A stretch of DNA of 63,413 bases, the filler included, from Octopus bimaculoides (Eukaryota): NCBI RefSeq assembly GCF_001194135.2. It is 4 parts of 4 records of this genome, joined end to end, with 100 filler letters (N's around TTAATTAATTAA, not from the genome) between each part and the next. Parts side by side here need not be neighbours in the genome. Positions count along the whole stretch, not along the records: positions 41,061 to 60,051 come from NC_068988.1; 3 more parts are not named here. One strand, given 5' to 3'. Position 1 is the first letter of the stretch. The number at the start of each line of letters is the position of its first letter. Shown one piece after another: positions 1 to 63,413 of the stretch. A program made the position numbers and the translations under genes. The notes beneath the pieces are model-generated. The model was given only the letters and a program-made list of their open reading frames with translations. It was not told where the DNA came from and made no database searches.

Positions 1-1699
1 GGCTGAGTAAATGAAAATGACCAGTAAAAGTTGTGAGGGTCATTGAAATCAGCTAAATGCCCTCTACCCAGCAGTAGCAGTACCATCATCATCATCATCA
101 TCAATGTCTAAGGCAGTAAAAGAGAAAGCGAAAGAGATTAGATACAAAAGAAAGCAGGAAGGATTGGTCTACCATTAACATTGGTGTGGTGATGGTTAAA
201 TAGTTGCAGTGCAGAGTGGTTGTGGTGGCCATGGTGGTGGCGGTGGCACTGGTGGGTGTGTAATGTGCCACATAAGACAGTGACCTACCTACCCCCCCTC
301 CCACCATTATATATGATTCTATGTTACTGTTTCATTTTATGTTCAATATTTGTGATATTATTCGAAGGCGTTGGGTAATTCCATGTGTCTTACTCTCATG
401 TTCACTTTGAAGAAGACAAAATGGACAGACACTGATAAAACTGCACTGACAATATTGCAAGGTTGCACCTGCAACAATGTGCAGTCACTGCAGTGGAAAC
501 GCATATAAGTCATTGTAATACACTGTGTATAACTGTAAAATAAAAATAGTGGATGTACAACTCTTCATACTCCAGAAGCAACAGCGTGACTCAAGGGCCG
601 AGTGTTTTGTGCATTGGCACTTATCGAACTTGTAAGTTTTTCCATGAATATGTAATTTACTAAATCAGTATCATATTAATTAAATCTAAAAATACAGCTG
701 TTAAAGTGGACACAAGAGAAATGTGAATTGTTGCATTTGTGTGGCTATACTTTATTAAACCCTGTATTTAGATTAATTAAAACAATCCAAATATAATCAG
801 GAGTTAATTAAATGCTTAAAGAATCATAACAATTAAAAACATAATTTCAAGTGTATCACACATCTGAAATTGTTACCTTTAAAAATGAAGAAGCAGTGAA
901 GCCTCTTGTCAACCAAATAAACTGAAACAAACAAGAGTGATGTCCTTTGCACAGAATTGCAATCCAAAGNNNNNNNNNNNNNNNNNNNNNNNNNNNNNNN
1001 NNNNNNNNNNNNNNNNNNNNNNNNNNNNNNNNNNNNNNNNNNNNNNNNNNNNNNNNNNNNNNNNNNNNNNNNNNNNNNNNNNNNNNNNNNNNNNNNNNNN
1101 NNNNNNNNNNNNNNNNNNNNNNNNNNNNNNNNNNNNNNNNNNNNNNNNNNNNNNNNNNNNNNNNNNNNNNNNNNNNNNNNNNNNNNNNNNNNNNNNNNNN
1201 NNNNNNNNNNNNNNNNNNNNNNNNNNNNNNNNNNNNNNNNNNNNNNNNNNNNNNNNNNNNNNNNNNNNNNNNNNNNNNNNNNNNNNNNNNNNNNNNNNNN
1301 NNNNNNNNNNNNNNNNNNNNNNNNNNNNNNNNNNNNNNNNNNNNNNNNNNNNNNNNNNNNNNNNNNNNNNNNNNNNNNNNNNNNNNNNNNNNNNNNNNNN
1401 NNNNNNNNNNNNNNNNNNNNNNNNNNNNNNNNNNNNNNNNNNNNNNNNNNNNNNNNNNNNNNNNNNNNNNNNNNNNNNNNNNNNNNNNNNNNNNNNNNNN
1501 NNNNNNNNNNNNNNNNNNNNNNNNNNNNNACTTTGCTTTTTATCCTTTCGGTGTCGTCTAGTCCCCTCTCTTTGCCATAAGTTGTGATTTTTCTCCTCGT
1601 TTACAACTAAAGTAGAAACAAAAAATAACATAAATACACACACACACACACACCATTTTTTCCACCTGCAACTTGAGTTGCCTGTACTGGACTGAAACA

Positions 1700-1767
1700 G
1701 GGGACCCTTCAACCACTGACAATCCCTCTTGCCCCATTTCTCCATTCTGGTCCCTCTCGTATCATTG

Positions 1768-1810
<43 letters not shown>

Positions 1811-2150
1811 CCTTCCTTTCACTCTACCTTCTCTCTATCACTCCCTGTCACTTTATCTCCTTTTATCTTATTTGTCTCTCTCTGTCCCCATCTTTCTCTC
1901 TCTCTCACTCCTCCTTCTCTCCTTGTCCTTTCACTCTTACTCCTTCCCCTCTTACTCTCACTCCCCTCTTATGTCTCAGTCTCTCCTCAATCTCTCTCTC
2001 TCTCTCTCTCTTTCATCTCTTCCCCTCACCCCTCTCTGTCTTCACCATATCCCTTCACCCCATTACTTTCTATTCACCCCACCCACCGACACACCTACTG
2101 TCCCTCACCCTCACAATTTCCTCCAACACCACAGACTCTCCCCTCTCCTA
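1700..2150. repeat. (CT)n-rich polypyrimidine low-complexity tract
   Basis: Long imperfect CT/CCT/CTT runs read directly; explains the SLSL-type ORFs. Confidence 0.9.
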
Positions 2151-2673
2151 ATTACAACCTGTTTTCTTTTAATTATTCAGTGTTTTACATGTTAATCTTA
2201 ATTATCAACAAGAAGACTCTGTTGATTAGGAATGTCTGCATATGTTTCTGTGTATGTATGTGTGTGTGTATGTGTATATGTAACTGCCTCTGTATGTGTA
2301 GATATGTCTGTATATGTATTTGTGTGTGTGTGTGTGCATAGATATGGCTCTATGTGTGTATGCATATGTGTATGTGTGTGTGTGTGTGTAGGTAGGTAGA
2401 TAGGTATATCTGCATATGCATGTGTGTTTGTGTCTAGGAATGTCTGTATCTATCTGTGAGAACACGTGTGTATTTGCATGTGTGTGTGTGTGTGTGTGTG
2501 TGGTGTGAATGAGTCTGCCTGTGTATGTATGTAGATATGTATGTTTCTGCTTCTGTATATCTATGTCTTTGTTAATATATGTGTGTATATGTTTTTATGC
2601 ATATATCTGTGATATTATATCTATGTGTGTCTTGTACCATTGAGTTCCTATGTATGTTTCTACTTGAGTCTAT

Positions 2674-2708
<35 letters not shown>

Positions 2709-2717
2709 TCTAACATA

Positions 2718-3107
2718 TTGTTGTGCCTAAGTTTGCTTCCCACCACATAGTTCCAGGTTCAATCTCACTGCATGGCACCTTGGACCAGTCACTTCTACCA
2801 TCGCCTTGGACTGACCAAAGCTTTGTGAGCGGATTTGATGGATGGAAACTGAAAGAAGCCTTGTGTGTGTGTGTGTGTATGTGTGTCTTTGTGTCTGTGA
2901 TTGTCCCCACCACCACCACTGCTTGACAACCGGAATTGGTGAGTTTACGTCCCCAAACTTAGCAGTTTGGCCAAAAAAAAGCCGAACAGAATATGTACCA
3001 GGCCTTTTTAAAAAAATAAATACTGGAGTCGACTCATTTGACTGAAAAATTCTTCAGCATGGTGCTCAAGCATGGCCGCAGTCTAATGACCAAAACACAT
3101 AAAAGAT
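2718..3107 (+). mobile_element. tRNA-derived SINE, family B (degenerate copy)
   Basis: Shares ggcaccttgg...gaaactgaaagaagcc, an internal (GT)n, and the ccagcatggccgcagtc..atgac tail with the copies at 7343 and 12508. Confidence 0.75.
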
Positions 3108-5262
3108 TTAAAGATCTTGTATGTATAACGTGCATATACTATACATATGTTTTGTTAAGGAAAAGACCCCAAAATGGTGGGTGAGCAGCTGTTGTATTTT
3201 GCTAGAGTGGTGAAGTTTCTGGTTCTTTCCTGAGTTCTGAATTGGTTTATGTGGTTGAATGTATACCTTTATCCTCATCATCATCATAATCACCACCACC
3301 ACCATCATCATCGTCTTATCATCCTCTTCCTAAGTCTACTCTTCCATGCTGTCCACTGGGCTGGACAGGAATTTTCCTGCTGGTGTTTTATAGCCAGGTG
3401 CCCTTTCTGATGCCAACTCCTTTTGCTGCTGCCAGCATCATGCAGAGAGTGACCAGCACTCACTGTTAAAAGTAGGACATACATGGTTATATAAACACAA
3501 ACACAAACTGGAATAAAGAAATATCTTCAACTAGGGATGTTCCCTCGTTCTTACATTTCTCTGACTTCTTCCTCTCTGATGACTGTGTACTCAGCCTATG
3601 GAATCCTTACCCAATATTGATGATCCATGTGCTTGGCTATTCTAGAAACAACTGTAAGAGACTCTGTATTCTATTCTTTCATTCTTTTACTTGTTTCAAG
3701 TATTCTTTCATTCTTTTACTTGTTTCAAGTATTCTTTCATTTTTTTACTTTAATCTATAAACACAAACACACTGGGAGAGAAGAGACAAACCCAGTTTGT
3801 GTTAAACCCCCTCTGTCTTGTCACCACCATATTTACATTTCAAACAGCAGTGTTGTGACTATGATGCTGGAATCAAACCCATATCACTTTGCTGTTGTTG
3901 TACGGCCATCCATCTGGTCTGATTGGGTGCCAAAGCAGTCTAACCTTAATTATTTACCTAAATCTACATTATCCAACATAACTCTTCCTTTCGTAAATTT
4001 TAGGAAATTTGGCTACTGTTTCTAGCATGTTGTACCCTTCCCCTTGGTCCTCTCTTGCTCCTCACCGTCAGCTCTGCCTCCACTCTGTTGGAATTAATAA
4101 TGGAAGTATGCTGGAATATCCTAACTTTCGGTCAGGTTATTTATTAATCTTGTTCCGCCCACCACCACATTTTACATTTGAATAAACCTTTATTTCTCGA
4201 CCAGATGTTTTGCCAGAACCATTTCATGTATGAACAGATCTGATTCCAATCTAACATCTACCTGTAGAGAATACTCCTTCTGACGATGTTGACTCTACGA
4301 GAATCACAGACTTGCAGGAAGTTCTTCAGCCACCTTTTCTCCTTCATCCTCATCTTTTAATCTCCTTTTCTTCTTTTTATTTATTTTTTTTTACCCCTTT
4401 CCCCCCAATTTCATTTCTGAATTTTTTACTATATTTTGTAATATAATTATTATTGTTATTTAATTCGGTGAAGACAGACATACTGTCAGCGATTGCTATG
4501 AAAGTAAAACTGCAAGACTTGCTGTCATCCAACGGTAGGGAGAATCTCTTCAAGTGTAAACCTGTGGAAAACGATTGCTTCCAACATCCATATCCAATTA
4601 ACATGTCATTTCACCGCTCCAACTTGTGTTTGACTTATTCAAGTGTAAAATAAAACCCATTCCTGCTTCAATAAACCATTTTTAATACATTAACTCCATA
4701 TATTATTATTATCATTATTATTACTAATGGCGGCGGTGGTGGTGGTGTTTTTGTTCGTGTTTTTTTACACAAGGTACACATGTAAAAATCATTTTATTCA
4801 CTTTTAACTTTTAGTTATCTTTTGGTTCTTTTTATAGTTTTTATCCCCTTTTATGTGCTTTCTCCCTCCTCCTCCTCCTCCTCCTCCTCCTCCTCCAAGT
4901 CAGCAAACCAAACTAGAAATGTTATAAGTATTTTATTAGAAGATTTAATTACTCACTTAGCAGAAACATAACATTTGTGTTTTGTTTGTGTTTATGTATG
5001 TATGTGTGTGTGTGTGTTTTGTTTGTGTGCGGACAAAGTTGTGAATTCACGTAGTTTCATGGTACGGCCCTTAATGTTTCGGCCAAACCATTAAAGTCAT
5101 TAAATTACCTTGCCAACTATGGGGATGTGGTGGCTTACATGCAGGGACAGACACTAGTCTTTTTATTAAATACCAGCTGAAGCCTTCACCTTAGAGGGGA
5201 ACAAACCAGATAACAGATCCAAGCCATACAGAGGCCCCCATATATTAAATTACTATTCTTAC

Positions 5263-5400
5263 CTGAGCCCTTCACTCCTGAAACCGAGGCAAGCTATGGC
5301 TTTTTTCCACCGTCCTCGACTCTGGGCTGTCCTTTCTGCTTCTATGAGGGAAGGTCTTCCTTCCTCAGATCTTTTTGGTTTCGAATTGAAGCAGAGTTGG
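5263..5400 (-). pseudogene. Degenerate 3' end of an RTE-like LINE ORF
   Basis: Minus-strand translation with one frameshift gives IRNQKDLRKEDLP/LIEAERTAQSRGRWKKAIACLG, resembling the I..DL....AE..AQDR..W C-terminal motif of RTE-clade ORFs. Motif recall only. Confidence 0.35.
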
Positions 5401-5405
5401 TGCAG

Positions 5406-5699
5406 TCATCATCATCGTTTAACGTCCGCTTTCCATGCTAGCATGGGTTGGACGATTTGACTGAGGACTGGTGAAACTGGATGGCAACACCAGCCTCCAA
5501 TCTGATTTGGCAGAGTTTCTACAGCTGGATGCCCTTCCTAACGCCAACCTCTCTGAGAGTGTAGTGGGTGCTTTTACATGCCACCAGCACAAAGGCCAGT
5601 CAGGCAGTACTGGCAACGGCCACGCTCAAAATGGTGTATTTTATGTGCCACTTGCACAAGAGCCAGTCAAGGGGCACTGGCAACGATCTCGCTCGAAAA
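5406..5699 (-). mobile_element. Retroposon family D (ggaagggcatccagctgtagaaac ... ggacgttaaacgatgatg tail), cut by a gap
   Basis: Near-identical to 23791-24200 and, in the opposite orientation, 62030-62329; ends in a (GAT)n tail on the minus strand. Confidence 0.8.
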
Positions 5700-6322
5700 N
5701 NNNNNNNNNNNNNNNNNNNNNNNNNNNNNNNNNNNNNNNNNNNNNNNNNNNNNNNNNNNNNNNNNNNNNNNNNNNNNNNNNNNNNNNNNNNNNNNNNNNN
5801 NNNNNNNNNNNNNNNNNNNNNNNNNNNNNNNNNNNNNNNNNNNNNNNNNNNNNNNNNNNNNNNNNNNNNNNNNNNNNNNNNNNNNNNNNNNNNNNNNNNN
5901 NNNNNNNNNNNNNNNNNNNNNNNNNNNNNNNNNNNNNNNNNNNNNNNNNNNNNNNNNNNNNNNNNNNNNNNNNNNNNNNNNNNNNNNNNNNNNNNNNNNN
6001 NNNNNNNNNNNNNNNNNNNNNNNNNNNNNNNNNNNNNNNNNNNNNNNNNNNNNNNNNNNNNNNNNNNNNNNNNNNNNNNNNNNNNNNNNNNNNNNNNNNN
6101 NNNNNNNNNNNNNNNNNNNNNNNNNNNNNNNNNNNNNNNNNNNNNNNNNNNNNNNNNNNNNNNNNNNNNNNNNNNNNNNNNNNNNNNNNNNNNNNNNNAT
6201 GTAATTGATTTAACCCTTCCCCTGAAATTGCTGGCCTTGTGCCAAAATTTAAAGCGAATAGTAGGTGGTGGTGGTGATGACAGAGGGAGGGGCAGAGGTT
6301 GGTTAGGGTGCAAGTAGCAGGT

Positions 6323-6551
6323 GGCGAGCTGGCAGAAACGTTAGCACGCCGGGCGAAATGCTTAGCGGTATTTCGTCTGCCGCTACGTTCTGAGTTCAAA
6401 TTCCACCGAGATCGACTTTGCCTTTCATCCTTTCGGGGTCGATTAAATAAGTACCAGTTACGCACTCGGGTCGATATAATCGACTTAATCCATTTGTCTG
6501 TCCTTGTTTGTCCCTTCTGTGTGTAGCCCCTTGTGGGCAATAAAGAAATAA
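6323..6551 (+). mobile_element. tRNA-derived SINE, family A, tail type 1
   Basis: ggcgagctggcagaaacgttagc head, B-box-like gagttcaaattcc, tail tttgtctgtccttgtttgtccc..aataaagaaata; degenerate flanking repeat agggtgc..gtagcag. Confidence 0.9.
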
Positions 6552-7342
6552 GGGTGCTTGTAGCAGCAGTGATGGTGGTGGTAGCAGCGGTAGTAGCAGT
6601 GGTGTTGGTAGAAAGGTTTCACATACACACATTCATACATGACAGTTCAGTGAAGCTTAACACTTTACTCCAACTCCACTCACTCACTCTGCTCTACTGC
6701 ACTCCAACTGCCATTGTACATCATATTTTTGGTGAATGAGGTAACTCCGTAATTTGACCCCCGTCCCCATTCAAATTGAACTGAGAGCAGGAGTGGTGGA
6801 GTAGAAGGAGCTGGTAAGACAATACACACAGAGTACTTGACACCCTCAGATTTAACCCCTAATCCTCATGGCCACATCTGGCACTACAACTGTATTCATA
6901 AACATTTTTATTTCCCCCTCCCCCGCCCCGCCATTCCCTCCCCAACAACTCCATAATTATTCGTTTCCCTCTCAGGTTACCTCCACCCTACCCCCACCCC
7001 ATACTTTCATGATTGGTTTTCGTCTCCAAACCTAAATATTTCAGAGACACATACTGCATTCCTGTAAATGGTGAAATTGCATTATTAATATTGTTTATCA
7101 GATCTGAGGGTCTGCTGAGTCAGTTGTTGCTTTGTGACCAAATATTGTTTAATCACATTAAAGAAACTTCTGAAGTCCCCTATGCCACCCGGTTTCTGGA
7201 TTCCAAGTGCTTTCACCTGCTACCAATTGTTCTACATTGCACTTGTTTATATCAAAACTGCATCATTAGTTTGCTGACAAGCTTTCCTTTTGCAATCATT
7301 ATTCTTATCAATTTGCTTTTCACCTTTCAGGGTCGGTAAATA

Positions 7343-7505
7343 GGCGTAGGAGTGGCTGTGTGGTAAGTAGCTTGCTTACGAACCACATGGTTCCGGGTTC
7401 AGTCCAACTGCATGGCACCTTGGGCAAGTGTCTTCTACTATAGCCCTAAGGTGACCAAAGCCTTGTGAGTGGATTCGGTAGACGGAAACTGAAAGAAGCC
7501 TATCG

Positions 7506-7541
<36 letters not shown>

Positions 7542-7777
7542 NNNNNNNNNNNNNNNNNNNNNNNNNNNNNNNNNNNNNNNNNNNNNNNNNNNNNNNNNNN
7601 NNNNNNNNNNNNNNNNNNNNNNNNNNNNNNNNNNNNNNNNNNNNNNNNNNNNNNNNNNNNNNNNNNNNNNNNNNNNNNNNNNNNNNNNNNNNNNNNNNNN
7701 NNNNNNNNNNNNNNNNNNNNNNNNNNNNNNNNNNNNNNNNNNNNNNNNNNNNNNNNNNNNNNNNNNNNNNNNNNNNN

Positions 7778-7814
<37 letters not shown>

Positions 7815-8040
7815 GTATGTATGCGTGTGTATTTGTTTGTGTGTCTGTGTTTGTCCCTCCAACATCACTTGACAACTGATACTGGTGTGTTTACGTCCCT
7901 GTAACTTAGCGGTTTGGCAAAAGAGACCAATAGAATAAGTACTAGGCTTACAAAGAATAAGTCCTGGGGTCGATTTGCTCAACTACAAGGCAGTGCTCCA
8001 GCATGGCCACAGTCAAATGACTGAAACAAGTAAAAGAGTA
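7343..8040 (+). mobile_element. tRNA-derived SINE, family B, with internal (TA)n and a gap
   Basis: ggcgtaggagtggctgtgtggtaag head with ggttccgggttcagtcc; ends gactgaaacaagtaaaagagta. Confidence 0.9.
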
Positions 8041-8063
8041 AATTTGAAAATTCTTGTCAAGAC

Positions 8064-8277
8064 GGCGAGCTGGCAGAATTGATAGCATGCCAGGCAAAAT
8101 GCTTAGCAGTATTTCATCTGTCTTTACATTCTGAGTTCAAATTACTCCGGAGTCAAATTTGCCTTTTATCCTCTTGGGGTTGAGGAACTAAGTACCAGTT
8201 ATGTACAGGGGTTGATATAATTGACTAGCTCCCTACCTCAAATTTCAGGCTTTGTGTCTTTAGTAGAAAGGATTATT
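8064..8277 (+). mobile_element. SINE family A, tail type 2
   Basis: Family A head, tail aaatttcaggc..tagtagaaagg; 11-bp target site duplication (TSD) attcttgtcaa on both sides. Confidence 0.85.
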
Positions 8278-8329
8278 CTTGTCAATTTGGTTGGCAGGAA
8301 AAGCTGCTCTCTTTCTGTCAAGTAGCTGC

Positions 8330-8800
8330 CTTTTATGGGGACTTGTTGTCATCAGTTTTCTTGGTGATTTTTTGAGGTGAAAACACAAAGATTACCGACA
8401 ACTTGCTAAGATCCTTTTCTTGTATGCCAGAAAATATGATCGGCCCTGGTCCATCCAACAATCGTTGACTCCTGTCACGGCAATATCTTTACAATTTTGG
8501 TTTCTTTGGTTGATGTAGTCATAATGATTTACCAATTCCTTGATCACAGATGCTGCCTTGATTTCTTGCATCCATTTATCAGAAAAATCTGTTGTTGATT
8601 AATTCAGTCATCCCTCACATTTTGTTAGGAGCAAAACACTTTTTGAGTCAGTTTTTCCCATGCTCTCTGTTCCAATTGTGCCATTCCAGAGATTCAAATT
8701 TTTGCAGACTTTAGCTTTGAGTTCACCCAGCAAGATTGGTGTGTTTTGAACTCTGTCTAACCCTGAGCCCTACCACAGTGAGGATCGCCTACTGCTGCAG
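8330..8800 (-). pseudogene. Highly degenerate reverse-transcriptase region of an R4/Dong-like LINE
   Basis: Minus translation ..DCWMDQGRSYFLAYKKRILASCR*SLCF resembles W...GRT.LI.KK....NYRPITCL at the start of R4/Dong RT; stops and frameshifts present. Confidence 0.35.
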
Positions 8801-9092
8801 CCATCATCTTCCATCTCAGTCCTTAACTCGCTTCAGCCTGTTCTGCTGAACTTTCAGACTGCATGATAACCTTGGCAAGGAGGAAGGAACAAAAAGGGTT
8901 GCCTTGAGTTAACTTCAATTAGTGTCCTGCACTGTATCTACATACACAACATACACACACATTTGTAGATATTCACCATACACATGCATACATCTCTTAC
9001 ACACACACACACACACTGAATACATACAGCTACAGAATACACACACACAATGCAGACATATACACACATCCAGATATATTCATATCCCCCAC

Positions 9093-9123
<31 letters not shown>

Positions 9124-9879
9124 ACCCTCAAAATACATATAATCCCCCACACATTCACATATCCACATACCCATACATACTCAGACCTAAACTAACTGTA
9201 TAACATTAGCTCTATCGTGTCTACAGTGTAATGTATGCTATGTAATATATGCACTGTCATGTTTAGTTTGTAATGCATGTCGTGCTATGACATATATGTT
9301 ATATAATGTATGCTATACCATGTATTTTATGCCATGTGAAATACAAAACTTCAATGCTAACAGAGATGTCATGAAGTGATGTTCAATTAATTTCATGTTA
9401 ATTAAAATGTTTCCCTGTTGTAATGTTTCCTGAGGCATTCTTTTAATCGTTCTACTAATTAGCAAGTTATTTTACAATTTTCAAGCTTGCTCCTCTTTTG
9501 TCTTTAATTTCTACAGATCTTTGGTAAAACATTTCTTCACAAAGTGCCTTTGTTGTTGCTGTGTTTGCTTTCTTAATTTCTCAGTGAAATAACGGTCATT
9601 CTGTTTTCCATAAGTTCATTTTTAGTTGGTTCATTGTTGCAACATTTAATAATAACCTATTTGTTCTGTTAGCTCATTGTTAACCATCAGTATCCATCTG
9701 TTCACTGATAGCACTGTATAACAAAATTTCATTTTTTTTTCTTTGGTATTTGGTCTGTAAGTGTTATTCCCTATTTGCTTCTGTCTAGAAATCAAAGGAA
9801 ATGACTACTATCCCCTTCAAGCTTTGCTTTTGTCACCTGGACATCAATGTTTTGAAACTGGACCTATTTCCCATTACAT

Positions 9880-10090
9880 TTCAGACAGATTCAGCACTGA
9901 GTTGCTGAAGCAGAAATATCATTATAGCAAATATTCCATCCAATACCAGATATCTGCTTGTCAGTTGCTTGACCTTAACCACTTGAGCATGTCCTTTAGT
10001 GGCTGACAATATGCACATCTCTGATCAGGAACAGAAGTAGTGGAGAAGCATCATAGCCATGTGTTGAGAGGGATTCTTTGTGGTTCAAAT
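9880..10090 (-). mobile_element. Fragment of unclassified interspersed repeat family G
   Basis: Reverse-complement match to 14600-14780 and direct match to 53880-54040 (gcttgtcagt..cttgacc..gtggctgacaatatg..atgtgttgagagg). Confidence 0.75.
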
Positions 10091-10593
10091 AAACATCATA
10101 ACAAAACCAAATTTTGAGGGAAATATTATCCGTTTTTCATACTTTCTAGGGGTAAGCAAATAAGAAATAACAGTTGCTACCCATGGACAAAAATCATGTT
10201 ACAGTTATTGGTTCACTATTGTAACACTTGTCAGTAATCTTCTGTCCACTCTCAGCTCTTTGTTGAAGTATTTAACAGCAACAATTTGTTCTCTGTATTT
10301 TGCTGTTAAAATGGTTGACACTTTTCATTAGTATTCAATTCACTATTGTGGTTACTCTTCACCGCTGGTCAGTTCGCTGTTGTAATACATAGTAGTTGAA
10401 ACACCTTGATTTCCATAATTTTACTTTGGCTTGTCCCATCCAATTATGATATAATTAACAATGTGATCAGTTTTCGTTCTTTATCATGTTACAAATGTGT
10501 AGAATTTTAATTGGAATTTTATCTCCATCAAAGACAGAAACATATGAGGAGATATTGACCAATTCTTTACTACACTGCTGGAGTGGTAACATC

Positions 10594-10722
10594 TGAGCCC
10601 TAATTAGTGTTGCAGCTGACCCCTAACTGGTTTTGCAGTTGACCACTAATTGATGTCGCAGCTGAACTCTAACTGGTATCGCAACTGACCCCTAAGTGAT
10701 GTTGCAGCTGATCCTTAATAAG
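10594..10722. repeat. 23-bp minisatellite, about 5.5 copies, with alternating 46-bp higher-order pattern
   Basis: Units start at 10594, 10617, 10640, 10663, 10686, 10709; consensus tgacccctaa(t/c)tg(a/g)tgttgcagc. Confidence 0.9.
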
Positions 10723-11908
10723 AGTCAGAGCTGCATAGAAAGTAGAAAGAAAAAAGATTGTGTTACAGCATGGTTCTGAATAACTTTGACATTCTCAGAT
10801 AACAACTGCTGCTGGCCATTTCTGCTCAGAAGAGAGAGCAATGCTGTTGGAAGGTCCCATAATGATGATGATTGCCAATTGACAGATGATGAAGGAAATG
10901 TACTGCAGTGTAAGAAATATCCTGGGTTCAATTCCACTCTGTGGTATCTTTGACTAAGTACTTTTGCTGTTGTCTCAAATCAATCCAAGCTGAGTGACTG
11001 TGGGTAGATGGAACCTCAGTAGTATCCCCTCAGATGGACTCTACCTGTAATTGAATTATACCTGGCTGTGTCATGGTGATCCTACCTGAGGATTATGTTC
11101 AGAGTACATGTGTCTGTGAAATACAGCCACTTAACACTCGTTTAATTAGTGAACAACAACTGGATACTTATACATCAAAATTAATATTGGAATTTATCAC
11201 ACACACACACACACACACGTGCGCATGCATATATATTTATTTACTTGTTTCAGCCATTTGACTGTGGCCATGCTGGAGCAACACCAGCAAGCTGGCAGAA
11301 TTGTTACTGCGGAGAACAAAATGTTTTGTGGCATTTCATCCGGGGGAAATAGTTGTAAGCTAATGAAGTTCATAAGATAATTGTTTATTTCTTTATCATC
11401 TAATTTTCTTATATATTTATAAGCTTAAGATACATGGTGTATTTTATAAATATGCCTGTTCAAGTATCATAATAGCATGAAACTATTAGTAGCTCTTTTA
11501 GTTGAGTATTNNNNNNNNNNNNNNNNNNNNNNNNNNNNNNNNNNNNNNNNNNNNNNNNNNNNNNNNNNNNNNNNNNNNNNNNNNNNNNNNNNNNNNNNNN
11601 NNNNNNNNNNNNNNNNNNNNNNNNNNNNNNNNNNNNNNNNNNNNNNNNNNNNNNNNNNNNNNNNNNNNNNNNNNNNNNNNNNNNNNNNNNNNNNNNNNNN
11701 NNNNNNNNNNNNNNNNNNNNNNNNNNNNNNNNNNNNNNNNNNNNNNNNNNNNNNNNNNNNNNNNNNNNNNNNNNNNNNNNNNNNNNNNNNNNNNNNNNNN
11801 NNNNNNNNNNNNNNNNNNNNNNNNNNNNNNNNNNNNNNNNNNNNNNNNNNNNNNNNNNNNNNNNNNNNNNNNNNNNNNNNNNNNNNNNNNNNNNNNNNNN
11901 NNNNNNNN

Positions 11909-11988
<80 letters not shown>

Positions 11989-12507
11989 GCACACATATAC
12001 ACATGCATACATGTGTTTGTGTGTGTATATAAATGTGTGTGTACACATACATACACACACACACACAAACATACACATACACACACACACACACACATAA
12101 GACATGTATGTGTGTGAATGTATTACTGTTTATACATATCTAAACAGCCACCAGTTATCATTTCCATTTACTTTTCTGTATAACAAACATTCTTTCCCAG
12201 AGATAAACATTAAACTATTTCAAATATAGCCACAATAACAGCAATTACACAATGTTAATTGTTCTCATTAATTCTCTTAATTATCTTTCATTATATCATT
12301 ACTGTTGTTTTCATTAAATGAATCATTCCACTCCTAATCGTTTTCTCCTTAATTGCTCTGGATTCACTGCGATGTTTGTCTTTTAACGAACTCATCCATT
12401 TGTTGCTGTCATTCCCTCCAGTTTTCCCCACGCCTCCATCATTACCCAGCACTAGAATTCCATCTCAGTTGTCCACAATAAACTAACATTAAAAAAAACA
12501 AGTTTTC

Positions 12508-12910
12508 TAGGAGTAGCTGTGTGGTAAGTACCTTGCTTACGAACCACATGGTTCCGGGTTCATTTCCACTGTGTGGCACCTTGGGCAAGTGTCCTCTACT
12601 ATAGCCCCGGGCCAACCAAAGCCTTATGAGTGGATTTGGTAGACGGAAACTGAAAGAAGCCCGTCGTATATATGTATATGTATATATATATATATGTATG
12701 TGTGTGTTTGTGTGTCTGTGTTTGTCCCCCCAACATCGCTTGACAACCGATGCTGGTGTGTTTACGTCCCCGTAACTTAGCGGTTCGGCATAAGAGACCG
12801 ATAGAATAAGTACTAGGCTTCCAAAGAATAAGTCCTGGGGTCGACTTGCTCGACTAAAGGTGGTGCTCCAGCATGGCCACAGTCAAATGACTGAAACAAG
12901 TAAAAGAGTA
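12508..12910 (+). mobile_element. SINE family B, near full length
   Basis: Head, internal TA/GT microsatellite and tail all collinear with 7343-8040. Confidence 0.9.
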
Positions 12911-13605
12911 TATTAAAGGATTTCTTATATTTCTGTGTCTTTCAATAGAACAAAAGGACAGACATCTTTTTGAATAGAAAAGTATTCTTCTGTTGTGGTT
13001 AAAAAAAAAAAGAAAAAAGAAAAAGAAACCTTAATGTTTTTGCATACATTTTCATATTTGTTAACGCCAATCGTTTTCCAATTTCCAGTTATTTCGAAAT
13101 CATCGTGAATACATTGAAACTTCAAACTAAAAAAAATTCTGTTTTTTAAACAGTATTATAAACCTTAGCATCTTCACCACTGCCATGGCAACCACTGTCA
13201 TCACCATATCGCAGAATTGGTAACACATCAAACGGTATCATCATCACTATTATCAACATCATCATCAGCAGCAGCATCAGCATCAGCATCATCATCGTTG
13301 TTATTTTAACATCCATTCTTCCATGCTTGCATGAGTTGGCCAGAAATTGTTGAAGCATGTTTTCTTCAGCTGGATGACCTTCCTTCCTTCCTATCACCAA
13401 CTCTTATTTGTTTCCAGCTGAAGACCTTTCTAGTCTTTAGGCCCACTAGAAATAGCAACCAAATTCCCCTTAAACTGCAACCCTCCCAAAAAGTACATAT
13501 TGCTCAAAGTAGTCCCTGATATATAGGAGACATTGTGGTCCCAACTGCAACATAGTTCCCTCATTGATTAGACCCAACCCAGGGTTAAACAACATCAGTA
13601 TAGAA

Positions 13606-14051
13606 CAGGGGTTTTCAATCGAGGTCCATATGGCCCCTGAGGATCCATATGAGATTTGTGGGGGGGTTCACACAAGAAAATAGTAAATTGGGGATTGACA
13701 ATAATATTGTAAGGGCCCCTGAAAAAATTTTCCTTTAGATGTATGTATTGGTATGTATTGCAAGAAACAGCTAGGTTTCTTTCTCTAACATTTTACATAA
13801 TTCAACTTAAACAAGGGAATGTGTGAAAAACAAATAGGAACTTTGAAAGAAATTTCTGTAAAACTAGCTTTTAGACATCGAATGGCTATGGGGGTCCACC
13901 AGAATAAAATAGTAATCAAAGGGGTCCAAAGATTAAAAAATGGTTGAGAATCCCTGCTTTAGATGTATGTCTTGGTATGTTTTGCAAGAAACAGTTAGGT
14001 TTCTTTCTCTAATATTTTACATAGATCTATCTAAATGATTGAGAACCCCTG
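13606..14051. mobile_element. hAT (Charlie-like) MITE with an internal extra right end
   Basis: Terminal inverted repeats (TIRs) caggggttttcaa / ttgagaacccctg; 8-bp TSD gtatagaa / atatagaa; second right TIR ends at 13956. Confidence 0.85.
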
Positions 14052-14112
14052 ATATAGAACATCATAGAAGAGCTGGATTTGTTTGCCATTCTGTTTGAAA
14101 CCATTATTAAAG

Positions 14113-14338
14113 TGGTGAGCTAGCAGAATCATTAGCACACCAGACAGAATGCTTAATAGCATTTCATCTGTTCTTATATTCTGAGTTCAAATTCTGCCAA
14201 GGTTGACTTTGCCTTTCATCCTTTTGGGGTCAATAAAATAAGTACCAATGGAGTACTGGGGTTGATATATTTGTATTAGCTCCTTCCCAAATTTCAGGCC
14301 TTGCGCCTTTAGTAGAAAGGATTATTATTATTATTATT
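14113..14338 (+). mobile_element. SINE family A, tail type 2, ending in (ATT)n
   Basis: ggtgagctagcagaatc head, gagttcaaattc, tail tagtagaaagg(att)n. Confidence 0.85.
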
Positions 14339-14781
14339 GAGAGTAGCGCATGCCATCAAAGTGATGCTGGGGTACAAATATATGAATCCCAACATACTCA
14401 TCATGACTACCCATCTGATAAAGGTACACCTGGCACACGCATCACAACCATATGTACACAACATGGTGATCTCATATCAAGATAAATGGTGCATGACCTT
14501 GCAGTTAGAATTTTCTTCAGCTCAAGTAGCCCTTCTCACTCAAAAGGTCCCTCAATAAGGTTTAAGGATGATGAACAAAACATCCATGTTTCCAGAGGTG
14601 AATTATTCAAAGCCCAAAGAATTCCTCTCAACACATAACTATGATGCTCCCCAACTATTTCTGCCCATGATCAGAGATACACATATTGTCAGCCACTAAG
14701 GGACATGCTCAGCTGGTTACGGTCAAGCAACTGACAAGCAAATCTGTAATATTGAGCAGAATATTTGCAGTAGCCCATCTC
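14339..14781 (+). mobile_element. Repeat family G, 3'-truncated copy starting in (ATT)n
   Basis: gagagtagcgcatgccatcaaagtg start; reverse-complement collinear with 53772-54321. Confidence 0.75.
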
Positions 14782-14991
14782 ATTATTTATTCGCACACAA
14801 CAGAAGCCCAAATGCAAACCTAGAAGTACATATAATACTGTACTGGATAGCACAGGGTGAAATCTGAAGGTGGGTGAGTTTTATTCTGTACTCTATATAG
14901 TTATGGTATATTCTTTACAGAATATACTGTAAATATATATATATATATATGCGTGTGTGTGTGTGTGATGAGCTTCTTTCAGTTTCTTATT

Positions 14992-15360
14992 TATTATTTC
15001 TTTACTGCCCACAAGGGGCTACACACAGAGGGGACAAACAAGGACAGACAAACGGATTAAGTCGATTATATCAACTCCAGTGCGTAACTGGTATTTATTT
15101 AATCGACCCCGAAAGGATGAATGACAAAGTCGACCTCGGCGGAATTTGAACTCAGAACGTAGCGGCAGACGAAATACTGCTAAGCATTTTGCCCGGCGTG
15201 TTAACATTTCTGCCAGCTGTCTACCAAATCCACTCACAAGGCTTTGGTCGGCCCGAGGCTATAGTAGAAAACACTTGCCCAAGGTGTCACGCTATGGGAC
15301 TGAACCCAGGACCATGTGGTTGGGAAGCAAGATTCTTACCATACAGCCATACCTGTGCCT
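14992..15360 (-). mobile_element. SINE family A (14992-15217) abutting the 5' half of a family B SINE (15218-15360)
   Basis: Reverse complements of the 6323 and 7343 copies respectively. Confidence 0.85.
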
Positions 15361-16966
15361 ATTTTAGTTATCTTTTCTCTCTTTCTCTTGCATGGATTTA
15401 TTTGCAAAAAAGTTCTAAAGTCTCCTGCAATCTTTTAGAAGTGTTGATATGTATTCAGTTAATGTCACAATTATTTTGTTAAATAATTTTAGTCTGTGTG
15501 TATTATATACACACACACACACATATACACGCATACTACAGAAGTTGTCTGTTGTCTGTGATAAAAAAAAACAACAAAAACCCCTTCAAATTCGCTCACT
15601 TAAGCTATCATATATCTTCCATAATAACAGTAACTCTTGCTAATGACTTTCCCCTCTCAACTTTGTGCTTCTCGTCCTTGTGACTTTCTTCTCTGCCTGA
15701 TAATCTGATGCCATCCAATCTCTTCAGGAAATTTCATAGCCCAGCGCCATTGGAATTCCACTGTGATGTACGTGACAGCACCACCCACCCACCTCCAATC
15801 ACCACCATCGTCACCACCACCCTTCTCTACTGTTGCCCACCCAACCACCCACTGACCTCCACCCATCAGCGTCTCCCCCATCCCCCGCCTCGCCCTGCCC
15901 CCACCCGTCCAAACTGGGTCGGTTGGGTTGTAAGNNNNNNNNNNNNNNNNNNNNNNNNNNNNNNNNNNNNNNNNNNNNNNNNNNNNNNNNNNNNNNNNNN
16001 NNNNNNNNNNNNNNNNNNNNNNNNNNNNNNNNNNNNNNNNNNNNNNNNNNNNNNNNNNNNNNNNNNNNNNNNNNNNNNNNNNNNNNNNNNNNNNNNNNNN
16101 NNNNNNNNNNNNNNNNNNNNNNNNNNNNNNNNNNNNNNNNNNNNNNNNNNNNNNNNNNNNNNNNNNNNNNNNNNNNNNNNNNNNNNNNNNNNNNNNNNNN
16201 NNNNNNNNNNNNNNNNNNNNNNNNNNNNNNNNNNNNNNNNNNNNNNNNNNNNNNNNNNNNNNNNNNNNNNNNNNNNNNNNNNNNNNNNNNNNNNNNNNNN
16301 NNNNNNNNNNNNNNNNNNNNNNNNNNNNNNNNNNNNNNNNNNNNNNNNNNNNNNNNNNNNNNNNNNNNNNNNNNNNNNNNNNNNNNNNNNNNNNNNNNNN
16401 NNNNNNNNNNNNNNNNNNNNNNNNNNNNNNNNNNNNNNNNNNNNNNNNNNNNNNNNNNNNNNNNNNNNNNNNNNNNNNNNNNNNNNNNNNNNNNNNNNNN
16501 NNNNNNNNNNNNNNNNNNNNNNNNNNNNNNNNNNNNNNNNNNNNNNNNNNNNNNNNNNNNNNNNNNNNNNNNNNNNNNNNNNNNNNNNNNNNNNNNNNNN
16601 NNNNNNNNNNNNNNNNNNNNNNNNNNNNNNNNNNNNNTTTTTTTTTTCTCAAAATTCAGTTTTAGGTTTTACTGGGGAATTAAAACATGAAATCTACTTT
16701 TAGTAAATTGTAACAATTTTTTTATTCTCTATTTTGCTATGTTTTAGTTGGTGTCTCCAGCTTAAAAACTGTTTTCTTCATTACTTCCTCCAATAGACTC
16801 ATTTATGAAGAAGGCCCAATGGTGAGGGAGATTGGCAGTCATTGTTGTTGAGAACATGGAGAGGCAAAGTGGCTGAGTGGATAACAACTAAGATGAGATG
16901 TAATTCAGGAGTCAGAAAACAATATTTTATTCTAAGTTGCCACAGTTCACCTTAGTTGTCAGTAAT

Positions 16967-17357
16967 GTTGTTGCTGTTGGCACTCCATCGCTTACGACGT
17001 CGAGGGTTCCAGTTGATCCGATCAACGGAACAGCCTGCTCGTGAAATTAACATCAAAGTGGCTGAGCAATCCACAGACACGTGTACCGTTAACGTAGTTC
17101 TCTGGGATATTCAGCGTGACACAGTGTGACAAAGCTAGACCTTTGAATTACAGGCACAACAGAAACAGGAAGTAAGAGTGAGAGAAAGTTGTGGTGGAAG
17201 AGTACAGCAGGGTTCGCCACCATCCCCTGCCAGAGCCTCGTGGAGCTTTAGGTGTTTTCGCTCAATAAACACTCACAACGCCTGGTCTGGGAATCGAAAC
17301 TGTGATCCTATGACCGCGAGTCCGCTGCCCTAACCACTGGGCCATTGCGCCTCCACT
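16967..17357 (-). mobile_element. tRNA-derived SINE family C (OK/OR-like octopus SINE), full length
   Basis: Reverse complement of 61320-61719; head ggaggcgcaatggcccagtggttaggg with B-box-like tttcgattccc; 12-bp TSD gttgtcagtaat at 16955-16966 and 17358-17369. Confidence 0.9.
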
Positions 17358-17519
17358 GTTGTCAGTAATATGCACCAGATAACATGAGAATGTTAACAGC
17401 AATAGGCCAACCCTCTATCTAAGAGAATATGCATTGTTCATCTGTTTCAGGGATCAAACTGAGTACAGAAAGGTACTTTAAGGTAGGTTTAAAGGGCATT
17501 CACATTCATTGTTTAATAT

Positions 17520-17703
17520 TGGTTTCAAATTTTGGCACAAGGCCAGCAATTACCCCAATGCTCAACTGGTACGTATTTTATCAATCTCAAATGGATGAAA
17601 AGCAAAGTCAACCCTGGTGGAATTTGAACTCAGAGCATAAACACAGACGAAATGCCACTATGCATTTCAGCCAGTGTGTCAACAAATTTGCCAGCTTGTT
17701 GCC

Positions 17704-17750
<47 letters not shown>

Positions 17751-17960
17751 TTCTACTATAGACACAGGGCCTGAAATCTTGATAATCAATTTCATTGNNN
17801 NNNNNNNNCCCCCAGTGTTTCGCTGGTACTTAATTTATCAATCCCGAAAGGATGAAAGGCAAAGTTGACCTCGGCAGAATCCAAACTTAGGACGTAAAGA
17901 CAGACAAAATGTTGCGAAGCATTTTGCCTAGCATGCTCACGATTCTGCCAGCTCACCGCC

Positions 17961-18006
<46 letters not shown>

Positions 18007-18225
18007 TAGTTTCATATTTTGGCACAAAGCCAGTAATTGTAGGGAGAGGCTAAGTTGATTACAGCGATTCTAGTGATCAACTGGTACTTATTTTATCAAC
18101 CCCAAAAGGATGAAAGGCAAAATCAACATCAGCAGAATTTGAACCCAGAATATAAATAAAAATGGTTGAAATGTCGTTAAGCATTTTGCCTGGCGTACTA
18201 ATGATTCTGTCAGCTCACTGGCTTA
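17520..18225 (-). mobile_element. Three head-to-tail family A SINEs separated by (AAT)n tracts
   Basis: Copies at about 17520-17705, 17751-17962 and 18010-18225, all minus strand; (AAT)n at 17706-17750 and about 17962-18005. Confidence 0.85.
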
Positions 18226-20504
18226 ATAATGATAATAATAATAGTAATACTAATTGTAATACTAGCAAAATTATTTACGTTTTACATAATTACCATCCTG
18301 AATTTCAAAAAATTATCTGGTGTATTTACTATAACGGATTTTGTGTTTATCTCTGAGAGAGTTGGTGAAAGAATATGTGACTGTAGATGGAAGAAAATTA
18401 TGTAATTAAGCGATCCTACTGACCCTTGACCCTTGAACTGTGTGCATGTGTGTGTGTGTGTGTGTGTGACATAGTCAGTTTAAACAAAATGTATGTACTT
18501 CTTTAAATGTTATAATTAATAAGACGAATATTTTTTTCACAAACGACTCGACTGACTTGGACTGTCATTACTCTGGGGTGTCATGGGGAGTTGCATTTTT
18601 TAGGCTTGGGCAAGTTTATTGACTGAGACTAACTACACAGAACACATATAGACATATAAACACACATATATAAACATGTAAGCACACTTATATAACACAC
18701 ATATATAAACACACTGTGCACAATTATTACACATATAAATATACATGCATACATATAAAAACACACATCAAACTATCTTTCGCTCACATATTAACTCTCA
18801 CACTTACATGCATGGAAACGCTCATAAAGAAACGCACACGCATTTACAAACTCACATAAACACATACACACAAGCATTTCTAAACATACTAATACACATG
18901 AACACACACACATGCACACACACACACGCACACACACAACTGTCTTCAAAGAAATCACTTTTTAAGTGGAATAATATATTTGAAGATGTGACAAAACCCA
19001 ATAATTATTGGGTGGGGACGGGGTGATTACCGACTTTCTAAATTCCTTCCAGGCTTCTGGCACCAAATAATACAATCATAAATACCGTTGTTGTTGTTGA
19101 GGTGGGGAGGGGGGTTGCTTTCTGTTAACACTACATACACTGGCACCTAACATCACATGTGATACTACTACTACTATTACTACTACTACTACTACTACTA
19201 CTACTACCAAACACCTCATATACTAGCACATATACCATAACAGCTGTCACTAAGATTGGACAGTGTCGCCAACAACATAAACACTGGCATCCCTGTCGCC
19301 ACTACTGCTATGGCCAACGCTACCACCACTACCTTCAACACCACCAACCACTACCTCCAACACCACCTCCGGCACCAACACTACCATCTCCGACACCACC
19401 ACCTCCGACACCACCACCGTCTCCAACACCACCACCTCCGACATCACCTCCAAGTGACTGTATTGTGGTTATCTCCCCTTTACAACCTAGAGAATTATGC
19501 TGGTGTTCTGTAAAGGGCTAATTAGGATTTGGGCAGTACCCTTGCTTTGCCACAACTAGCTTCAAGAAAAGTCCAGGCCTTGTGTAATGACTTGGAAGAA
19601 TTTTGCTGTCATTGACTTCTTGCCAGACACAAAAACTTGTCCACCAAGCATAAGGTGAAACTCAATTCTTATATCCGTGTTGTCAGAGACCAATGGTTGA
19701 CTGTCTGTAGGAGGTTATGGAAGTGAGATTAGCTACAGCTGACTACGCAGGCTACTTTAAGAGTTATTTTCAGTGTTCACTGTTTTCTGCATTATTAGAG
19801 GAAAGGAAGACTTGATGTTAATAAAATCCTCACTGACTTAACTGAATATTTGATAACATTGATTATTCTTAATTATTAATAATTATCATCAGCACCCTCT
19901 CTCTGTCTCTCTTTCTCTTTCTCCCTGTCTAGCCATCTATCTTTTCATATGGCTTAGTGCTTGGCTAATAATGAAGGTCTTAATTTCTCATCTTCCTTTC
20001 TGCTTTAACCTTTTAGGACCGATTAGCTGAGAGATATTTAATATCTTAGCAGAGATATGGTTCCGGATGTAGGCTTTGCACCTAAATATCTTTCCAACAT
20101 AAACTGTAACTGTTAAAACAACTTACCGATTCTATTTCAAGTAAATTGGCTACTCCTGTTCATCTGGTTTTTACATGAATCAAGATAATATCTATGACCT
20201 TTTTGGATTTAATACTTCTAAAACCAAAATATAATTTACCTGGAGAAGGAAAGAAGAAAAAAGGAGCGCCACAATTCCTACCTGCTGTGTGTAAATTGTT
20301 TCAAAGCCCTCCTCCATCATAAATATGTTGTACTGAGTTTCCAAGGTCATCTCAAGAGGATGTTAGATAATCTTTAGGGTCATACTTCAACTGATTAAAA
20401 TAGAATTTAATCTCTGAAATACAAAATCTGTTTTAACCTTAAATGAGTTCTAAGCATTCCAAGGGTCAGATTGCATTCTAAACCATGTGCTGTCTTAGCC
20501 TTAT

Positions 20505-20798
20505 AAGACATGTCTTAATTGGTCACAACTAAGGCACGTCACTAGTCATAACTAAGACATGTCTTAATTGGTCACAACTAAGGCACATCATTAGTCATAA
20601 CTAAGACATGTCTTAATTGCTCACAACTAAGGCACGTCACTAGTCATAACTAAGACATGTCTTAATTGCTCACAACTAAGGCATGTCACTAGTCATAACT
20701 AAGACATGTCTTAATTGGTCACAACTAAGGCACATCATTAGTCATAACTAAGACATTCCTTAATTGCTCACAACTCAGTCACATCATTGGTCATAACT
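20505..20798. repeat. 49-bp minisatellite, 6 copies, each made of two related subunits (26 + 23 bp)
   Basis: Units start at 20505, 20554, 20603, 20652, 20701, 20750; consensus aagacatgtcttaattg(g/c)tcacaactaaggcac(g/a)tca(c/t)tagtcataact. Confidence 0.95.
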
Positions 20799-21094
20799 TA
20801 GATGTGCTTCATTGTACCTTGACAGGTATCTCTCTCTGTCGTTAATTTTACTCCATCTTCAGTTTAATACTGTGTTTCTCTGTCAATAACATCAGTGTGA
20901 TTGAGTGGTCTTCATGGATGTTACATTTTAGAGACTTCCACCCTCTAACGTCTAATAGATAGATTTTATCATTTATCATTTACTTGCTTCAGTCAGTAGA
21001 CTGTGGCCATGCTGGGACACTGCCTTGAAGAATTTTAATCAAATGAAGCAACCCCAGTACTTTTTTTTTCTTTTGCTGTACCACTAAATTATAA

Positions 21095-21346
21095 GGAGAT
21101 GTACTTGCATAGCAAGTGACCTGATCTGAGACCGTGTGCTGGAATGAAAACAGTTGCAGCGTAAAAGGTGTTTATAAGCCATTTAAAATAACACACAAAA
21201 ACCGTTAGATTCGCTTCAACATTTAAATTTAATTTGTCAAAATATTTTCGTCGCTTTGAGACTGCGACCTGTTCACTGACAAAATTGTGTGCAGCACAGT
21301 TTTTGTGTGTTATTTTAAATGGCTTATAAACACCTTCCACGCTGCA
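21095..21346. mobile_element. Structured non-autonomous element with a 51-bp internal inverted repeat
   Basis: Arms 21152-21202 and 21299-21349 (2 mismatches); flanked by the direct repeat actaaattataa (21083-21094, 21347-21358). Confidence 0.75.
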
Positions 21347-22181
21347 ACTAAATTATAAAATATTTTGAAATCTCTGCCTGTCTATCTATCCATTTATTTA
21401 TCTGTCTGTCTATCTGTCCAGCAAGCAAGCTAGACATGGTACAGGCATTACAGGCATGGTTGTATGGCCAACAAGTTTGCTTTGCATTTAGATGATGTTT
21501 GTGCTCAATTCCATTCACTTCTACCATCAAGTTAAGGCTTTTGGGTGATCCAAAGCTCTGACAGTAAAAGGCGGAACCCTGAAACTATAACAAACCAGTG
21601 TGTGTGTCTTCATATTCATCATTCAACATAAGCGTTCCATAGCAATATGGGTTGGATCAGATGTGTTGTGGGACTGCATTCTGTACAGATTTTTATCTTA
21701 GCTTGGTCCCTATTATTGGATGTCCTTTCTTATACCAACCACATTATGGTGGGACTGGGGACTGTTTTCATCACATCAGCAGGAATGATGATCACCTCAT
21801 AACTGGCAATGCTAAGGGCTAGGAATGGTCCCCTATTACTGAGGGTGAAAAGAAGATATGAGTGTGCTGTGTATGTAAGTGTGTTTGTATATGTGCATGT
21901 GTGTATGTATGTATGTGTGTGTGTGTATGTGTGTGTATTAATGTTTGTTTTTAAGTTCAGTTATAATAAAAACAATTTCACATTAATCTGTTGGGTTACT
22001 TTGTACTTTTGTAGAGTACAAAATTTATAATTCTTAAACAAGAATGTTGTTGTCAGTGACTTCGAAGTTTTGGCCAGTTAAGTCACTGTCAGACTGCCTA
22101 TTATATGTTTGTGTGTGTGTATGTGCTTAGATGTACATGTATGCACTTACATGTACTTATACATTTGTGTGCATGTGTATG

Positions 22182-22214
<33 letters not shown>

Positions 22215-22314
22215 ATGTATATATGTGTGTGTGTATGTATATATGTGTGTGTGTGTGTGTGTGTNNNNNNNNNNGTGTGTGTGTGTGTATGCATGTATTT
22301 ATACATTTGTGTGC

Positions 22315-22356
<42 letters not shown>

Positions 22357-23534
22357 ATGTGTGTATATATATATGGGTGTTAATGTGTTCATGTGTGCAT
22401 ATGTATCCCATTTCACCTCAGTGACACTATATTCACCTTAATTATGGCTATTATCAGATCAGAAGGTTAGGGTGAGGGTGAAGGCCTATCAAAGGGCATC
22501 AAAAGCCAGCCAGCCAACCGACCAACCAACCAACCAACCAACTTGGCCATACCAATCACACATTTCCACTCAACAACTCAATGCAATGAAGTTTTTTTTT
22601 AACTTTTAAATCAAACACTAGACTGCCTGACCTGTTTTGCCATTACTATTATTCTGATTCGGATTATTATTATTATTATTATTATTATCATTATTATTAT
22701 TATTATTATTATTATTAAAATGCAAAGACAATAAAAAGGAAAATAATCCTATAGGATTTCTATTTCCCCTCTTTATGCTGTGCGATGTTTATACATGTCT
22801 CTCTTTTCTCCCTCCATCTCTCTCTCTCTCCCCTCTCACTCCTTCCGCTCTCTCACTCTATCCCCTCCCTCCCTCCCTCTCTGTATCTATATATACATAT
22901 ATATATATATGTGTGTGTGTGTGTATGCACACATACACATGCAGACATGTATTTATATCATCATCATCAATATTATTTATGTCTGCTTTCTATGGTGGCA
23001 CGGGTTACACAGTTTGACTGGAACTGGTAACTCAGAGAGCAGCACTGAGCTCCAGTCTGATTTGGCATGGTTTCTACGGCTGGATGCCCATCCTAACACC
23101 AACCACTCCAAGAGTGTAACAGGTACTTTTTATGTGCCACTGGCATGGGTGCTTTTTATGTTCTACTGGCATGGGTGCTTTTTATGTGCCACCAAGGCAG
23201 CAGCAATGTCCTCTTAACAAATAGCCAGAGATGATCTTTAAAATGAGAATATCTGAAATAAACTCGACTGCTCTCGCAAGCGAGAATACTAAAAATGAAC
23301 CTGACAAAAATTAAGTAAATTAACAGGGAAAATAATCCAGAATCCTTGTCTAGTACCGGATCAATCCCAAAATCTAATCAGTCTGTGCCAGTCACGAGGC
23401 CAAACATCCCTGAAAGTTTCATCTAAATCCATCCAGCGATTCTTGAGATATCTTGTCCATGGACCAACAAACAAACACAACTGAAAACAATACTCCCGCC
23501 TTTGCTAAGGCAGAGGTAATAATAATAATAATAA

Positions 23535-23747
23535 TCCTTTCTATTATAGGTATAAGCCCTGAAATTTGGGTGAGGGAGACAGTTGATTACATCAACCCCA
23601 GTGTTTTACTGATGCTTGAGTTGTCAACCCCAAAAGACTGAAAGGCAAAGTTGACCTCAACAGAATTTGAACACAGAACATGAAAACAGACGAAATGCCA
23701 CTAAGCATTTTGCCCAGCATGCTAACAATTCTGTCAGCTTGCTGCCT
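23535..23747 (-). mobile_element. SINE family A, tail type 2, with (AAT)n on both sides
   Basis: Reverse complement of family A; AAT runs at about 23518-23534 and 23748-23790. Confidence 0.85.
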
Positions 23748-23748
23748 T

Positions 23749-23786
<38 letters not shown>

Positions 23787-23790
23787 TAAT

Positions 23791-24200
23791 CATCGTTTAA
23801 CGTCCGCTTTCCATGCTAGCATGGGTTGGACGATTTGACTGAGGACTGGCAAGCCAGAAGGCTGCACCAGGCTCCAATCTGATCTGGCAGAGTTTCTACA
23901 GCTGGATGCCCTTCCTAACACCAACCACTCCGAGAGTGTAGTGGGTGCTTTTACATGCCACTGGCACGAGGGCCAGTCACACGGTACTGGCAACTGCCAC
24001 ACTCAAAAAGGTGTTTTTTACATGCCACCTGCATGGGAGCCAGTCCAGCGGCACTGGCAACGACCTCACTCGAATGATTTTCTAAGTGCTAGAAAGCAAT
24101 GCTGGTAACGATTACGCTCAAATGGTGCTATTTACACGCCACTAGCACAGAAGCCAGACAGCTGTTCTAGCAATGAACACGCTCGACAGTGCTGTTAGTG
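23791..24200 (-). mobile_element. Retroposon family D
   Basis: Collinear with 5406-5699 and extends further 5'. Confidence 0.85.
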
Positions 24201-24206
24201 CTCTGA

Positions 24207-24428
24207 CCCTTTAGCATTCATAGCAGCCATATCTGGCCTGAATATTCTCCCCTTTTCGTGTTTAGACTGGCTAGATCTGGCCTCTCACACCTACCCTACA
24301 ACGTCATTCTAGAAATAAGCCATCACATTATAGAAATCTCTGTGCTGTGAGATGATGCATGATTGATTCAAAACAATGTAAATAAGTAAGTATTTCATTT
24401 GACAGAGTAATCAGAACGCTAAAAAGGG
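24207..24428. mobile_element. Possible piggyBac-type MITE
   Basis: Ends ccctttagcatt / aacgctaaaaaggg followed by TTAA; left TTAA not intact. Confidence 0.4.
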
Positions 24429-24549
24429 TTAAAAAGAACCATGGAGATCGGCATCTCTCAGAACAGAGTTTTTCTGAAGACAACATGTCAGAAAGGAGGA
24501 ATCCACGTGTTTCAGATACATACACATGCACACAAATACATGTGTTTGT

Positions 24550-24581
<32 letters not shown>

Positions 24582-25015
24582 TTACACATGCACACAATGG
24601 GCTTCCTTACAGTTTCTGTTGTCTGGTTTTGATTCACAAGGCATTGGCCCAAACAAGATAACTTAGGGTGCTCTGCAGTGAAATGGAACTCAGAATCATT
24701 GACATTACAAAGCGAAGACCACGTTCACACACCCATACCTTCTTATATACATGTGTGTATGGGTATATACATTGACAAATTCATTTGTGCATGTAGTATG
24801 TATGTATGTAGATGTATGTAGTGTGCATGTAGTATGCATGTATGTATAGATGTATATGAGTATATGTACATATGTAATTGCACATATTGTTGTTATTTAT
24901 ATTATTTTCATTATTATTATTTATATTATTATTATTATCATTATTATTATTTATATTATCATTATTATTATTATTATTATTATCATCATCATCACTGTCA
25001 TCATCATCACCATTA

Positions 25016-25051
<36 letters not shown>

Positions 25052-26328
25052 GAAAACAGGAGATATAGAATGAAGTTTGGTTAAAATTACACTTTAGACG
25101 AACCAGTTTTAATGGTTGTCTTTAGAACTGAAATGTTGAGCAGTTTCCTGTTATTTTAGATCTGTGTTCTTCTCTAATGTTACATGGATTTCACTGAATA
25201 GTAAATAGTTTAAAGACATAAAGAATAGATGGATAAATTGGACTGCTGCCGCTGCCACTACTGCTACTACTGTTGTTGTTGATTTTGTTGTTGCACATCC
25301 ACAATAACTGCTCGCAGAATGGATGCTAATGGAATAATAAACTTGTAGACTTTGAGTATTTATGGCTTTGTTTACCTCACCATTCCTTTTATATTTATTA
25401 CTCCGTTACGTCAAACCAAGGAACTGCTTCTATATACGGCCATGCCAACCTGCTAGTAATAGTAACCACATCTTCCTGTTAATTCACACCTTTCTTTCCA
25501 AAAATAACAAGGAAAGGTACGTTTTATAGTGTAGTCACACCTGGATTGTGGTTGATAAAAAAAAAAGATAAGATGGTCGAAGTTGGAACATCTCTGATCC
25601 TAGGTCTGCTGGTTTAGGTCTGACTTAGGGCTAAATAACATCAACAGTTACATGAGGAGTGTTGAATGATTCCCTGAACCAATATAATGGCAGGATGGTG
25701 TCAGACTGAATATCCTGTGTTATATGGTCAATATGACCCCTTGCATTGTGAGTTCAAATCCACACCTGGTCAGTTTTGTGTTTCGTCATTTTGCCATCAA
25801 AGAAATAAATGTTGGCTCTGCCATCATGGCCACCTCAGAACAATGACTAACACCAATGAAAAAGAAAAGTATTTACACACACATACACGCAGATAGATGG
25901 ATGGACGGACGAACGGACGGCCTGATGGATGGCCAGAAATGGCTCTGATGAAAGTAGCATCAATTTGCTTAAGTCATTCAATTTTTCTCAGTTGATCAGT
26001 AGACAATTGAATAAATTTATCAGAAATGTACCTATAATAATTACTCGAAACAGCTGTAAGCCAATGTTGCTCCAATAAAGGGAAAATATGTAATGACCAT
26101 CATTTTTAACTTGTTTATATATATGTATAGATAGATAGAGGATAATAACTGATGAATTGTGGTTCACTACAGCTGTTTCAGACATGTTTTTATTGACGAG
26201 CAGAAGTGTTACATCATGCAAACACCCCACCCACCCACACCCCATTTTCATCAGGTGACCAAAGACATTCCATTTGTGACAATTCCATTTGTTTTTTAAA
26301 CTTAATGCATCTAGGACTAAGTCTGTTA

Positions 26329-26680
26329 TCTTTCGCTTGTTCCAGTCATTTGACTGTGGCCATGCTGGGGCATTATCTTGAAGAATGTTTAATTGAATGA
26401 ATCAACTGCAGTACTTATTCTATCAGTTTTTTTTTTGCCAAACTGCTAAGTTATGGGATCATAAACACACCAACGTCAGTTGTCAAATGGTGGTGGAGGA
26501 CAAACACAAAGACACACACACACACACACAGGCTTCTTTTAGTTTCCATCTACTAAATCCACTCACAAGGCTTTGCTCAGCCCAAGACTATAGAAGACAC
26601 TTGCCTAAAGTACCACACAGTGGGTCTGAACCCAGAACCCTGTGATTGCAAAGCAAACTTCTTACCACTCAGCCACACCT
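26329..26680 (-). mobile_element. SINE family B, degenerate
   Basis: Reverse complement of the family B tail (gtcatttgactgtggccatgctgg) and head (cttaccactcagccac). Confidence 0.8.
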
Positions 26681-26835
26681 TGAAATATCTTCCTAATTAT
26701 TCTAATGATGGTTGGGTGCAAGTTGTGGGTCTTTGCTGCTATTTCTAACATTTGAATGGCCCCAGAGAAGCTATTTCACCTTCTGTATCTCTTTAAGAAG
26801 TGAGTCAGCTACCTCCTGGAATGAACACCAAGTTA

Positions 26836-26935
26836 NNNNNNNNNNNNNNNNNNNNNNNNNNNNNNNNNNNNNNNNNNNNTTAATTAATTAANNNNNNNNN
26901 NNNNNNNNNNNNNNNNNNNNNNNNNNNNNNNNNNN
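26836..26935. other. Assembly gap linker N44-TTAATTAATTAA-N44 (also 40961-41060 and 60052-60151)
   Basis: Three identical 100-bp constructs whose 12-bp core has stops in all six frames. Confidence 0.95.
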
Positions 26936-26954
26936 TATATGGATATATATATAT

Positions 26955-26963
26955 ATATATATC

Positions 26964-27039
<76 letters not shown>

Positions 27040-27256
27040 TACATGTATGTATGTATTAGCAGCCGTTGTAACGAATATATTTTTCACATCCAACTTAACT
27101 TGGGTGAGTTGTTTTGAATGCCGTAGGTTGCGGTAATCGTCAAGAGAAATTATCTCCTATAGGCCTTGTGCTAAAGAGCACAGATTATATTGGTACCGGT
27201 ATATATGTGTATGTATGTATGTATGTATAGATAAATTGTAAATCCAAAAAATAAAT

Positions 27257-27304
<48 letters not shown>

Positions 27305-27308
27305 ACAG

Positions 27309-27371
<63 letters not shown>

Positions 27372-27372
27372 T
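26955..27372. repeat. (GATA)n and (GACA)n tetranucleotide microsatellites
   Basis: Runs at about 26955-27040 and 27258-27370 read directly. Confidence 0.9.
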
Positions 27373-29426
27373 AGTAGGATACTGGTATGACATTTTACAG
27401 GAAATCATTAATAATTACATTCAAATATACTATGAGAGGTCAGACTGACATACCGAATTGATTTGCTATAGCACGGACGAATTTTGTGGCCAAGAATGAA
27501 ACCACAGAGTTGCATGAAAACAATTGCTTGCCTGAATATTATGTATAAAATGCACGCAAGCTGCCTCAACCAATTCCTCCAGGATCATTATGAGTCAATA
27601 ATATAGAAGTAAGTAACCAAGGAGCGCCCGGTGGAAAGAAGGGAGTGTGGGCATGTGCCGAACAACTTCTGATAAATAATGCTGTTCCTTCTGACGTAAA
27701 AAAAACAACAACATTGTAAGAGCCTTAGAACAGTTATGGCTTGATTATAGGAAGGCATTTGACTCTATTCCCCACTCATGGCTGCTGTAGTGTCTCCATT
27801 TGGCAAAATGGAGCTACTTTAATTGCTGGCATTGAGAGGCTCACAAAGACCTGAGCCACAATCCTCACTCTTAGAACATGTCCATTGTCCGGAAATCTTT
27901 TGTCACCCATCTGTGACCTCTTCTGCGACACTTTTCGTTTTCGAGTGTGTTCTTGCTCCACTTACTCCATTCTGTTCGTCTAAGATGTGTATCATTATGT
28001 GCGCATGCGTTTGCATCCTTGTTTGTGTGTGTATGTGTATGCTTGTGTGTGTGTGTATGTGTATGCTTGTGTGTGTGTGTATGTGTATGCTTGTGTGTGT
28101 GTGTATGTGTATGCTTGTGCGTGTGTGTGACACAACACAAGCACACACACACACACATACACACAACGCACACACGCGCGCGTAGACTACTTTCTGTAGC
28201 AAATTTAAAACATCTGTATGTCACAAATAAAACTTACCCTAATTAACCAATTATCACTTTTTTGTGAGGGTAGTTATATCCATTGATCCATTATCACCCC
28301 CACCCTCCCAGGATCTTTTCACCGCCCCAAGGGGTCAGTAGTACCCATTTGGGGTACAATTACTCTAGAGGCTGAGAGATAAAGTCGATCTCGGCAGAAA
28401 TTCAACTCAGGACGAAATACCGCTAAGCATTTTACCCAGCTCGTCGCCTAACTGTGTATGAATATTTATTGCAGTTTTATTTCTCTTGATAGTTTTTTAA
28501 TCTTTCACTGAACTAAATTCATTAGTAATAACATATGTGTAAAATACATAATAAAATAAATAAATAAAAGTAGCAGAACAAGTTAAACTTGAAATAATGC
28601 CTTCATAACAAACTCTATTTTAGGCCCACTATAAATGTAGGTCACAAACAAATCAAGTTTGCCACTTCTGAACTGCGGTGATTTCATTGAGTTTTCTTCC
28701 CACACCCCACCCTTCTACTACCATTCAGAAATATATGAATGTACCATCACTTTCTTCGCTCTTACATTTGCTTGCAAGATTCTTGATGTGAAATCGTGAG
28801 TTAAAACATATTTCGTTGACTCTCGGCAGGGTTCTTATACCTATAATAAATATATGTAATGATTCTATTTCACTTTTTATATTATTATTATTAATAATTT
28901 ATTATTATTAATTTTATATTATTATTATTATATTATTATTATTATTATTATTACTATTAATAATATTATTAATATATTATTTATATTATTATTATTTATA
29001 TTATTATTATTAATCTATTTCACTTTTTATATTATTATTATTAACTAGTTACACATCTAACTAATTAGTTAATCGAATGTTTGATTAATCGCTCGGTTAA
29101 ACGATCAATCAGGTTTGTCAAAGTTAATTCGTTGCTTTTCGTCACCATTTGCGACCTTATCGATGACACGCTCCTGGTGAAATGATTTTGGTAAATTTAG
29201 TCCATTGATTGATTGACTGATTGATTGACCGAATGATTCATTAAAACAATTGATTAGTTAAATGGTTAAATATTTAATAAACTTACAAATAAATACTGAA
29301 GTGCAGCAAAACCGCTGCATATGTTTACTATTGGCGAGAACATAAAGAAACCAATTTCTGGCGTATATGGAAATAAGGCCTTACAAGCCGGGATACAAGA
29401 TTTCACAGGCACAGGGAAGAATAACG

Positions 29427-29521
<95 letters not shown>

Positions 29522-30160
29522 CCAACTTTACTCACAAGGCATTGGCCGGCCTGAGGCGATAGTAGAAGACATTTCCAGTTACGTAAGTGTATAAAATCTG
29601 TTGGATTCACTTTAACTTGAATTACATTTATTTTCCTAATGCTATCTTTTTAATCTAATCATTTTCTTCAAGGCTTTGACGGCAATCCCATTTTTTTTCT
29701 TTATTTCTTTTATTTTATTTATTTTTTTTTGCTGTAGATCACTGCAAATACTAAGCATGTATCGGCACAATGCTGAAATGCTCGCATGAAAACTCTCCCA
29801 CGCCATGAATTAAACCGTTCCTTGACTTTCACCCGAAAACTATTGTAATTTACTATCATTGCAAGATAGCTAAAGAGCCATTGCTGACAAAAGAAGGCCA
29901 CTTCAACATATTCACACGAAGCCTTTCCCTTATTTGAAATCGTACAATAGGCCATTCGCCTGATCGCTCTTTAAAAACAGCAATAAAATGAGTATGGTTT
30001 CTTTTACTTAGAAAAGGGTCATATTACGATATATCCCATGAATAAAACCTACGGCATTGTTGAAATAATGTATGTGTGCATAAATAAATATCTGTAGATG
30101 ATATAATGTTCTTTATTTTACCTGTCAGTCTTAGTGTCTCTCAATAACGTGTAAAGCTTC

Positions 30161-30605
30161 TAATAATTTTTTCTACTAAGTAAAGTTATGCAGGAGGATG
30201 GAAAAGTAACGATACTATGATTTTCAGATAGATCGTGTAATCGAATACCGTCGGCCGGATATTGTATTGTCATGTTGAATAAGAGAGACAAATACTGTCA
30301 GGTCATTGATCGAACCTTACCAAATGACATGAATGTTGTGAGTAAAGAGGTTGAAAAGAAATCACCAAGCACTTCGAATTGAGAGCGGAAATGGCAAGAC
30401 TGTATGGAATGCGAGTGGGTAATGTAAAAGTGCACAAGGCCTGAAATTTTGAGGGAAGGGGCCAATCGATTAGATCAACCCCAGTACGCAACTGGTGCTT
30501 AATTTATGGACCCCGAGAGGAAAGGCAAAGTCGACCTCGGTGGAATTTGAACTCAGAACATAAAGACAGACGAAATGCAGTTAAACTTTTTTGCCCGACG
30601 CGCTA
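30161..30605 (-). mobile_element. Family A SINE interrupted by a 259-bp LINE-derived insert (30174-30432)
   Basis: The SINE tail motif ttctacta|..|gcacaaggcctgaaa is split by sequence matching the reverse complement of 31159-31417. Confidence 0.85.
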
Positions 30606-30779
30606 CGACCAATAAATATTAAATATTAAACCTCCTCAATATACACAACACACATACAAGCCCAATGCACTCAATAAACTCATATGTTGGTCACCGTTAT
30701 ACAATGCAGCACACATGCTCACGTGTATACGGGTGTAGTCACGCGTGAGTGTGGCTGTGTGGATTGTTTTGTTGTACTT

Positions 30780-30870
30780 CTACCAAGACAAAACATTGCA
30801 CATGATAACACATTCAATCAGTTAAGATCAGAAGCCATGAGAGCCACTGCCTGGTACTGCATCATGGCAA
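30780..30870 (+). mobile_element. 3' end of repeat family G followed by (ATT)n
   Basis: taccaagacaaaac..aatcagttaagatcagaagcc..actgcatcatggca matches the reverse complement of 53772-53865. Confidence 0.7.
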
Positions 30871-30879
30871 TTATTATTA

Positions 30880-30946
<67 letters not shown>

Positions 30947-30955
30947 CATTATTAT

Positions 30956-31615
30956 GATAACACAGTGAAGGTAAAAATGCACCGGATTCTTTAGTCATCT
31001 GTAAAGTCACAACAAGGACCTCAGACAGATAATACTTCCCTTAAGATGTGCGCTGTGCCCAATTAGGCTGCTTTTTACAAGACATCAATCTTGGGATTTC
31101 TAGTTGCCTTAAGAAGTCTTAATGGGATTGATCCCAATGTTCCGATCACCACGGGTATCACTTTTACATTACCCACTCGCATTCCATACAGTCTTGCCAT
31201 TTCCGCTCTCAATTCGAAGTGCTTGGTGATTTCTTTTCAACCTCTTTACTCACAACATTCATGTCATTTGGTAAGGTTCGATCAATGACCTGACAGTATT
31301 TGTCTCTCTTATTCAACATGACAATACAATATCCGGCCGACGGTATTCGATTACACGATCTGTCTGAAAATCATAGTATCGTTACTTTTCCATCCTCCTG
31401 CATAACTTTACTTAGTACATGCTCATACCAGTACTCTGTTACATCATACTGGTATTTACGGCATAAGAGCCAATGAAGATACACGCACACTTTATCGTGA
31501 CAACGCTGGTATTCCTTTTGTGCAAGGCTCTCACACCCACTTACCATCTGGGTCACATTTCCACACTCTTTCCACAGAGTCTGCATTTCTGGGAGTCAGA
31601 AGTTTTATAGATGTT
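30956..31615 (-). mobile_element. 3' fragment of an R4/Dong-clade non-LTR retrotransposon (zinc knuckle plus restriction-like endonuclease), disrupted
   Basis: KCRLCGKSVE/NVTQMVSGCESLAQKEYQRCHDKV...YWYEH...TIL/DFQTDRVIEYRRPDIV...VIDRTLPND...KEVEK/ITKH.ELRAEMARLYG..VIPVVIGTLG..LGTAHILREVLSV*; short 3' UTR then (TAA)n. Confidence 0.9.
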
Positions 31616-31661
31616 ATACTTCACTGAATTGATTGCGAGAGCTATTACTATTATTATTATT

Positions 31662-31879
31662 GTTCAGTAGTTTTATTTTTATAACGTGCTTTCACTTCAC
31701 TACCGAGCGCAGCTCTGTGCGCCTTGGGTATGTGCTGTGGTTTGCTGTGGTGCTCTTATGGTTACTGTATTGAAAGTGTTTTGCGTAGGATGTGTGCTGT
31801 GCCCAGTAGTGCAATTTTCTGTATGTTATATATATTTGTAAGTCCTGATGTTTTTGTTATGTATTTGTCTGAATATTTT
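31662..31879 (-). mobile_element. Second, divergent R4/Dong-type 3' end, 5'-truncated
   Basis: KYSDKYITKTSGLTNIYNIQKIALLGTAHILRKTLSIQ* (stop 31762-31764), about 100-nt UTR, (TAA)n on both sides. Confidence 0.85.
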
Positions 31880-31886
31880 ATTATTA

Positions 31887-31921
<35 letters not shown>

Positions 31922-32360
31922 TTCTTTTTTTTTATTATCATTATCANNNNNNNNNNNNNNNNNNNNNNNNNNNNNNNNNNNNNNNNNNNNNNNNNNNNNN
32001 NNNNNNNNNNNNNNNNNNNNNNNNNNNNNNNNNNNNNNNNNNNNNNNNNNNNNNNNNNNNNNNNNNNNNNNNNNNNNNNNNNNNNNNNNNNNNNNNNNNN
32101 NNNNNNNNNNNNNNNNNNNNNNNNNNNNNNNNNNNNNNNNNNNNNNNNNNNNNNNNNNNNNNNNNNNNNNNNNNNNNNNNNNNNNNNNNNNNNNNNNNNN
32201 NNNNNNNNNNNNNNNNNNNNNNNNNNNNNNNNNNNNNNNNNNNNNNNNNNNNNNNNNNNNNNNNNNNNNNNNNNNNNNNNNNNNNNNNNNNNNNNNNNNN
32301 NNNNNNNNNNNNNNNNNNNNNNNNNNNNNNNNNNNNNNNNNNNNNNNNNNNNNNNNNNNA

Positions 32361-32490
32361 ATATATATATAAAATATATATAATATATATATAAAATATA
32401 TATAATATATATATAAAATATATATAATATATATATAAAATATATATAATATATATATAAAATATATATAATATATATATAAAATATATA
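32361..32490. repeat. 22-bp pure-AT minisatellite (aaaatatatataatatatatat), about 5.5 copies
   Basis: aaaa anchors at 32371 and 32393 give period 22. Confidence 0.85.
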
Positions 32491-32852
32491 AAATCACGGA
32501 CGAGATACGAAGGTCAGATAAGATAACACTGGCTACTTATGGCTGGATTATGTCAATTACGTGTGGTTGTATATTACACTCTGAAGAGACTGAAAAGCAG
32601 GAGGAAATTAACCCATCAAGAATTCTTCAAATTATAGTAACAAGTGAATGAAGGTTTCTAAGGAAACGGCAGAGGAAATTTGCTGAATTAATTGTTTAGA
32701 CAGAGTGGTCTACATTTCTTTGTGTATTCTTACTCTGACGATTTCCAATCAATGATGGGAAGGAATCGTTCTGTACAATAACTGAACGTTGTATGTATGT
32801 GATATAGAAATGGGTGACATTGTTCAAAAAGGGATCATGTGATATTAATATC

Positions 32853-33075
32853 CTTTCTACTGGAAGCACAATGCCTCGAATTTGGGGGAAGGGATTAAGT
32901 CGATTACATCGACCCCAGTGTGTAACTGGTACTTATTTAATCAACCCCGAAAGGATGAAAGGCAAAGTCAGCGGAATTCCTCAGCGGAATTTGAACTCAG
33001 ACCGTAGCGACGGGCGAAATACCACTAAGCATTTCGTCCAACGTGCTAACGATTCTTCTGTCAGCTCACTGCCTT
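32853..33075 (-). mobile_element. SINE family A with 16-bp TSD
   Basis: atgtgatattaatatc at 32837-32852 and 33076-33091. Confidence 0.9.
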
Positions 33076-33282
33076 ATGTGATATTAATATCGCGTGATCG
33101 ACCAGACCATCAGATGGCGTTATACATTGCTACTCATAATGCGCTTCATATCGTTTTAGCTTTCGAATGAAGCCATTCTGCTAGTCAGGCGAGCAGCTCA
33201 ATAATTCTTCCCTGATCGGAAGTCTTGTCCATGGCAGGATGACCCAGTGACAGCTGAGTGGACTGGAGCAGCATTTAAATGA

Positions 33283-33620
33283 AGACTTTGCCTTTCATCC
33301 TTTCGGGGTCGATAAATTAAGTACCAGGTACGCACTGGGGTCGTTGTAATCGACTTAAACCCTTTGTCTGTCCTTGTTTGTCCCCTCTATGTTTAGCCCC
33401 TTGTGGGCAATAAAGAAATAAGAAACGTTAGCACGCTAGGCGAAATGCTTAGCAGTATTTCATCTGTCTTTACGTTCTGAGTTCAAATTCCACCGAGGTC
33501 GACTTTGCCTTTCATCCTTTCAGGGTTGATAAATTAAGTACCCGTTGCGTTCTGGGGTTGATCTAATCGACTGGCCCCTCCCCCCAAATTTCGGGCCTTG
33601 TGCCTAGAGTAGAAAAGAAT
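33283..33620 (+). mobile_element. Family A SINE dimer: partial tail-1 monomer fused to a 5'-clipped tail-2 monomer
   Basis: ..aataaagaaataagaaacgttagcacg.. junction at about 33420. Confidence 0.85.
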
Positions 33621-34599
33621 TTAAATATTTATACATATTTTTAAACATAATTATATGTATGTACGTATGTATGCATGTGTGAGTATATAGACGTGTTTGA
33701 TGCTTTCTGCGTGGGAATATCAGTTGTTTCGAATGGAAGATTACCAACCACAAGTATACATTGACGTAAGATGTACATTAAAAAAAGCAACGCTAATCGA
33801 TATTACACACAGAAGAGCCAAAATGAAAGCTACAGTACATTGAATGTTAAAAGCTATTTGTTTATCAGTATATAAGCGACAATGTGCTGACGGAGGTTAT
33901 TGTAGATCTCACCAGAACGTTAACCACAAGGTAACTTAAGAGATAAAGCCAGGATTTCGCCTCATTTTGTTATTAGGAAACATTTGCAGACGATTTCTAT
34001 AGATATTTATATAGAATTCTGTCGTGTTCCATCCTTTATCAGATTTTTATGTCATTGAATAGGACAGAAATTTGGTGGAGTTGAGTGGAAACCAGATTAT
34101 ATAATTGTTACCTCGAAAGTCGAAAAAGAAAAGTTGATTTAAAAGAGTTATTATTTGTATTCTTTGTGTTACTTGTCCTGTTTTCCATTTTTTTCTCTTC
34201 GTTATTTGCGTATTTAACTCATTTGTTTTCGTATTTCATGTTGTTTACTGTTGGTGACGTCCTGTACCCATATATGCATATATATATATATATATANNNN
34301 NNNNNNNNNNNNNNNNNNNNNNNNNNNNNNNNNNNNNNNNNNNNNNNNNNNNNNNNNNNNNNNNNNNNNNNNNNNNNNNNNNNNNNNNNNNNNNNNNNNN
34401 NNNNNNNNNNNNNNNNNNNNNNNNNNNNNNNNNNNNNNNNNNNNNNNNNNNNNNNNNNNNNNNNNNNNNNNNNNNNNNNNNNNNNNNNNNNNNNNNNNNN
34501 NNNNNNNNNNNNNNNNNNNNNNNNNNNNNNNNNNNNNNNNNNNNNNNNNNNNNNNATATATATATATATAAAATTATGTGCTTTCCTTTGCGATAACAC

Positions 34600-34920
34600 C
34601 ACCCTTTGTAATGCACCTCTACGAATTTCAATTATAAGCTCCAAAGCTCCCTTTGCAATTTCGTCTACATCTGAACACCTGGTCGCTCACTATATACTAA
34701 TTTCTCGGAGCACCTGTCAGACATGCAACTTCGAAACGAATCACCTGTCACTCGATATTTTTGCTTCGCTTACTACTCCACCCAACACCTCCAGGTTTTC
34801 AGCTTACTTTCCAGCGCTGGATCTCCCACAACTCACTTCCAGAGGGAACAAGAGCTTATCTTTTTCTCAAAACTTACACGCCTTTCGGTCTAAATTCAAC
34901 CTTTAATTTTTCTAACTTAC
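34600..34920 (+). pseudogene. Penelope-like element GIY-YIG endonuclease relic
   Basis: From 34621: ..SLCNFVYI*TPGRSLYTNFSEHLSDMQLRNESPVTRYF..QHLQVFSL..FQREQELIF/LKTYTPFGLN; matches the YIG.T.R.L..RF.EH...PV..HF...RE..LI..L.T..P.GLN pattern, with one stop and one frameshift. Confidence 0.75.
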
Positions 34921-36273
34921 AATTCTTCTCCACTCTACCATCTCCAGAATTATCACACATTGCTTGTGCTTCCCCTCTCTACATTCCCACTTGTAGCAAC
35001 ATTACTAATCACACTTTATATCTTCACATTCCTATTCTTACACTCACACAATAACACAGCTTCCACATACACTAACACATACCTCCTTTCGGCCATTCAT
35101 TCACAACCTTTGCTTACAAACACAGGAACACATTAGATATACATATCTCTATTCACCAACCAACCACCTTATCTATTTATACACACGCATGCGCGCACTG
35201 GCATGCAGACACAAACGTAACACACACCTATTCTCGACACATGCACACACCAACACACGTACCTCTGTTCAATTGCCATCTTGTCTCTTTGATATACGCA
35301 TACTCATAGCCATCTTCACAGACAGTACCACTTGTATACTGGGGTCGATCTAATCGACTGGCTCCCTCCCTCAACATTTCAGGTTTTGTGCCTAGAGTAG
35401 AAAAGAACGTGCGAATAACTTACGACAATAATAAAAAATTTAAAAAAACATTTCGAATATTCCCCNNNNNNNNNNNNNNNNNNNNNNNNNNNNNNNNNNN
35501 NNNNNNNTTAATAGGTTTTGGAGTACGAAGACAGACAACAGGAATAATCAATTAAGAAAACAAACATGACTAAAATAATGACATCTAATTTTTTAGATTG
35601 TTGGTATATGTTGACGGCACGGACCGATGATTGTCGAGCGCAACATATATGGATAATTGAAATGTGGCATAGAACAGGCATTGTCGCTTAATTAATGGTT
35701 TGCAGTCAAAGTCTTCCTCAATTGAGCGTTAATTGAGATGGAACATACATAAATTTTGCACTAATGAATGGTTTACAGTGAAGCTTTCTTTTCTCAACTG
35801 AACATTATGAACCGAGGTAATAAACAATGAGTTTGAATCAAATCTTACGGATCAAACTGCTAAAGAAAATTACTTCGAACCGATTGTTCAAATATAATCT
35901 CTTTCTAACTACGCAACTACATTGGTGACAGCGTTCATAAAACAAACAATATTTGTTGACAAATTTACATAATTTAGTTATTGTGTTCGTGTAATGAGAA
36001 AATCTCACAGCATTTTGAATTTGATGCCGAGAGGAAAACAAATGGAAATAAATCATTAGACTTGTAAACAAATAAAATATTTACTCATCCTTCTGGGCTC
36101 ATTTAAGACATAGAGGCAGCACAAAGTGCAACTTAGATGACGAGTATGTTTAGCAAGCTTCCGCCATTAGTGCTTCGTAGAATTATTTAGTTGTGATTGA
36201 TGAAAAGGCGATATCAATGTCTTGAGACATCTAAAGTCGATTCAATTTTTTATAGGACTTAGTGACTAATAAT

Positions 36274-36613
36274 AGTGAAAGCGCGTGGCTCAGTGGTTAC
36301 AGCGTCGGGCTCACAATCATGAGGTAGTGAGTTCAATTCCCAGACCGGGCTGCGTGTTGTGTTCTTGAGTAAGACACTTTATTTCACGTTGCTCCAGTTC
36401 ACTCAACTGCAGAAATGAATTGTGACAACACTGGTGCCAAGCTGTATCGGCCCCTTTGCATTCCCTTGGACAACATTGGTGGCGTGGAGAGGGGAGGCTG
36501 GTATGCATGGACGACTGCTGGTCTTCCATAAACAACCTTGCCCGAACTTGTGCCTCGGAGGGGAACTTTCTAGGTGCAATCCCATGGTCATTTATGACCG
36601 AAGGGGGTCTTTA
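36274..36613 (+). mobile_element. tRNA-derived SINE family E with CORE-like centre
   Basis: gtggctcagtggtta..gagttcaattccc A/B-box-like head, gttcttgagtaagacacttt centre, 13-bp TSD agtgac(t/c)aataat. Confidence 0.85.
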
Positions 36614-36778
36614 AGTGACCAATAATTATTCCTGATGTAAGCCCGAGGGCAATAGTTATTGGAAAGTTCTATAGTAGATGAAACCTACTCAAGAAAGTCA
36701 TAATTCGTTTAATTCATTACCTGCTCCATACCAAAGGTAGCGGCCATGTTGGGGCACAGGCGTTTACCAAAAACATTA

Positions 36779-36868
36779 CCTACAGCATTTAGATTTTCCA
36801 AGCGTCACCCATCTAAGTACAAACTGGGTTCAACGTTGCTTAATTAACTGCGGTGATCAGATGAGAAC
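36779..36868 (-). pseudogene. Degenerate 5S rRNA pseudogene or 5S-derived SINE head
   Basis: cctacagca..tcacccatctaagtac..aacgttgcttaa..cggtgatcagatgagaac aligns to the reverse complement of the remembered metazoan 5S sequence; many substitutions, 5' end of the 5S missing. Confidence 0.75.
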
Positions 36869-37583
36869 TTTGAGTTATCATTTATTAAAAGTTGATAGAT
36901 AAAAACATCAAAGATTCATGTAGTGAAATTTTAATGAATTTTTAAACTATATTACTCTGTTGGCAGCAGATATAGCAAAACAATAGAATTGCTAAGAAAA
37001 AATTTCTTTGGCGAAAAGTAAAAGCGCAGACCATACGTTGATATGAAAGCTGAATTCTAAAACAAAAAGCGCAGAAGATCCGTTCTTATTTGATATACAA
37101 GCTGAATTCTGGAACAAAATATGTATGAAAATTTTCTGACAACAGAATCTCAAAGATATATAGCGATCGTGTTTCGGTTAGAATAAATAGCAAAAGAGGG
37201 GATCGGTTCAAAGCCACACGTTGGAAATAAATATATCTTTAAGATGTTGCCCAATGAAGTGTTCGTTGAATATACCGAAAGGGAAATCTTAGGGATTCTT
37301 GTTATTCCTAAGCGAATTGAAAAGTCATGTGTGCATTCAATTCGGAACATTTTGCGTATCAACTTCAGTAATTTTTTAGGATGTGTGAAACTCGAAAAGG
37401 AAACGTTAAGCTTGTATAATCATCTCCGTGGGAAGTTGTTGAAAAGATTAGATATACAAATGTATTATCAGGCAAGCAGAGAGATATACACGCATCACGT
37501 AGAATTTCACATACACAGACAAATATACATAGAAAGATATGTGTGTGTGGTGTATGTATATGTGTGTGTATGTGTGTATGTGC

Positions 37584-37638
<55 letters not shown>

Positions 37639-37639
37639 G

Positions 37640-37790
37640 TTGTGTGGTAAGTAGCTTGCTCCTCAACACATAGTTCCGGGATCAGCCTCAATGCATGTCA
37701 CTTTGAGCAAGTGTCTTCTACAATAGCCACGGGTTAACCAAAACCTTCTGGGTAGATTTGGTAGACGGAAACTAGAAAAGGCCGGCGTAA
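37640..37790 (+). mobile_element. 5' half of a family B SINE
   Basis: gtggtaagtagcttgct..agtgtcttctac..ggtagacggaaac. Confidence 0.75.
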
Positions 37791-37830
<40 letters not shown>

Positions 37831-38296
37831 GGGGAGAGAGAGAGACACACAGACAGAGACAGACAGGCAGACAGAAAGACAGACAGAGGCCAACTAATCT
37901 GATATGGGTCGATAACACCAGTAAACTGTTCACGGATGGAAAATCTTAAAACCAACAACAGAGTTATATTTATTATTAAAAGGAGTGTGGTTTCATATTT
38001 CGCTTATGTCGATTGTTTTAAAGAATCACCAGGATCCAGTCTTTGCAATTATATGTGTGTGCGTGTGCGTGCTTGCGTGCATGTGTGTGTGTGTGTGTGT
38101 GCATGTATATATGTATGTACATATGCATGTATATAAATAGGTATTTATGTATATATGTATGAAATCCTGGGTGCAACAAGGTCGTTACAACATGATCGAG
38201 TGCACTTAGAGCAACGAACTCAACGTCAGAAATTTGAGTGTTAATATGTTTAATCTATAAACACGAGTCCAACAAAATATACTTTGTTTCACCCAG

Positions 38297-38355
<59 letters not shown>

Positions 38356-40917
38356 NNNNNNNNNNNNNNNNNNNNNNNNNNNNNNNNNNNNNNNNNNNNN
38401 NNNNNNNNNNNNNNNNNNNNNNNNNNNNNNNNNNNNNNNNNNNNNNNNNNNNNNNNNNNNNNNNNNNNNNNNNNNNNNNNNNNNNNNNNNNNNNNNNNNN
38501 NNNNNNNNNNNNNNNNNNNNNNNNNNNNNNNNNNNNNNNNNNNNNNNNNNNNNNNNNNNNNNNNNNNNNNNNNNNNNNNNNNNNNNNNNNNNNNNNNNNN
38601 NNNNNNNNNNNNNNNNNNNNNNNNNNNNNNNNNNNNNNNNNNNNNNNNNNNNNNNNNNNNNNNNNNNNNNNNNNNNNNNNNNNNNNNNNNNNNNNNNNNN
38701 NNNNNNNNNNNNNNNNNNNNNNNNNNNNNNNNNNNNNNNNNNNNNNNNNNNNNNNNNNNNNNNNNNNNNNNNNNNNNNNNNNNNNNNNNNNNNNNNNNNN
38801 NNNNNNNNNNNNNNNNNNNNNNNNNNNNNNNNNNNNNNNNNNNNNNNNNNNNNNNNNNNNNNNNNNNNNNNNNNNNNNNNNNNNNNNNNNNNNNNNNNNN
38901 NNNNNNNNNNNNNNNNNNNNNNNNNNNNNNNNNNNNNNNNNNNNNNNNNNNNNNNNNNNNNNNNNNNNNNNNNNNNNNNNNNNNNNNNNNNNNNNNNNNN
39001 NNNNNNNNNNNNNNNNNNNNNNNNNNNNNNNNNNNNNNNNNNNNNNNNNNNNNNNNNNNNNNNNNNNNNNNNNNNNNNNNNNNNNNNNNNNNNNNNNNNN
39101 NNNNNNNNNNNNNNNNNNNNNNNNNNNNNNNNNNNNNNNNNNNNNNNNNNNNNNNNNNNNNNNNNNNNNNNNNNNNNNNNNNNNNNNNNNNNNNNNNNNN
39201 NNNNNNNNNNNNNNNNNNNNNNNNNNNNNNNNNNNNNNNNNNNNNNNNAGCTAACGAGATCCTAAAGACTTAATAATAGTTATGTATGTGTTTTTTCGTG
39301 TTTTGTTCGAAAGGTAACTACTCCCGAAGAAGTGCCAAATGCCTAAATCCAATGGACCAGTCACTGGATAAGTTTGGCACAGAAATGTTAACATAGAGTG
39401 GTGAATAAATCGATATATCGAATTTGAAGTCTCTGTCTCTTTTGAATATGAAAATTTAAAAGTTTAAAAACCTTATAATATATATATATATATTAACCTT
39501 CAAAGCTGATGAAAAGGAATTTTGAACCACTTTTGAACCACTTTTGAACTTCAGATATCGATATGAATTAAATACATATGATTTATGTATATACATACAT
39601 ACATACATACATACATACATAATTGCACACTCACATGCATGCATTCATACATTCATATGTATATGTATGAATGTATGTATAAATGTATATATATATATAA
39701 ATGTATATATACCGAGTAAGCACATAAATGTGAAACAAGGTGGAAAAAAGAGTACTCAAATACCAGAGGTAGAGTACTTTTAAATAAAGTATGTATATGC
39801 ATGTATGTACATATACATATTTATATACATAAATATATACATACATAAAAAGATACACACACACACATACATACATACATATATACAACTATCTTTCTCA
39901 ATTGGCCAGAAATCTTGAAATAAACTGAATGACATCCATCCATCCATCCATACATACATACATACATGCATACATACACACATACATACATACATGCATA
40001 CATACACACATACATACATAGTGTCCATTTTGATGACAAATCAAATCCTTCTGATTCAAAAGATTGTCTACAGTAAGCTCTGATGAACATATTTTTTTTT
40101 TCATCTCCATAATATTCTTTAAGTTTGCTTTCTTTATCATAAATACTATCATACGAAATATTTTCATTTGCCGTTTAGTATCTATAAGATTCTTCGAAAA
40201 ATACTTGAAAAATAGTCGGACCATAAATACGAGAAATGTTTCTGTGATTGTATACATTTTTTTCCTTGTTTTACAATGGAATAAGAATATTTCTCATGAC
40301 AACACTTCCTTATTTGCTGTGGGAATATCATAACCGGGTCAAGATTATCTTTCATATCATTTATATTTTTGTTTCATATCGTCCACAACGAAGCTGTGTC
40401 TTTGGTTTAAGTTTCTGTCTTCCTGTGATAAAAAAAATTATAAACCCTTCCAACTTCTTCAACAAGGCGTCAGTAGTTTAAAATTTTATGATGTAGCTTT
40501 CTGAACAGTCGGTCTGAGTTCGAATCCCGGCGGACGCAGCCCTACATTTTTAAATGGCCGTTGCGCTACAGATATTCCTCTAGGCGAGAAGAAATTTCCG
40601 AAACAATACCCGACTTGTTGCATAACTTGAGCCTTTCCTCTTCTTTGCTTCTGGACTAATTGTCTTCGTAACGAGAGCCTTTGCAGTGTCGTGCAAGCTT
40701 TTATTGACTTTAAACTTTAATATCAAGGATAACATTATTTGTCACTGAGGGTCACTCAACCATGAGTTGACTAAATGTATGTATGTATGCATGGATGTAT
40801 ATATGAATATATTATGCGTGTATGTATGTGTGTATTCATTTACACGTGCACTTTTGGTGGTATACGTTCGTATGTTCAGCCGCACGTATCTGGGCGCGCG
40901 CACGTGTGTGTGTGTGT

Positions 40918-40960
<43 letters not shown>

Positions 40961-41060
40961 NNNNNNNNNNNNNNNNNNNNNNNNNNNNNNNNNNNNNNNN
41001 NNNNTTAATTAATTAANNNNNNNNNNNNNNNNNNNNNNNNNNNNNNNNNNNNNNNNNNNN

Positions 41061-41097
<37 letters not shown>

Positions 41098-41852
41098 CAT
41101 ATGCATATATATATATATATATATATATACGCATATATATATATATATGTATATATAAAAGATATATATATTATGCACACATACACACTCCAACGCACGC
41201 ACATACATACACATATAGATACATGTGTGTATGCATAGGTATATGTATGCATAATGAACATGTTTACGTTGTGTTTGTGCGAAGTGTGTGCACATTTGTC
41301 TGGAAATGATTTACTTTGCTAATATACTTTAATCCGAGAGATTGTTTTGTTATATACTTTTACGAAATGTCTATTAAACAATAATCTATTCAGTATATTA
41401 GCAAAACAAACAATTATATACAACTGTAATTATATACGAATGTAAGTGAATAATTTCTCATAAAATTGCGATGGTAATTACGTGTATGTGAGTGCATGTA
41501 TGCATACATGAGTATAACAGAATATGCATACATGAACATAACAGTGCGCGCGCACACACACACATGCACACATATATACATATATATAAGTATATGTGTG
41601 TGTGTATACACAAACACGCGCACGTATATATTTTTAGATATATAAAAATTTAAATATACGAGTATGCGTGTGTATGTGTGTATATGCGTGTGATCTCGCA
41701 TACTTGTTGTTTGTGCGTAGTTTTGCTTGTTTCCGTTTGTTTGTATTAACACGCTCGAAAATTCATTATATGAGCGTGTACATATGTATTTGATATACAT
41801 TTATAAATATATACATATACATATACATACGTAGATACATATATATAAATAC

Positions 41853-41900
<48 letters not shown>

Positions 41901-42605
41901 NNNNNNNNNNNNNNNNNNNNNNNNNNNNNNNNNNNNNNNNNNNNNNNNNNNNNNNNNNNNNNNNNNNNNNNNNNNNNNNNNNNNNNNNNNNNNNNNNNNN
42001 NNNNNNNNNNNNNNNNNNNNNNNNNNNNNNNNNNNNNNNNNNNNNNNNNNNNNNNNNNNNNNNNNNNNNNNNNNNNNTATATATATATTTGCATGTATGT
42101 ATATAAGTATGTATATATATATTTGTGTGTGTTTATATAGATATATCATATGTATGCATATGTGCATTCACGTATATAATTTTATTTTTAAAAAACGCAT
42201 GTAATCGAACGCCAACAGTAAATTTATAAATTTACACATTTAATGCTTCACCAATATAAATAGACAAAGCTTACTTGCATGTTTATCTGCAATTTCAATT
42301 GAAATTTATCGGAAGATTTACTTAATTGGCTCATTTTTCTGCAATTCCCAGTAAGAAAATAATCTCGGAAATATGATTGGTCTGCAAATAGCTATCAGAA
42401 GCGTTTTCGTATCACACACAACTTTGAATTATATGGAAATGAATGATGCATGTACGTCTTACAACATATGTTTGCATTCGAGGTGCTTCTAACGCAATCC
42501 TCATGCACCTAATATTTTAATATCATGAAGTTACTTGTAAATATATCTGATACAAGTGTGCGCATGTGTATACGTATGATTGTTTCATATCTATATGGCT
42601 TTGAT

Positions 42606-43215
42606 CTTTTACTTGTTTCAGTCATTAAACTGCAATCATGCTGGGGGACACCGCCTTCCAGAAATGTTCGTTGAATGAATCGACCTCAGTACTTTTATTT
42701 TGTGATCCTGGTATTTATTCAGTCGGGTTCTTTTGATGTAAATACACTAACAATCGATTGTCAAGCGGTGGTGGGGGACAAACAGACAGAAAGACTATTG
42801 GTGCACTCAACTGAAACGATGTCGAATTAAAATCTCTACCATAGTAACTACATAATATCAATATTTATATAATTACGTATTTAAAATACATAATTAATTA
42901 ATTTGTATGGTAAGTAGCTTGCTTAACAACCACATGGTTCCAAACCTTGTGAGTGGACTTGGTAGACGGAAACTTAAAGAAGCCCATCGTATATATATGT
43001 GTGTATATGTATGATTGTGTGTCTGTGTTTGTCCCCTCACCGTCGCTTGACAACTGATCTTGGTGCGTTTATGTCCCCGTAACTAGCAGTTCGGCAAAAA
43101 TGACCGATAGAATAAGTACTAGGCTTACAAAGAATAAGTCCAGGAGTCGATTTGTTCTACTAAAGGCGGTGTTCCAGCATGGCCGTAGTCAAATGACTGA
43201 AAGAAATTAAAAGAA
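42606..43215. mobile_element. Family B SINE pair: minus-strand tail fragment (42606-42790) and plus-strand copy with internal deletion (42905-43215)
   Basis: ttttacttgtttcagtcatt.. on the left; tggtaagtagcttgc..aaatgactgaaa on the right. Confidence 0.8.
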
Positions 43216-43739
43216 ATAAATAAGGAAGAATTATGCATCTAATAAAAAAAAGATAAAGGTGAAAAAGTGATATAAAAGTACTTTAGTAGATCCAAATATT
43301 TAAATTTACAATGATATCATGATGTCCATTTGTTATCTTTCTCTTCTGACGAAATGAGTAACCAGTCAGACGTAAACTTTAGGAATTCCAACTTAGATTT
43401 CCTTTTCAATGCTTTTTAAATTGCCTTTCTGTCTCAGAATACACATATTTATCTGCTCACCATAGATCAATTACTCGTCAAAACAATTGCTCTTTTCTTG
43501 ACTGTGAAATTAGCAGCTGGTTAGTTTCTACCACAACTTCATCTTATAAGCTACTGCTTCTTTCAAACTAAGTCAAACTAGTGTTATAGAATGTACAGCT
43601 GTTCTTTAATACGTGCTGACACCGTTGTACCATTTATGAAAGTATACTTTCAGCTATCATGGGACCTACTGCACTGTTTCAACTGCAATAAAATAAGGAG
43701 CAACTCCCCAATTACATCATGATTTTAAATGATTTAGCC

Positions 43740-44130
43740 GAGAGAAAGACGTTGTACCCATACCTTCACCTTTCACTGGACACCAGTCAGGTTGATGTAG
43801 TTGCTGTTCTTCCTGAGCAGACTCCAGGAAAGATATGGTCAAGAGAGAAATTCATGAGGATTGACATTCAGGCAAAAATGATTATACGTAAGTGGAGTAA
43901 TGAGGATGCTGCAATACAGAGCGCCGAGTAGAGGCTAACTACCTCCGAAGAAGCAGAAGCAACTGCAGTAGCCATAGAAAAAGTAGAGGGAGGAGTGAAC
44001 AATTATGAGACAGAGATAGGAGTATGAGGCTTAGCGAATTCATAGAAATCATTTGGTAGCCTTTAAGTGGAAGCAGTCTGGCATATCTGTATGTCCTGCA
44101 AGAGCCGTTGAAAATACAGGAGTACATATT
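43740..44130 (-). pseudogene. Possible CR1/L2-type LINE C-terminal relic
   Basis: Minus frame ..HSSLYFFYGYCS..NHFCLNVNPH..FLS*PYLSWSLL loosely resembles the SL.LFY.YY.G.CS..H.F.V...W..LP end of CR1/L2 ORF2; many stops. Confidence 0.3.
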
Positions 44131-44577
44131 TTTGAATATTTTATTCATTTGTTGAGAGCTGTAGAGTGCTTATTTTTTTTACATTCAAGAGGTGTACATA
44201 CTTTTCGATGCTGTTTTTGCTGTATTATAGGTAAGAGATTGCCAAAAACAGATCGTCGCACTTGCAATAACTTCTTAAAATATGAAGGCGGCACATGGAC
44301 ACACACATATGTACGTGTGCGTGTGCGTGTGTTTATTTGTGAGTATCTCTCTCGCTTTCACCCTCTCTCTCTCGCTTTCACCCTCTCTCTCTCTCTTTCT
44401 ATACATATATATATATATATATAACGTGAGCGAGTTAGGAATTGAGGGTTCAACCCACTAAGGGATAGTATCTATCCAGTATACAGCTGGGAGGGTACCC
44501 AATTATTGCTGCACTAGTGCTATTACTAAGTGCAATCAATGGGAGCGGGTAAAAGTGGAGGTTTTACCCCAAATTTG

Positions 44578-44943
44578 TATAACAATTAGAAAATGGAGGA
44601 TAATATGCTGAACCCAACTACTTGCAGACAATGTATCCCGTTGAATTCATTAATTTAATTCATAGCAAAAGTGAATGGGTCTTGCTAAAACTAGGCCGAA
44701 AGAGCTGCAAGATTAAACTTCTGTTCATCCTCTAATTCCTTATGTACTTTGTACTTCTATATGTAAACCAGGTTGGCAAAATAACATAGTCTGCCATAGA
44801 CACCTATGCTTTGGTTCTTTCTTTCTTTTTCTTTCTTCTTTTTTTGTCACTTTTGCTATGAATTAAATTAATGAATTCAACGGGATACATTGTCTGCAAG
44901 TAGTTGGGTTCAGCATATTATCCTCCATTTTCTAATTGTTATA
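44578..44943. repeat. Perfect 97-bp inverted repeat with 172-bp spacer
   Basis: 44578-44674 is the exact reverse complement of 44847-44943. Confidence 0.95.
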
Positions 44944-44969
44944 TATATAGATATATATATATATATATA

Positions 44970-45574
44970 TACTTGCTAATCACTTCAATTTATTTTCCAA
45001 CAAGTTACTAATCGTTTCCACTTTTTAATTTATTTCGTCACAAGTAGCTATTCTCTTGCAGTTGTCTTTAAATAATTTCATTTAATATGCTCTACTGAAG
45101 AGCATTTCACTCTGTCTACTCTCAGACCATAACCAATGGTTTGGCCATAAACTGAAGATGACCAAGAACATTTTAAGGAACATCACAGCAAGTGGTACAA
45201 CCGTAATATAACTGATTAATCAAAAGCACATCTAGAAAGATATACACACAGGCATGCTGCACATCTTTCTAGATGTGCCATTGATTAATCAGTTATATTA
45301 CGGTTGTACCACTTGCTGTGATGTTCCTTAAAATGTTCTTGGTCATCTTCAGTTTATGGCCAAACCATTGGTTATGGTCTGAGAGTAGACAGAGTGAAAT
45401 GCTCTTCAGTAGAGCATATTAAAAGAAATTATTTAAAGACAACTGCAAGAGAATAGCTACTTGTGAGGAAATAAATTAAAAAGTGGAAACGATTAGTAAC
45501 TTGTGGGAAAATAAATTAAAAAGTGGAAACGATTAGTAACTTGTGAGAAAATAAATTGAAGTGATTAGCAAGTA
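44970..45574. repeat. 272-bp-stem hairpin with 21-nt loop
   Basis: 44970-45241 vs 45263-45574: about 5-6 mismatches plus one extra 40-bp tandem unit in the right arm. Confidence 0.95.
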
Positions 45575-46334
45575 GCCACAAGATAACTGATAGTTATTTG
45601 TAGCAAGTTGGTAAATAACTGGTATTCAGGGAAAAGTTATGGGGAAATGTCTGGTATTGATAGGCATCTCATGGGACGATAACTTGTGGACATTTACTAG
45701 TTTGTGGGAAAATACCTTGAAAGGAAATCATTTCGTAGAAATTATTTCAAAATGACCAGTATATGCTTTCAAGGTGATTTCAAGATTACCAGTATCGATT
45801 TTTCAAATCGATAATTTAACTATGTTCAATCCTAGGAAACTACTTGTGGGTAACGTATAAAACAATATTCTCGCCGTGAAGATGTGAATGATCTCACGTT
45901 TTAATTCTTGTACTGCATTTGAATACCTGCAACAGCAAAAGTAGATTCCATTTTGAATGAAAGTTAATAAAAATTTACTCTGCCTGTTTCTCCCTCACAG
46001 ACAGGGTTAAAAATTCCCAAAAAATTATTTTCTTTCAAACTGTCACGATAACTAAAATTTCTGTCTCTCTTAGAAGCACTTCTTTGTGGTTACCAACCTA
46101 ATTCATAGCTGAGGTCTGTTTAAGATATAAGATAAGGAGACTTTAAATCAGATGACAAAATTAATAAAATATTAAAGACTGATTGCAGATTAAACGAGGC
46201 ACCATATCCTGAAGGTTGCAATTATGGTAAAATCTATTAAATTAACTTACACCCATATTCAAATTATTAAACCTGCTTTATTGGTTTAAAACATGAAGTT
46301 ACCTTTTTTGTATTCGAGTTTTTCTACACTTTTA

Positions 46335-46570
46335 CAGTGGTTAGGGTGTTGGACTCATGATCATAAGATTGTGATTTCGATTCCTGGATCGGGTGGCGCG
46401 TTGTGTTCTTGAGCAAAACATCACATTTCATATTGGTCCAGTCCACTCAGCTGGCAAAAATGAACCATCCTGCGATAGACCGGTATCCCGTCCAGGTGGG
46501 ATATTTTATACGCCATGAAACTGGGAAACCGGCCCTTATGAGACGGCATGACTCCAGAAGGTAACTTTAC
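46335..46570 (+). mobile_element. tRNA-derived SINE family F
   Basis: agtggttagggtgttggactc..ttcgattcctgg head, gttcttgagcaaaac centre, cctgcgatagac..cccgtccagg motif, aactttact tail. Confidence 0.75.
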
Positions 46571-47128
46571 TTGATACTTCGATTGAAAGCTGACACCCAT
46601 AAATTAACAACGATGTCGTTCTCATTTATTCGGTACAAGGATATAGATATGCGATGTTAGCTAAGAAAACACCCGTTCATTTTATAGTACTATCACTGTT
46701 TACAATAATGTTTTATGCGAATATGAGTATTTCTACCCCAGTGGCTTACTCTCATAGAAATAGCAGCTAAGCCTCCTTCAAATTATATTCAAATGTCTTA
46801 AACACATGAAGGCACCATGACTGATGTTGTAGTAGGATATTTTTATTTCTGAAATTAACGGGAGAGTGGCAGGGCTGGAATGATATGGGCCATAAGACTG
46901 CTTCAATGGTTCTGATGCAAGCTAAATAAAAAACAAAAAAAACGCAGCAACGAAAAAAACAAGAAAAACAGTAATGAATTATGCCTCCACATTCCTCTAA
47001 CTTCATACCGTCATTCATTAGGGATTTACATTTAATCACTTATTCTATCTCGATTGGCATTAAAAAAGAAAATAAGTTGCTAATATCGTTACAGCTTATT
47101 TTCACTGTTATTTGTGGAAAGGGAGAAA

Positions 47129-47166
<38 letters not shown>

Positions 47167-48046
47167 CTGTATCATCATTATGCAGTAGTTACCATCACTG
47201 CAACAACCGCAGCATCAACATGACACGTGATATATTGTAACAACACCGAGTAATATAAAGAGAAAAATAAGAAAGAAAAATACTAAAGAGTCTAAATCTA
47301 TCTACTTTCTATTCTCTTCCACCTCTTTGCAAGAAAATAAATAAAGGAACCTCGAGTGATGTTCCAGTGACAATGTGTTATCATCACACAAGAAGATTAT
47401 CACCTGCATCCTTACTTTCTGTCTTTAATCCTTTACTTATAGCCTTTCACCACTTTCAACATGTTCAACAACTTCAAAAGCAAATGCAATCCAAATGAAT
47501 GAAGTTTCTACAACAGGTATCTATTTACATACACACATACATACATACATATATATATATGTGTGCATATATATATATGTATATATATNNNNNNNNNNNN
47601 NNNNNNNNNNNNNNNNNNNNNNNNNNNNNNNNNNNNNNNNNNNNNNNNNNNNNNNNNNNNNNNNNNNNNNNNNNNNNNNNNNNNNNNNNNNNNNNNNNNN
47701 NNNNNNNNNNNNNNNNNNNNNNNNNNNNNNNNNNNNNNNNNNNNNNNNNNNNNNNNNNNNNNNNNNNNNNNNNNNNNNNNNNNNNNNNNNNNNNNNNNNN
47801 NNNNNNNNNNNNNNNNNNNNNNNNNNNNNNNNNNNNNNNNNNNNNNNNNNNNNNNNNNNNNNNNNNNNNNNNNNNNNNNNNNNNNNNNNNNNNNNNNNNN
47901 NNNNNNNNNNNNNNNNNNNNNNNNNNNNNNNNNNNNNNNNNNNNNNNNNNNNNNNNNNNNNNNNNNNNNNNNNNNNNNNNNNNNNNNNNNNNNNNNNNNN
48001 NNNNNNNNNNNNNNNNNNNNNNNNNNNNNNNNNNNNNNNNNNNNNN

Positions 48047-48092
<46 letters not shown>

Positions 48093-48680
48093 GCACACAG
48101 TGTTTTATTCTGCATATCTTTATATATATTCATACACATGCATTAATATATATATGTATGTGTATACCTATTTACGGGCGCACGCGTATGTATGTGTATG
48201 CAACTGTGGATATATTTGTGTGTGTGCGAATGCATTCATCTAATAAAAACCAAACACTAGATAAGAGTTTGGAAAAATGAAGAATATGTTATGGTTGTAA
48301 ATATGGCTTCAATAATGGTGCACCGAGGACCAAAAATGGAATATATCTGTAAGTATCGCTGCCATAAGTACTATCAGCTCCATTGAGGAACTCATTGAAA
48401 CTATATGATGCCAAACTAAGCAAAAAGAAACCAAAGAGAACAGAAAAATGGGAAGACACTTGTGTAATATGGTGACTTGATAAGAAAGTAAGAACTTTCT
48501 TATGTCCTACATGTTTATTGCTTTTGTATAATAGCATGTATTTCCTTGGTTTAACTTGATCACTTCAATGGACATTGCACATATACACAAACCTTGTCAC
48601 ATCTAGCCCCACTCCACTCCTTCGAACACACACACAAGGAGAAAACTCATAAATACATACATTCATACATGATGATATGC

Positions 48681-48712
<32 letters not shown>

Positions 48713-48903
48713 GCACATACACACACCTAGGCACACTGTGTAATGGTGCTTACTTAGGTATCATACTTATGTGAGACTATTACATACATTGTACTGCGTC
48801 GTTATACCTGCCGTTTCAAAATCCTGACACGCTTCTCAGTTTGCGAAAACTTAATGCACTTACGTAAATATATATAAGAATGTGAACGTATACGTTTTGT
48901 ATG

Positions 48904-48952
<49 letters not shown>

Positions 48953-50186
48953 ATTTCTCCAAAAATTGCGTTATTCGGCGCCAGAGTCCAGAGTCCAGAA
49001 TTCTAATAATTCCCTGGCTTCTTGTTATTTCTGAAATAGCATTAGTTATATACACGACTGTTACCTCACAGAGGGTAAATCCAACGACCTTAAATCATAT
49101 GTTTTGTTCCTCTGATGCCTCTTAATGCTAAAACGTTTGTAGCTAGGATCTACTATAGGTTAATGGACAAATGCTTTTCATAAAAAATTTAATGAACCTA
49201 TGTTGAGTCCTCTTATAGCTGCGTACCTAGCTTGAACAACATATTAGTAAATAAACCCAAACTCAGATATCGGCGGACCACATGTTCACTAAACTTTCAA
49301 TGTAACAAGGAACCCATCGTTTTGAAGTGAAGGTAGCCACAAAATATTCCACTGCGACGAAAATTTACAGCCTCAAAAGAACGCTTTTTACGATCAGGTT
49401 TAACAAGTCCTATTTTGATATGCTGGACAGGCTTAACGTTCAAACATAGCCTAGAAATATAGGTAGAAAACGTTGCAAAAATCATGCGCAGATTGCGAGA
49501 AAACTGAAGAACTTACCTCAACAATACTACGATGTGCTAACATTGCTTAGCACAATAATTATAGTGGAAAACTTCCTCCGTCTATGGAAGTTGTCTGAAT
49601 TTTACCTGTGAAGATTTTACTCGTGGAAGCGAATATATTTTATACAGCTGATCGCATGCACCACGAAGACCAAATGTGTTTTTATCTCATTGGTGTTTCC
49701 CACATCATAAATAGGTGTTTAATGTGTTACTTAACACCTATGTGTTATATATTCTCATTTATAAATGCATATACTACACCACACATGTTTAAAAACTAAC
49801 CTTTCTCACATATATCCAGTCCTGCTATTCTGTCTGTCTCCAGATACTTCTTAACCCCCACTTCATCATCTCCGCTTCACTCTTGCCCGTCTAATGATAA
49901 TGAAATGTGGAGCAAAACTGGGGTAAAATGTTAGGCGCTGATGGCTGACCTGCTAGGTTCGTTAGCTAAAAGAGACTAATAAAAGGATATAACTCTGATG
50001 ATCTTGAGAGCAACCCTTGTTGTCTTTGTTTTTTCAGTCTGTCTCCTTCATCCATAACCAAAACCAACAGAAAAATGGGAAGACATTGTGTAATATGGTG
50101 ACGTGAAAAGAAAGTAAGGACTTTCTTATGTCCTACATGCTTATTGCTTTTGTGCGTGTATATATATATATATATATATATATACG

Positions 50187-50410
50187 TGTAAATAATATGT
50201 GACAATTATTCGGTTGCCATAATAAAACTCCGAGTTTCGTATGTCGGAGCGGAAAGCCACGCCGCCATCTCTTCAGTTATCTGGCCATCGAAAAATGCTA
50301 TGAAAATGATGGCCAGATCACTGAAGATATGGCGGCGTGGGTTGCCGCCCCGACATCCGAAGCTCGGAGTTTTATCATGGCTACCGAATAATTGTCACAT
50401 ATTATTTACA
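50187..50410. mobile_element. Foldback MITE-like element, 103-bp arms and 18-nt loop
   Basis: 50187-50289 vs 50308-50410: 9 mismatches and no indels; GC- and CpG-rich relative to the flanks. Confidence 0.85.
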
Positions 50411-50849
50411 GATAAATTCCTCTATTTACATAATATCGAGGTTTCTTTCTTTCTTTTGTTGCCTTACCTTTCTATCAATATATATATATATATATATATA
50501 TATANNNNNNNNNNNNNNNNNNNNNNNNNNNNNNNNNNNNNNNNNNNNNNNNNNNNNNNNNNNNNNNNNNNNNNNNNNNNNNNNNNNNNNNNNNNNNNNN
50601 NNNNNNNNNNNNNNNNNNNNNNNNNNNNNNNNNNNNNNNNNNNNNNNNNNNNNNNNNNNNNNNNNNNNNNNNNNNNNNNNNNNNNNNNNNNNNNNNNNNN
50701 NNNNNNNNNNNNNNNNNNNNNNNNNNNNNNNNNNNNNNNNNNNNNNNNNNNNNNNNNNNNNNNNNNNNNNNNNNNNNNNNNTACTGACATGGAGGAAGTA
50801 AATAGACACATTTAATTTTCAAAATCGTTTATTTGATATTGGTTGAAGT

Positions 50850-51230
50850 TTTATTTAATTGGTTGAAGGAGAGATTTTCTTCTAACTGTTCGTCCATAAT
50901 ACCCAAGCTTAAGCAGGTATGTAACACGTCTTTGGACTAACCTCTCGCTGTTTTGCAATGTCAGAAGCCTTCGAACGTGATTCGTTTTCCACAATTCTCT
51001 TCAAACAGCGAAGGTTCCTTTCTGAGGGCCCCGGTCGGCCGGGACGAGAATTTGTTGATATTTTTTCCATGGCTTTTGAATTGCACTATAATTCTATTAA
51101 CAGTAGCAAGAGGAATTTGAAGAGTTTCGGCAATTGTTCAATGACTAAGACCAGCCTCAGACTGCGCAACAATACGTCCTCTTTAAAAATGTGACAGTTC
51201 TGCTGAGTTTTTTGTGTGTGCCAGGGCCAC
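50850..51230 (-). pseudogene. Tc1/mariner transposase N-terminal helix-turn-helix relic
   Basis: [82 protein letters not shown]..VSPKT/..KLGYYGRTVRRK; paired-like HTH and GRP motif of Tc1 transposases. Confidence 0.8.
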
Positions 51231-51371
51231 TCTTCACAAATGTTTAATATAATGGCACCTGGAATGAAAAAGAATAATTACATTGTAAATTATACACCGC
51301 TGAAACATATTAGGACGATTGGATGAAAAATTTGGAAAATTAAAAATGTCTATTTGCTTCCTGTATGTGAG

Positions 51372-52145
51372 TATATATATATATATATATATCACCAACA
51401 CCCAACTACATGTCTGTGAAAAGATACACACATGCATCATCAGACACCAAACACAGAAATACACACGCACACACATACACAGATAGCTAGCTAGCTAGAT
51501 AGATAGATAGTCACCATGCTTGATCGCANNNNNNNNNNNNNNNNNNNNNNNNNNNNNNNNNNNNNNNNNNNNNNNNNNNNNNNNNNNNNNNNNNNNNNNN
51601 NNNNNNNNNNNNNNNNNNNNNNNNNNNNNNNNNNNNNNNNNNNNNNNNNNNNNNTAGATAGATAGTCACCATGCTTGATCGCAGTATCCACAAGTATTTT
51701 TATGTTCTCTCTGTGCATTTTCTCTTATTCCTTTCTGTTGAAGAGCGTAGGCACGAAAAGTAAAAGACTTTCCCCACCTAATCGTTGTCAAACTAATACA
51801 CCTGCTTGTTGTTCATACAACTGTCTTCCTATTTTACATATATATATATATATATATCACCAACACCCAACTACATGTCTGTGAAAAGATACACACATGC
51901 ATCATCAGACACCAAACACAGAAATACACACGCACACACATACACAGATAGCTAGCTAGCTAGATAGATAGATAGTCACCATGCTTGATCGCAGTATCCA
52001 CAAGTATTTTTATGTTCTCTCTGTGCATTTTCTCTTATTCCTTTCTGTTGAAGAGCGTAGGCACGAAAAGTAAAAGACTTTCCCCACCTAATCGTTGTCA
52101 AACTAATACACCTGCTTGTTGTTCATACAACTGTCTTCCTATTTT

Positions 52146-52150
<5 letters not shown>
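51372..52150. repeat. 310-bp tandem duplication straddling a gap
   Basis: The same motif starts at 51655 and 51965; 51500-51528 repeats 51655-51683 across the gap. Confidence 0.85.
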
Positions 52151-52210
<60 letters not shown>

Positions 52211-53771
52211 TACATGTACACACACATACACACACATATACATACTACATATACATAGAGGTAGAGCGAGAGGGTCATATATACATAGATATACATATAT
52301 ATTTATTTATCTATCTATTTATTTATTTATTAATACAAGAATATAAGGATAAACTCACGTTAATGATTTTTATCAGGTTGTCAGGTGTATATATCACTTG
52401 TTTATTCGTATACTTCGGACTTCAAAATTTTTACTACTAATGCAAGAATATGGAATATCGTTATGATTTACGAACACGTACAAGTATGGGTGAGCTTATA
52501 TTGCCACAAACACAGATTTATAGTATCGTATTAAGCAATTAGCGCCGTGTCGTTTTTTGCCTGCGTTTCAAGGATGGTTTTTAACCGTTTAATGAGAATG
52601 GCTTCTTTGAAAACTATGATTGCCGATATTTCGCTACATGGCTTTGATAGTGACCGGAATGTTATTGATACGACGATTTTTCAGATGTGTTTTTAACTCA
52701 CGAGATGTTAGCTTGATTAATTTATTTTACGCTGATAATTAGATGGCAGACAGTACTTCCGCATGTATGGCACTGTCTGGTAAGAGACCATGTTTTTCCT
52801 TTAAGTTACACATAAGAAATGCTTGCTAATTGCTGTTACTGCCATTGATACTCTTGTTGTTGTCGCCGACGTCGAAGTCATTGTAGTTGTTGTTGTTGTT
52901 GTTGTCTGGTCTGGTATTAATACTTGTTTTCTATTTAGGATTGTNNNNNNNNNNNNNNNNNNNNNNNNNNNNNNNNNNNNNNNNNNNNNNNNNNNNNNNN
53001 NNNNNNNNNNNNNNNNNNNNNNNNNNNNNNNNNNNNNNNNNNNNNNNNNNNNNNNNNNNNNNNNNNNNNNNNNNNNNNNNNNNNNNNNNNNNNNNNNNNN
53101 NNNNNNNNNNNNNNNNNNNNNNNNNNNNNNNNNNNNNNNNNNNNNNNNNNNNNNNNNNNNNNNNNNNNNNNNNNNGGTGGTGGTGGTGGTGGTGGTGGAG
53201 TGGTCCTTTTGCTACTACCACTTCTATTTCTGTTGCTGTTGTTGGTATTCAGCTCGAAATCATCCCTACCAAGTAGAATGAATAGTGAAGTCGTTAGAGG
53301 GTCGAACAGAATGCATTGCGGTTCAGGTAATCAGCACTCCGAATTCAGACTCTACGATGGTCAAATCTGCAGTTCTATAAATAAAATAACAAGCAAAGAT
53401 TGGGGTTGATACTTGTCTAACTTTCCTTGGTTGTCTCAGTGCCTGTTTCTCTCTCCCTCTCTATCTGTCTTTCTCTCTCTCTCTCTGGTTGTCTGTCCGT
53501 CTCTCTCGCTCCTTCTATCTATCTATTTGTTTTCTATCTTTCTACCTATTTCTCTATCTGTCTACTTATTTATTTATATATCATTCAATCTATCTATGTG
53601 TGTGTGTATGATTCACCCACTTTGCACTGTTGTAGAGGTCGTGGAAGAGCACTCGCAACGTCCCTTTATAGAAATGGTGAAGGCTTCAGCGAAGAGTTAA
53701 TAACTTGCTTAAGTAATGATGATGATGATGATGATGATGACGATGATGATGATGATGATGATAACAATAAC

Positions 53772-54321
53772 TGCCCTGATGCAGTTCCAGGCAGAGGCTC
53801 CAGTGGTTTCTGATTTTATCTGATTGGAAGAGTTATCATGAACATGATTTGCTTTGGTATAAAAGATGGGCTGCAGCAAGCTTTCTTCTCAGTACCACAG
53901 ACCTGCTTGTCAGTCGCTTGACCATAACCGATTGAGCATATCTCTTGGTGGCTGACAATATGTGCTACTCTGATAACGAACAGGAGTAAGGTGTAAGCAT
54001 CGGAGCTATGTGTTGAGAGGAATTCTTTGGGGTTTGAATACTTCAGCTTTGAAATCTTGAGTACTTCGTACCACATCCTTAAACAACTCTTATTCAAGAA
54101 ACGTTTGAGCGGCATGGGCTACTCCACCTGAAAAAAATTCTAACAGAGTATCACCTGTAAGATCATGTGCCTGTTTATCTTGATGTATGATCACCATATC
54201 GTGGCCATATGGCTGCCATGTATGTATGTGCCTGGTGTACCGTTATCATACAGGTAGTCATGATAGTTTCGCATATTTGTACCTTAGTGTTACTTTGATG
54301 GCATGCATGGCACTCTCACTC
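53772..54321 (-). mobile_element. Repeat family G, about 550 bp, apparently complete, bounded by trinucleotide tracts
   Basis: Both ends present (RC of gagtgagagtg.. and ..actgcatcagggca); (AAT)n at 54322-54371 and (GAT/AAT)n to the left. Confidence 0.75.
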
Positions 54322-54371
<50 letters not shown>

Positions 54372-54372
<1 letters not shown>

Positions 54373-54545
54373 CCTTTATATTATAGGCACGAGGCATGAA
54401 ATGTTGGGGCAATGATGAACTCAATTACATGGACCCCAGTGTTTATTTCATCGAATCCGAAAGGATGAAAGGTAAAGTCGACCTCAGAATACTTTGAACT
54501 TAGAAAGAAGATATGGACGAAATGCCGTTAAGCCTTTCGTTCGGA
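54372..54545 (-). mobile_element. SINE family A, tail type 2, degenerate
   Basis: aaggatgaaaggtaaagtcgacctc and cctttatattataggcac. Confidence 0.75.
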
Positions 54546-54959
54546 GTGCATGATACTGAATCCGTCTGAAGATGAACCAATGCCTAGTACAGTACGAAAC
54601 GGAAATAAAGAAGCATCAAGTACCACATTATCTGATGGATATTTCCCCTTCTCTTATGAATATGGGGGTTCTTTGAGGGAGAGTTGTCTTATATATCTAG
54701 CAGATCAAGCTACATAGTAAAGATATTGACTTGTACAATAAGTAGTGTCTATATTAATGTGTAATATACAGTTCTGTATATTGATGTGGGCTGTACAGTT
54801 CTTTACATTGAAGTGGTCTATATAGTTAATTTTGAACATAAATGGAATATCACGGAATACGACTGAGAAGATGGATATCACAGTTGAATGTATAGAAACC
54901 ATTATCCTGCTCTGAGAATAATAGAGTTTTATGTATATGTAACAGAGAGGTGGGAGGGA

Positions 54960-56012
54960 GAGAGGGCGTGTGTGTTTGTGTGTCGTGTGTGTTTGTGTGT
55001 CGTGTGTGTTTGTGTGTTGTGTGTGAGAGTCTTCTAGCGTGAGTGGTGTGTGAGTGTATATGTGTCTTGTGTGAATGTCGTGTGTGTATGTCTACGTGTG
55101 TATCTTCTTGTGCGAACACTGTGTTCGTGCGTGCGTGCGTGCGTGCGCGCGTGTGTGTGTGTGTGTGTGTGTGTATGCGTGTGAAAGAGAGAGTGGTTGT
55201 GCGTGCAAGTGTGTTTGTATGTGTGTGTATCTGCTGGCATGAACGTAACCGTTTTGCTGATTGCGGATTGAACGTGTATGTGATTGCAAGTCTGTATATG
55301 TGCATAGAGTACGTTTATGCAGATGTAACAGTGTGGTTTTGTGAGAGTATGTTCGTGTAAGGGTCTGTTTAAATGAATATAGAAAGAGCGTGTGTGTGAT
55401 TGCAAGTGCGCATATGAGAATTGAAGTATGTGCGTGTGTGTGAGAGAGAAATAGAGAGAAAGAGAGAGAGAGAGAGTATGTATGTGTACTTGTATAAGCG
55501 ATATCCTATGCGTAGGTAGATGTGGGTGTTTATACGTGTTTGGATCTGCGTGGCTGCGTGCGTATTGGAGTAGAAGAGTGGGCGTGCAAATTTATGTGTC
55601 TGTGTAGATATATACACATTGATATGTGTCAGTGTTTCTTTGTGACTGTTTGAGTGGGTGCGAGAATGAATGTGTATGTGTGTACGTGTCAGTGATGCGT
55701 GTGTATGCGTACGTGTGTGGTTGCATAAGAGAAGGGGCATGTATGTGTTACGTGCGCGAACGCGAGCGAGCTCGTTTGGGCGATTGGGAATCTTTATTTA
55801 ATTGCAGTTCGGACAAATCAGCCGACGAAATGAGTGTATGTATACATAGACACACATGCATAGACACACATGCATAGACACACATGCATAGACACACACA
55901 AACACACGTAGGCGCGCAAACATATAAACATATAAGCACACACAAACACACACACATGAATACATATATATGTGTGTTTGTGTGTTTGTGTGTATGCCAT
56001 ATATATGTGTGC

Positions 56013-56052
<40 letters not shown>

Positions 56053-56096
56053 GTATATACTGATTTCTATATACAAACATACATATACCATATATA

Positions 56097-56154
<58 letters not shown>

Positions 56155-56496
56155 CATTCACACATATATATATACACATATATAAATGCACCTACATAGG
56201 CATATATACGTATGTGTGTATGTGTATGTATTTATATATATATACACACACGTATATACTGATATCCATATACAAACACACATATACCATATGTATATAT
56301 ATATACATACACACACACATATAGATATATAGATATATAGATATACAAGCAAACATATGCCATATATATGTGTGCGTATATATATATATATATATATGCG
56401 TGTTTGTGTGTGCGTACACATACACATACACACATATATATACACACATGCACACATATATATATACATATATAAATGTACCCACATAGGTATGAG

Positions 56497-56527
<31 letters not shown>

Positions 56528-56700
56528 ACTGATATATATATATATATATATATATGTATTCACATGCATATATACACGTATGTATGTATATATGTATGTG
56601 TGTGTTTGTATAGATTTACATACTCGCATATGCACACACCCACACACTAGCATATACATGAATCATTATATATATACATGTTCAATCACACAAACATAAC
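54960..56700. repeat. Long compound GT/TA/CA low-complexity field with internal block duplications
   Basis: Includes tagacacacatgca x3 near 55855 and recurring tatgccatatatatgtgtgcg and cacgtatatactgat blocks. Confidence 0.9.
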
Positions 56701-57707
56701 ATGCATCCATACGCATGCGCACTAAACCTCCTAAAGAACACTTTAGCCATTCGTATATCAGTATCTCCATCATAACCACATCTTGTCCATTTGTTGGCGC
56801 CATCCGTTAGTTCAATGCCAATTTGGAAGTGTTGAATCCAATAAACAGTACAATTCTTCAAACTTGCTAAAGAATCCAGTGTGTGTCCAACTTGGGAATA
56901 GAGAACGGCAAGAAGAATGTTGATAGCACTAACGAAAGGTGTTTGGTTATGCTAACATATGTTGGCGGTGTCTGTGTTGGTTCTGGTGAGACTCTGGTAT
57001 GTCTGTATGATGACGTGAGCGGTTATCTGTATGTCTTGGTGACTTTAGCTGAATGATGTAGTATACCTCTTTTGCTGATCGGATATTTTGTTGCTGCTGT
57101 GTTGTGGACATATCAGGTTGTTTTAGGAGTCTTAATGTGTGCGTAATGCCTGTGGTTGCTTTACTATGTTGATGTGTGTGTGTATGTATATATATATATA
57201 TATNNNNNNNNNNNNNNNNNNNNNNNNNNNNNNNNNNNNNNNNNNNNNNNNNNNNNNNNNNNNNNNNNNNNNNNNNNNNNNNNNNNNNNNNNNNNNNNNN
57301 NNNNNNNNNNNNNNNNNNNNNNNNNNNNNNNNNNNNNNNNNNNNNNNNNNNNTATATATATGATATATATATGATGGGAGTTTTTTTCTTTGTCCCATGT
57401 CAGCACGGTTCGACCAGACACTATCGAAAGCTTTCCGTTCGTGACAAAGCCGTTGTAGATTACGAAGGTGATTATATATTGACAGCTATCTTGGTATGGT
57501 TAAGTGAGATCTGAGGGAGATTTGGTCGCTATTTCTGCGGGTTCGAAGGCTACTTCATTGAAGGGAAAACATATGTGTATGATGTACTTAATTGCAATCA
57601 GTGTATATATGTATGCATGCGTGCGCGCACGCCTGTGTGTGCGTGAGTGCAAACGTGTAAATGACCGTTTGGTGATGTGTAAGCGTATGGACACATTAAT
57701 ATCAGCG

Positions 57708-57938
57708 GCAAGCTGGCAGAAACGTTAGCACGCCGGGCGAAATGCTTCGCGGTATTTCGTCTGCCGCTACGTTCTGAGTTCAAATTCCGCCGAGGTCGAC
57801 TTTGCCTTTCATCCTTTCGGGGTCGAAATAAATAAGTACCAGTCACGCACTGGGGTCGAAATAATCGACTTAATCCTTTTGTCTGTTTTTGTTTGTCCCC
57901 TCTGTGTGTAGCCCCTTGTGGGTAGTAAAGAAATAACG
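57708..57938 (+). mobile_element. SINE family A, tail type 1, young copy
   Basis: CpGs intact; 14-bp TSD cattaatatcagcg at 57694-57707 and 57939-57952. Confidence 0.9.
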
Positions 57939-58383
57939 CATTAATATCAGCGTGAATATGAAAGATCTGTGATGCAATGTTTCTGTTCTGTAGTATTGTG
58001 GATTTGTGTATGTATATCCTTGTATATGTGCATATAGAAAGAATATGAGAGCGTGTTTGTGTATATGATTGTGCGAAAAGGTCACTGTAGTGACAAGTTA
58101 GTCTTTTATGTAGTTGCAAAAGCGATGAGGGTTCAACCTTTGTAGTAATGTAATTTGGCGACTATCTATCTATCTATCTATCTATGTCTATCTATCTATG
58201 TCTATCTATATGTCTGTAGTTAAACCTCGCTCCCTCTCCCTCCTTCCCTCCCTCTCTCTCTTTATATACATATATTCTTTTATATGTTTCAGCCCTAAAG
58301 CTGTGGTCATACCGGGGCACTCTCTCTCTATCTCTCCCTCTATCTATCTCCCCCCCCTCTCTCTCTCTCTTTATATATATGTA

Positions 58384-58424
<41 letters not shown>

Positions 58425-59842
58425 ATGTATACATAGTATGTATGTATATATATACATATATATATATATANNNNNNNNNNNNNNNNNNNNNNNNNNNNNN
58501 NNNNNNNNNNNNNNNNNNNNNNNNNNNNNNNNNNNNNNNNNNNNNNNNNNNNNNNNNNNNNNNNNNNNNNNNNNNNNNNNNNNNNNNNNNNNNNNNNNNN
58601 NNNNNNNNNNNNNNNNNNNNNNNNNNNNNNNNNNNNNNNNNNNNNNNNNNNATATATAGTATGTGTGTACGTATGTATGTATGCATGTATGTATGTAAAT
58701 AGATATATATATATAATGAAAGAAACTGAGAGAAGGAGAGAGTAAGAGTAATTGTGTTAATATCTGCAATTTGCTGGTACTGCGACGTAGTATTATTGTA
58801 GATGTTATATCTGTGAGTATCTGGACAAGAATGGTAATTCAGTGTAACATGTGCGTCGATCTGTTTCATTGTTGCTGTTTTTTGTTACTCCTGGCTTTCA
58901 GTGATTTGGTCGTGTGCGTGTATGTGTGTACTTTGGATGAATGTTTGCGCCAGCATGTATGTGCTTGTGCATACTGTGCTCTGTCTATTTACGTATGTAT
59001 GTATGTATGTATGTGAGTGTAGCAGGTGACAAGGTGCGCGTTCCTTTCTTGCAAGAGAATCGAATCTAGTTTGAAGGAATTCTGCAGAAATTTCTTGCGA
59101 TCATATAGACACGCGTTGATTATTCTATGATACAGCTATTGTCGTTTAGCTTCAGGTCAATCTGATTGAGCCCACCTATAATCAAAACCACTCTAGGTTT
59201 CAGTACACTGTCTTAGAAATTACATTATCTAATTTGTCCTTTTCTTATTTTTACCCCCGAAATTTTGTCATGATGCCTATCAGTGAATGCTTCTGTTGTT
59301 AATTAGTCCCCTGTCAGCTTTAATCATGCAAACCAAAGATGCAACAAAATGCAGCTGTGAACAAGCCTCGTTATTCCTCTGTGCTTGGCCCCGAGTATTA
59401 TATATCTATTATGTCTACATTACGAAATGGTAGGGTGAAGTTTGAGAACTACTTAGCTGCTATGTCTTAAGTCATGAGATAATATAGACGCCCCTGTTGA
59501 GTGCGGTTATATGAGAGTGTGGCAGTTGTGATGGTATGAGTTCTTGTTGCCCTGTACGTATGTGATTCCATTTGTGTTGATTAACATCTGTGAGTGTTGT
59601 TACATATCGGTGCTTGTTACTGTGTTGTATTGGATGTGTGTTGTGGGGTGTGATGGTGTGTCGCATTGTGCTTTAATGAATGTGATTGTGTTTTGTATTG
59701 GTGTATGTGAAAGTTTGTAGTTCCGTGCGGCTCTATGTCGGTATGATGATGTATGTTAGCTGCACATGTTGTTCTTTGTGTTTGTATGTGAGTGTTTGTG
59801 TGTGTGTATGTGTGTGGTATGTAAGGCGCAGGTGTGACTGTG

Positions 59843-59981
59843 TGGAAGCTTGCTTTCTGACCATATTGGTTCCAAGCTCAGTCCCATTGCGTGGCACCTT
59901 GGCCAAGTATCTTCTACTGCAACCGCGGACCGACTAAAGGCTTGAGTGGATTTGGTACACGGAAACTGAAAGAATCCTGTA

Positions 59982-59985
<4 letters not shown>
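59843..59985 (+). mobile_element. 5' half of a family B SINE
   Basis: gtcccattgcgtggcaccttgg..gtggatttggtacacggaaactgaaagaa. Confidence 0.75.
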
Positions 59986-60051
<66 letters not shown>

Positions 60052-60151
60052 NNNNNNNNNNNNNNNNNNNNNNNNNNNNNNNNNNNNNNNNNNNNTTAAT
60101 TAATTAANNNNNNNNNNNNNNNNNNNNNNNNNNNNNNNNNNNNNNNNNNNN

Positions 60152-60199
<48 letters not shown>

Positions 60200-60596
60200 G
60201 ATAGTAATAATAACAATAATCCTTTCTACAATAGGCACAAGGCCTGCAATTGAAGTTAGGGATTGAGATGGACTCAGTGAATTTGGGTTCAGGGGAGGGG
60301 AAATGAAGGAAGAGAAACAGGAGTGGGTCAGGGAGCAGGAAGCGGTGATAAAGGACAGTAAAGTTTAGGAGGATAAGGGGTATCATCTACAGTCCCTGAA
60401 TGTGTTTATCTCAGAAGCTTGATGGGATGCATGTTAAAAGATGAGTTATGAGGAAAAGTTTTGACAATTTTGTCAAAATGAGGTTTTCTCAAGCACAGCA
60501 TATTGCCATTCATGTTGGCCCCTTGTTATCCCCTCCAAGAAGCTTGGCGTATTCATATACTTATATGTCTGTGTTTGTGTTTTTTTTTTATTACAG

Positions 60597-60722
60597 CTTG
60601 CTTGTATAATGGTAAATATTATCCCCCTGGTATAATCAAGGCTGGAGAGTGTGTGTGCACAGACGAGGGCATAGTGGCCTGTAAAAAGCCTAAACTACCC
60701 ATGGAACCAAAAGTAAGAACAA
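60597..60722 (+). CDS. Internal coding exon, 4-Cys FnI/VWC-like extracellular module 1 (ACLYNGKYYPPGIIKAGECVCTDEGIVACKKPKLPMEPKVRT)
   Basis: Acceptor tttttttattacag|, donor ACAA|gtaagt, 126 nt, phase 1-1, open frame; paralogous to 62401-62529. An alternative donor after 60712 (phase 0) is possible. Confidence 0.8.
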
Positions 60723-60767
60723 GTAAGTAAAATTTTCCAATGAGATTTCTTTCCCCGCAGAATATTC

Positions 60768-60950
60768 TTCTTTTCTACTCTAGGCACAAGCCCCAAAATT
60801 TGATGGGAGCAGCCGATTAGATCAACCCCCAATACACAACTGGTACTTAATTTATCGACCCTGAAAGGAGAAAGGCAAAGTCGACCTCAGCGGAATTTGA
60901 ACTCAGAACACAGCAGCAGACAAACTACCACTAAGTATTTTGCCTAGCAT
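60768..60950 (-). mobile_element. SINE family A, tail type 2, intronic
   Basis: ttctactctaggcacaag..aaaggcaaagtcgacctcagcggaatttgaactcag. Confidence 0.8.
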
Positions 60951-61319
60951 GCTTTACACCCACAGAATACTAAAGCAGAAACTTGTTGAGTTTATTCTGT
61001 TGTGTCTGGGGAGAGTCAATTTCTTATTGTGCCTTGAAATTTAACACACTCACCGTTAAAATTTCCACTTATTTCTTATTTTTATTTTCCTAAAATTTTG
61101 AGTTTATTTCTACAGATTTTCTATAGAATACAGTGTTGACTTAAGCATTGATGTAGTATATTAAAGTTGTATATTAAAGATGATGTAGTATATTAAAGTT
61201 GCATAACGAAATACAGTGTCCCTACATGTCATTAAAGAGTAAATCGTGCATAATTTTAGCTGGTTCTTGCTTACAAAACATTGTAGAATATCTTTATTAC
61301 ACACATGTACATTTGAAAG

Positions 61320-61719
61320 AGTGGAGGCGCAATGGCCCAGTGGTTAGGGCAGCAGACTCGCGGTCATAGGATCGCGGTCATAGGATCGCGGTTTCGATTC
61401 CCAGACCAGGCATTGTGAGTGTTTATTGAGCGAAAAACACCTAAGTCCCACGCGGCTCCGGCAGGGGATGGTGGCGAACCCTGCTGTACTCTTTCACTGC
61501 AACTTTCTCTCACTCTTACTTCCTGTTTCTGTTGTGCCTGTAATTCAAAGGGTCAGCCTTGTCACACTCTGTGTCACGCTGAATATGCCCAAGACCTACG
61601 TTAAGGGTACACATGTCTGTGGAATGCTCAGCCACTTGCACGTTAATTTCACGAGCAGGCTGTTCCATTGATCAGATCAACTGGAACCCTCGACTTTGTA
61701 AGTGACGCAGTGCCAACAC
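61320..61719 (+). mobile_element. SINE family C, full length, intronic
   Basis: 11-bp TSD acatttgaaag at 61309-61319 and 61720-61730; 14-bp slippage duplication tcgcggtcatagga in the head (61358-61385). Confidence 0.9.
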
Positions 61720-62029
61720 ACATTTGAAAGTATGTTGGTGTATCTCAGACAACATGGTTGGAGTATAGTAAGATAACAGGGTATTGCAGTAGGAGAGGTT
61801 ACAAAGGTAAAGGAGGGTGGTGAAATAAAATAGAATAAAATTAAATTAAATAAAATAGCATAAAAAGTAGTTGAGCACAAGCGGGTATCACCATCGTTAT
61901 TATTTAACATCTGTTCTCCATGCTGGCATAGGCTGGAGAGTTAGACAGGAGCTGAGTTTTCCAAAAACATCTTTGTGTATGAGTCAACCTACCTCTTTTA
62001 GCAGTAAATTTTCTGAATAATCTGACTTG

Positions 62030-62329
62030 TATCATTGCCAGTGCGTCTGAACTGGCTCTTGTGCGGGTGGCACATAAAATACACCATTTTGAGTGTGGCT
62101 GTTGCCAGTACCGCCTGACTGGCCTTCGTGCAGGTGACACATAAAAGCACCCACTACACTCTCTGAGTGGTTGGCGTTAGGAAGGGCATCCAGCTGTAGA
62201 AACTCTGCCAAATCAGATTGGAGCCTGGTGTAGCCATCTGGTTTCACCAGTCTTCAGTCAAACCGTCCAACCCATGCTAGCATGGAAAGCGGACGTTAAA
62301 CGACGATGATGATGATGATGATGATGATG
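62030..62329 (+). mobile_element. Retroposon family D with (GAT)n tail
   Basis: Reverse complement of 5406-5699. Confidence 0.85.
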
Positions 62330-62400
62330 TATGCCAGAGAATACAGTATGTCTGTTTACAAGTGCTTGCTTATTTATATGTTTGTATATCTTTATTATAG

Positions 62401-62529
62401 TGTGCGATTTCAATAGGCAAAAAGTGCCAGTTGGACAAATTGAAGGTACTAGCTGTACATGTTATAAAAATAGTTCAGTGATGTGTTGGGGTCCAGCAGA
62501 TTCAACAAAAAGACCATGCTCTCCGACAA
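62401..62529 (+). CDS. Internal coding exon, 4-Cys module 2 plus one extra Cys (VCDFNRQKVPVGQIEGTSCTCYKNSSVMCWGPADSTKRPCSPT)
   Basis: Acceptor tctttattatag|, donor ACAA|gtaagt, 129 nt, phase 1-1; same C-x16-C-x-C-x7-C spacing as module 1. Confidence 0.8.
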
Positions 62530-62639
62530 GTAAGTATCTAATGTATATTTCTCCTTGAAATGACAAAAAGCATTTCTATTCTAGTTGAAGCTGTTCTAAC
62601 CCCTCGCCACCATTCTTTTTTGCTTGCTTCATGCTCTTG

Positions 62640-62860
62640 ATCAATAGGGTTCTGGGTCATCCCAGGTTAGTGGTTCCAGAGATGTCATCATATGTAGAGC
62701 CAACCAGGCTCGCCAGTGCCTTCCACCACTGGCAGTCCCATACCAACCCCTCTACATACTGCAAGGGGATGTCATGCGTCTGGAGATCTTTCCCAATCAT
62801 GTCCGGCCATCCAGTGCCTGAGGTCTTTTCCAGTATACAGCTACCGTCTCAAATGAGAAT
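62640..62860 (-). pseudogene. Possible RTE-like LINE 3' relic
   Basis: RPQALD/WPDMIGKDLQTHDIPLQYVEGLVWDCQWWKALAS resembles GRP..W.D.I..DL...AE..A.DR..WR and the 5263-5400 fragment. Confidence 0.3.
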
Positions 62861-62885
62861 AAAGCCCAAGTAAGATAATCTAGAG

Positions 62886-63140
62886 CAGGGGTTTTCAAAC
62901 TTTTTGTTTTGCGGACCCCTTTATATTTCAGGCTTTACCTTATGAAATTTACACATAAATATTTGCTTAAAATAACATATATTTTTAAATTTATTTATTT
63001 AACAGTATTTAACAAAATAGGTTTATTGTCAATTAAAAGATTTTGATTTAAAAAACATATATAAAATCAAATTGCCCATAAAAAGTATTTGCTGTCCAAG
63101 GACCCCCTGTGGTCCGTGGACCACAGTTTGAAAACCCCTG
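62886..63140. mobile_element. hAT (Charlie-like) MITE, intact
   Basis: Perfect 16-bp TIRs caggggttttcaaact / agtttgaaaacccctg; perfect 8-bp TSD atctagag matching the NTCTAGAN target. Confidence 0.95.
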
Positions 63141-63413
63141 ATCTAGAGGGAGACAGAGGACATGTCCATACCAGTGGGGTGGGGCTGTGGGTTGCTATGT
63201 GCATGCATTTATTTTGTTTTCTTTTGTCAAACCACTTAGTTACAGGAACATACATAAACAAACACTAGTTGTCAAGCAGTGGGGTGAGGTCGGAGACAGA
63301 CACAAACACCACACACACACACAACACACACACAATGATTCCTTCATCTTCACAGATGATTACCATGGTTCCGAGTTCAGTCCCACTGCATGGCACCTTG
63401 GGCAAGTGTCTTC

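What the first reader, a model, noticed from the sequence alone, without database searches (positions are those of the whole stretch)
44578..45574. Two long hairpins joined through a (TA)n tract
A perfect 97-bp inverted repeat (172-bp spacer) is followed, after only about 26 bp of TA repeat, by a 272-bp stem with a 21-nt loop. The outer arms continue into related or unique flanks (degenerate 40-bp units go on past 45574), so the central 44847-45241 block looks like an inverted copy stitched from a downstream and an upstream template, joined at (TA)n. A small native hairpin gcacatct-ttct-agatgtgc (45259-45278) sits at the turnaround and could have seeded fold-back. The 5-6 mismatches and 40-bp indel in the long stem suggest it is real and has aged. 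If transcribed it would be a hairpin-RNA locus (endo-siRNA source or editing substrate) with no recognisable TE origin.
Basis: partly seen in the sequence, partly recalled or inferred. Interest (0 to 1): 0.7.

Follow-up and report, generated by a model that had tools for sequence, protein, structure and literature searches.

The report
Twin inverted repeats in octopus DNA
Two long, almost perfect inverted repeats sit side by side, joined by a short TA microsatellite, in non-coding, repeat-rich octopus DNA; they are most likely a by-product of fold-back DNA copying (or else two small transposons), and such structures are already known to be common in octopus genomes.

Summary
There is a perfect 97-bp inverted repeat with a 172-nt spacer, then 26 nt of (TA)n. 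A 277/317-nt near-palindrome follows, with 7 mismatches, one 40-bp indel and an 11-nt loop.

The piece is non-coding, gap-ridden, microsatellite- and SINE-rich DNA of Octopus bimaculoides or a close relative.

The outer part of the right arm has an older, degenerate, same-orientation relative just outside the repeat. My best explanation (about 0.45) is fold-back or template-switch copying at a break in or near the TA tract.

Two palindromic MITE-like transposons inserted at TA sites remain a serious rival (about 0.33). Both hairpins end on TA, and copy number in the genome could not be measured.

The endo-siRNA idea is not supported. A survey that includes O. bimaculoides found no endo-siRNA pathway in molluscs. 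If the locus is transcribed, ADAR hyper-editing is the expected fate, and such near-perfect local inverted repeats are already reported as unusually abundant in octopus.

Verdict: real, ordinary in kind, and a tidy example. Low to moderate interest.

The parts
44578..44674 (+). Hairpin 1, left arm (A), 97 nt
   Evidence: 97/97 complementary to 44847-44943; GC 0.31
44675..44846 (+). Hairpin 1 spacer, 172 nt, with a pyrimidine-rich (CTTT-like) run at its right end
44847..44943 (+). Hairpin 1, right arm (A'), an inverted copy of A; first half of the central inverted block
44944..44969 (.). (TA)n junction, 26 nt, joining the two hairpins
44970..45246 (+). Hairpin 2, left arm (B), 277 nt; presumed inverted copy; carries one 40-bp unit fewer than the right arm (units at 44984-45063); second half of the central inverted block
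45247..45257 (.). Hairpin 2 loop (CACAGGCATGC), including the 6-bp palindrome GCATGC at 45252-45257
   Evidence: direct reading
45258..45574 (+). Hairpin 2, right arm (B'), 317 nt; presumed native template; contains the 8-4-8 mini-palindrome at 45259-45278 and the 40-bp tandem units at 45441-45560
45584..45722 (+). Degenerate direct-orientation relative of the outer right arm (45420-45561), lying outside the inverted repeat
   Evidence: z 5.5, 0 of 300 shuffles; 8-mer sharing ranks first of 270 windows, same strand only; extra unit motif at 45700-45714, 0.19 expected in the whole 60-kb window

Best explanation
This is a locally generated double inverted duplication in non-coding octopus DNA. 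The ancestral sequence read A - spacer - (short palindrome) - B'. B' was part of an older degenerate tandem array that still continues downstream. A break or stalled fork in or next to a TA tract was repaired by fold-back (snap-back or template-switch) synthesis. On one side the end copied A backwards, giving A'. On the other side, synthesis seeded at the short palindromes at the turnaround (GCATGC; 8-4-8 mini-hairpin) copied B' backwards, giving B. The two copied ends were joined at TA microhomology, which is now a (TA)n run. Later, or during error-prone copying, B acquired a few substitutions, lost one 40-bp unit by slippage, and the palindrome centre became asymmetric. The locus has no demonstrated function. 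As DNA it can form a cruciform and is probably fragile. If transcribed, for example inside an intron, it would form about 100-bp and about 270-bp dsRNA, which in an octopus is expected to be ADAR hyper-edited rather than diced into siRNAs. Shown: the anatomy, the continuity of the right arm with its flank, and the organism. Inferred: the order of events, the break, the polymerase switching, and any transcription.
For: Anatomy is. The right arm is continuous with its flank: 45420-45561 has a direct, about 65% identical relative at 45584-45722, 0 of 300 shuffles reach the score, and the reverse orientation is not significant. Same-strand 8-mer sharing ranks first of 270 windows with no reverse-strand sharing. 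There is an extra unit motif at 45700. A transposon with sharp ends at 44970 and 45574 does not predict any of this. The differences are lopsided. Two mismatches (44999, 45037) are derived in the left arm by comparison with paralogous 40-bp units. Two more (45242, 45244) break a mini-palindrome that is perfect in the right arm. None is clearly derived in the right arm, and 4 of the 7 lie within 30 nt of the turnaround. No second copy of either arm exists in the 19-kb piece or in 62 kb of O. bimaculoides DNA that holds dozens of SINE copies. The divergence of hairpin 2 (2.5%) is compatible with 0 of 97 in hairpin 1 (P = 0.08), so a single event is not excluded. Template switching that creates perfect hairpins in one event is documented (PMC10710096; PMC8794818). 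The organism is established by SINE matches of 78-94% to O. bimaculoides chromosome CM046612.1 and a protein hit named Octopus bimaculoides.
Against: No outgroup or orthologous empty site was available, so the ancestral state is inferred only. Documented template-switch mutations are mostly tens of bases, whereas these copies are 97 and about 280-320 nt. I found no microhomology at the spacer/A' junction (direct reading). Both hairpins end exactly on TA, as a Tc1/mariner-type insertion would. Subterminal tandem repeats and unequal arms are also typical of foldback or MITE-like elements. A third palindromic element sits between TA runs 5 kb away, and a Tc1-like remnant abuts a TA run. Octopus genomes are about two-thirds repeats with recent Tc1-Mariner and MITE families (PMC13282606). 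The polarity argument (4:0) is not significant on its own (two-sided P about 0.125).
Confidence: 0.45

Rival explanations
1. Two unrelated palindromic non-autonomous DNA transposons (MITE- or foldback-like, about 366 bp and about 605 bp) inserted at the first and last TA of a pre-existing (TA)n microsatellite. The arms are their terminal inverted repeats, and the TA tract is the shared target.
For: Both repeats end on TA: tttg-TA|TAACAATTAG...CTAATTGTTA|TA-tata and tata-TA|CTTGCTAATC...GATTAGCAAG|TA-gccac. Removing both elements leaves a plausible simple locus. They are small, AT-rich and have no coding capacity. The outermost 28 nt of hairpin 2 are perfectly conserved. They show subterminal 40-bp tandem repeats and unequal arm lengths. 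A third palindromic element lies between two TA runs at 50165-50432, and a Tc1-like remnant ends at a TA run. Tc1-Mariner and MITE families were recently active in octopus (PMC13282606).
Against: A TA next to a TA run is uninformative, and the single TA on the right of hairpin 2 has a 1-in-16 chance. No longer target duplication is present. The outer right arm has a same-orientation degenerate relative immediately outside the supposed element end, which a clean insertion does not predict. There is no second copy in about 79 kb, but that only bounds the family at roughly under 10^5 copies in an assumed genome of about 2.7 Gb.
Confidence: 0.33
2. Assembly artefact. One or both hairpins were created, or their arms made identical, by the short-read assembler or gap closer of a gap-rich draft assembly.
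For: The scaffold is a draft with 7 N runs in 19 kb, all next to microsatellites. It contains a perfect false-looking duplication around the gap at 51529-51654. The 97-bp arms of hairpin 1 are perfectly identical, as expected if one contig was used in both orientations. Palindromes are notoriously hard to sequence (PMC4057610, abstract as listed).
Against: The hairpins lie 2.0-2.5 kb from the nearest gap, inside one contig. The arms of hairpin 2 differ by 7 substitutions, a 40-bp indel and an asymmetric centre, which a path traversed twice cannot produce. The junctions spacer/A', A'/(TA)n and (TA)n/B each need read support of their own.
Confidence: 0.08
3. A functional hairpin-RNA gene. The locus is transcribed and the stems yield endo-siRNAs that silence trans targets, or it serves as a selected ADAR substrate or sponge.
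For: The stems are extremely stable. Octopus has the highest hyper-editing signal of 19 species, and that signal correlates with such structures (PMC5625713).
Against: No Rfam family matches in 44573-45574, even at E <= 1. There is no evidence of transcription or of targets. Molluscs, including O. bimaculoides, show no evidence of a dedicated endo-siRNA pathway (PMC12479628). About 0.44% of random octopus 50-mers already lie in such structures, so being one of them is no sign of selection. The arms differ by uncompensated mismatches and there are no covarying homologues.
Confidence: 0.05

Closest known systems
Template-switch mutations and fold-back inverted duplications (intrastrand or interstrand switch during replication or break repair; PMC10710096, PMC8794818; ODIRA, PMC10766183)
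   Same: A reverse-complement copy lies immediately next to its template, creating a perfect or near-perfect hairpin in one event. A short palindrome sits at the turnaround. The return join is at microhomology (TA).
   Different: Events described in primates are mostly tens of bases, whereas these copies are 97 and about 280-320 nt and two of them are stitched together. ODIRA products are kilobase to megabase amplicons. No ancestral sequence is available here to prove the event.
Palindromic MITEs and Foldback-like transposons (for example the about 200-bp palindromic Harbinger repeat of Xenopus cited in PMC5625713; Drosophila FB elements, from memory)
   Same: A few hundred bp, AT-rich and non-coding. 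The arms make up nearly the whole element. There are tandem subrepeats near the ends, unequal arms and TA at both ends.
   Different: No second copy was seen. No informative target-site duplication is present. The right arm is continuous with related sequence outside the repeat. The termini of the two hairpins are unrelated to each other and to the Tc1 remnant in the piece.
Human palindromic AT-rich repeats (PATRR22 about 600 bp, PATRR11 about 450 bp, PATRR17 about 190 bp; PMC1851657)
   Same: Hairpin 2 is a 605-bp, 67% AT, near-perfect palindrome with a very short asymmetric centre. This is the kind of sequence that extrudes cruciforms and breaks.
   Different: It is no more AT-rich than its surroundings (GC 0.33 versus 0.345 for the contig). 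Nothing is known here about breakage or rearrangement. There is no sequence relationship.
Drosophila hpRNA loci (endo-siRNA-producing long hairpins; from memory)
   Same: A long inverted repeat that would fold into several hundred bp of dsRNA.
   Different: hpRNAs need a Dicer-2/AGO2-type siRNA pathway and have trans targets. That pathway is reported absent in molluscs (PMC12479628), and no targets or small RNAs are known here.
ADAR hyper-editing substrates in octopus (PMC5625713)
   Same: The locus meets that paper's criterion for a potential dsRNA locus: more than 95% identity over at least 40 bp, reverse-oriented, within 2 kb. About 0.44% of random O. bimaculoides 50-mers do so.
   Different: Most such structures are pairs of inverted repetitive elements, whereas here the arms are not a known or visibly repeated element. 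Editing at this locus is untested.

Membership tests
Template-switch / fold-back inverted duplication | Reverse-complement copy adjacent to its template | tested here: met
Template-switch / fold-back inverted duplication | One arm is native (continuous with its flank) and the other is the insert | tested here: met
   Met for hairpin 2 only: (direct-orientation relative outside the repeat). Untestable for hairpin 1 (A versus flanks not significant).
Template-switch / fold-back inverted duplication | Ancestral or outgroup sequence lacks the inverted copy but keeps the template | not testable with these tools
   No orthologous locus could be reached. The public collections scanned do not hold this organism.
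MITE (Tc1/mariner-type, TA target) | Terminal inverted repeats, under about 800 bp, non-coding | tested here: met
MITE (Tc1/mariner-type, TA target) | TA target-site duplication at both ends | tested here: inconclusive
   TA is present at all four ends, but three of them lie in or at a TA run.
MITE (Tc1/mariner-type, TA target) | Many dispersed copies with the same termini | tested here: inconclusive
   0 further copies in 17 kb plus 62 kb of non-N octopus DNA. This bounds only very high copy numbers; the whole genome was not available.
Foldback (FB) elements | Long inverted arms built of tandem subrepeats, with variable arm length | tested here: met
   Partly met: 40-bp units occupy only the outer 80-120 nt of the arms, which are 277 versus 317 nt.
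Foldback (FB) elements | 9-bp target-site duplication (Drosophila FB; from memory) | tested here: not met
   The flanks tatatatat / gccacaaga share nothing beyond TA.
hpRNA / endo-siRNA locus | Host has a siRNA-class Dicer/Argonaute pathway producing endo-siRNAs | tested here: not met
   Literature only: PMC12479628 finds no such pathway in molluscs, including O. bimaculoides.
hpRNA / endo-siRNA locus | Transcribed; 21-22-nt duplex reads from the stem; trans targets | not testable with these tools
   No RNA data were reachable. No other copy of the arm sequence exists in 79 kb.
Known structured RNA families (Rfam 15) | Covariance-model match | tested here: not met
   No hit among the 150 listed of 158 matches at E <= 1 lies in 44573-45574. 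All listed hits are sub-threshold miRNA models on TA/TG microsatellite or on the 50250 hairpin.
PATRR-like cruciform-forming palindrome | Near-perfect palindrome of several hundred bp, AT-rich, minimal spacer | tested here: met
   605 bp, 97.5% identity, 11-nt loop, GC 0.33.
PATRR-like cruciform-forming palindrome | Polymorphic or unstable and mediates rearrangements | not testable with these tools
   This would need population or long-read data.

The most novel reading that the evidence does not exclude
A single break in a (TA)n tract was repaired by fold-back synthesis at both ends. This created in one step a tandem pair of long hairpins from unique sequence. The new locus is transcribed and acts as a lineage-specific dsRNA gene in an octopus, either as a dedicated ADAR hyper-editing substrate or sponge, or as a source of small RNAs by a non-canonical route.
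Probability: 0.04. Interest if true: 0.55.

Novelty: new member of a known kind. Interest (0 to 1): 0.22.

Why it matters
The locus is a clean, readable example of how long dsRNA-forming structures can arise from non-repeated sequence next to a microsatellite. Octopus genomes are reported to hold unusually many such near-perfect local inverted repeats, and these are thought to feed the animal's exceptional A-to-I hyper-editing. Knowing whether they come from transposons or from local fold-back copying bears on where that editing load originates. This single locus does not answer the question. It gives a crisp test: the two models predict different empty sites in a sister species. Practically, it also marks a spot where a short-read assembly is at risk and where DNA may be fragile.

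Tried and rejected
- **Protein-level search for other copies.** I translated the longest frame of the arm and searched the 5.8-billion-protein set. No candidate was found.
- **Independent assemblies of the locus.** I looked up seven window ORFs by exact match, including two inside the hairpins. None is on record.
- **DNA scans of public collections.** Arm 21-23-mers gave no hit in JGI metagenomes or GTDB genomes. A control 22-mer from the very abundant SINE was also absent from the metagenomes. It hit only a Natrialba contig in the genomes collection, which I take to be chance. These collections therefore do not hold this organism, and the negatives mean nothing.
- **Tc1 fragment protein search for organism identity.** Nothing was found. 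The SINE ORF search succeeded instead.
- **Literature search for SINE strings.** No paper was found.
- **Rfam.** Only sub-threshold miRNA models on microsatellite. tRNA scan: none. Pfam on ORFs around and inside the hairpins: none, apart from the Tc1 HTH remnant 5 kb away.
- **Simple inversion between two tandem copies.** I considered an inversion of B'-(TA)n-A. I rejected it because it requires the A-to-B' interval to be 172 nt in one copy and 11 nt in the other.
- **Relationship of arm A to the 40-bp unit family or to the downstream flank.** It looks suggestive by eye (16/21 at 45838-45858) but is not above shuffles (z 0.6).
- **Shared termini.** The two hairpins, the 50165-50432 hairpin and the Tc1 remnant share no termini.

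Full report
**What is there**

The finding's coordinates and numbers hold.

- **Hairpin 1.** Arms 44578-44674 and 44847-44943 are 97/97 complementary and separated by 172 nt. The repeat finder stretches them to 102 nt at 98%.
- **Junction.** The next 26 nt, 44944-44969, read TATATAGATATATATATATATATATA. TRF calls (TA)16 at 44940-44971.
- **Hairpin 2.** It follows directly, with arms 44970-45246 and 45258-45574.
  - The gapless core is 263 nt at 97% with 11 nt between the arms.
  - The outermost 28 nt are perfectly complementary but offset by 40 nt.
  - Aligned from the outer ends, the arms give 270 matches, 7 mismatches and one 40-bp indel, a divergence of 2.5%.
  - The right arm has one more copy of a 40-bp unit (TRF 45459-45557, period 40, 2.5 copies, 94%).
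- **Centre.** The loop contains the 6-bp palindrome GCATGC (45252-45257).
- **Stability.** As RNA the two hairpins fold at -191.8 and -454.2 kcal/mol, with z -20 and -66 against dinucleotide shuffles.

Chance is not an issue.

**Where it is**

The piece is eukaryotic, with GC about 0.3-0.4. It has seven N runs in 19 kb, each next to a microsatellite, and about 44 tandem-repeat calls.

- An ORF that crosses a SINE-like element hits 'uncharacterized protein LOC106868243 [Octopus bimaculoides]' at E 1.3e-14.
- The DNA of that gene (L002, chromosome CM046612.1 of GCA_001194135.2, 18% N) contains dozens of copies, 78-94% identical, of five SINE-like stretches of the piece.
- The source is therefore O. 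bimaculoides or a close relative.
- I found no coding exon. ORFs of 75 aa or more are microsatellite or SINE translations, and ten candidates gave no Pfam hit. The exception is a stop-ridden Tc1/mariner HTH remnant at about 50880-51200 on the minus strand.
- Rfam gave nothing in the hairpins even at E <= 1.
- The hairpins sit inside one gap-free contig, 42078-47588.

**Is it a repeat family?**

Neither arm has another copy in the 19-kb piece or in the 62 kb of non-N O. bimaculoides DNA in L002. This holds at the level of the whole arms and of their termini with up to 3 mismatches.

This only excludes SINE-like abundance. Assuming a genome of about 2.7 Gb, zero copies in about 79 kb bounds a family at roughly 10^5 copies.

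All attempts to reach more of the genome failed:

- protein-space searches;
- exact-ORF look-ups;
- DNA scans of the metagenome and prokaryote-genome collections.

The SINE control shows those collections simply lack this organism. Copy number in the genome, the key discriminator, therefore remains unmeasured.

**Which arm is native?**

The outer 140 nt of the right arm (45420-45561) align in direct orientation with 45584-45722, just outside the inverted repeat. The alignment score is 26.5, against shuffles of 13.9 +/- 2.3 with a maximum of 23 (0 of 300). The reverse orientation scores at background.

Two further results agree:

- Same-strand 8-mer sharing between the right arm and the 250-nt windows starting at 45611 and 45661 is the highest of 270 windows in the piece. 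Reverse-strand sharing there is 0 and 3.
- The unit motif ACTTGTGRGRAAATA recurs at 45700-45714, where 0.19 matches are expected in the whole 60-kb window.

So the right arm belongs to an older, decayed tandem arrangement with a period of about 164 nt that runs on past the end of the inverted repeat. The left arm stops at the TA tract.

The arm differences point the same way. At 44999 and 45037 the paralogous units agree with the right arm. At 45242 and 45244 the left arm breaks a mini-palindrome that is perfect on the right. No difference is clearly derived on the right. Four of the seven differences lie within 30 nt of the turnaround.

The right half of the centre would complete a perfect spacer-less palindrome, aagatgtgcaGCATGCtgcacatctt. 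The left half departs from it by two G>A changes and a 5-nt CA-type insertion (direct reading).

For hairpin 1 nothing polarises the arms.

**Most likely mechanism (inference)**

The arrangement is A - spacer - [A' - (TA)n - B] - loop - B'. This is what results if both ends of one break fold back, copy their own flank and are then joined. Equivalently, a replicating strand could switch template serially.

- Short palindromes at the turnaround and TA at the join supply the microhomologies.
- Template switching is documented to create perfect hairpins in single events (PMC10710096, PMC8794818). However, those events are usually much shorter than the copies here.
- The mismatches may record age. 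On the scale used for octopus repeats (JC 0.09 = 25 My; PMC13282606), a pairwise JC distance of 0.026 is roughly 3-4 My.
- Alternatively the mismatches may be scars of error-prone copying. Their concentration in one arm and near the switch point hints at this, weakly (4:0, two-sided P about 0.125).
- Zero mismatches in the 97 nt of hairpin 1 is compatible with the same age (P = 0.08). One event for both hairpins is therefore possible.

**The main rival**

Both hairpins end on TA: TA|TAACAATTAG... and TA|CTTGCTAATC...GATTAGCAAG|TA. Removing them leaves ...caaatttg(TA)ngccacaag.... That is exactly what two Tc1/mariner-type palindromic MITEs inserted at the first and last TA of a microsatellite would look like.

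Several observations raise the prior for this:

- Subterminal tandem repeats and unequal arms are transposon-like.
- A third palindromic element (50165-50289/50308-50432, 86%) lies between two TA runs.
- The Tc1 remnant's outer end abuts a TA run.
- Octopus genomes carry recently active Tc1-Mariner and MITE families (PMC13282606).

Against it stand the continuity of the right arm with its flank and the lack of any informative target duplication. I put local fold-back copying at about 0.45 and MITEs at about 0.33.

**Assembly artefact (about 0.08)**

It is unlikely for hairpin 2, whose arms differ. It cannot be excluded for the perfect identity of the hairpin 1 arms, given a draft assembly that shows a false-looking duplication at the gap at 51529-51654.

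**Function**

Nothing indicates function.

- The endo-siRNA proposal conflicts with a survey of 32 molluscs that analysed O. bimaculoides small RNAs. It found miRNAs and piRNAs but 'no evidence of a dedicated endogenous siRNA pathway' (PMC12479628).
- The editing-substrate proposal is reasonable in general. O. bimaculoides has the strongest hyper-editing signal of 19 species, attributed to abundant long, nearly perfect dsRNA.
- In that genome 4.4 x 10^-3 of random 50-mers have a reverse-oriented partner more than 95% identical over at least 40 bp within 2 kb (PMC5625713). Both hairpins meet that criterion.
- By the same figure, such loci number in the tens of thousands, so this one belongs to a known and abundant class.
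- As DNA, hairpin 2 resembles human PATRRs in size and symmetry (PMC1851657) and may be similarly unstable. This is untested.

**Verdict**

The structural interpretation is partly supported, the small-RNA interpretation is not supported, and transposon origin is not excluded. This is a new instance of a known kind of structure, of low to moderate interest. A clear two-outcome test is available: whole-genome copy number and the orthologous empty site.

Noticed in passing
window 50165-50432: A third hairpin: 125-nt arms, 86% complementary, 18-nt loop. It lies between two (TA)n runs (50159-50184 and 50478-50504, the latter running into a gap). There is no copy in L002. It looks like a palindromic MITE.
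   Followed up: partly
window 51373-52167: Perfect direct duplication around the N gap at 51529-51654: 51373-51528 equals 51838-51993, and 51655-51857 equals 51965-52167. The two pieces overlap by about 29 nt on the second copy. This probably reflects an unrecognised contig overlap or false tandem duplication in the draft assembly.
   Followed up: partly
window about 50880-51200, minus strand: A Tc1/mariner transposase N-terminal remnant with in-frame stops (Pfam HTH_SB, E 1.5e-7, below the curated cutoff). Its presumed outer end abuts the (TA)n at about 51373-51392.
   Followed up: partly
window 42940-43220, 46335-46570, 54442-54549, 57698-57936, 59828-60051: SINE-like elements matching many copies (78-94%) in O. 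bimaculoides chromosome CM046612.1. They identify the source as an octopus.
   Followed up: yes
L002 12134-12264: A small 82% palindrome directly following a (GATA)n run in O. bimaculoides. This is another palindromic element abutting a microsatellite.
   Followed up: no
window 48460-48527 and 50086-50153: A 68-nt direct repeat, 94% identical, 1.6 kb apart. The second copy lies just upstream of the TA run before the third hairpin.
   Followed up: no
window 44999-45244 versus 45260-45505: Six of the seven arm mismatches of hairpin 2 have A on the plus strand of the left arm. Three are A-C oppositions close to the loop. This is compatible with G>A bias in the copied arm or error-prone synthesis near the switch point.
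   Followed up: partly
window 44346-44399 and 55845-55898: Short perfect or near-perfect minisatellites: 20-bp unit x 2.7 at 97%, immediately upstream of a TA run, and 14-bp unit x 3.9 at 100%.
   Followed up: no

Follow-up and report, generated by a model that had tools for sequence, protein, structure and literature searches.

Several families of small extracellular domains can be set beside the locus described here, each with its own cysteine framework. The VWC (chordin-like) repeat has ten cysteines, with a CxxCxC motif (C2-x-x-C3-x-C4) in its middle, a CCxxC motif (C8-C9-x-x-C10) at its end and a second subdomain; in crossveinless-2, the contact with BMP-2 is made by subdomain 1 of VWC. 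The fibronectin type I (FN1) module of ~40–45 residues has four cysteines arranged as C...C-x-C...C on a two-strand plus three-strand order, strands 1, 4 and 5 bearing Cys1, the C-x-C and Cys4, respectively, and with 1-3 and 2-4 disulfides. Pacifastin domains have six cysteines (C-x9-12-C-N-x-C-x-C-x2-3-G-x3-6-C-T-x3-C) and hold their reactive site in the loop from Cys5 to Cys6. Conotoxins, snake venom PLA2 and three-finger toxins are secreted families with accelerated evolution.

The window, i.e. the whole 63,413-nucleotide stretch of Octopus bimaculoides DNA, is made of four joined parts, and the exons of interest lie in the last of these (from NW_026425862.1), a 3.3-kb part which we call the piece. 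The features are listed in Table 1.

Table 1. Features of the two module exons and their surroundings. Positions are those of the window; L001 is the O. vulgaris locus; a slash marks a splice junction.
Feature	Position	Strand	Details
Module exon 1	60597..60722	+	126 nt, phase 1-1; four-Cys core and P/K-rich linker; collinear with O. vulgaris exon L001 64523-64666
Module exon 2	62401..62529	+	129 nt, phase 1-1; four-Cys core and linker with fifth Cys; collinear with O. vulgaris exon L001 67477-67626
Core of module 1, CLYNGKYYPPGIIKAGECVCTDEGIVAC, C-x16-C-x-C-x7-C	60599..60682	+	Predicted five-strand beta mini-domain
Core of module 2, CDFNRQKVPVGQIEGTSCTCYKNSSVMC, with N-S-S glycosylation sequon	62403..62486	+	Pattern read from sequence
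Polypyrimidine tract and AG acceptor of exon 1, gtgttttttttttattacag/	60576..60596	+	Acceptor position kept in O. vulgaris
Donor gtaagt of exon 1	60723..60728	+	Aligned to ATAA/gtaagt in O. vulgaris
Intron between exons 1 and 2, 1678 nt	60723..62400	+	Largely interspersed repeats; unique parts collinear with O. vulgaris intron; alignable blocks 90-96% identical
Fifth (linker) Cys codon of module 2	62517..62519	+	Kept as ETPCTARN in O. vulgaris and O. sinensis
Donor gtaagt of exon 2	62530..62535	+	Read from sequence
Upstream intron sequence, single-copy within L001; neutral yardstick	60159..60545	+	Collinear with L001 63462-63869; 350 matches, 37 mismatches, 90.4% identity

The exons are bounded by ttattacag/CT and ACAA/gtaagt (exon 1) and by ttattatag/TG and ACAA/gtaagt (exon 2), and they translate as (x)CLYNGKYYPPGIIKAGECVCTDEGIVACKKPKLPMEPKVRT and (M)CDFNRQKVPVGQIEGTSCTCYKNSSVMCWGPADSTKRPCSPT. 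Rereading the sequence bore out what a preliminary description had said of them: both have the same cysteine spacing (C-x16-C-x-C-x7-C), phase 1-1 and ACAA/gtaagt donor, and the additional cysteine of module 2 is real (Table 1). The two modules have 9 of 28 core residues in common. A six-frame scan of the piece found the cysteine pattern at these two sites only, both on the plus strand, and in 3000 first-order Markov simulations of the piece its mean frequency was 0.0027 per piece, with no strand carrying it twice. Interspersed repeats fill much of the piece and overlap neither exon. Rfam and tRNA scans of the piece returned nothing, and further ORFs in 62631-62873 gave no Pfam match.

The Octopus vulgaris CAI9741643.1 locus matches the piece in the order of its introns and exons (four collinear blastn blocks against L001), and this gene corresponds to O. 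sinensis LOC115225789 (XP_029652607.2 and isoforms X2-X6). The two exons encode successive modules of an octopod gene and are the positional counterparts of CAI9741643.1 modules 1 and 2. They agree with the O. sinensis/O. vulgaris gene in intron position (with 90-96% identity), exon boundaries, phases, module pattern and the fifth cysteine of module 2, but their cores are only 36-46% identical to it in amino acids. Module 1 of O. vulgaris and O. sinensis reads CEY (Cys3 is lost) and its aromatic residues are gone, whereas O. bimaculoides module 1 keeps all four cysteines and the Y-x-G-x-x-Y-P consensus. The Argonauta hians gene GAB1608938.1 bears the same modules: together with the adjoining gene model (locus L002), it has one module per phase 1-1 exon and a CxxCxC region upstream of the array, but core identity is 25-50% (7-14 of 28), the module number differs (7 or more) and one module has x17 rather than x16 spacing.

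The gene is not missing from databases: LOC115225789, CAI9741643.1 and GAB1608938.1 are annotated, though uncharacterised. The database labels of the first two are hypothetical, uncharacterised or "kielin/chordin-like" only, the last being the name of the O. vulgaris protein in UniRef (A0AA36BWR9, 'kielin/chordin-like protein'). A phmmer search of 1.84 billion representative proteins found two genuine relatives only, from O. vulgaris (P0002, E 2e-9) and A. hians (P0003, E 2.5e-7); bacterial RCC1-like matches (P0001, P0004-P0017) were discarded as spurious alignments to ...VxCWG.... The exact exon peptides occur in no annotated protein of a 5.8-billion-protein collection, and a word-indexed protein search with the joined 85-aa peptide produced no candidate. 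The word-indexed search with an alignment of 20 modules gave nothing at E up to 1, although P0002 and P0018 had contributed modules to it; the method appears ill-suited to very short profiles. A literature search on LOC115225789, A0AA36BWR9, CAI9741643 and Octo-SAP found no papers. The exons belong to an uncharacterised gene for a Cys-rich protein, presumably secreted in O. bimaculoides as well, whose relatives to date come from octopuses and the argonaut alone. The O. bimaculoides gene set appears to lack this gene, its model is truncated in the O. vulgaris annotation, and in A. hians a single gene has probably been annotated as two.

In the relatives, a signal peptide and a CxxCxC region come with 6-7 or more tandem modules, and the linkers are 5-25 residues long. 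The expectation that a signal peptide and more modules lie outside the 3.3-kb piece agrees with the O. vulgaris counterpart, where the exon with most of the signal peptide (from residue 12) is ~32 kb upstream of module 1, the CxxCxC exon is ~25 kb upstream of module 1 and the next module is ~3.2 kb downstream of module 2. In 16/16 module exons examined in three genomes, an AG acceptor falls just before Cys1 and the donor is in phase 1. All 14 of the other module exons (O. vulgaris and A. hians loci) likewise hold one module per phase 1-1 exon, supporting the earlier claim of genuine coding exons that arose by old exon duplication on a conserved Cys/Gly scaffold.

Because each mini-domain and its linker occupy one phase 1-1 exon, a module can be duplicated, deleted or spliced out with the reading frame intact. 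The gene illustrates how symmetric phase 1-1 exons let a module array expand, contract and be alternatively spliced, and what sets the O. sinensis RefSeq isoforms X1-X6 apart is that module 3 or module 4 is left out. These isoform models, from O. sinensis, are the only hint of transcription; the O. bimaculoides exons are known from genome sequence. An hhalign comparison of the module profile with the protein's own CxxCxC region found no relation, so descent of the four-Cys module from that region is not supported.

The 20-module alignment defines the scaffold: C2, G12, C19 and C29 never vary, and I14 and C21 hardly ever do. The x16 spacing is present in 19/20 modules and C-x-C in 18/20, with C-x-Y in the two module 1 copies from O. 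vulgaris and O. sinensis. Among the positions that the preliminary description had named as common to the modules, the G of P-x-G is invariant and V/I-x-C is general, but [YF]-N is not. AlphaFold gives both O. bimaculoides modules the same five-strand topology (core pLDDT ~73-84, linkers <50), with strands at 2-4, 7-9, 12-14, 19-21 and 27-29 in module 1 (pLDDT about 80-84 for residues 1-30) and at 43-46, 49-52, 61-63 and 69-71 in module 2 (pLDDT 77-82). In the small beta structure predicted for each mini-domain, a two-strand hairpin packs on a three-strand sheet, with two putative disulfides, C1-C3 and C2-C4.

The module was initially described as unrecognised, and it matches no Pfam family and no PDB sequence. 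Pfam found nothing on the full-length relatives, and PDB sequence searches with the 85-aa peptide and with the full-length O. sinensis protein gave no matches; a PDB search with the module profile gave glucokinase noise only (E above 3) and no FN1 chain. The families that had been proposed for a Pfam search (fn1, VWC and TILa) all failed to match: the fn1 HMM at E up to 10 in any of the 20 modules, the VWC HMM in any module or full-length relative, and TILa, with no CxxCxC within the modules. Sub-threshold Pfam matches were to VWC2L_1st on O. bimaculoides module 1 (E 0.0028, 18 bits against a cut-off of 27) and VWC2L_2nd on one other module (E 0.0035), while 18/20 modules had no VWC2L match. 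Structure prediction, also proposed earlier, produced the five-strand model, but Foldseek found no PDB match for one-module or two-module models at E of 0.001 or below.

For the suggested link to VWC or E modules, the two sub-threshold VWC2L matches are the only ones. The octopus module shares its opening, C-x-[YF]-x-G-x-x-[YF]-P-x-G, and its C-x-C...G...C centre with the N-terminal VWC subdomain, and like VWC it would be small, beta-rich (as predicted), disulfide-bonded and extracellular. However, it has four cysteines rather than ten, neither the CxxCxC nor the CCxxC motif and no second subdomain. Its likeness to FN1 is confined to the cysteine pattern and a predicted strand order: it has the same order of four cysteines in a module of about 30-45 residues and, in the prediction, a hairpin followed by a three-strand sheet with the cysteines on the same strands (1, 4 and 5), but its loops (x16, x7) are shorter, its core is 28 residues long, and the fn1 HMM, PDB profile and Foldseek searches lend no support. 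The FN1 likeness is at most convergence, or shared descent through VWC, rather than demonstrated homology.

The exons have diverged more than the introns around them. Between O. bimaculoides and O. vulgaris, introns are 91% identical (732/804) and exons 61% (151/246; Fisher p = 5e-25), the individual exons being 57-66% identical to their counterparts. The ungapped cores have a dN of 0.55 and a dS of 0.34, and core 2 alone has a dN/dS of ~2.2. O. vulgaris also contains an internal 2.6-kb duplicated unit that is 98.6% identical outside the exons, and its module exons m3 and m4 are 83.7% identical (dN 0.24, dS 0.026; non-synonymous versus intron divergence p = 6e-15); their dN/dS of ~9 rests on one 40-codon pair, for which a direct N-versus-S Fisher test gives p = 0.04. 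Between the two species, exon dS (0.34-0.49) is also well above intron distance (0.10), so selection may not account for the whole exon excess, part of which could stem from saturation, misaligned linkers or replaced modules.

We consider it probable that the gene encodes a beads-on-a-string secreted protein in which a fixed disulfide scaffold carries surfaces under diversifying selection, i.e. an extracellular binding array. The product would be secreted and probably N-glycosylated, with a signal peptide and an N-terminal Cys-rich region containing CxxCxC, followed by a string of ~28-residue mini-domains with short, presumably flexible P/K/T/E-rich linkers between them. Conservation is confined to the scaffold (four Cys, one Gly and Ile/Pro positions), exposed positions would be under strong diversifying selection, and the rigid scaffold may display fast-changing surfaces to a co-evolving partner (e.g. 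prey, pathogen or gamete). The combination of a conserved scaffold with diversifying exposed positions makes an extracellular binding array the most likely mode of action. The reality of the exons, their collinearity with the O. vulgaris gene, the architecture, the exon phases and the greater divergence of exons than of introns are observed; the binding role, fold, disulfide pairing and secretion in O. bimaculoides are all things we infer.

The alternative that survives best, though we think it unlikely, was put forward in the preliminary description: a structural secreted protein of mucus, adhesive, egg case or other matrix, with modules as cross-linkable beads and the odd fifth cysteine forming intermolecular disulfides. 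The P/T/K-rich linkers, the conserved linker cysteine and the modular, Cys-rich, secreted nature of the protein are in keeping with this. VWC-only kielin/chordin-like proteins have been reported as most abundant in the Argonauta eggcase matrix (bioRxiv 10.1101/2021.07.10.451900), and UniRef gives the O. vulgaris protein the same label. However, the eggcase proteins have recognisable VWC domains and the octopus family has no full-length Pfam match, so the two need not be the same proteins. Linkers of the lengths seen here are also not mucin-type PTS domains, and a dN/dS well above 1 in exons that outpace their introns is unusual for purely structural proteins.

Somewhat less likely again is that module swapping, not selection, produced the exon divergence. 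Here, unequal crossing-over or gene conversion would swap or overwrite modules and homogenise introns, leaving non-orthologous exons in orthologous introns. An interspecific dS that is 3-5 times the intron distance is in keeping with this, as is the fact that O. bimaculoides module 1 shares 14/28 core residues with O. vulgaris module 5 but 10/28 with its positional counterpart, and the array has been rearranged recently (a 100% identical module 4 duplicate, a truncated module-5 copy and the 98.6% identical flanking introns). Nevertheless, the divergent stretch is bounded on either side by a splice site in each exon, and base-by-base alignment is still possible through the exon 1 linker. No clearly better donor is seen for module 2, which matches its positional counterpart at 13/28 and its closest modules, Argonauta a2 and a3, at 14/28, and the search for a donor of module 1 found none above 50% identity. 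The m3/m4 dS matches the intron distance of 0.014 while dN is far higher, a pattern that conversion cannot give.

The kielin/chordin-like name raises the prospect of an extracellular BMP regulator of the chordin/kielin/crossveinless-2 type, whose mini-modules would resemble the BMP-binding N-terminal subdomain of a VWC repeat. The weak VWC2L matches in 2/20 modules and the crossveinless-2 contact site count for it, but we judge it very unlikely given the missing VWC matches and motifs, the hhalign result, relatives found in Octopus and Argonauta only, and a history of diversifying selection and varying module number that ill-fits a conserved developmental regulator. An array of pacifastin-type protease-inhibitor-like domains, its variable loops tracking target proteases, is more improbable still. 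The octopus product would be a tandem multi-domain precursor with hypervariable loops, and the best small-domain Foldseek match was SGPI-1 (2xtt_A; TM 0.41 on target, 35% identity over 23 columns), but its E of 5 and probability of 0.10 are at noise level, there is no Pfam match, and with four cysteines rather than six the octopus modules have no C5-C6 loop and hence no reactive-site loop. Chance ORFs or decaying pseudo-exons, a reading to which only the missing annotation of the exact sequences lends anything and which we give almost no weight, are already contradicted by intact frames, splice sites conserved in position, scaffold residues kept despite ~40% nucleotide divergence and a rate 4-5 times faster than the intron rate expected of a pseudogene, besides a pattern probability of ~0.003 per piece for even a single occurrence.

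If the binding-array reading holds, the locus represents an undescribed family of small extracellular modules with no Pfam/PDB counterpart, found here only in Octopus and Argonauta. It would also be a clear cephalopod example, not annotated as venom, in which exons outpace the introns of the same gene several-fold. Such an exon-over-intron pattern marks proteins in an arms race or mate recognition, making the gene a concrete candidate for work on venom, immunity or fertilisation in octopuses. A fuller version of this reading is more doubtful, and we offer it tentatively: an octopod-restricted hypervariable display protein might consist of an array of two-disulfide mini-domains derived from VWC, conceivably an FN1-like fold that arose independently outside chordates. 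Positive selection on exons, exon duplication/loss and cassette splicing would diversify the array, and the protein would act as a co-evolving recognition or effector molecule in venom, immunity or gamete interaction.

The rapidly evolving toxin families offer a further comparison. The octopus gene has no sequence relation to conotoxins, snake venom PLA2 or three-finger toxins, and it encodes a multi-module array rather than a single mature peptide. However, like them it has a conserved cysteine framework with hypervariable positions between the cysteines, and its exons are likewise more diverged than the flanking introns, with dN/dS above 1.

On its + strand, piece 60152-63413 of the window (NW_026425862.1) carries two short segments of coding type, exon 1 encoding CLYNGKYYPPGIIKAGECVCTDEGIVACKKPKLPMEPKVRT and exon 2 encoding CDFNRQKVPVGQIEGTSCTCYKNSSVMCWGPADSTKRPCSPT, each with an exact C-x16-C-x-C-x7-C in its core. 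A six-frame scan found no third instance of this pattern in the piece, and 3000 Markov-simulated pieces gave an average of 0.0027 occurrences per piece, with no strand bearing two. Scan and simulation agree with the preliminary description of two phase 1-1 exons with identical cysteine spacing and the same donor, which stands as written. Both exons lie outside interspersed repeats, though repeats form much of the piece.

Features of the window piece and of the O. vulgaris (L001) and Argonauta hians (L002) loci
Feature	Window	Strand	L001	L002	Details
Exon 1	60597-60722	+			126 nt; phase 1-1; acceptor pyrimidine tract then ttattacag; donor ACAA/gtaagt
Exon 2	62401-62529	+			129 nt; phase 1-1; acceptor ttattatag; donor ACAA/gtaagt
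Upstream intron	60159-60545		63462-63869		collinear
Block with exon 1	60553-60953		64482-64894		collinear
Intron block	61956-62032		67330-67406		collinear
Block with exon 2 start	62328-62477		67402-67553		collinear
Modules (locus scans)			64525, 67479, 70878, 80436, 81973, 83116, 89889	14090, 15029, 16917, 18310, 19388, 22089, 23333	one strand in each locus
Duplicated unit			70818-73390; 81913-84500		2.6 kb
(TA)n run	60152-60194
High-copy repeat	60811-60953				at least 12 L001 copies; up to 98% identity
High-copy repeat	63364-63413				at least 20 L001 copies; up to 98% identity
Repeat with tRNA-like head	61300-61716				four L001 copies, 74-83% identity
14-nt tandem duplication	61358-61385				TCGCGGTCATAGGA x2, within 61300-61716
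Very abundant interspersed repeat	62031-62328				>20 copies in L001
67-nt-spaced direct repeat	62035-62079; 62102-62146				within 62031-62328
Terminal (GAT)n run	~62305-62328				within 62031-62328
Intron segment 3' of exon 2	62530-63217				no counterpart in O. vulgaris locus
80-aa ORF	62631-62873				within 62530-63217; no Pfam match
MITE-like element	62879-63147				23-nt terminal inverted repeats TCTAGAGCAGGGGTTTTCAAACT and AGTTTGAAAACCCCTGATCTAGA, 96% complementary; AT-rich interior; no copy in 92-kb O. vulgaris locus
Low-complexity stretch			24700-25330		long, (TG/TA)-rich; translated as C/Y/V/M repeats
Tandem array			~78.5-81.7 kb		roughly 68-nt repeats, surrounding module 4 copies

The repeat with the tRNA-like head is possibly a tRNA-derived SINE (ARAGORN and Rfam called nothing on it), and the intron segment 3' of exon 2 may be a lineage-specific insertion.

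The joined exon 1 and 2 peptide had no match in a word-indexed protein search. Among 1.84 billion representative proteins searched exhaustively with phmmer, two were true relatives: Octopus vulgaris CAI9741643.1 (E 2e-9), listed as "hypothetical predicted protein" and named "kielin/chordin-like protein" in UniRef, and A. hians GAB1608938.1 (E 2.5e-7). The remaining 15 matches were bacterial RCC1-type repeats matching only "...VMCWG..." and were rejected as spurious. With CAI9741643.1 as the query, we also found O. sinensis LOC115225789 ("uncharacterized protein", six RefSeq isoforms); searches with either query found no relatives outside Octopus and Argonauta. The gene is already in databases but uncharacterised, and no paper mentions its accessions. 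Because no protein with the window exons is in the searched collection, it is apparently unannotated in the window species.

The gene is 72 kb long in O. vulgaris, and the piece is collinear with its locus in four blocks, so that the window exons correspond in position to O. vulgaris exons 64523-64666 and 67477-67626, which carry the first and second 4-Cys modules of CAI9741643.1. Splice sites align base for base. The locus is another octopod's copy of this gene or an old paralogue, with neutral sequence approximately 9-10% diverged. Pseudo-exons were considered as a very unlikely alternative.

The most interesting feature of this gene is its signature of accelerated evolution: module exons have diverged more quickly than the adjoining introns. 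Between the window and O. vulgaris, alignable intron blocks are 90-96% identical (732/804 positions in total; Jukes-Cantor distance approximately 0.04-0.10), whereas exon 1 is 57-60% and exon 2 66% identical (151/246 in total; Fisher's test, p = 5e-25). Amino-acid identity across the ungapped 28-codon cores is 10/28 for core 1 and 13/28 for core 2. Both cores together give dN 0.55 and dS 0.34, with the raised dS as a caveat, and core 1 is saturated. Core 2 alone gives dN 0.43 and dS 0.20 (omega approximately 2.2), with one synonymous difference among its 13 identical-residue codons.

A cleaner, independent case is the unit duplicated within O. vulgaris. Outside exons, 33/2324 positions differ between its copies (98.6% identity), compared with 20/123 in the module exon (83.7% identity), where non-synonymous changes account for approximately 19 of the 20. 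The module exon has dN 0.24 and dS 0.026 (dN/dS approximately 9), and this dS matches the intron distance; non-synonymous divergence exceeds both intron (p = 6e-15) and synonymous divergence (p = 0.04). Module swapping was considered as a less likely alternative to selection as the source of exon divergence. O. sinensis also has both module types of the duplicate, told apart by identical residues, so the difference between them has been maintained and does not come from an assembly error. The copy at 70818-73390 has lost the 5' 36 nt of its module-5 exon, including the acceptor, making that exon a pseudo-exon. Module 4 is also present twice (80436 and 81973, approximately 1.5 kb apart), with 100% identity.

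An alignment of 20 modules shows invariant C2, G12, C19 and C29 and nearly invariant I14 and C21, with most remaining positions highly variable. The fifth cysteine of module 2 is kept in O. vulgaris and O. sinensis, and Cys3 of module 1 is lost in both (CEY) but retained in the window (CVC). The preliminary description had likened the module start to VWC and mucin E modules and the cysteine pattern to fibronectin type I. On sequence, the module belongs to none of VWC, fn1 and TILa (mucin E), and none of the three matched any module or full-length protein in Pfam. Window module 1 had only a sub-threshold VWC2L_1st match (E 0.0028; score 18 bits, cut-off 27), one further module matched VWC2L_2nd (E 0.0035), and the other 18 of the 20 matched neither; full-length relatives matched no VWC-type family. 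PDB profile and phmmer searches found nothing, and hhalign detected no relationship of the module profile to the protein's own CxxCxC region.

AlphaFold2, run on shallow module alignments, predicted one topology shared by the two window modules, with strands at 2-4, 7-9, 12-14, 19-21 and 27-29, Cys1 on strand 1, C-x-C on strand 4 and Cys4 on strand 5 (pLDDT approximately 73-84 in the core, <50 in linkers). Fibronectin type I and the first VWC subdomain share a two-strand plus three-strand sheet layout with 1-3 and 2-4 disulfides, and the predicted strand order fits it. Foldseek found no significant PDB match. Its top small-domain match was a pacifastin inhibitor at E = 5; a pacifastin-like inhibitor array was considered, and on sequence the module falls outside that family. 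Neither Pfam nor the PDB has a counterpart of the module. We regard it as a mini-domain not described before, VWC-like or FN1-like and with two predicted disulfides, and class it provisionally with the small disulfide-bonded extracellular modules of VWC/FN1 type.

CAI9741643.1 and a further relative (P0018) begin with a signal-peptide-like MNFVFILSTLLVICGLRYAGG, followed by a Cys-rich region that includes the CxxCxC stretch CIYKNKDYVEGDTFIDGCKVCYCNGHKTMRCVKIC and then the module array. The signal peptide and further downstream modules, predicted from the window to lie elsewhere, are thus both present in the O. vulgaris counterpart. An AG acceptor precedes the Cys1 codon of every module by 2 nt (or 8 nt), and a phase-1 donor follows its short linker, so in all three genomes each symmetric phase 1-1 exon as a rule encodes a single module. 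O. sinensis RefSeq isoforms X4 to X6 each leave out precisely one module (either 3 or 4), and other isoforms use alternative donors within linkers; these isoforms, which are annotation models, display the cassette behaviour made possible by symmetric exons.

Several gene models deserve comment. CAI9741643.1 reads past the donor into the intron at its end (80427-80618, 81964-82155; ...EGWPMHGILVFIILCFDTSSSPSSSFVAE and stop), lacks the modules at 83116 and 89889, and includes an exon (53144-53230, RKFDFIIHRLYNFGHLNALRT) missing from every O. sinensis isoform. In A. hians (10001-25172), module exons are regularly spaced throughout two adjoining models of 204 aa and 428 aa, with the one at 16917 between them, and the two are probably one gene. 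The low-complexity stretch in the O. vulgaris locus gives false positives in loose Cys-pattern scans.

The data establish that the exons are real and collinear with the O. vulgaris gene, as well as the architecture, the exon phases and the greater divergence of exons than of introns. We infer that the protein would be a secreted chain in which rigid beta beads, each with two disulfides, are joined by flexible linkers, probably N-glycosylated (N-x-S/T sequons recur in modules, e.g., NSS in window module 2). Symmetric exons would let the array grow, shrink or be alternatively spliced, and exposed bead positions are probably under diversifying selection, which would point to binding of a co-evolving external partner. 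A matrix, mucus or adhesive protein was also considered, the lead being the Argonauta eggcase matrix, reported to be dominated by kielin/chordin-like VWC-only proteins (bioRxiv 10.1101/2021.07.10.451900) that are candidates for membership of this family. A role as a BMP regulator was considered as well. The module scaffold is constant and the rest is driven to change, a combination also seen in conotoxins, snake venom toxins, gamete-recognition proteins and immune effectors.
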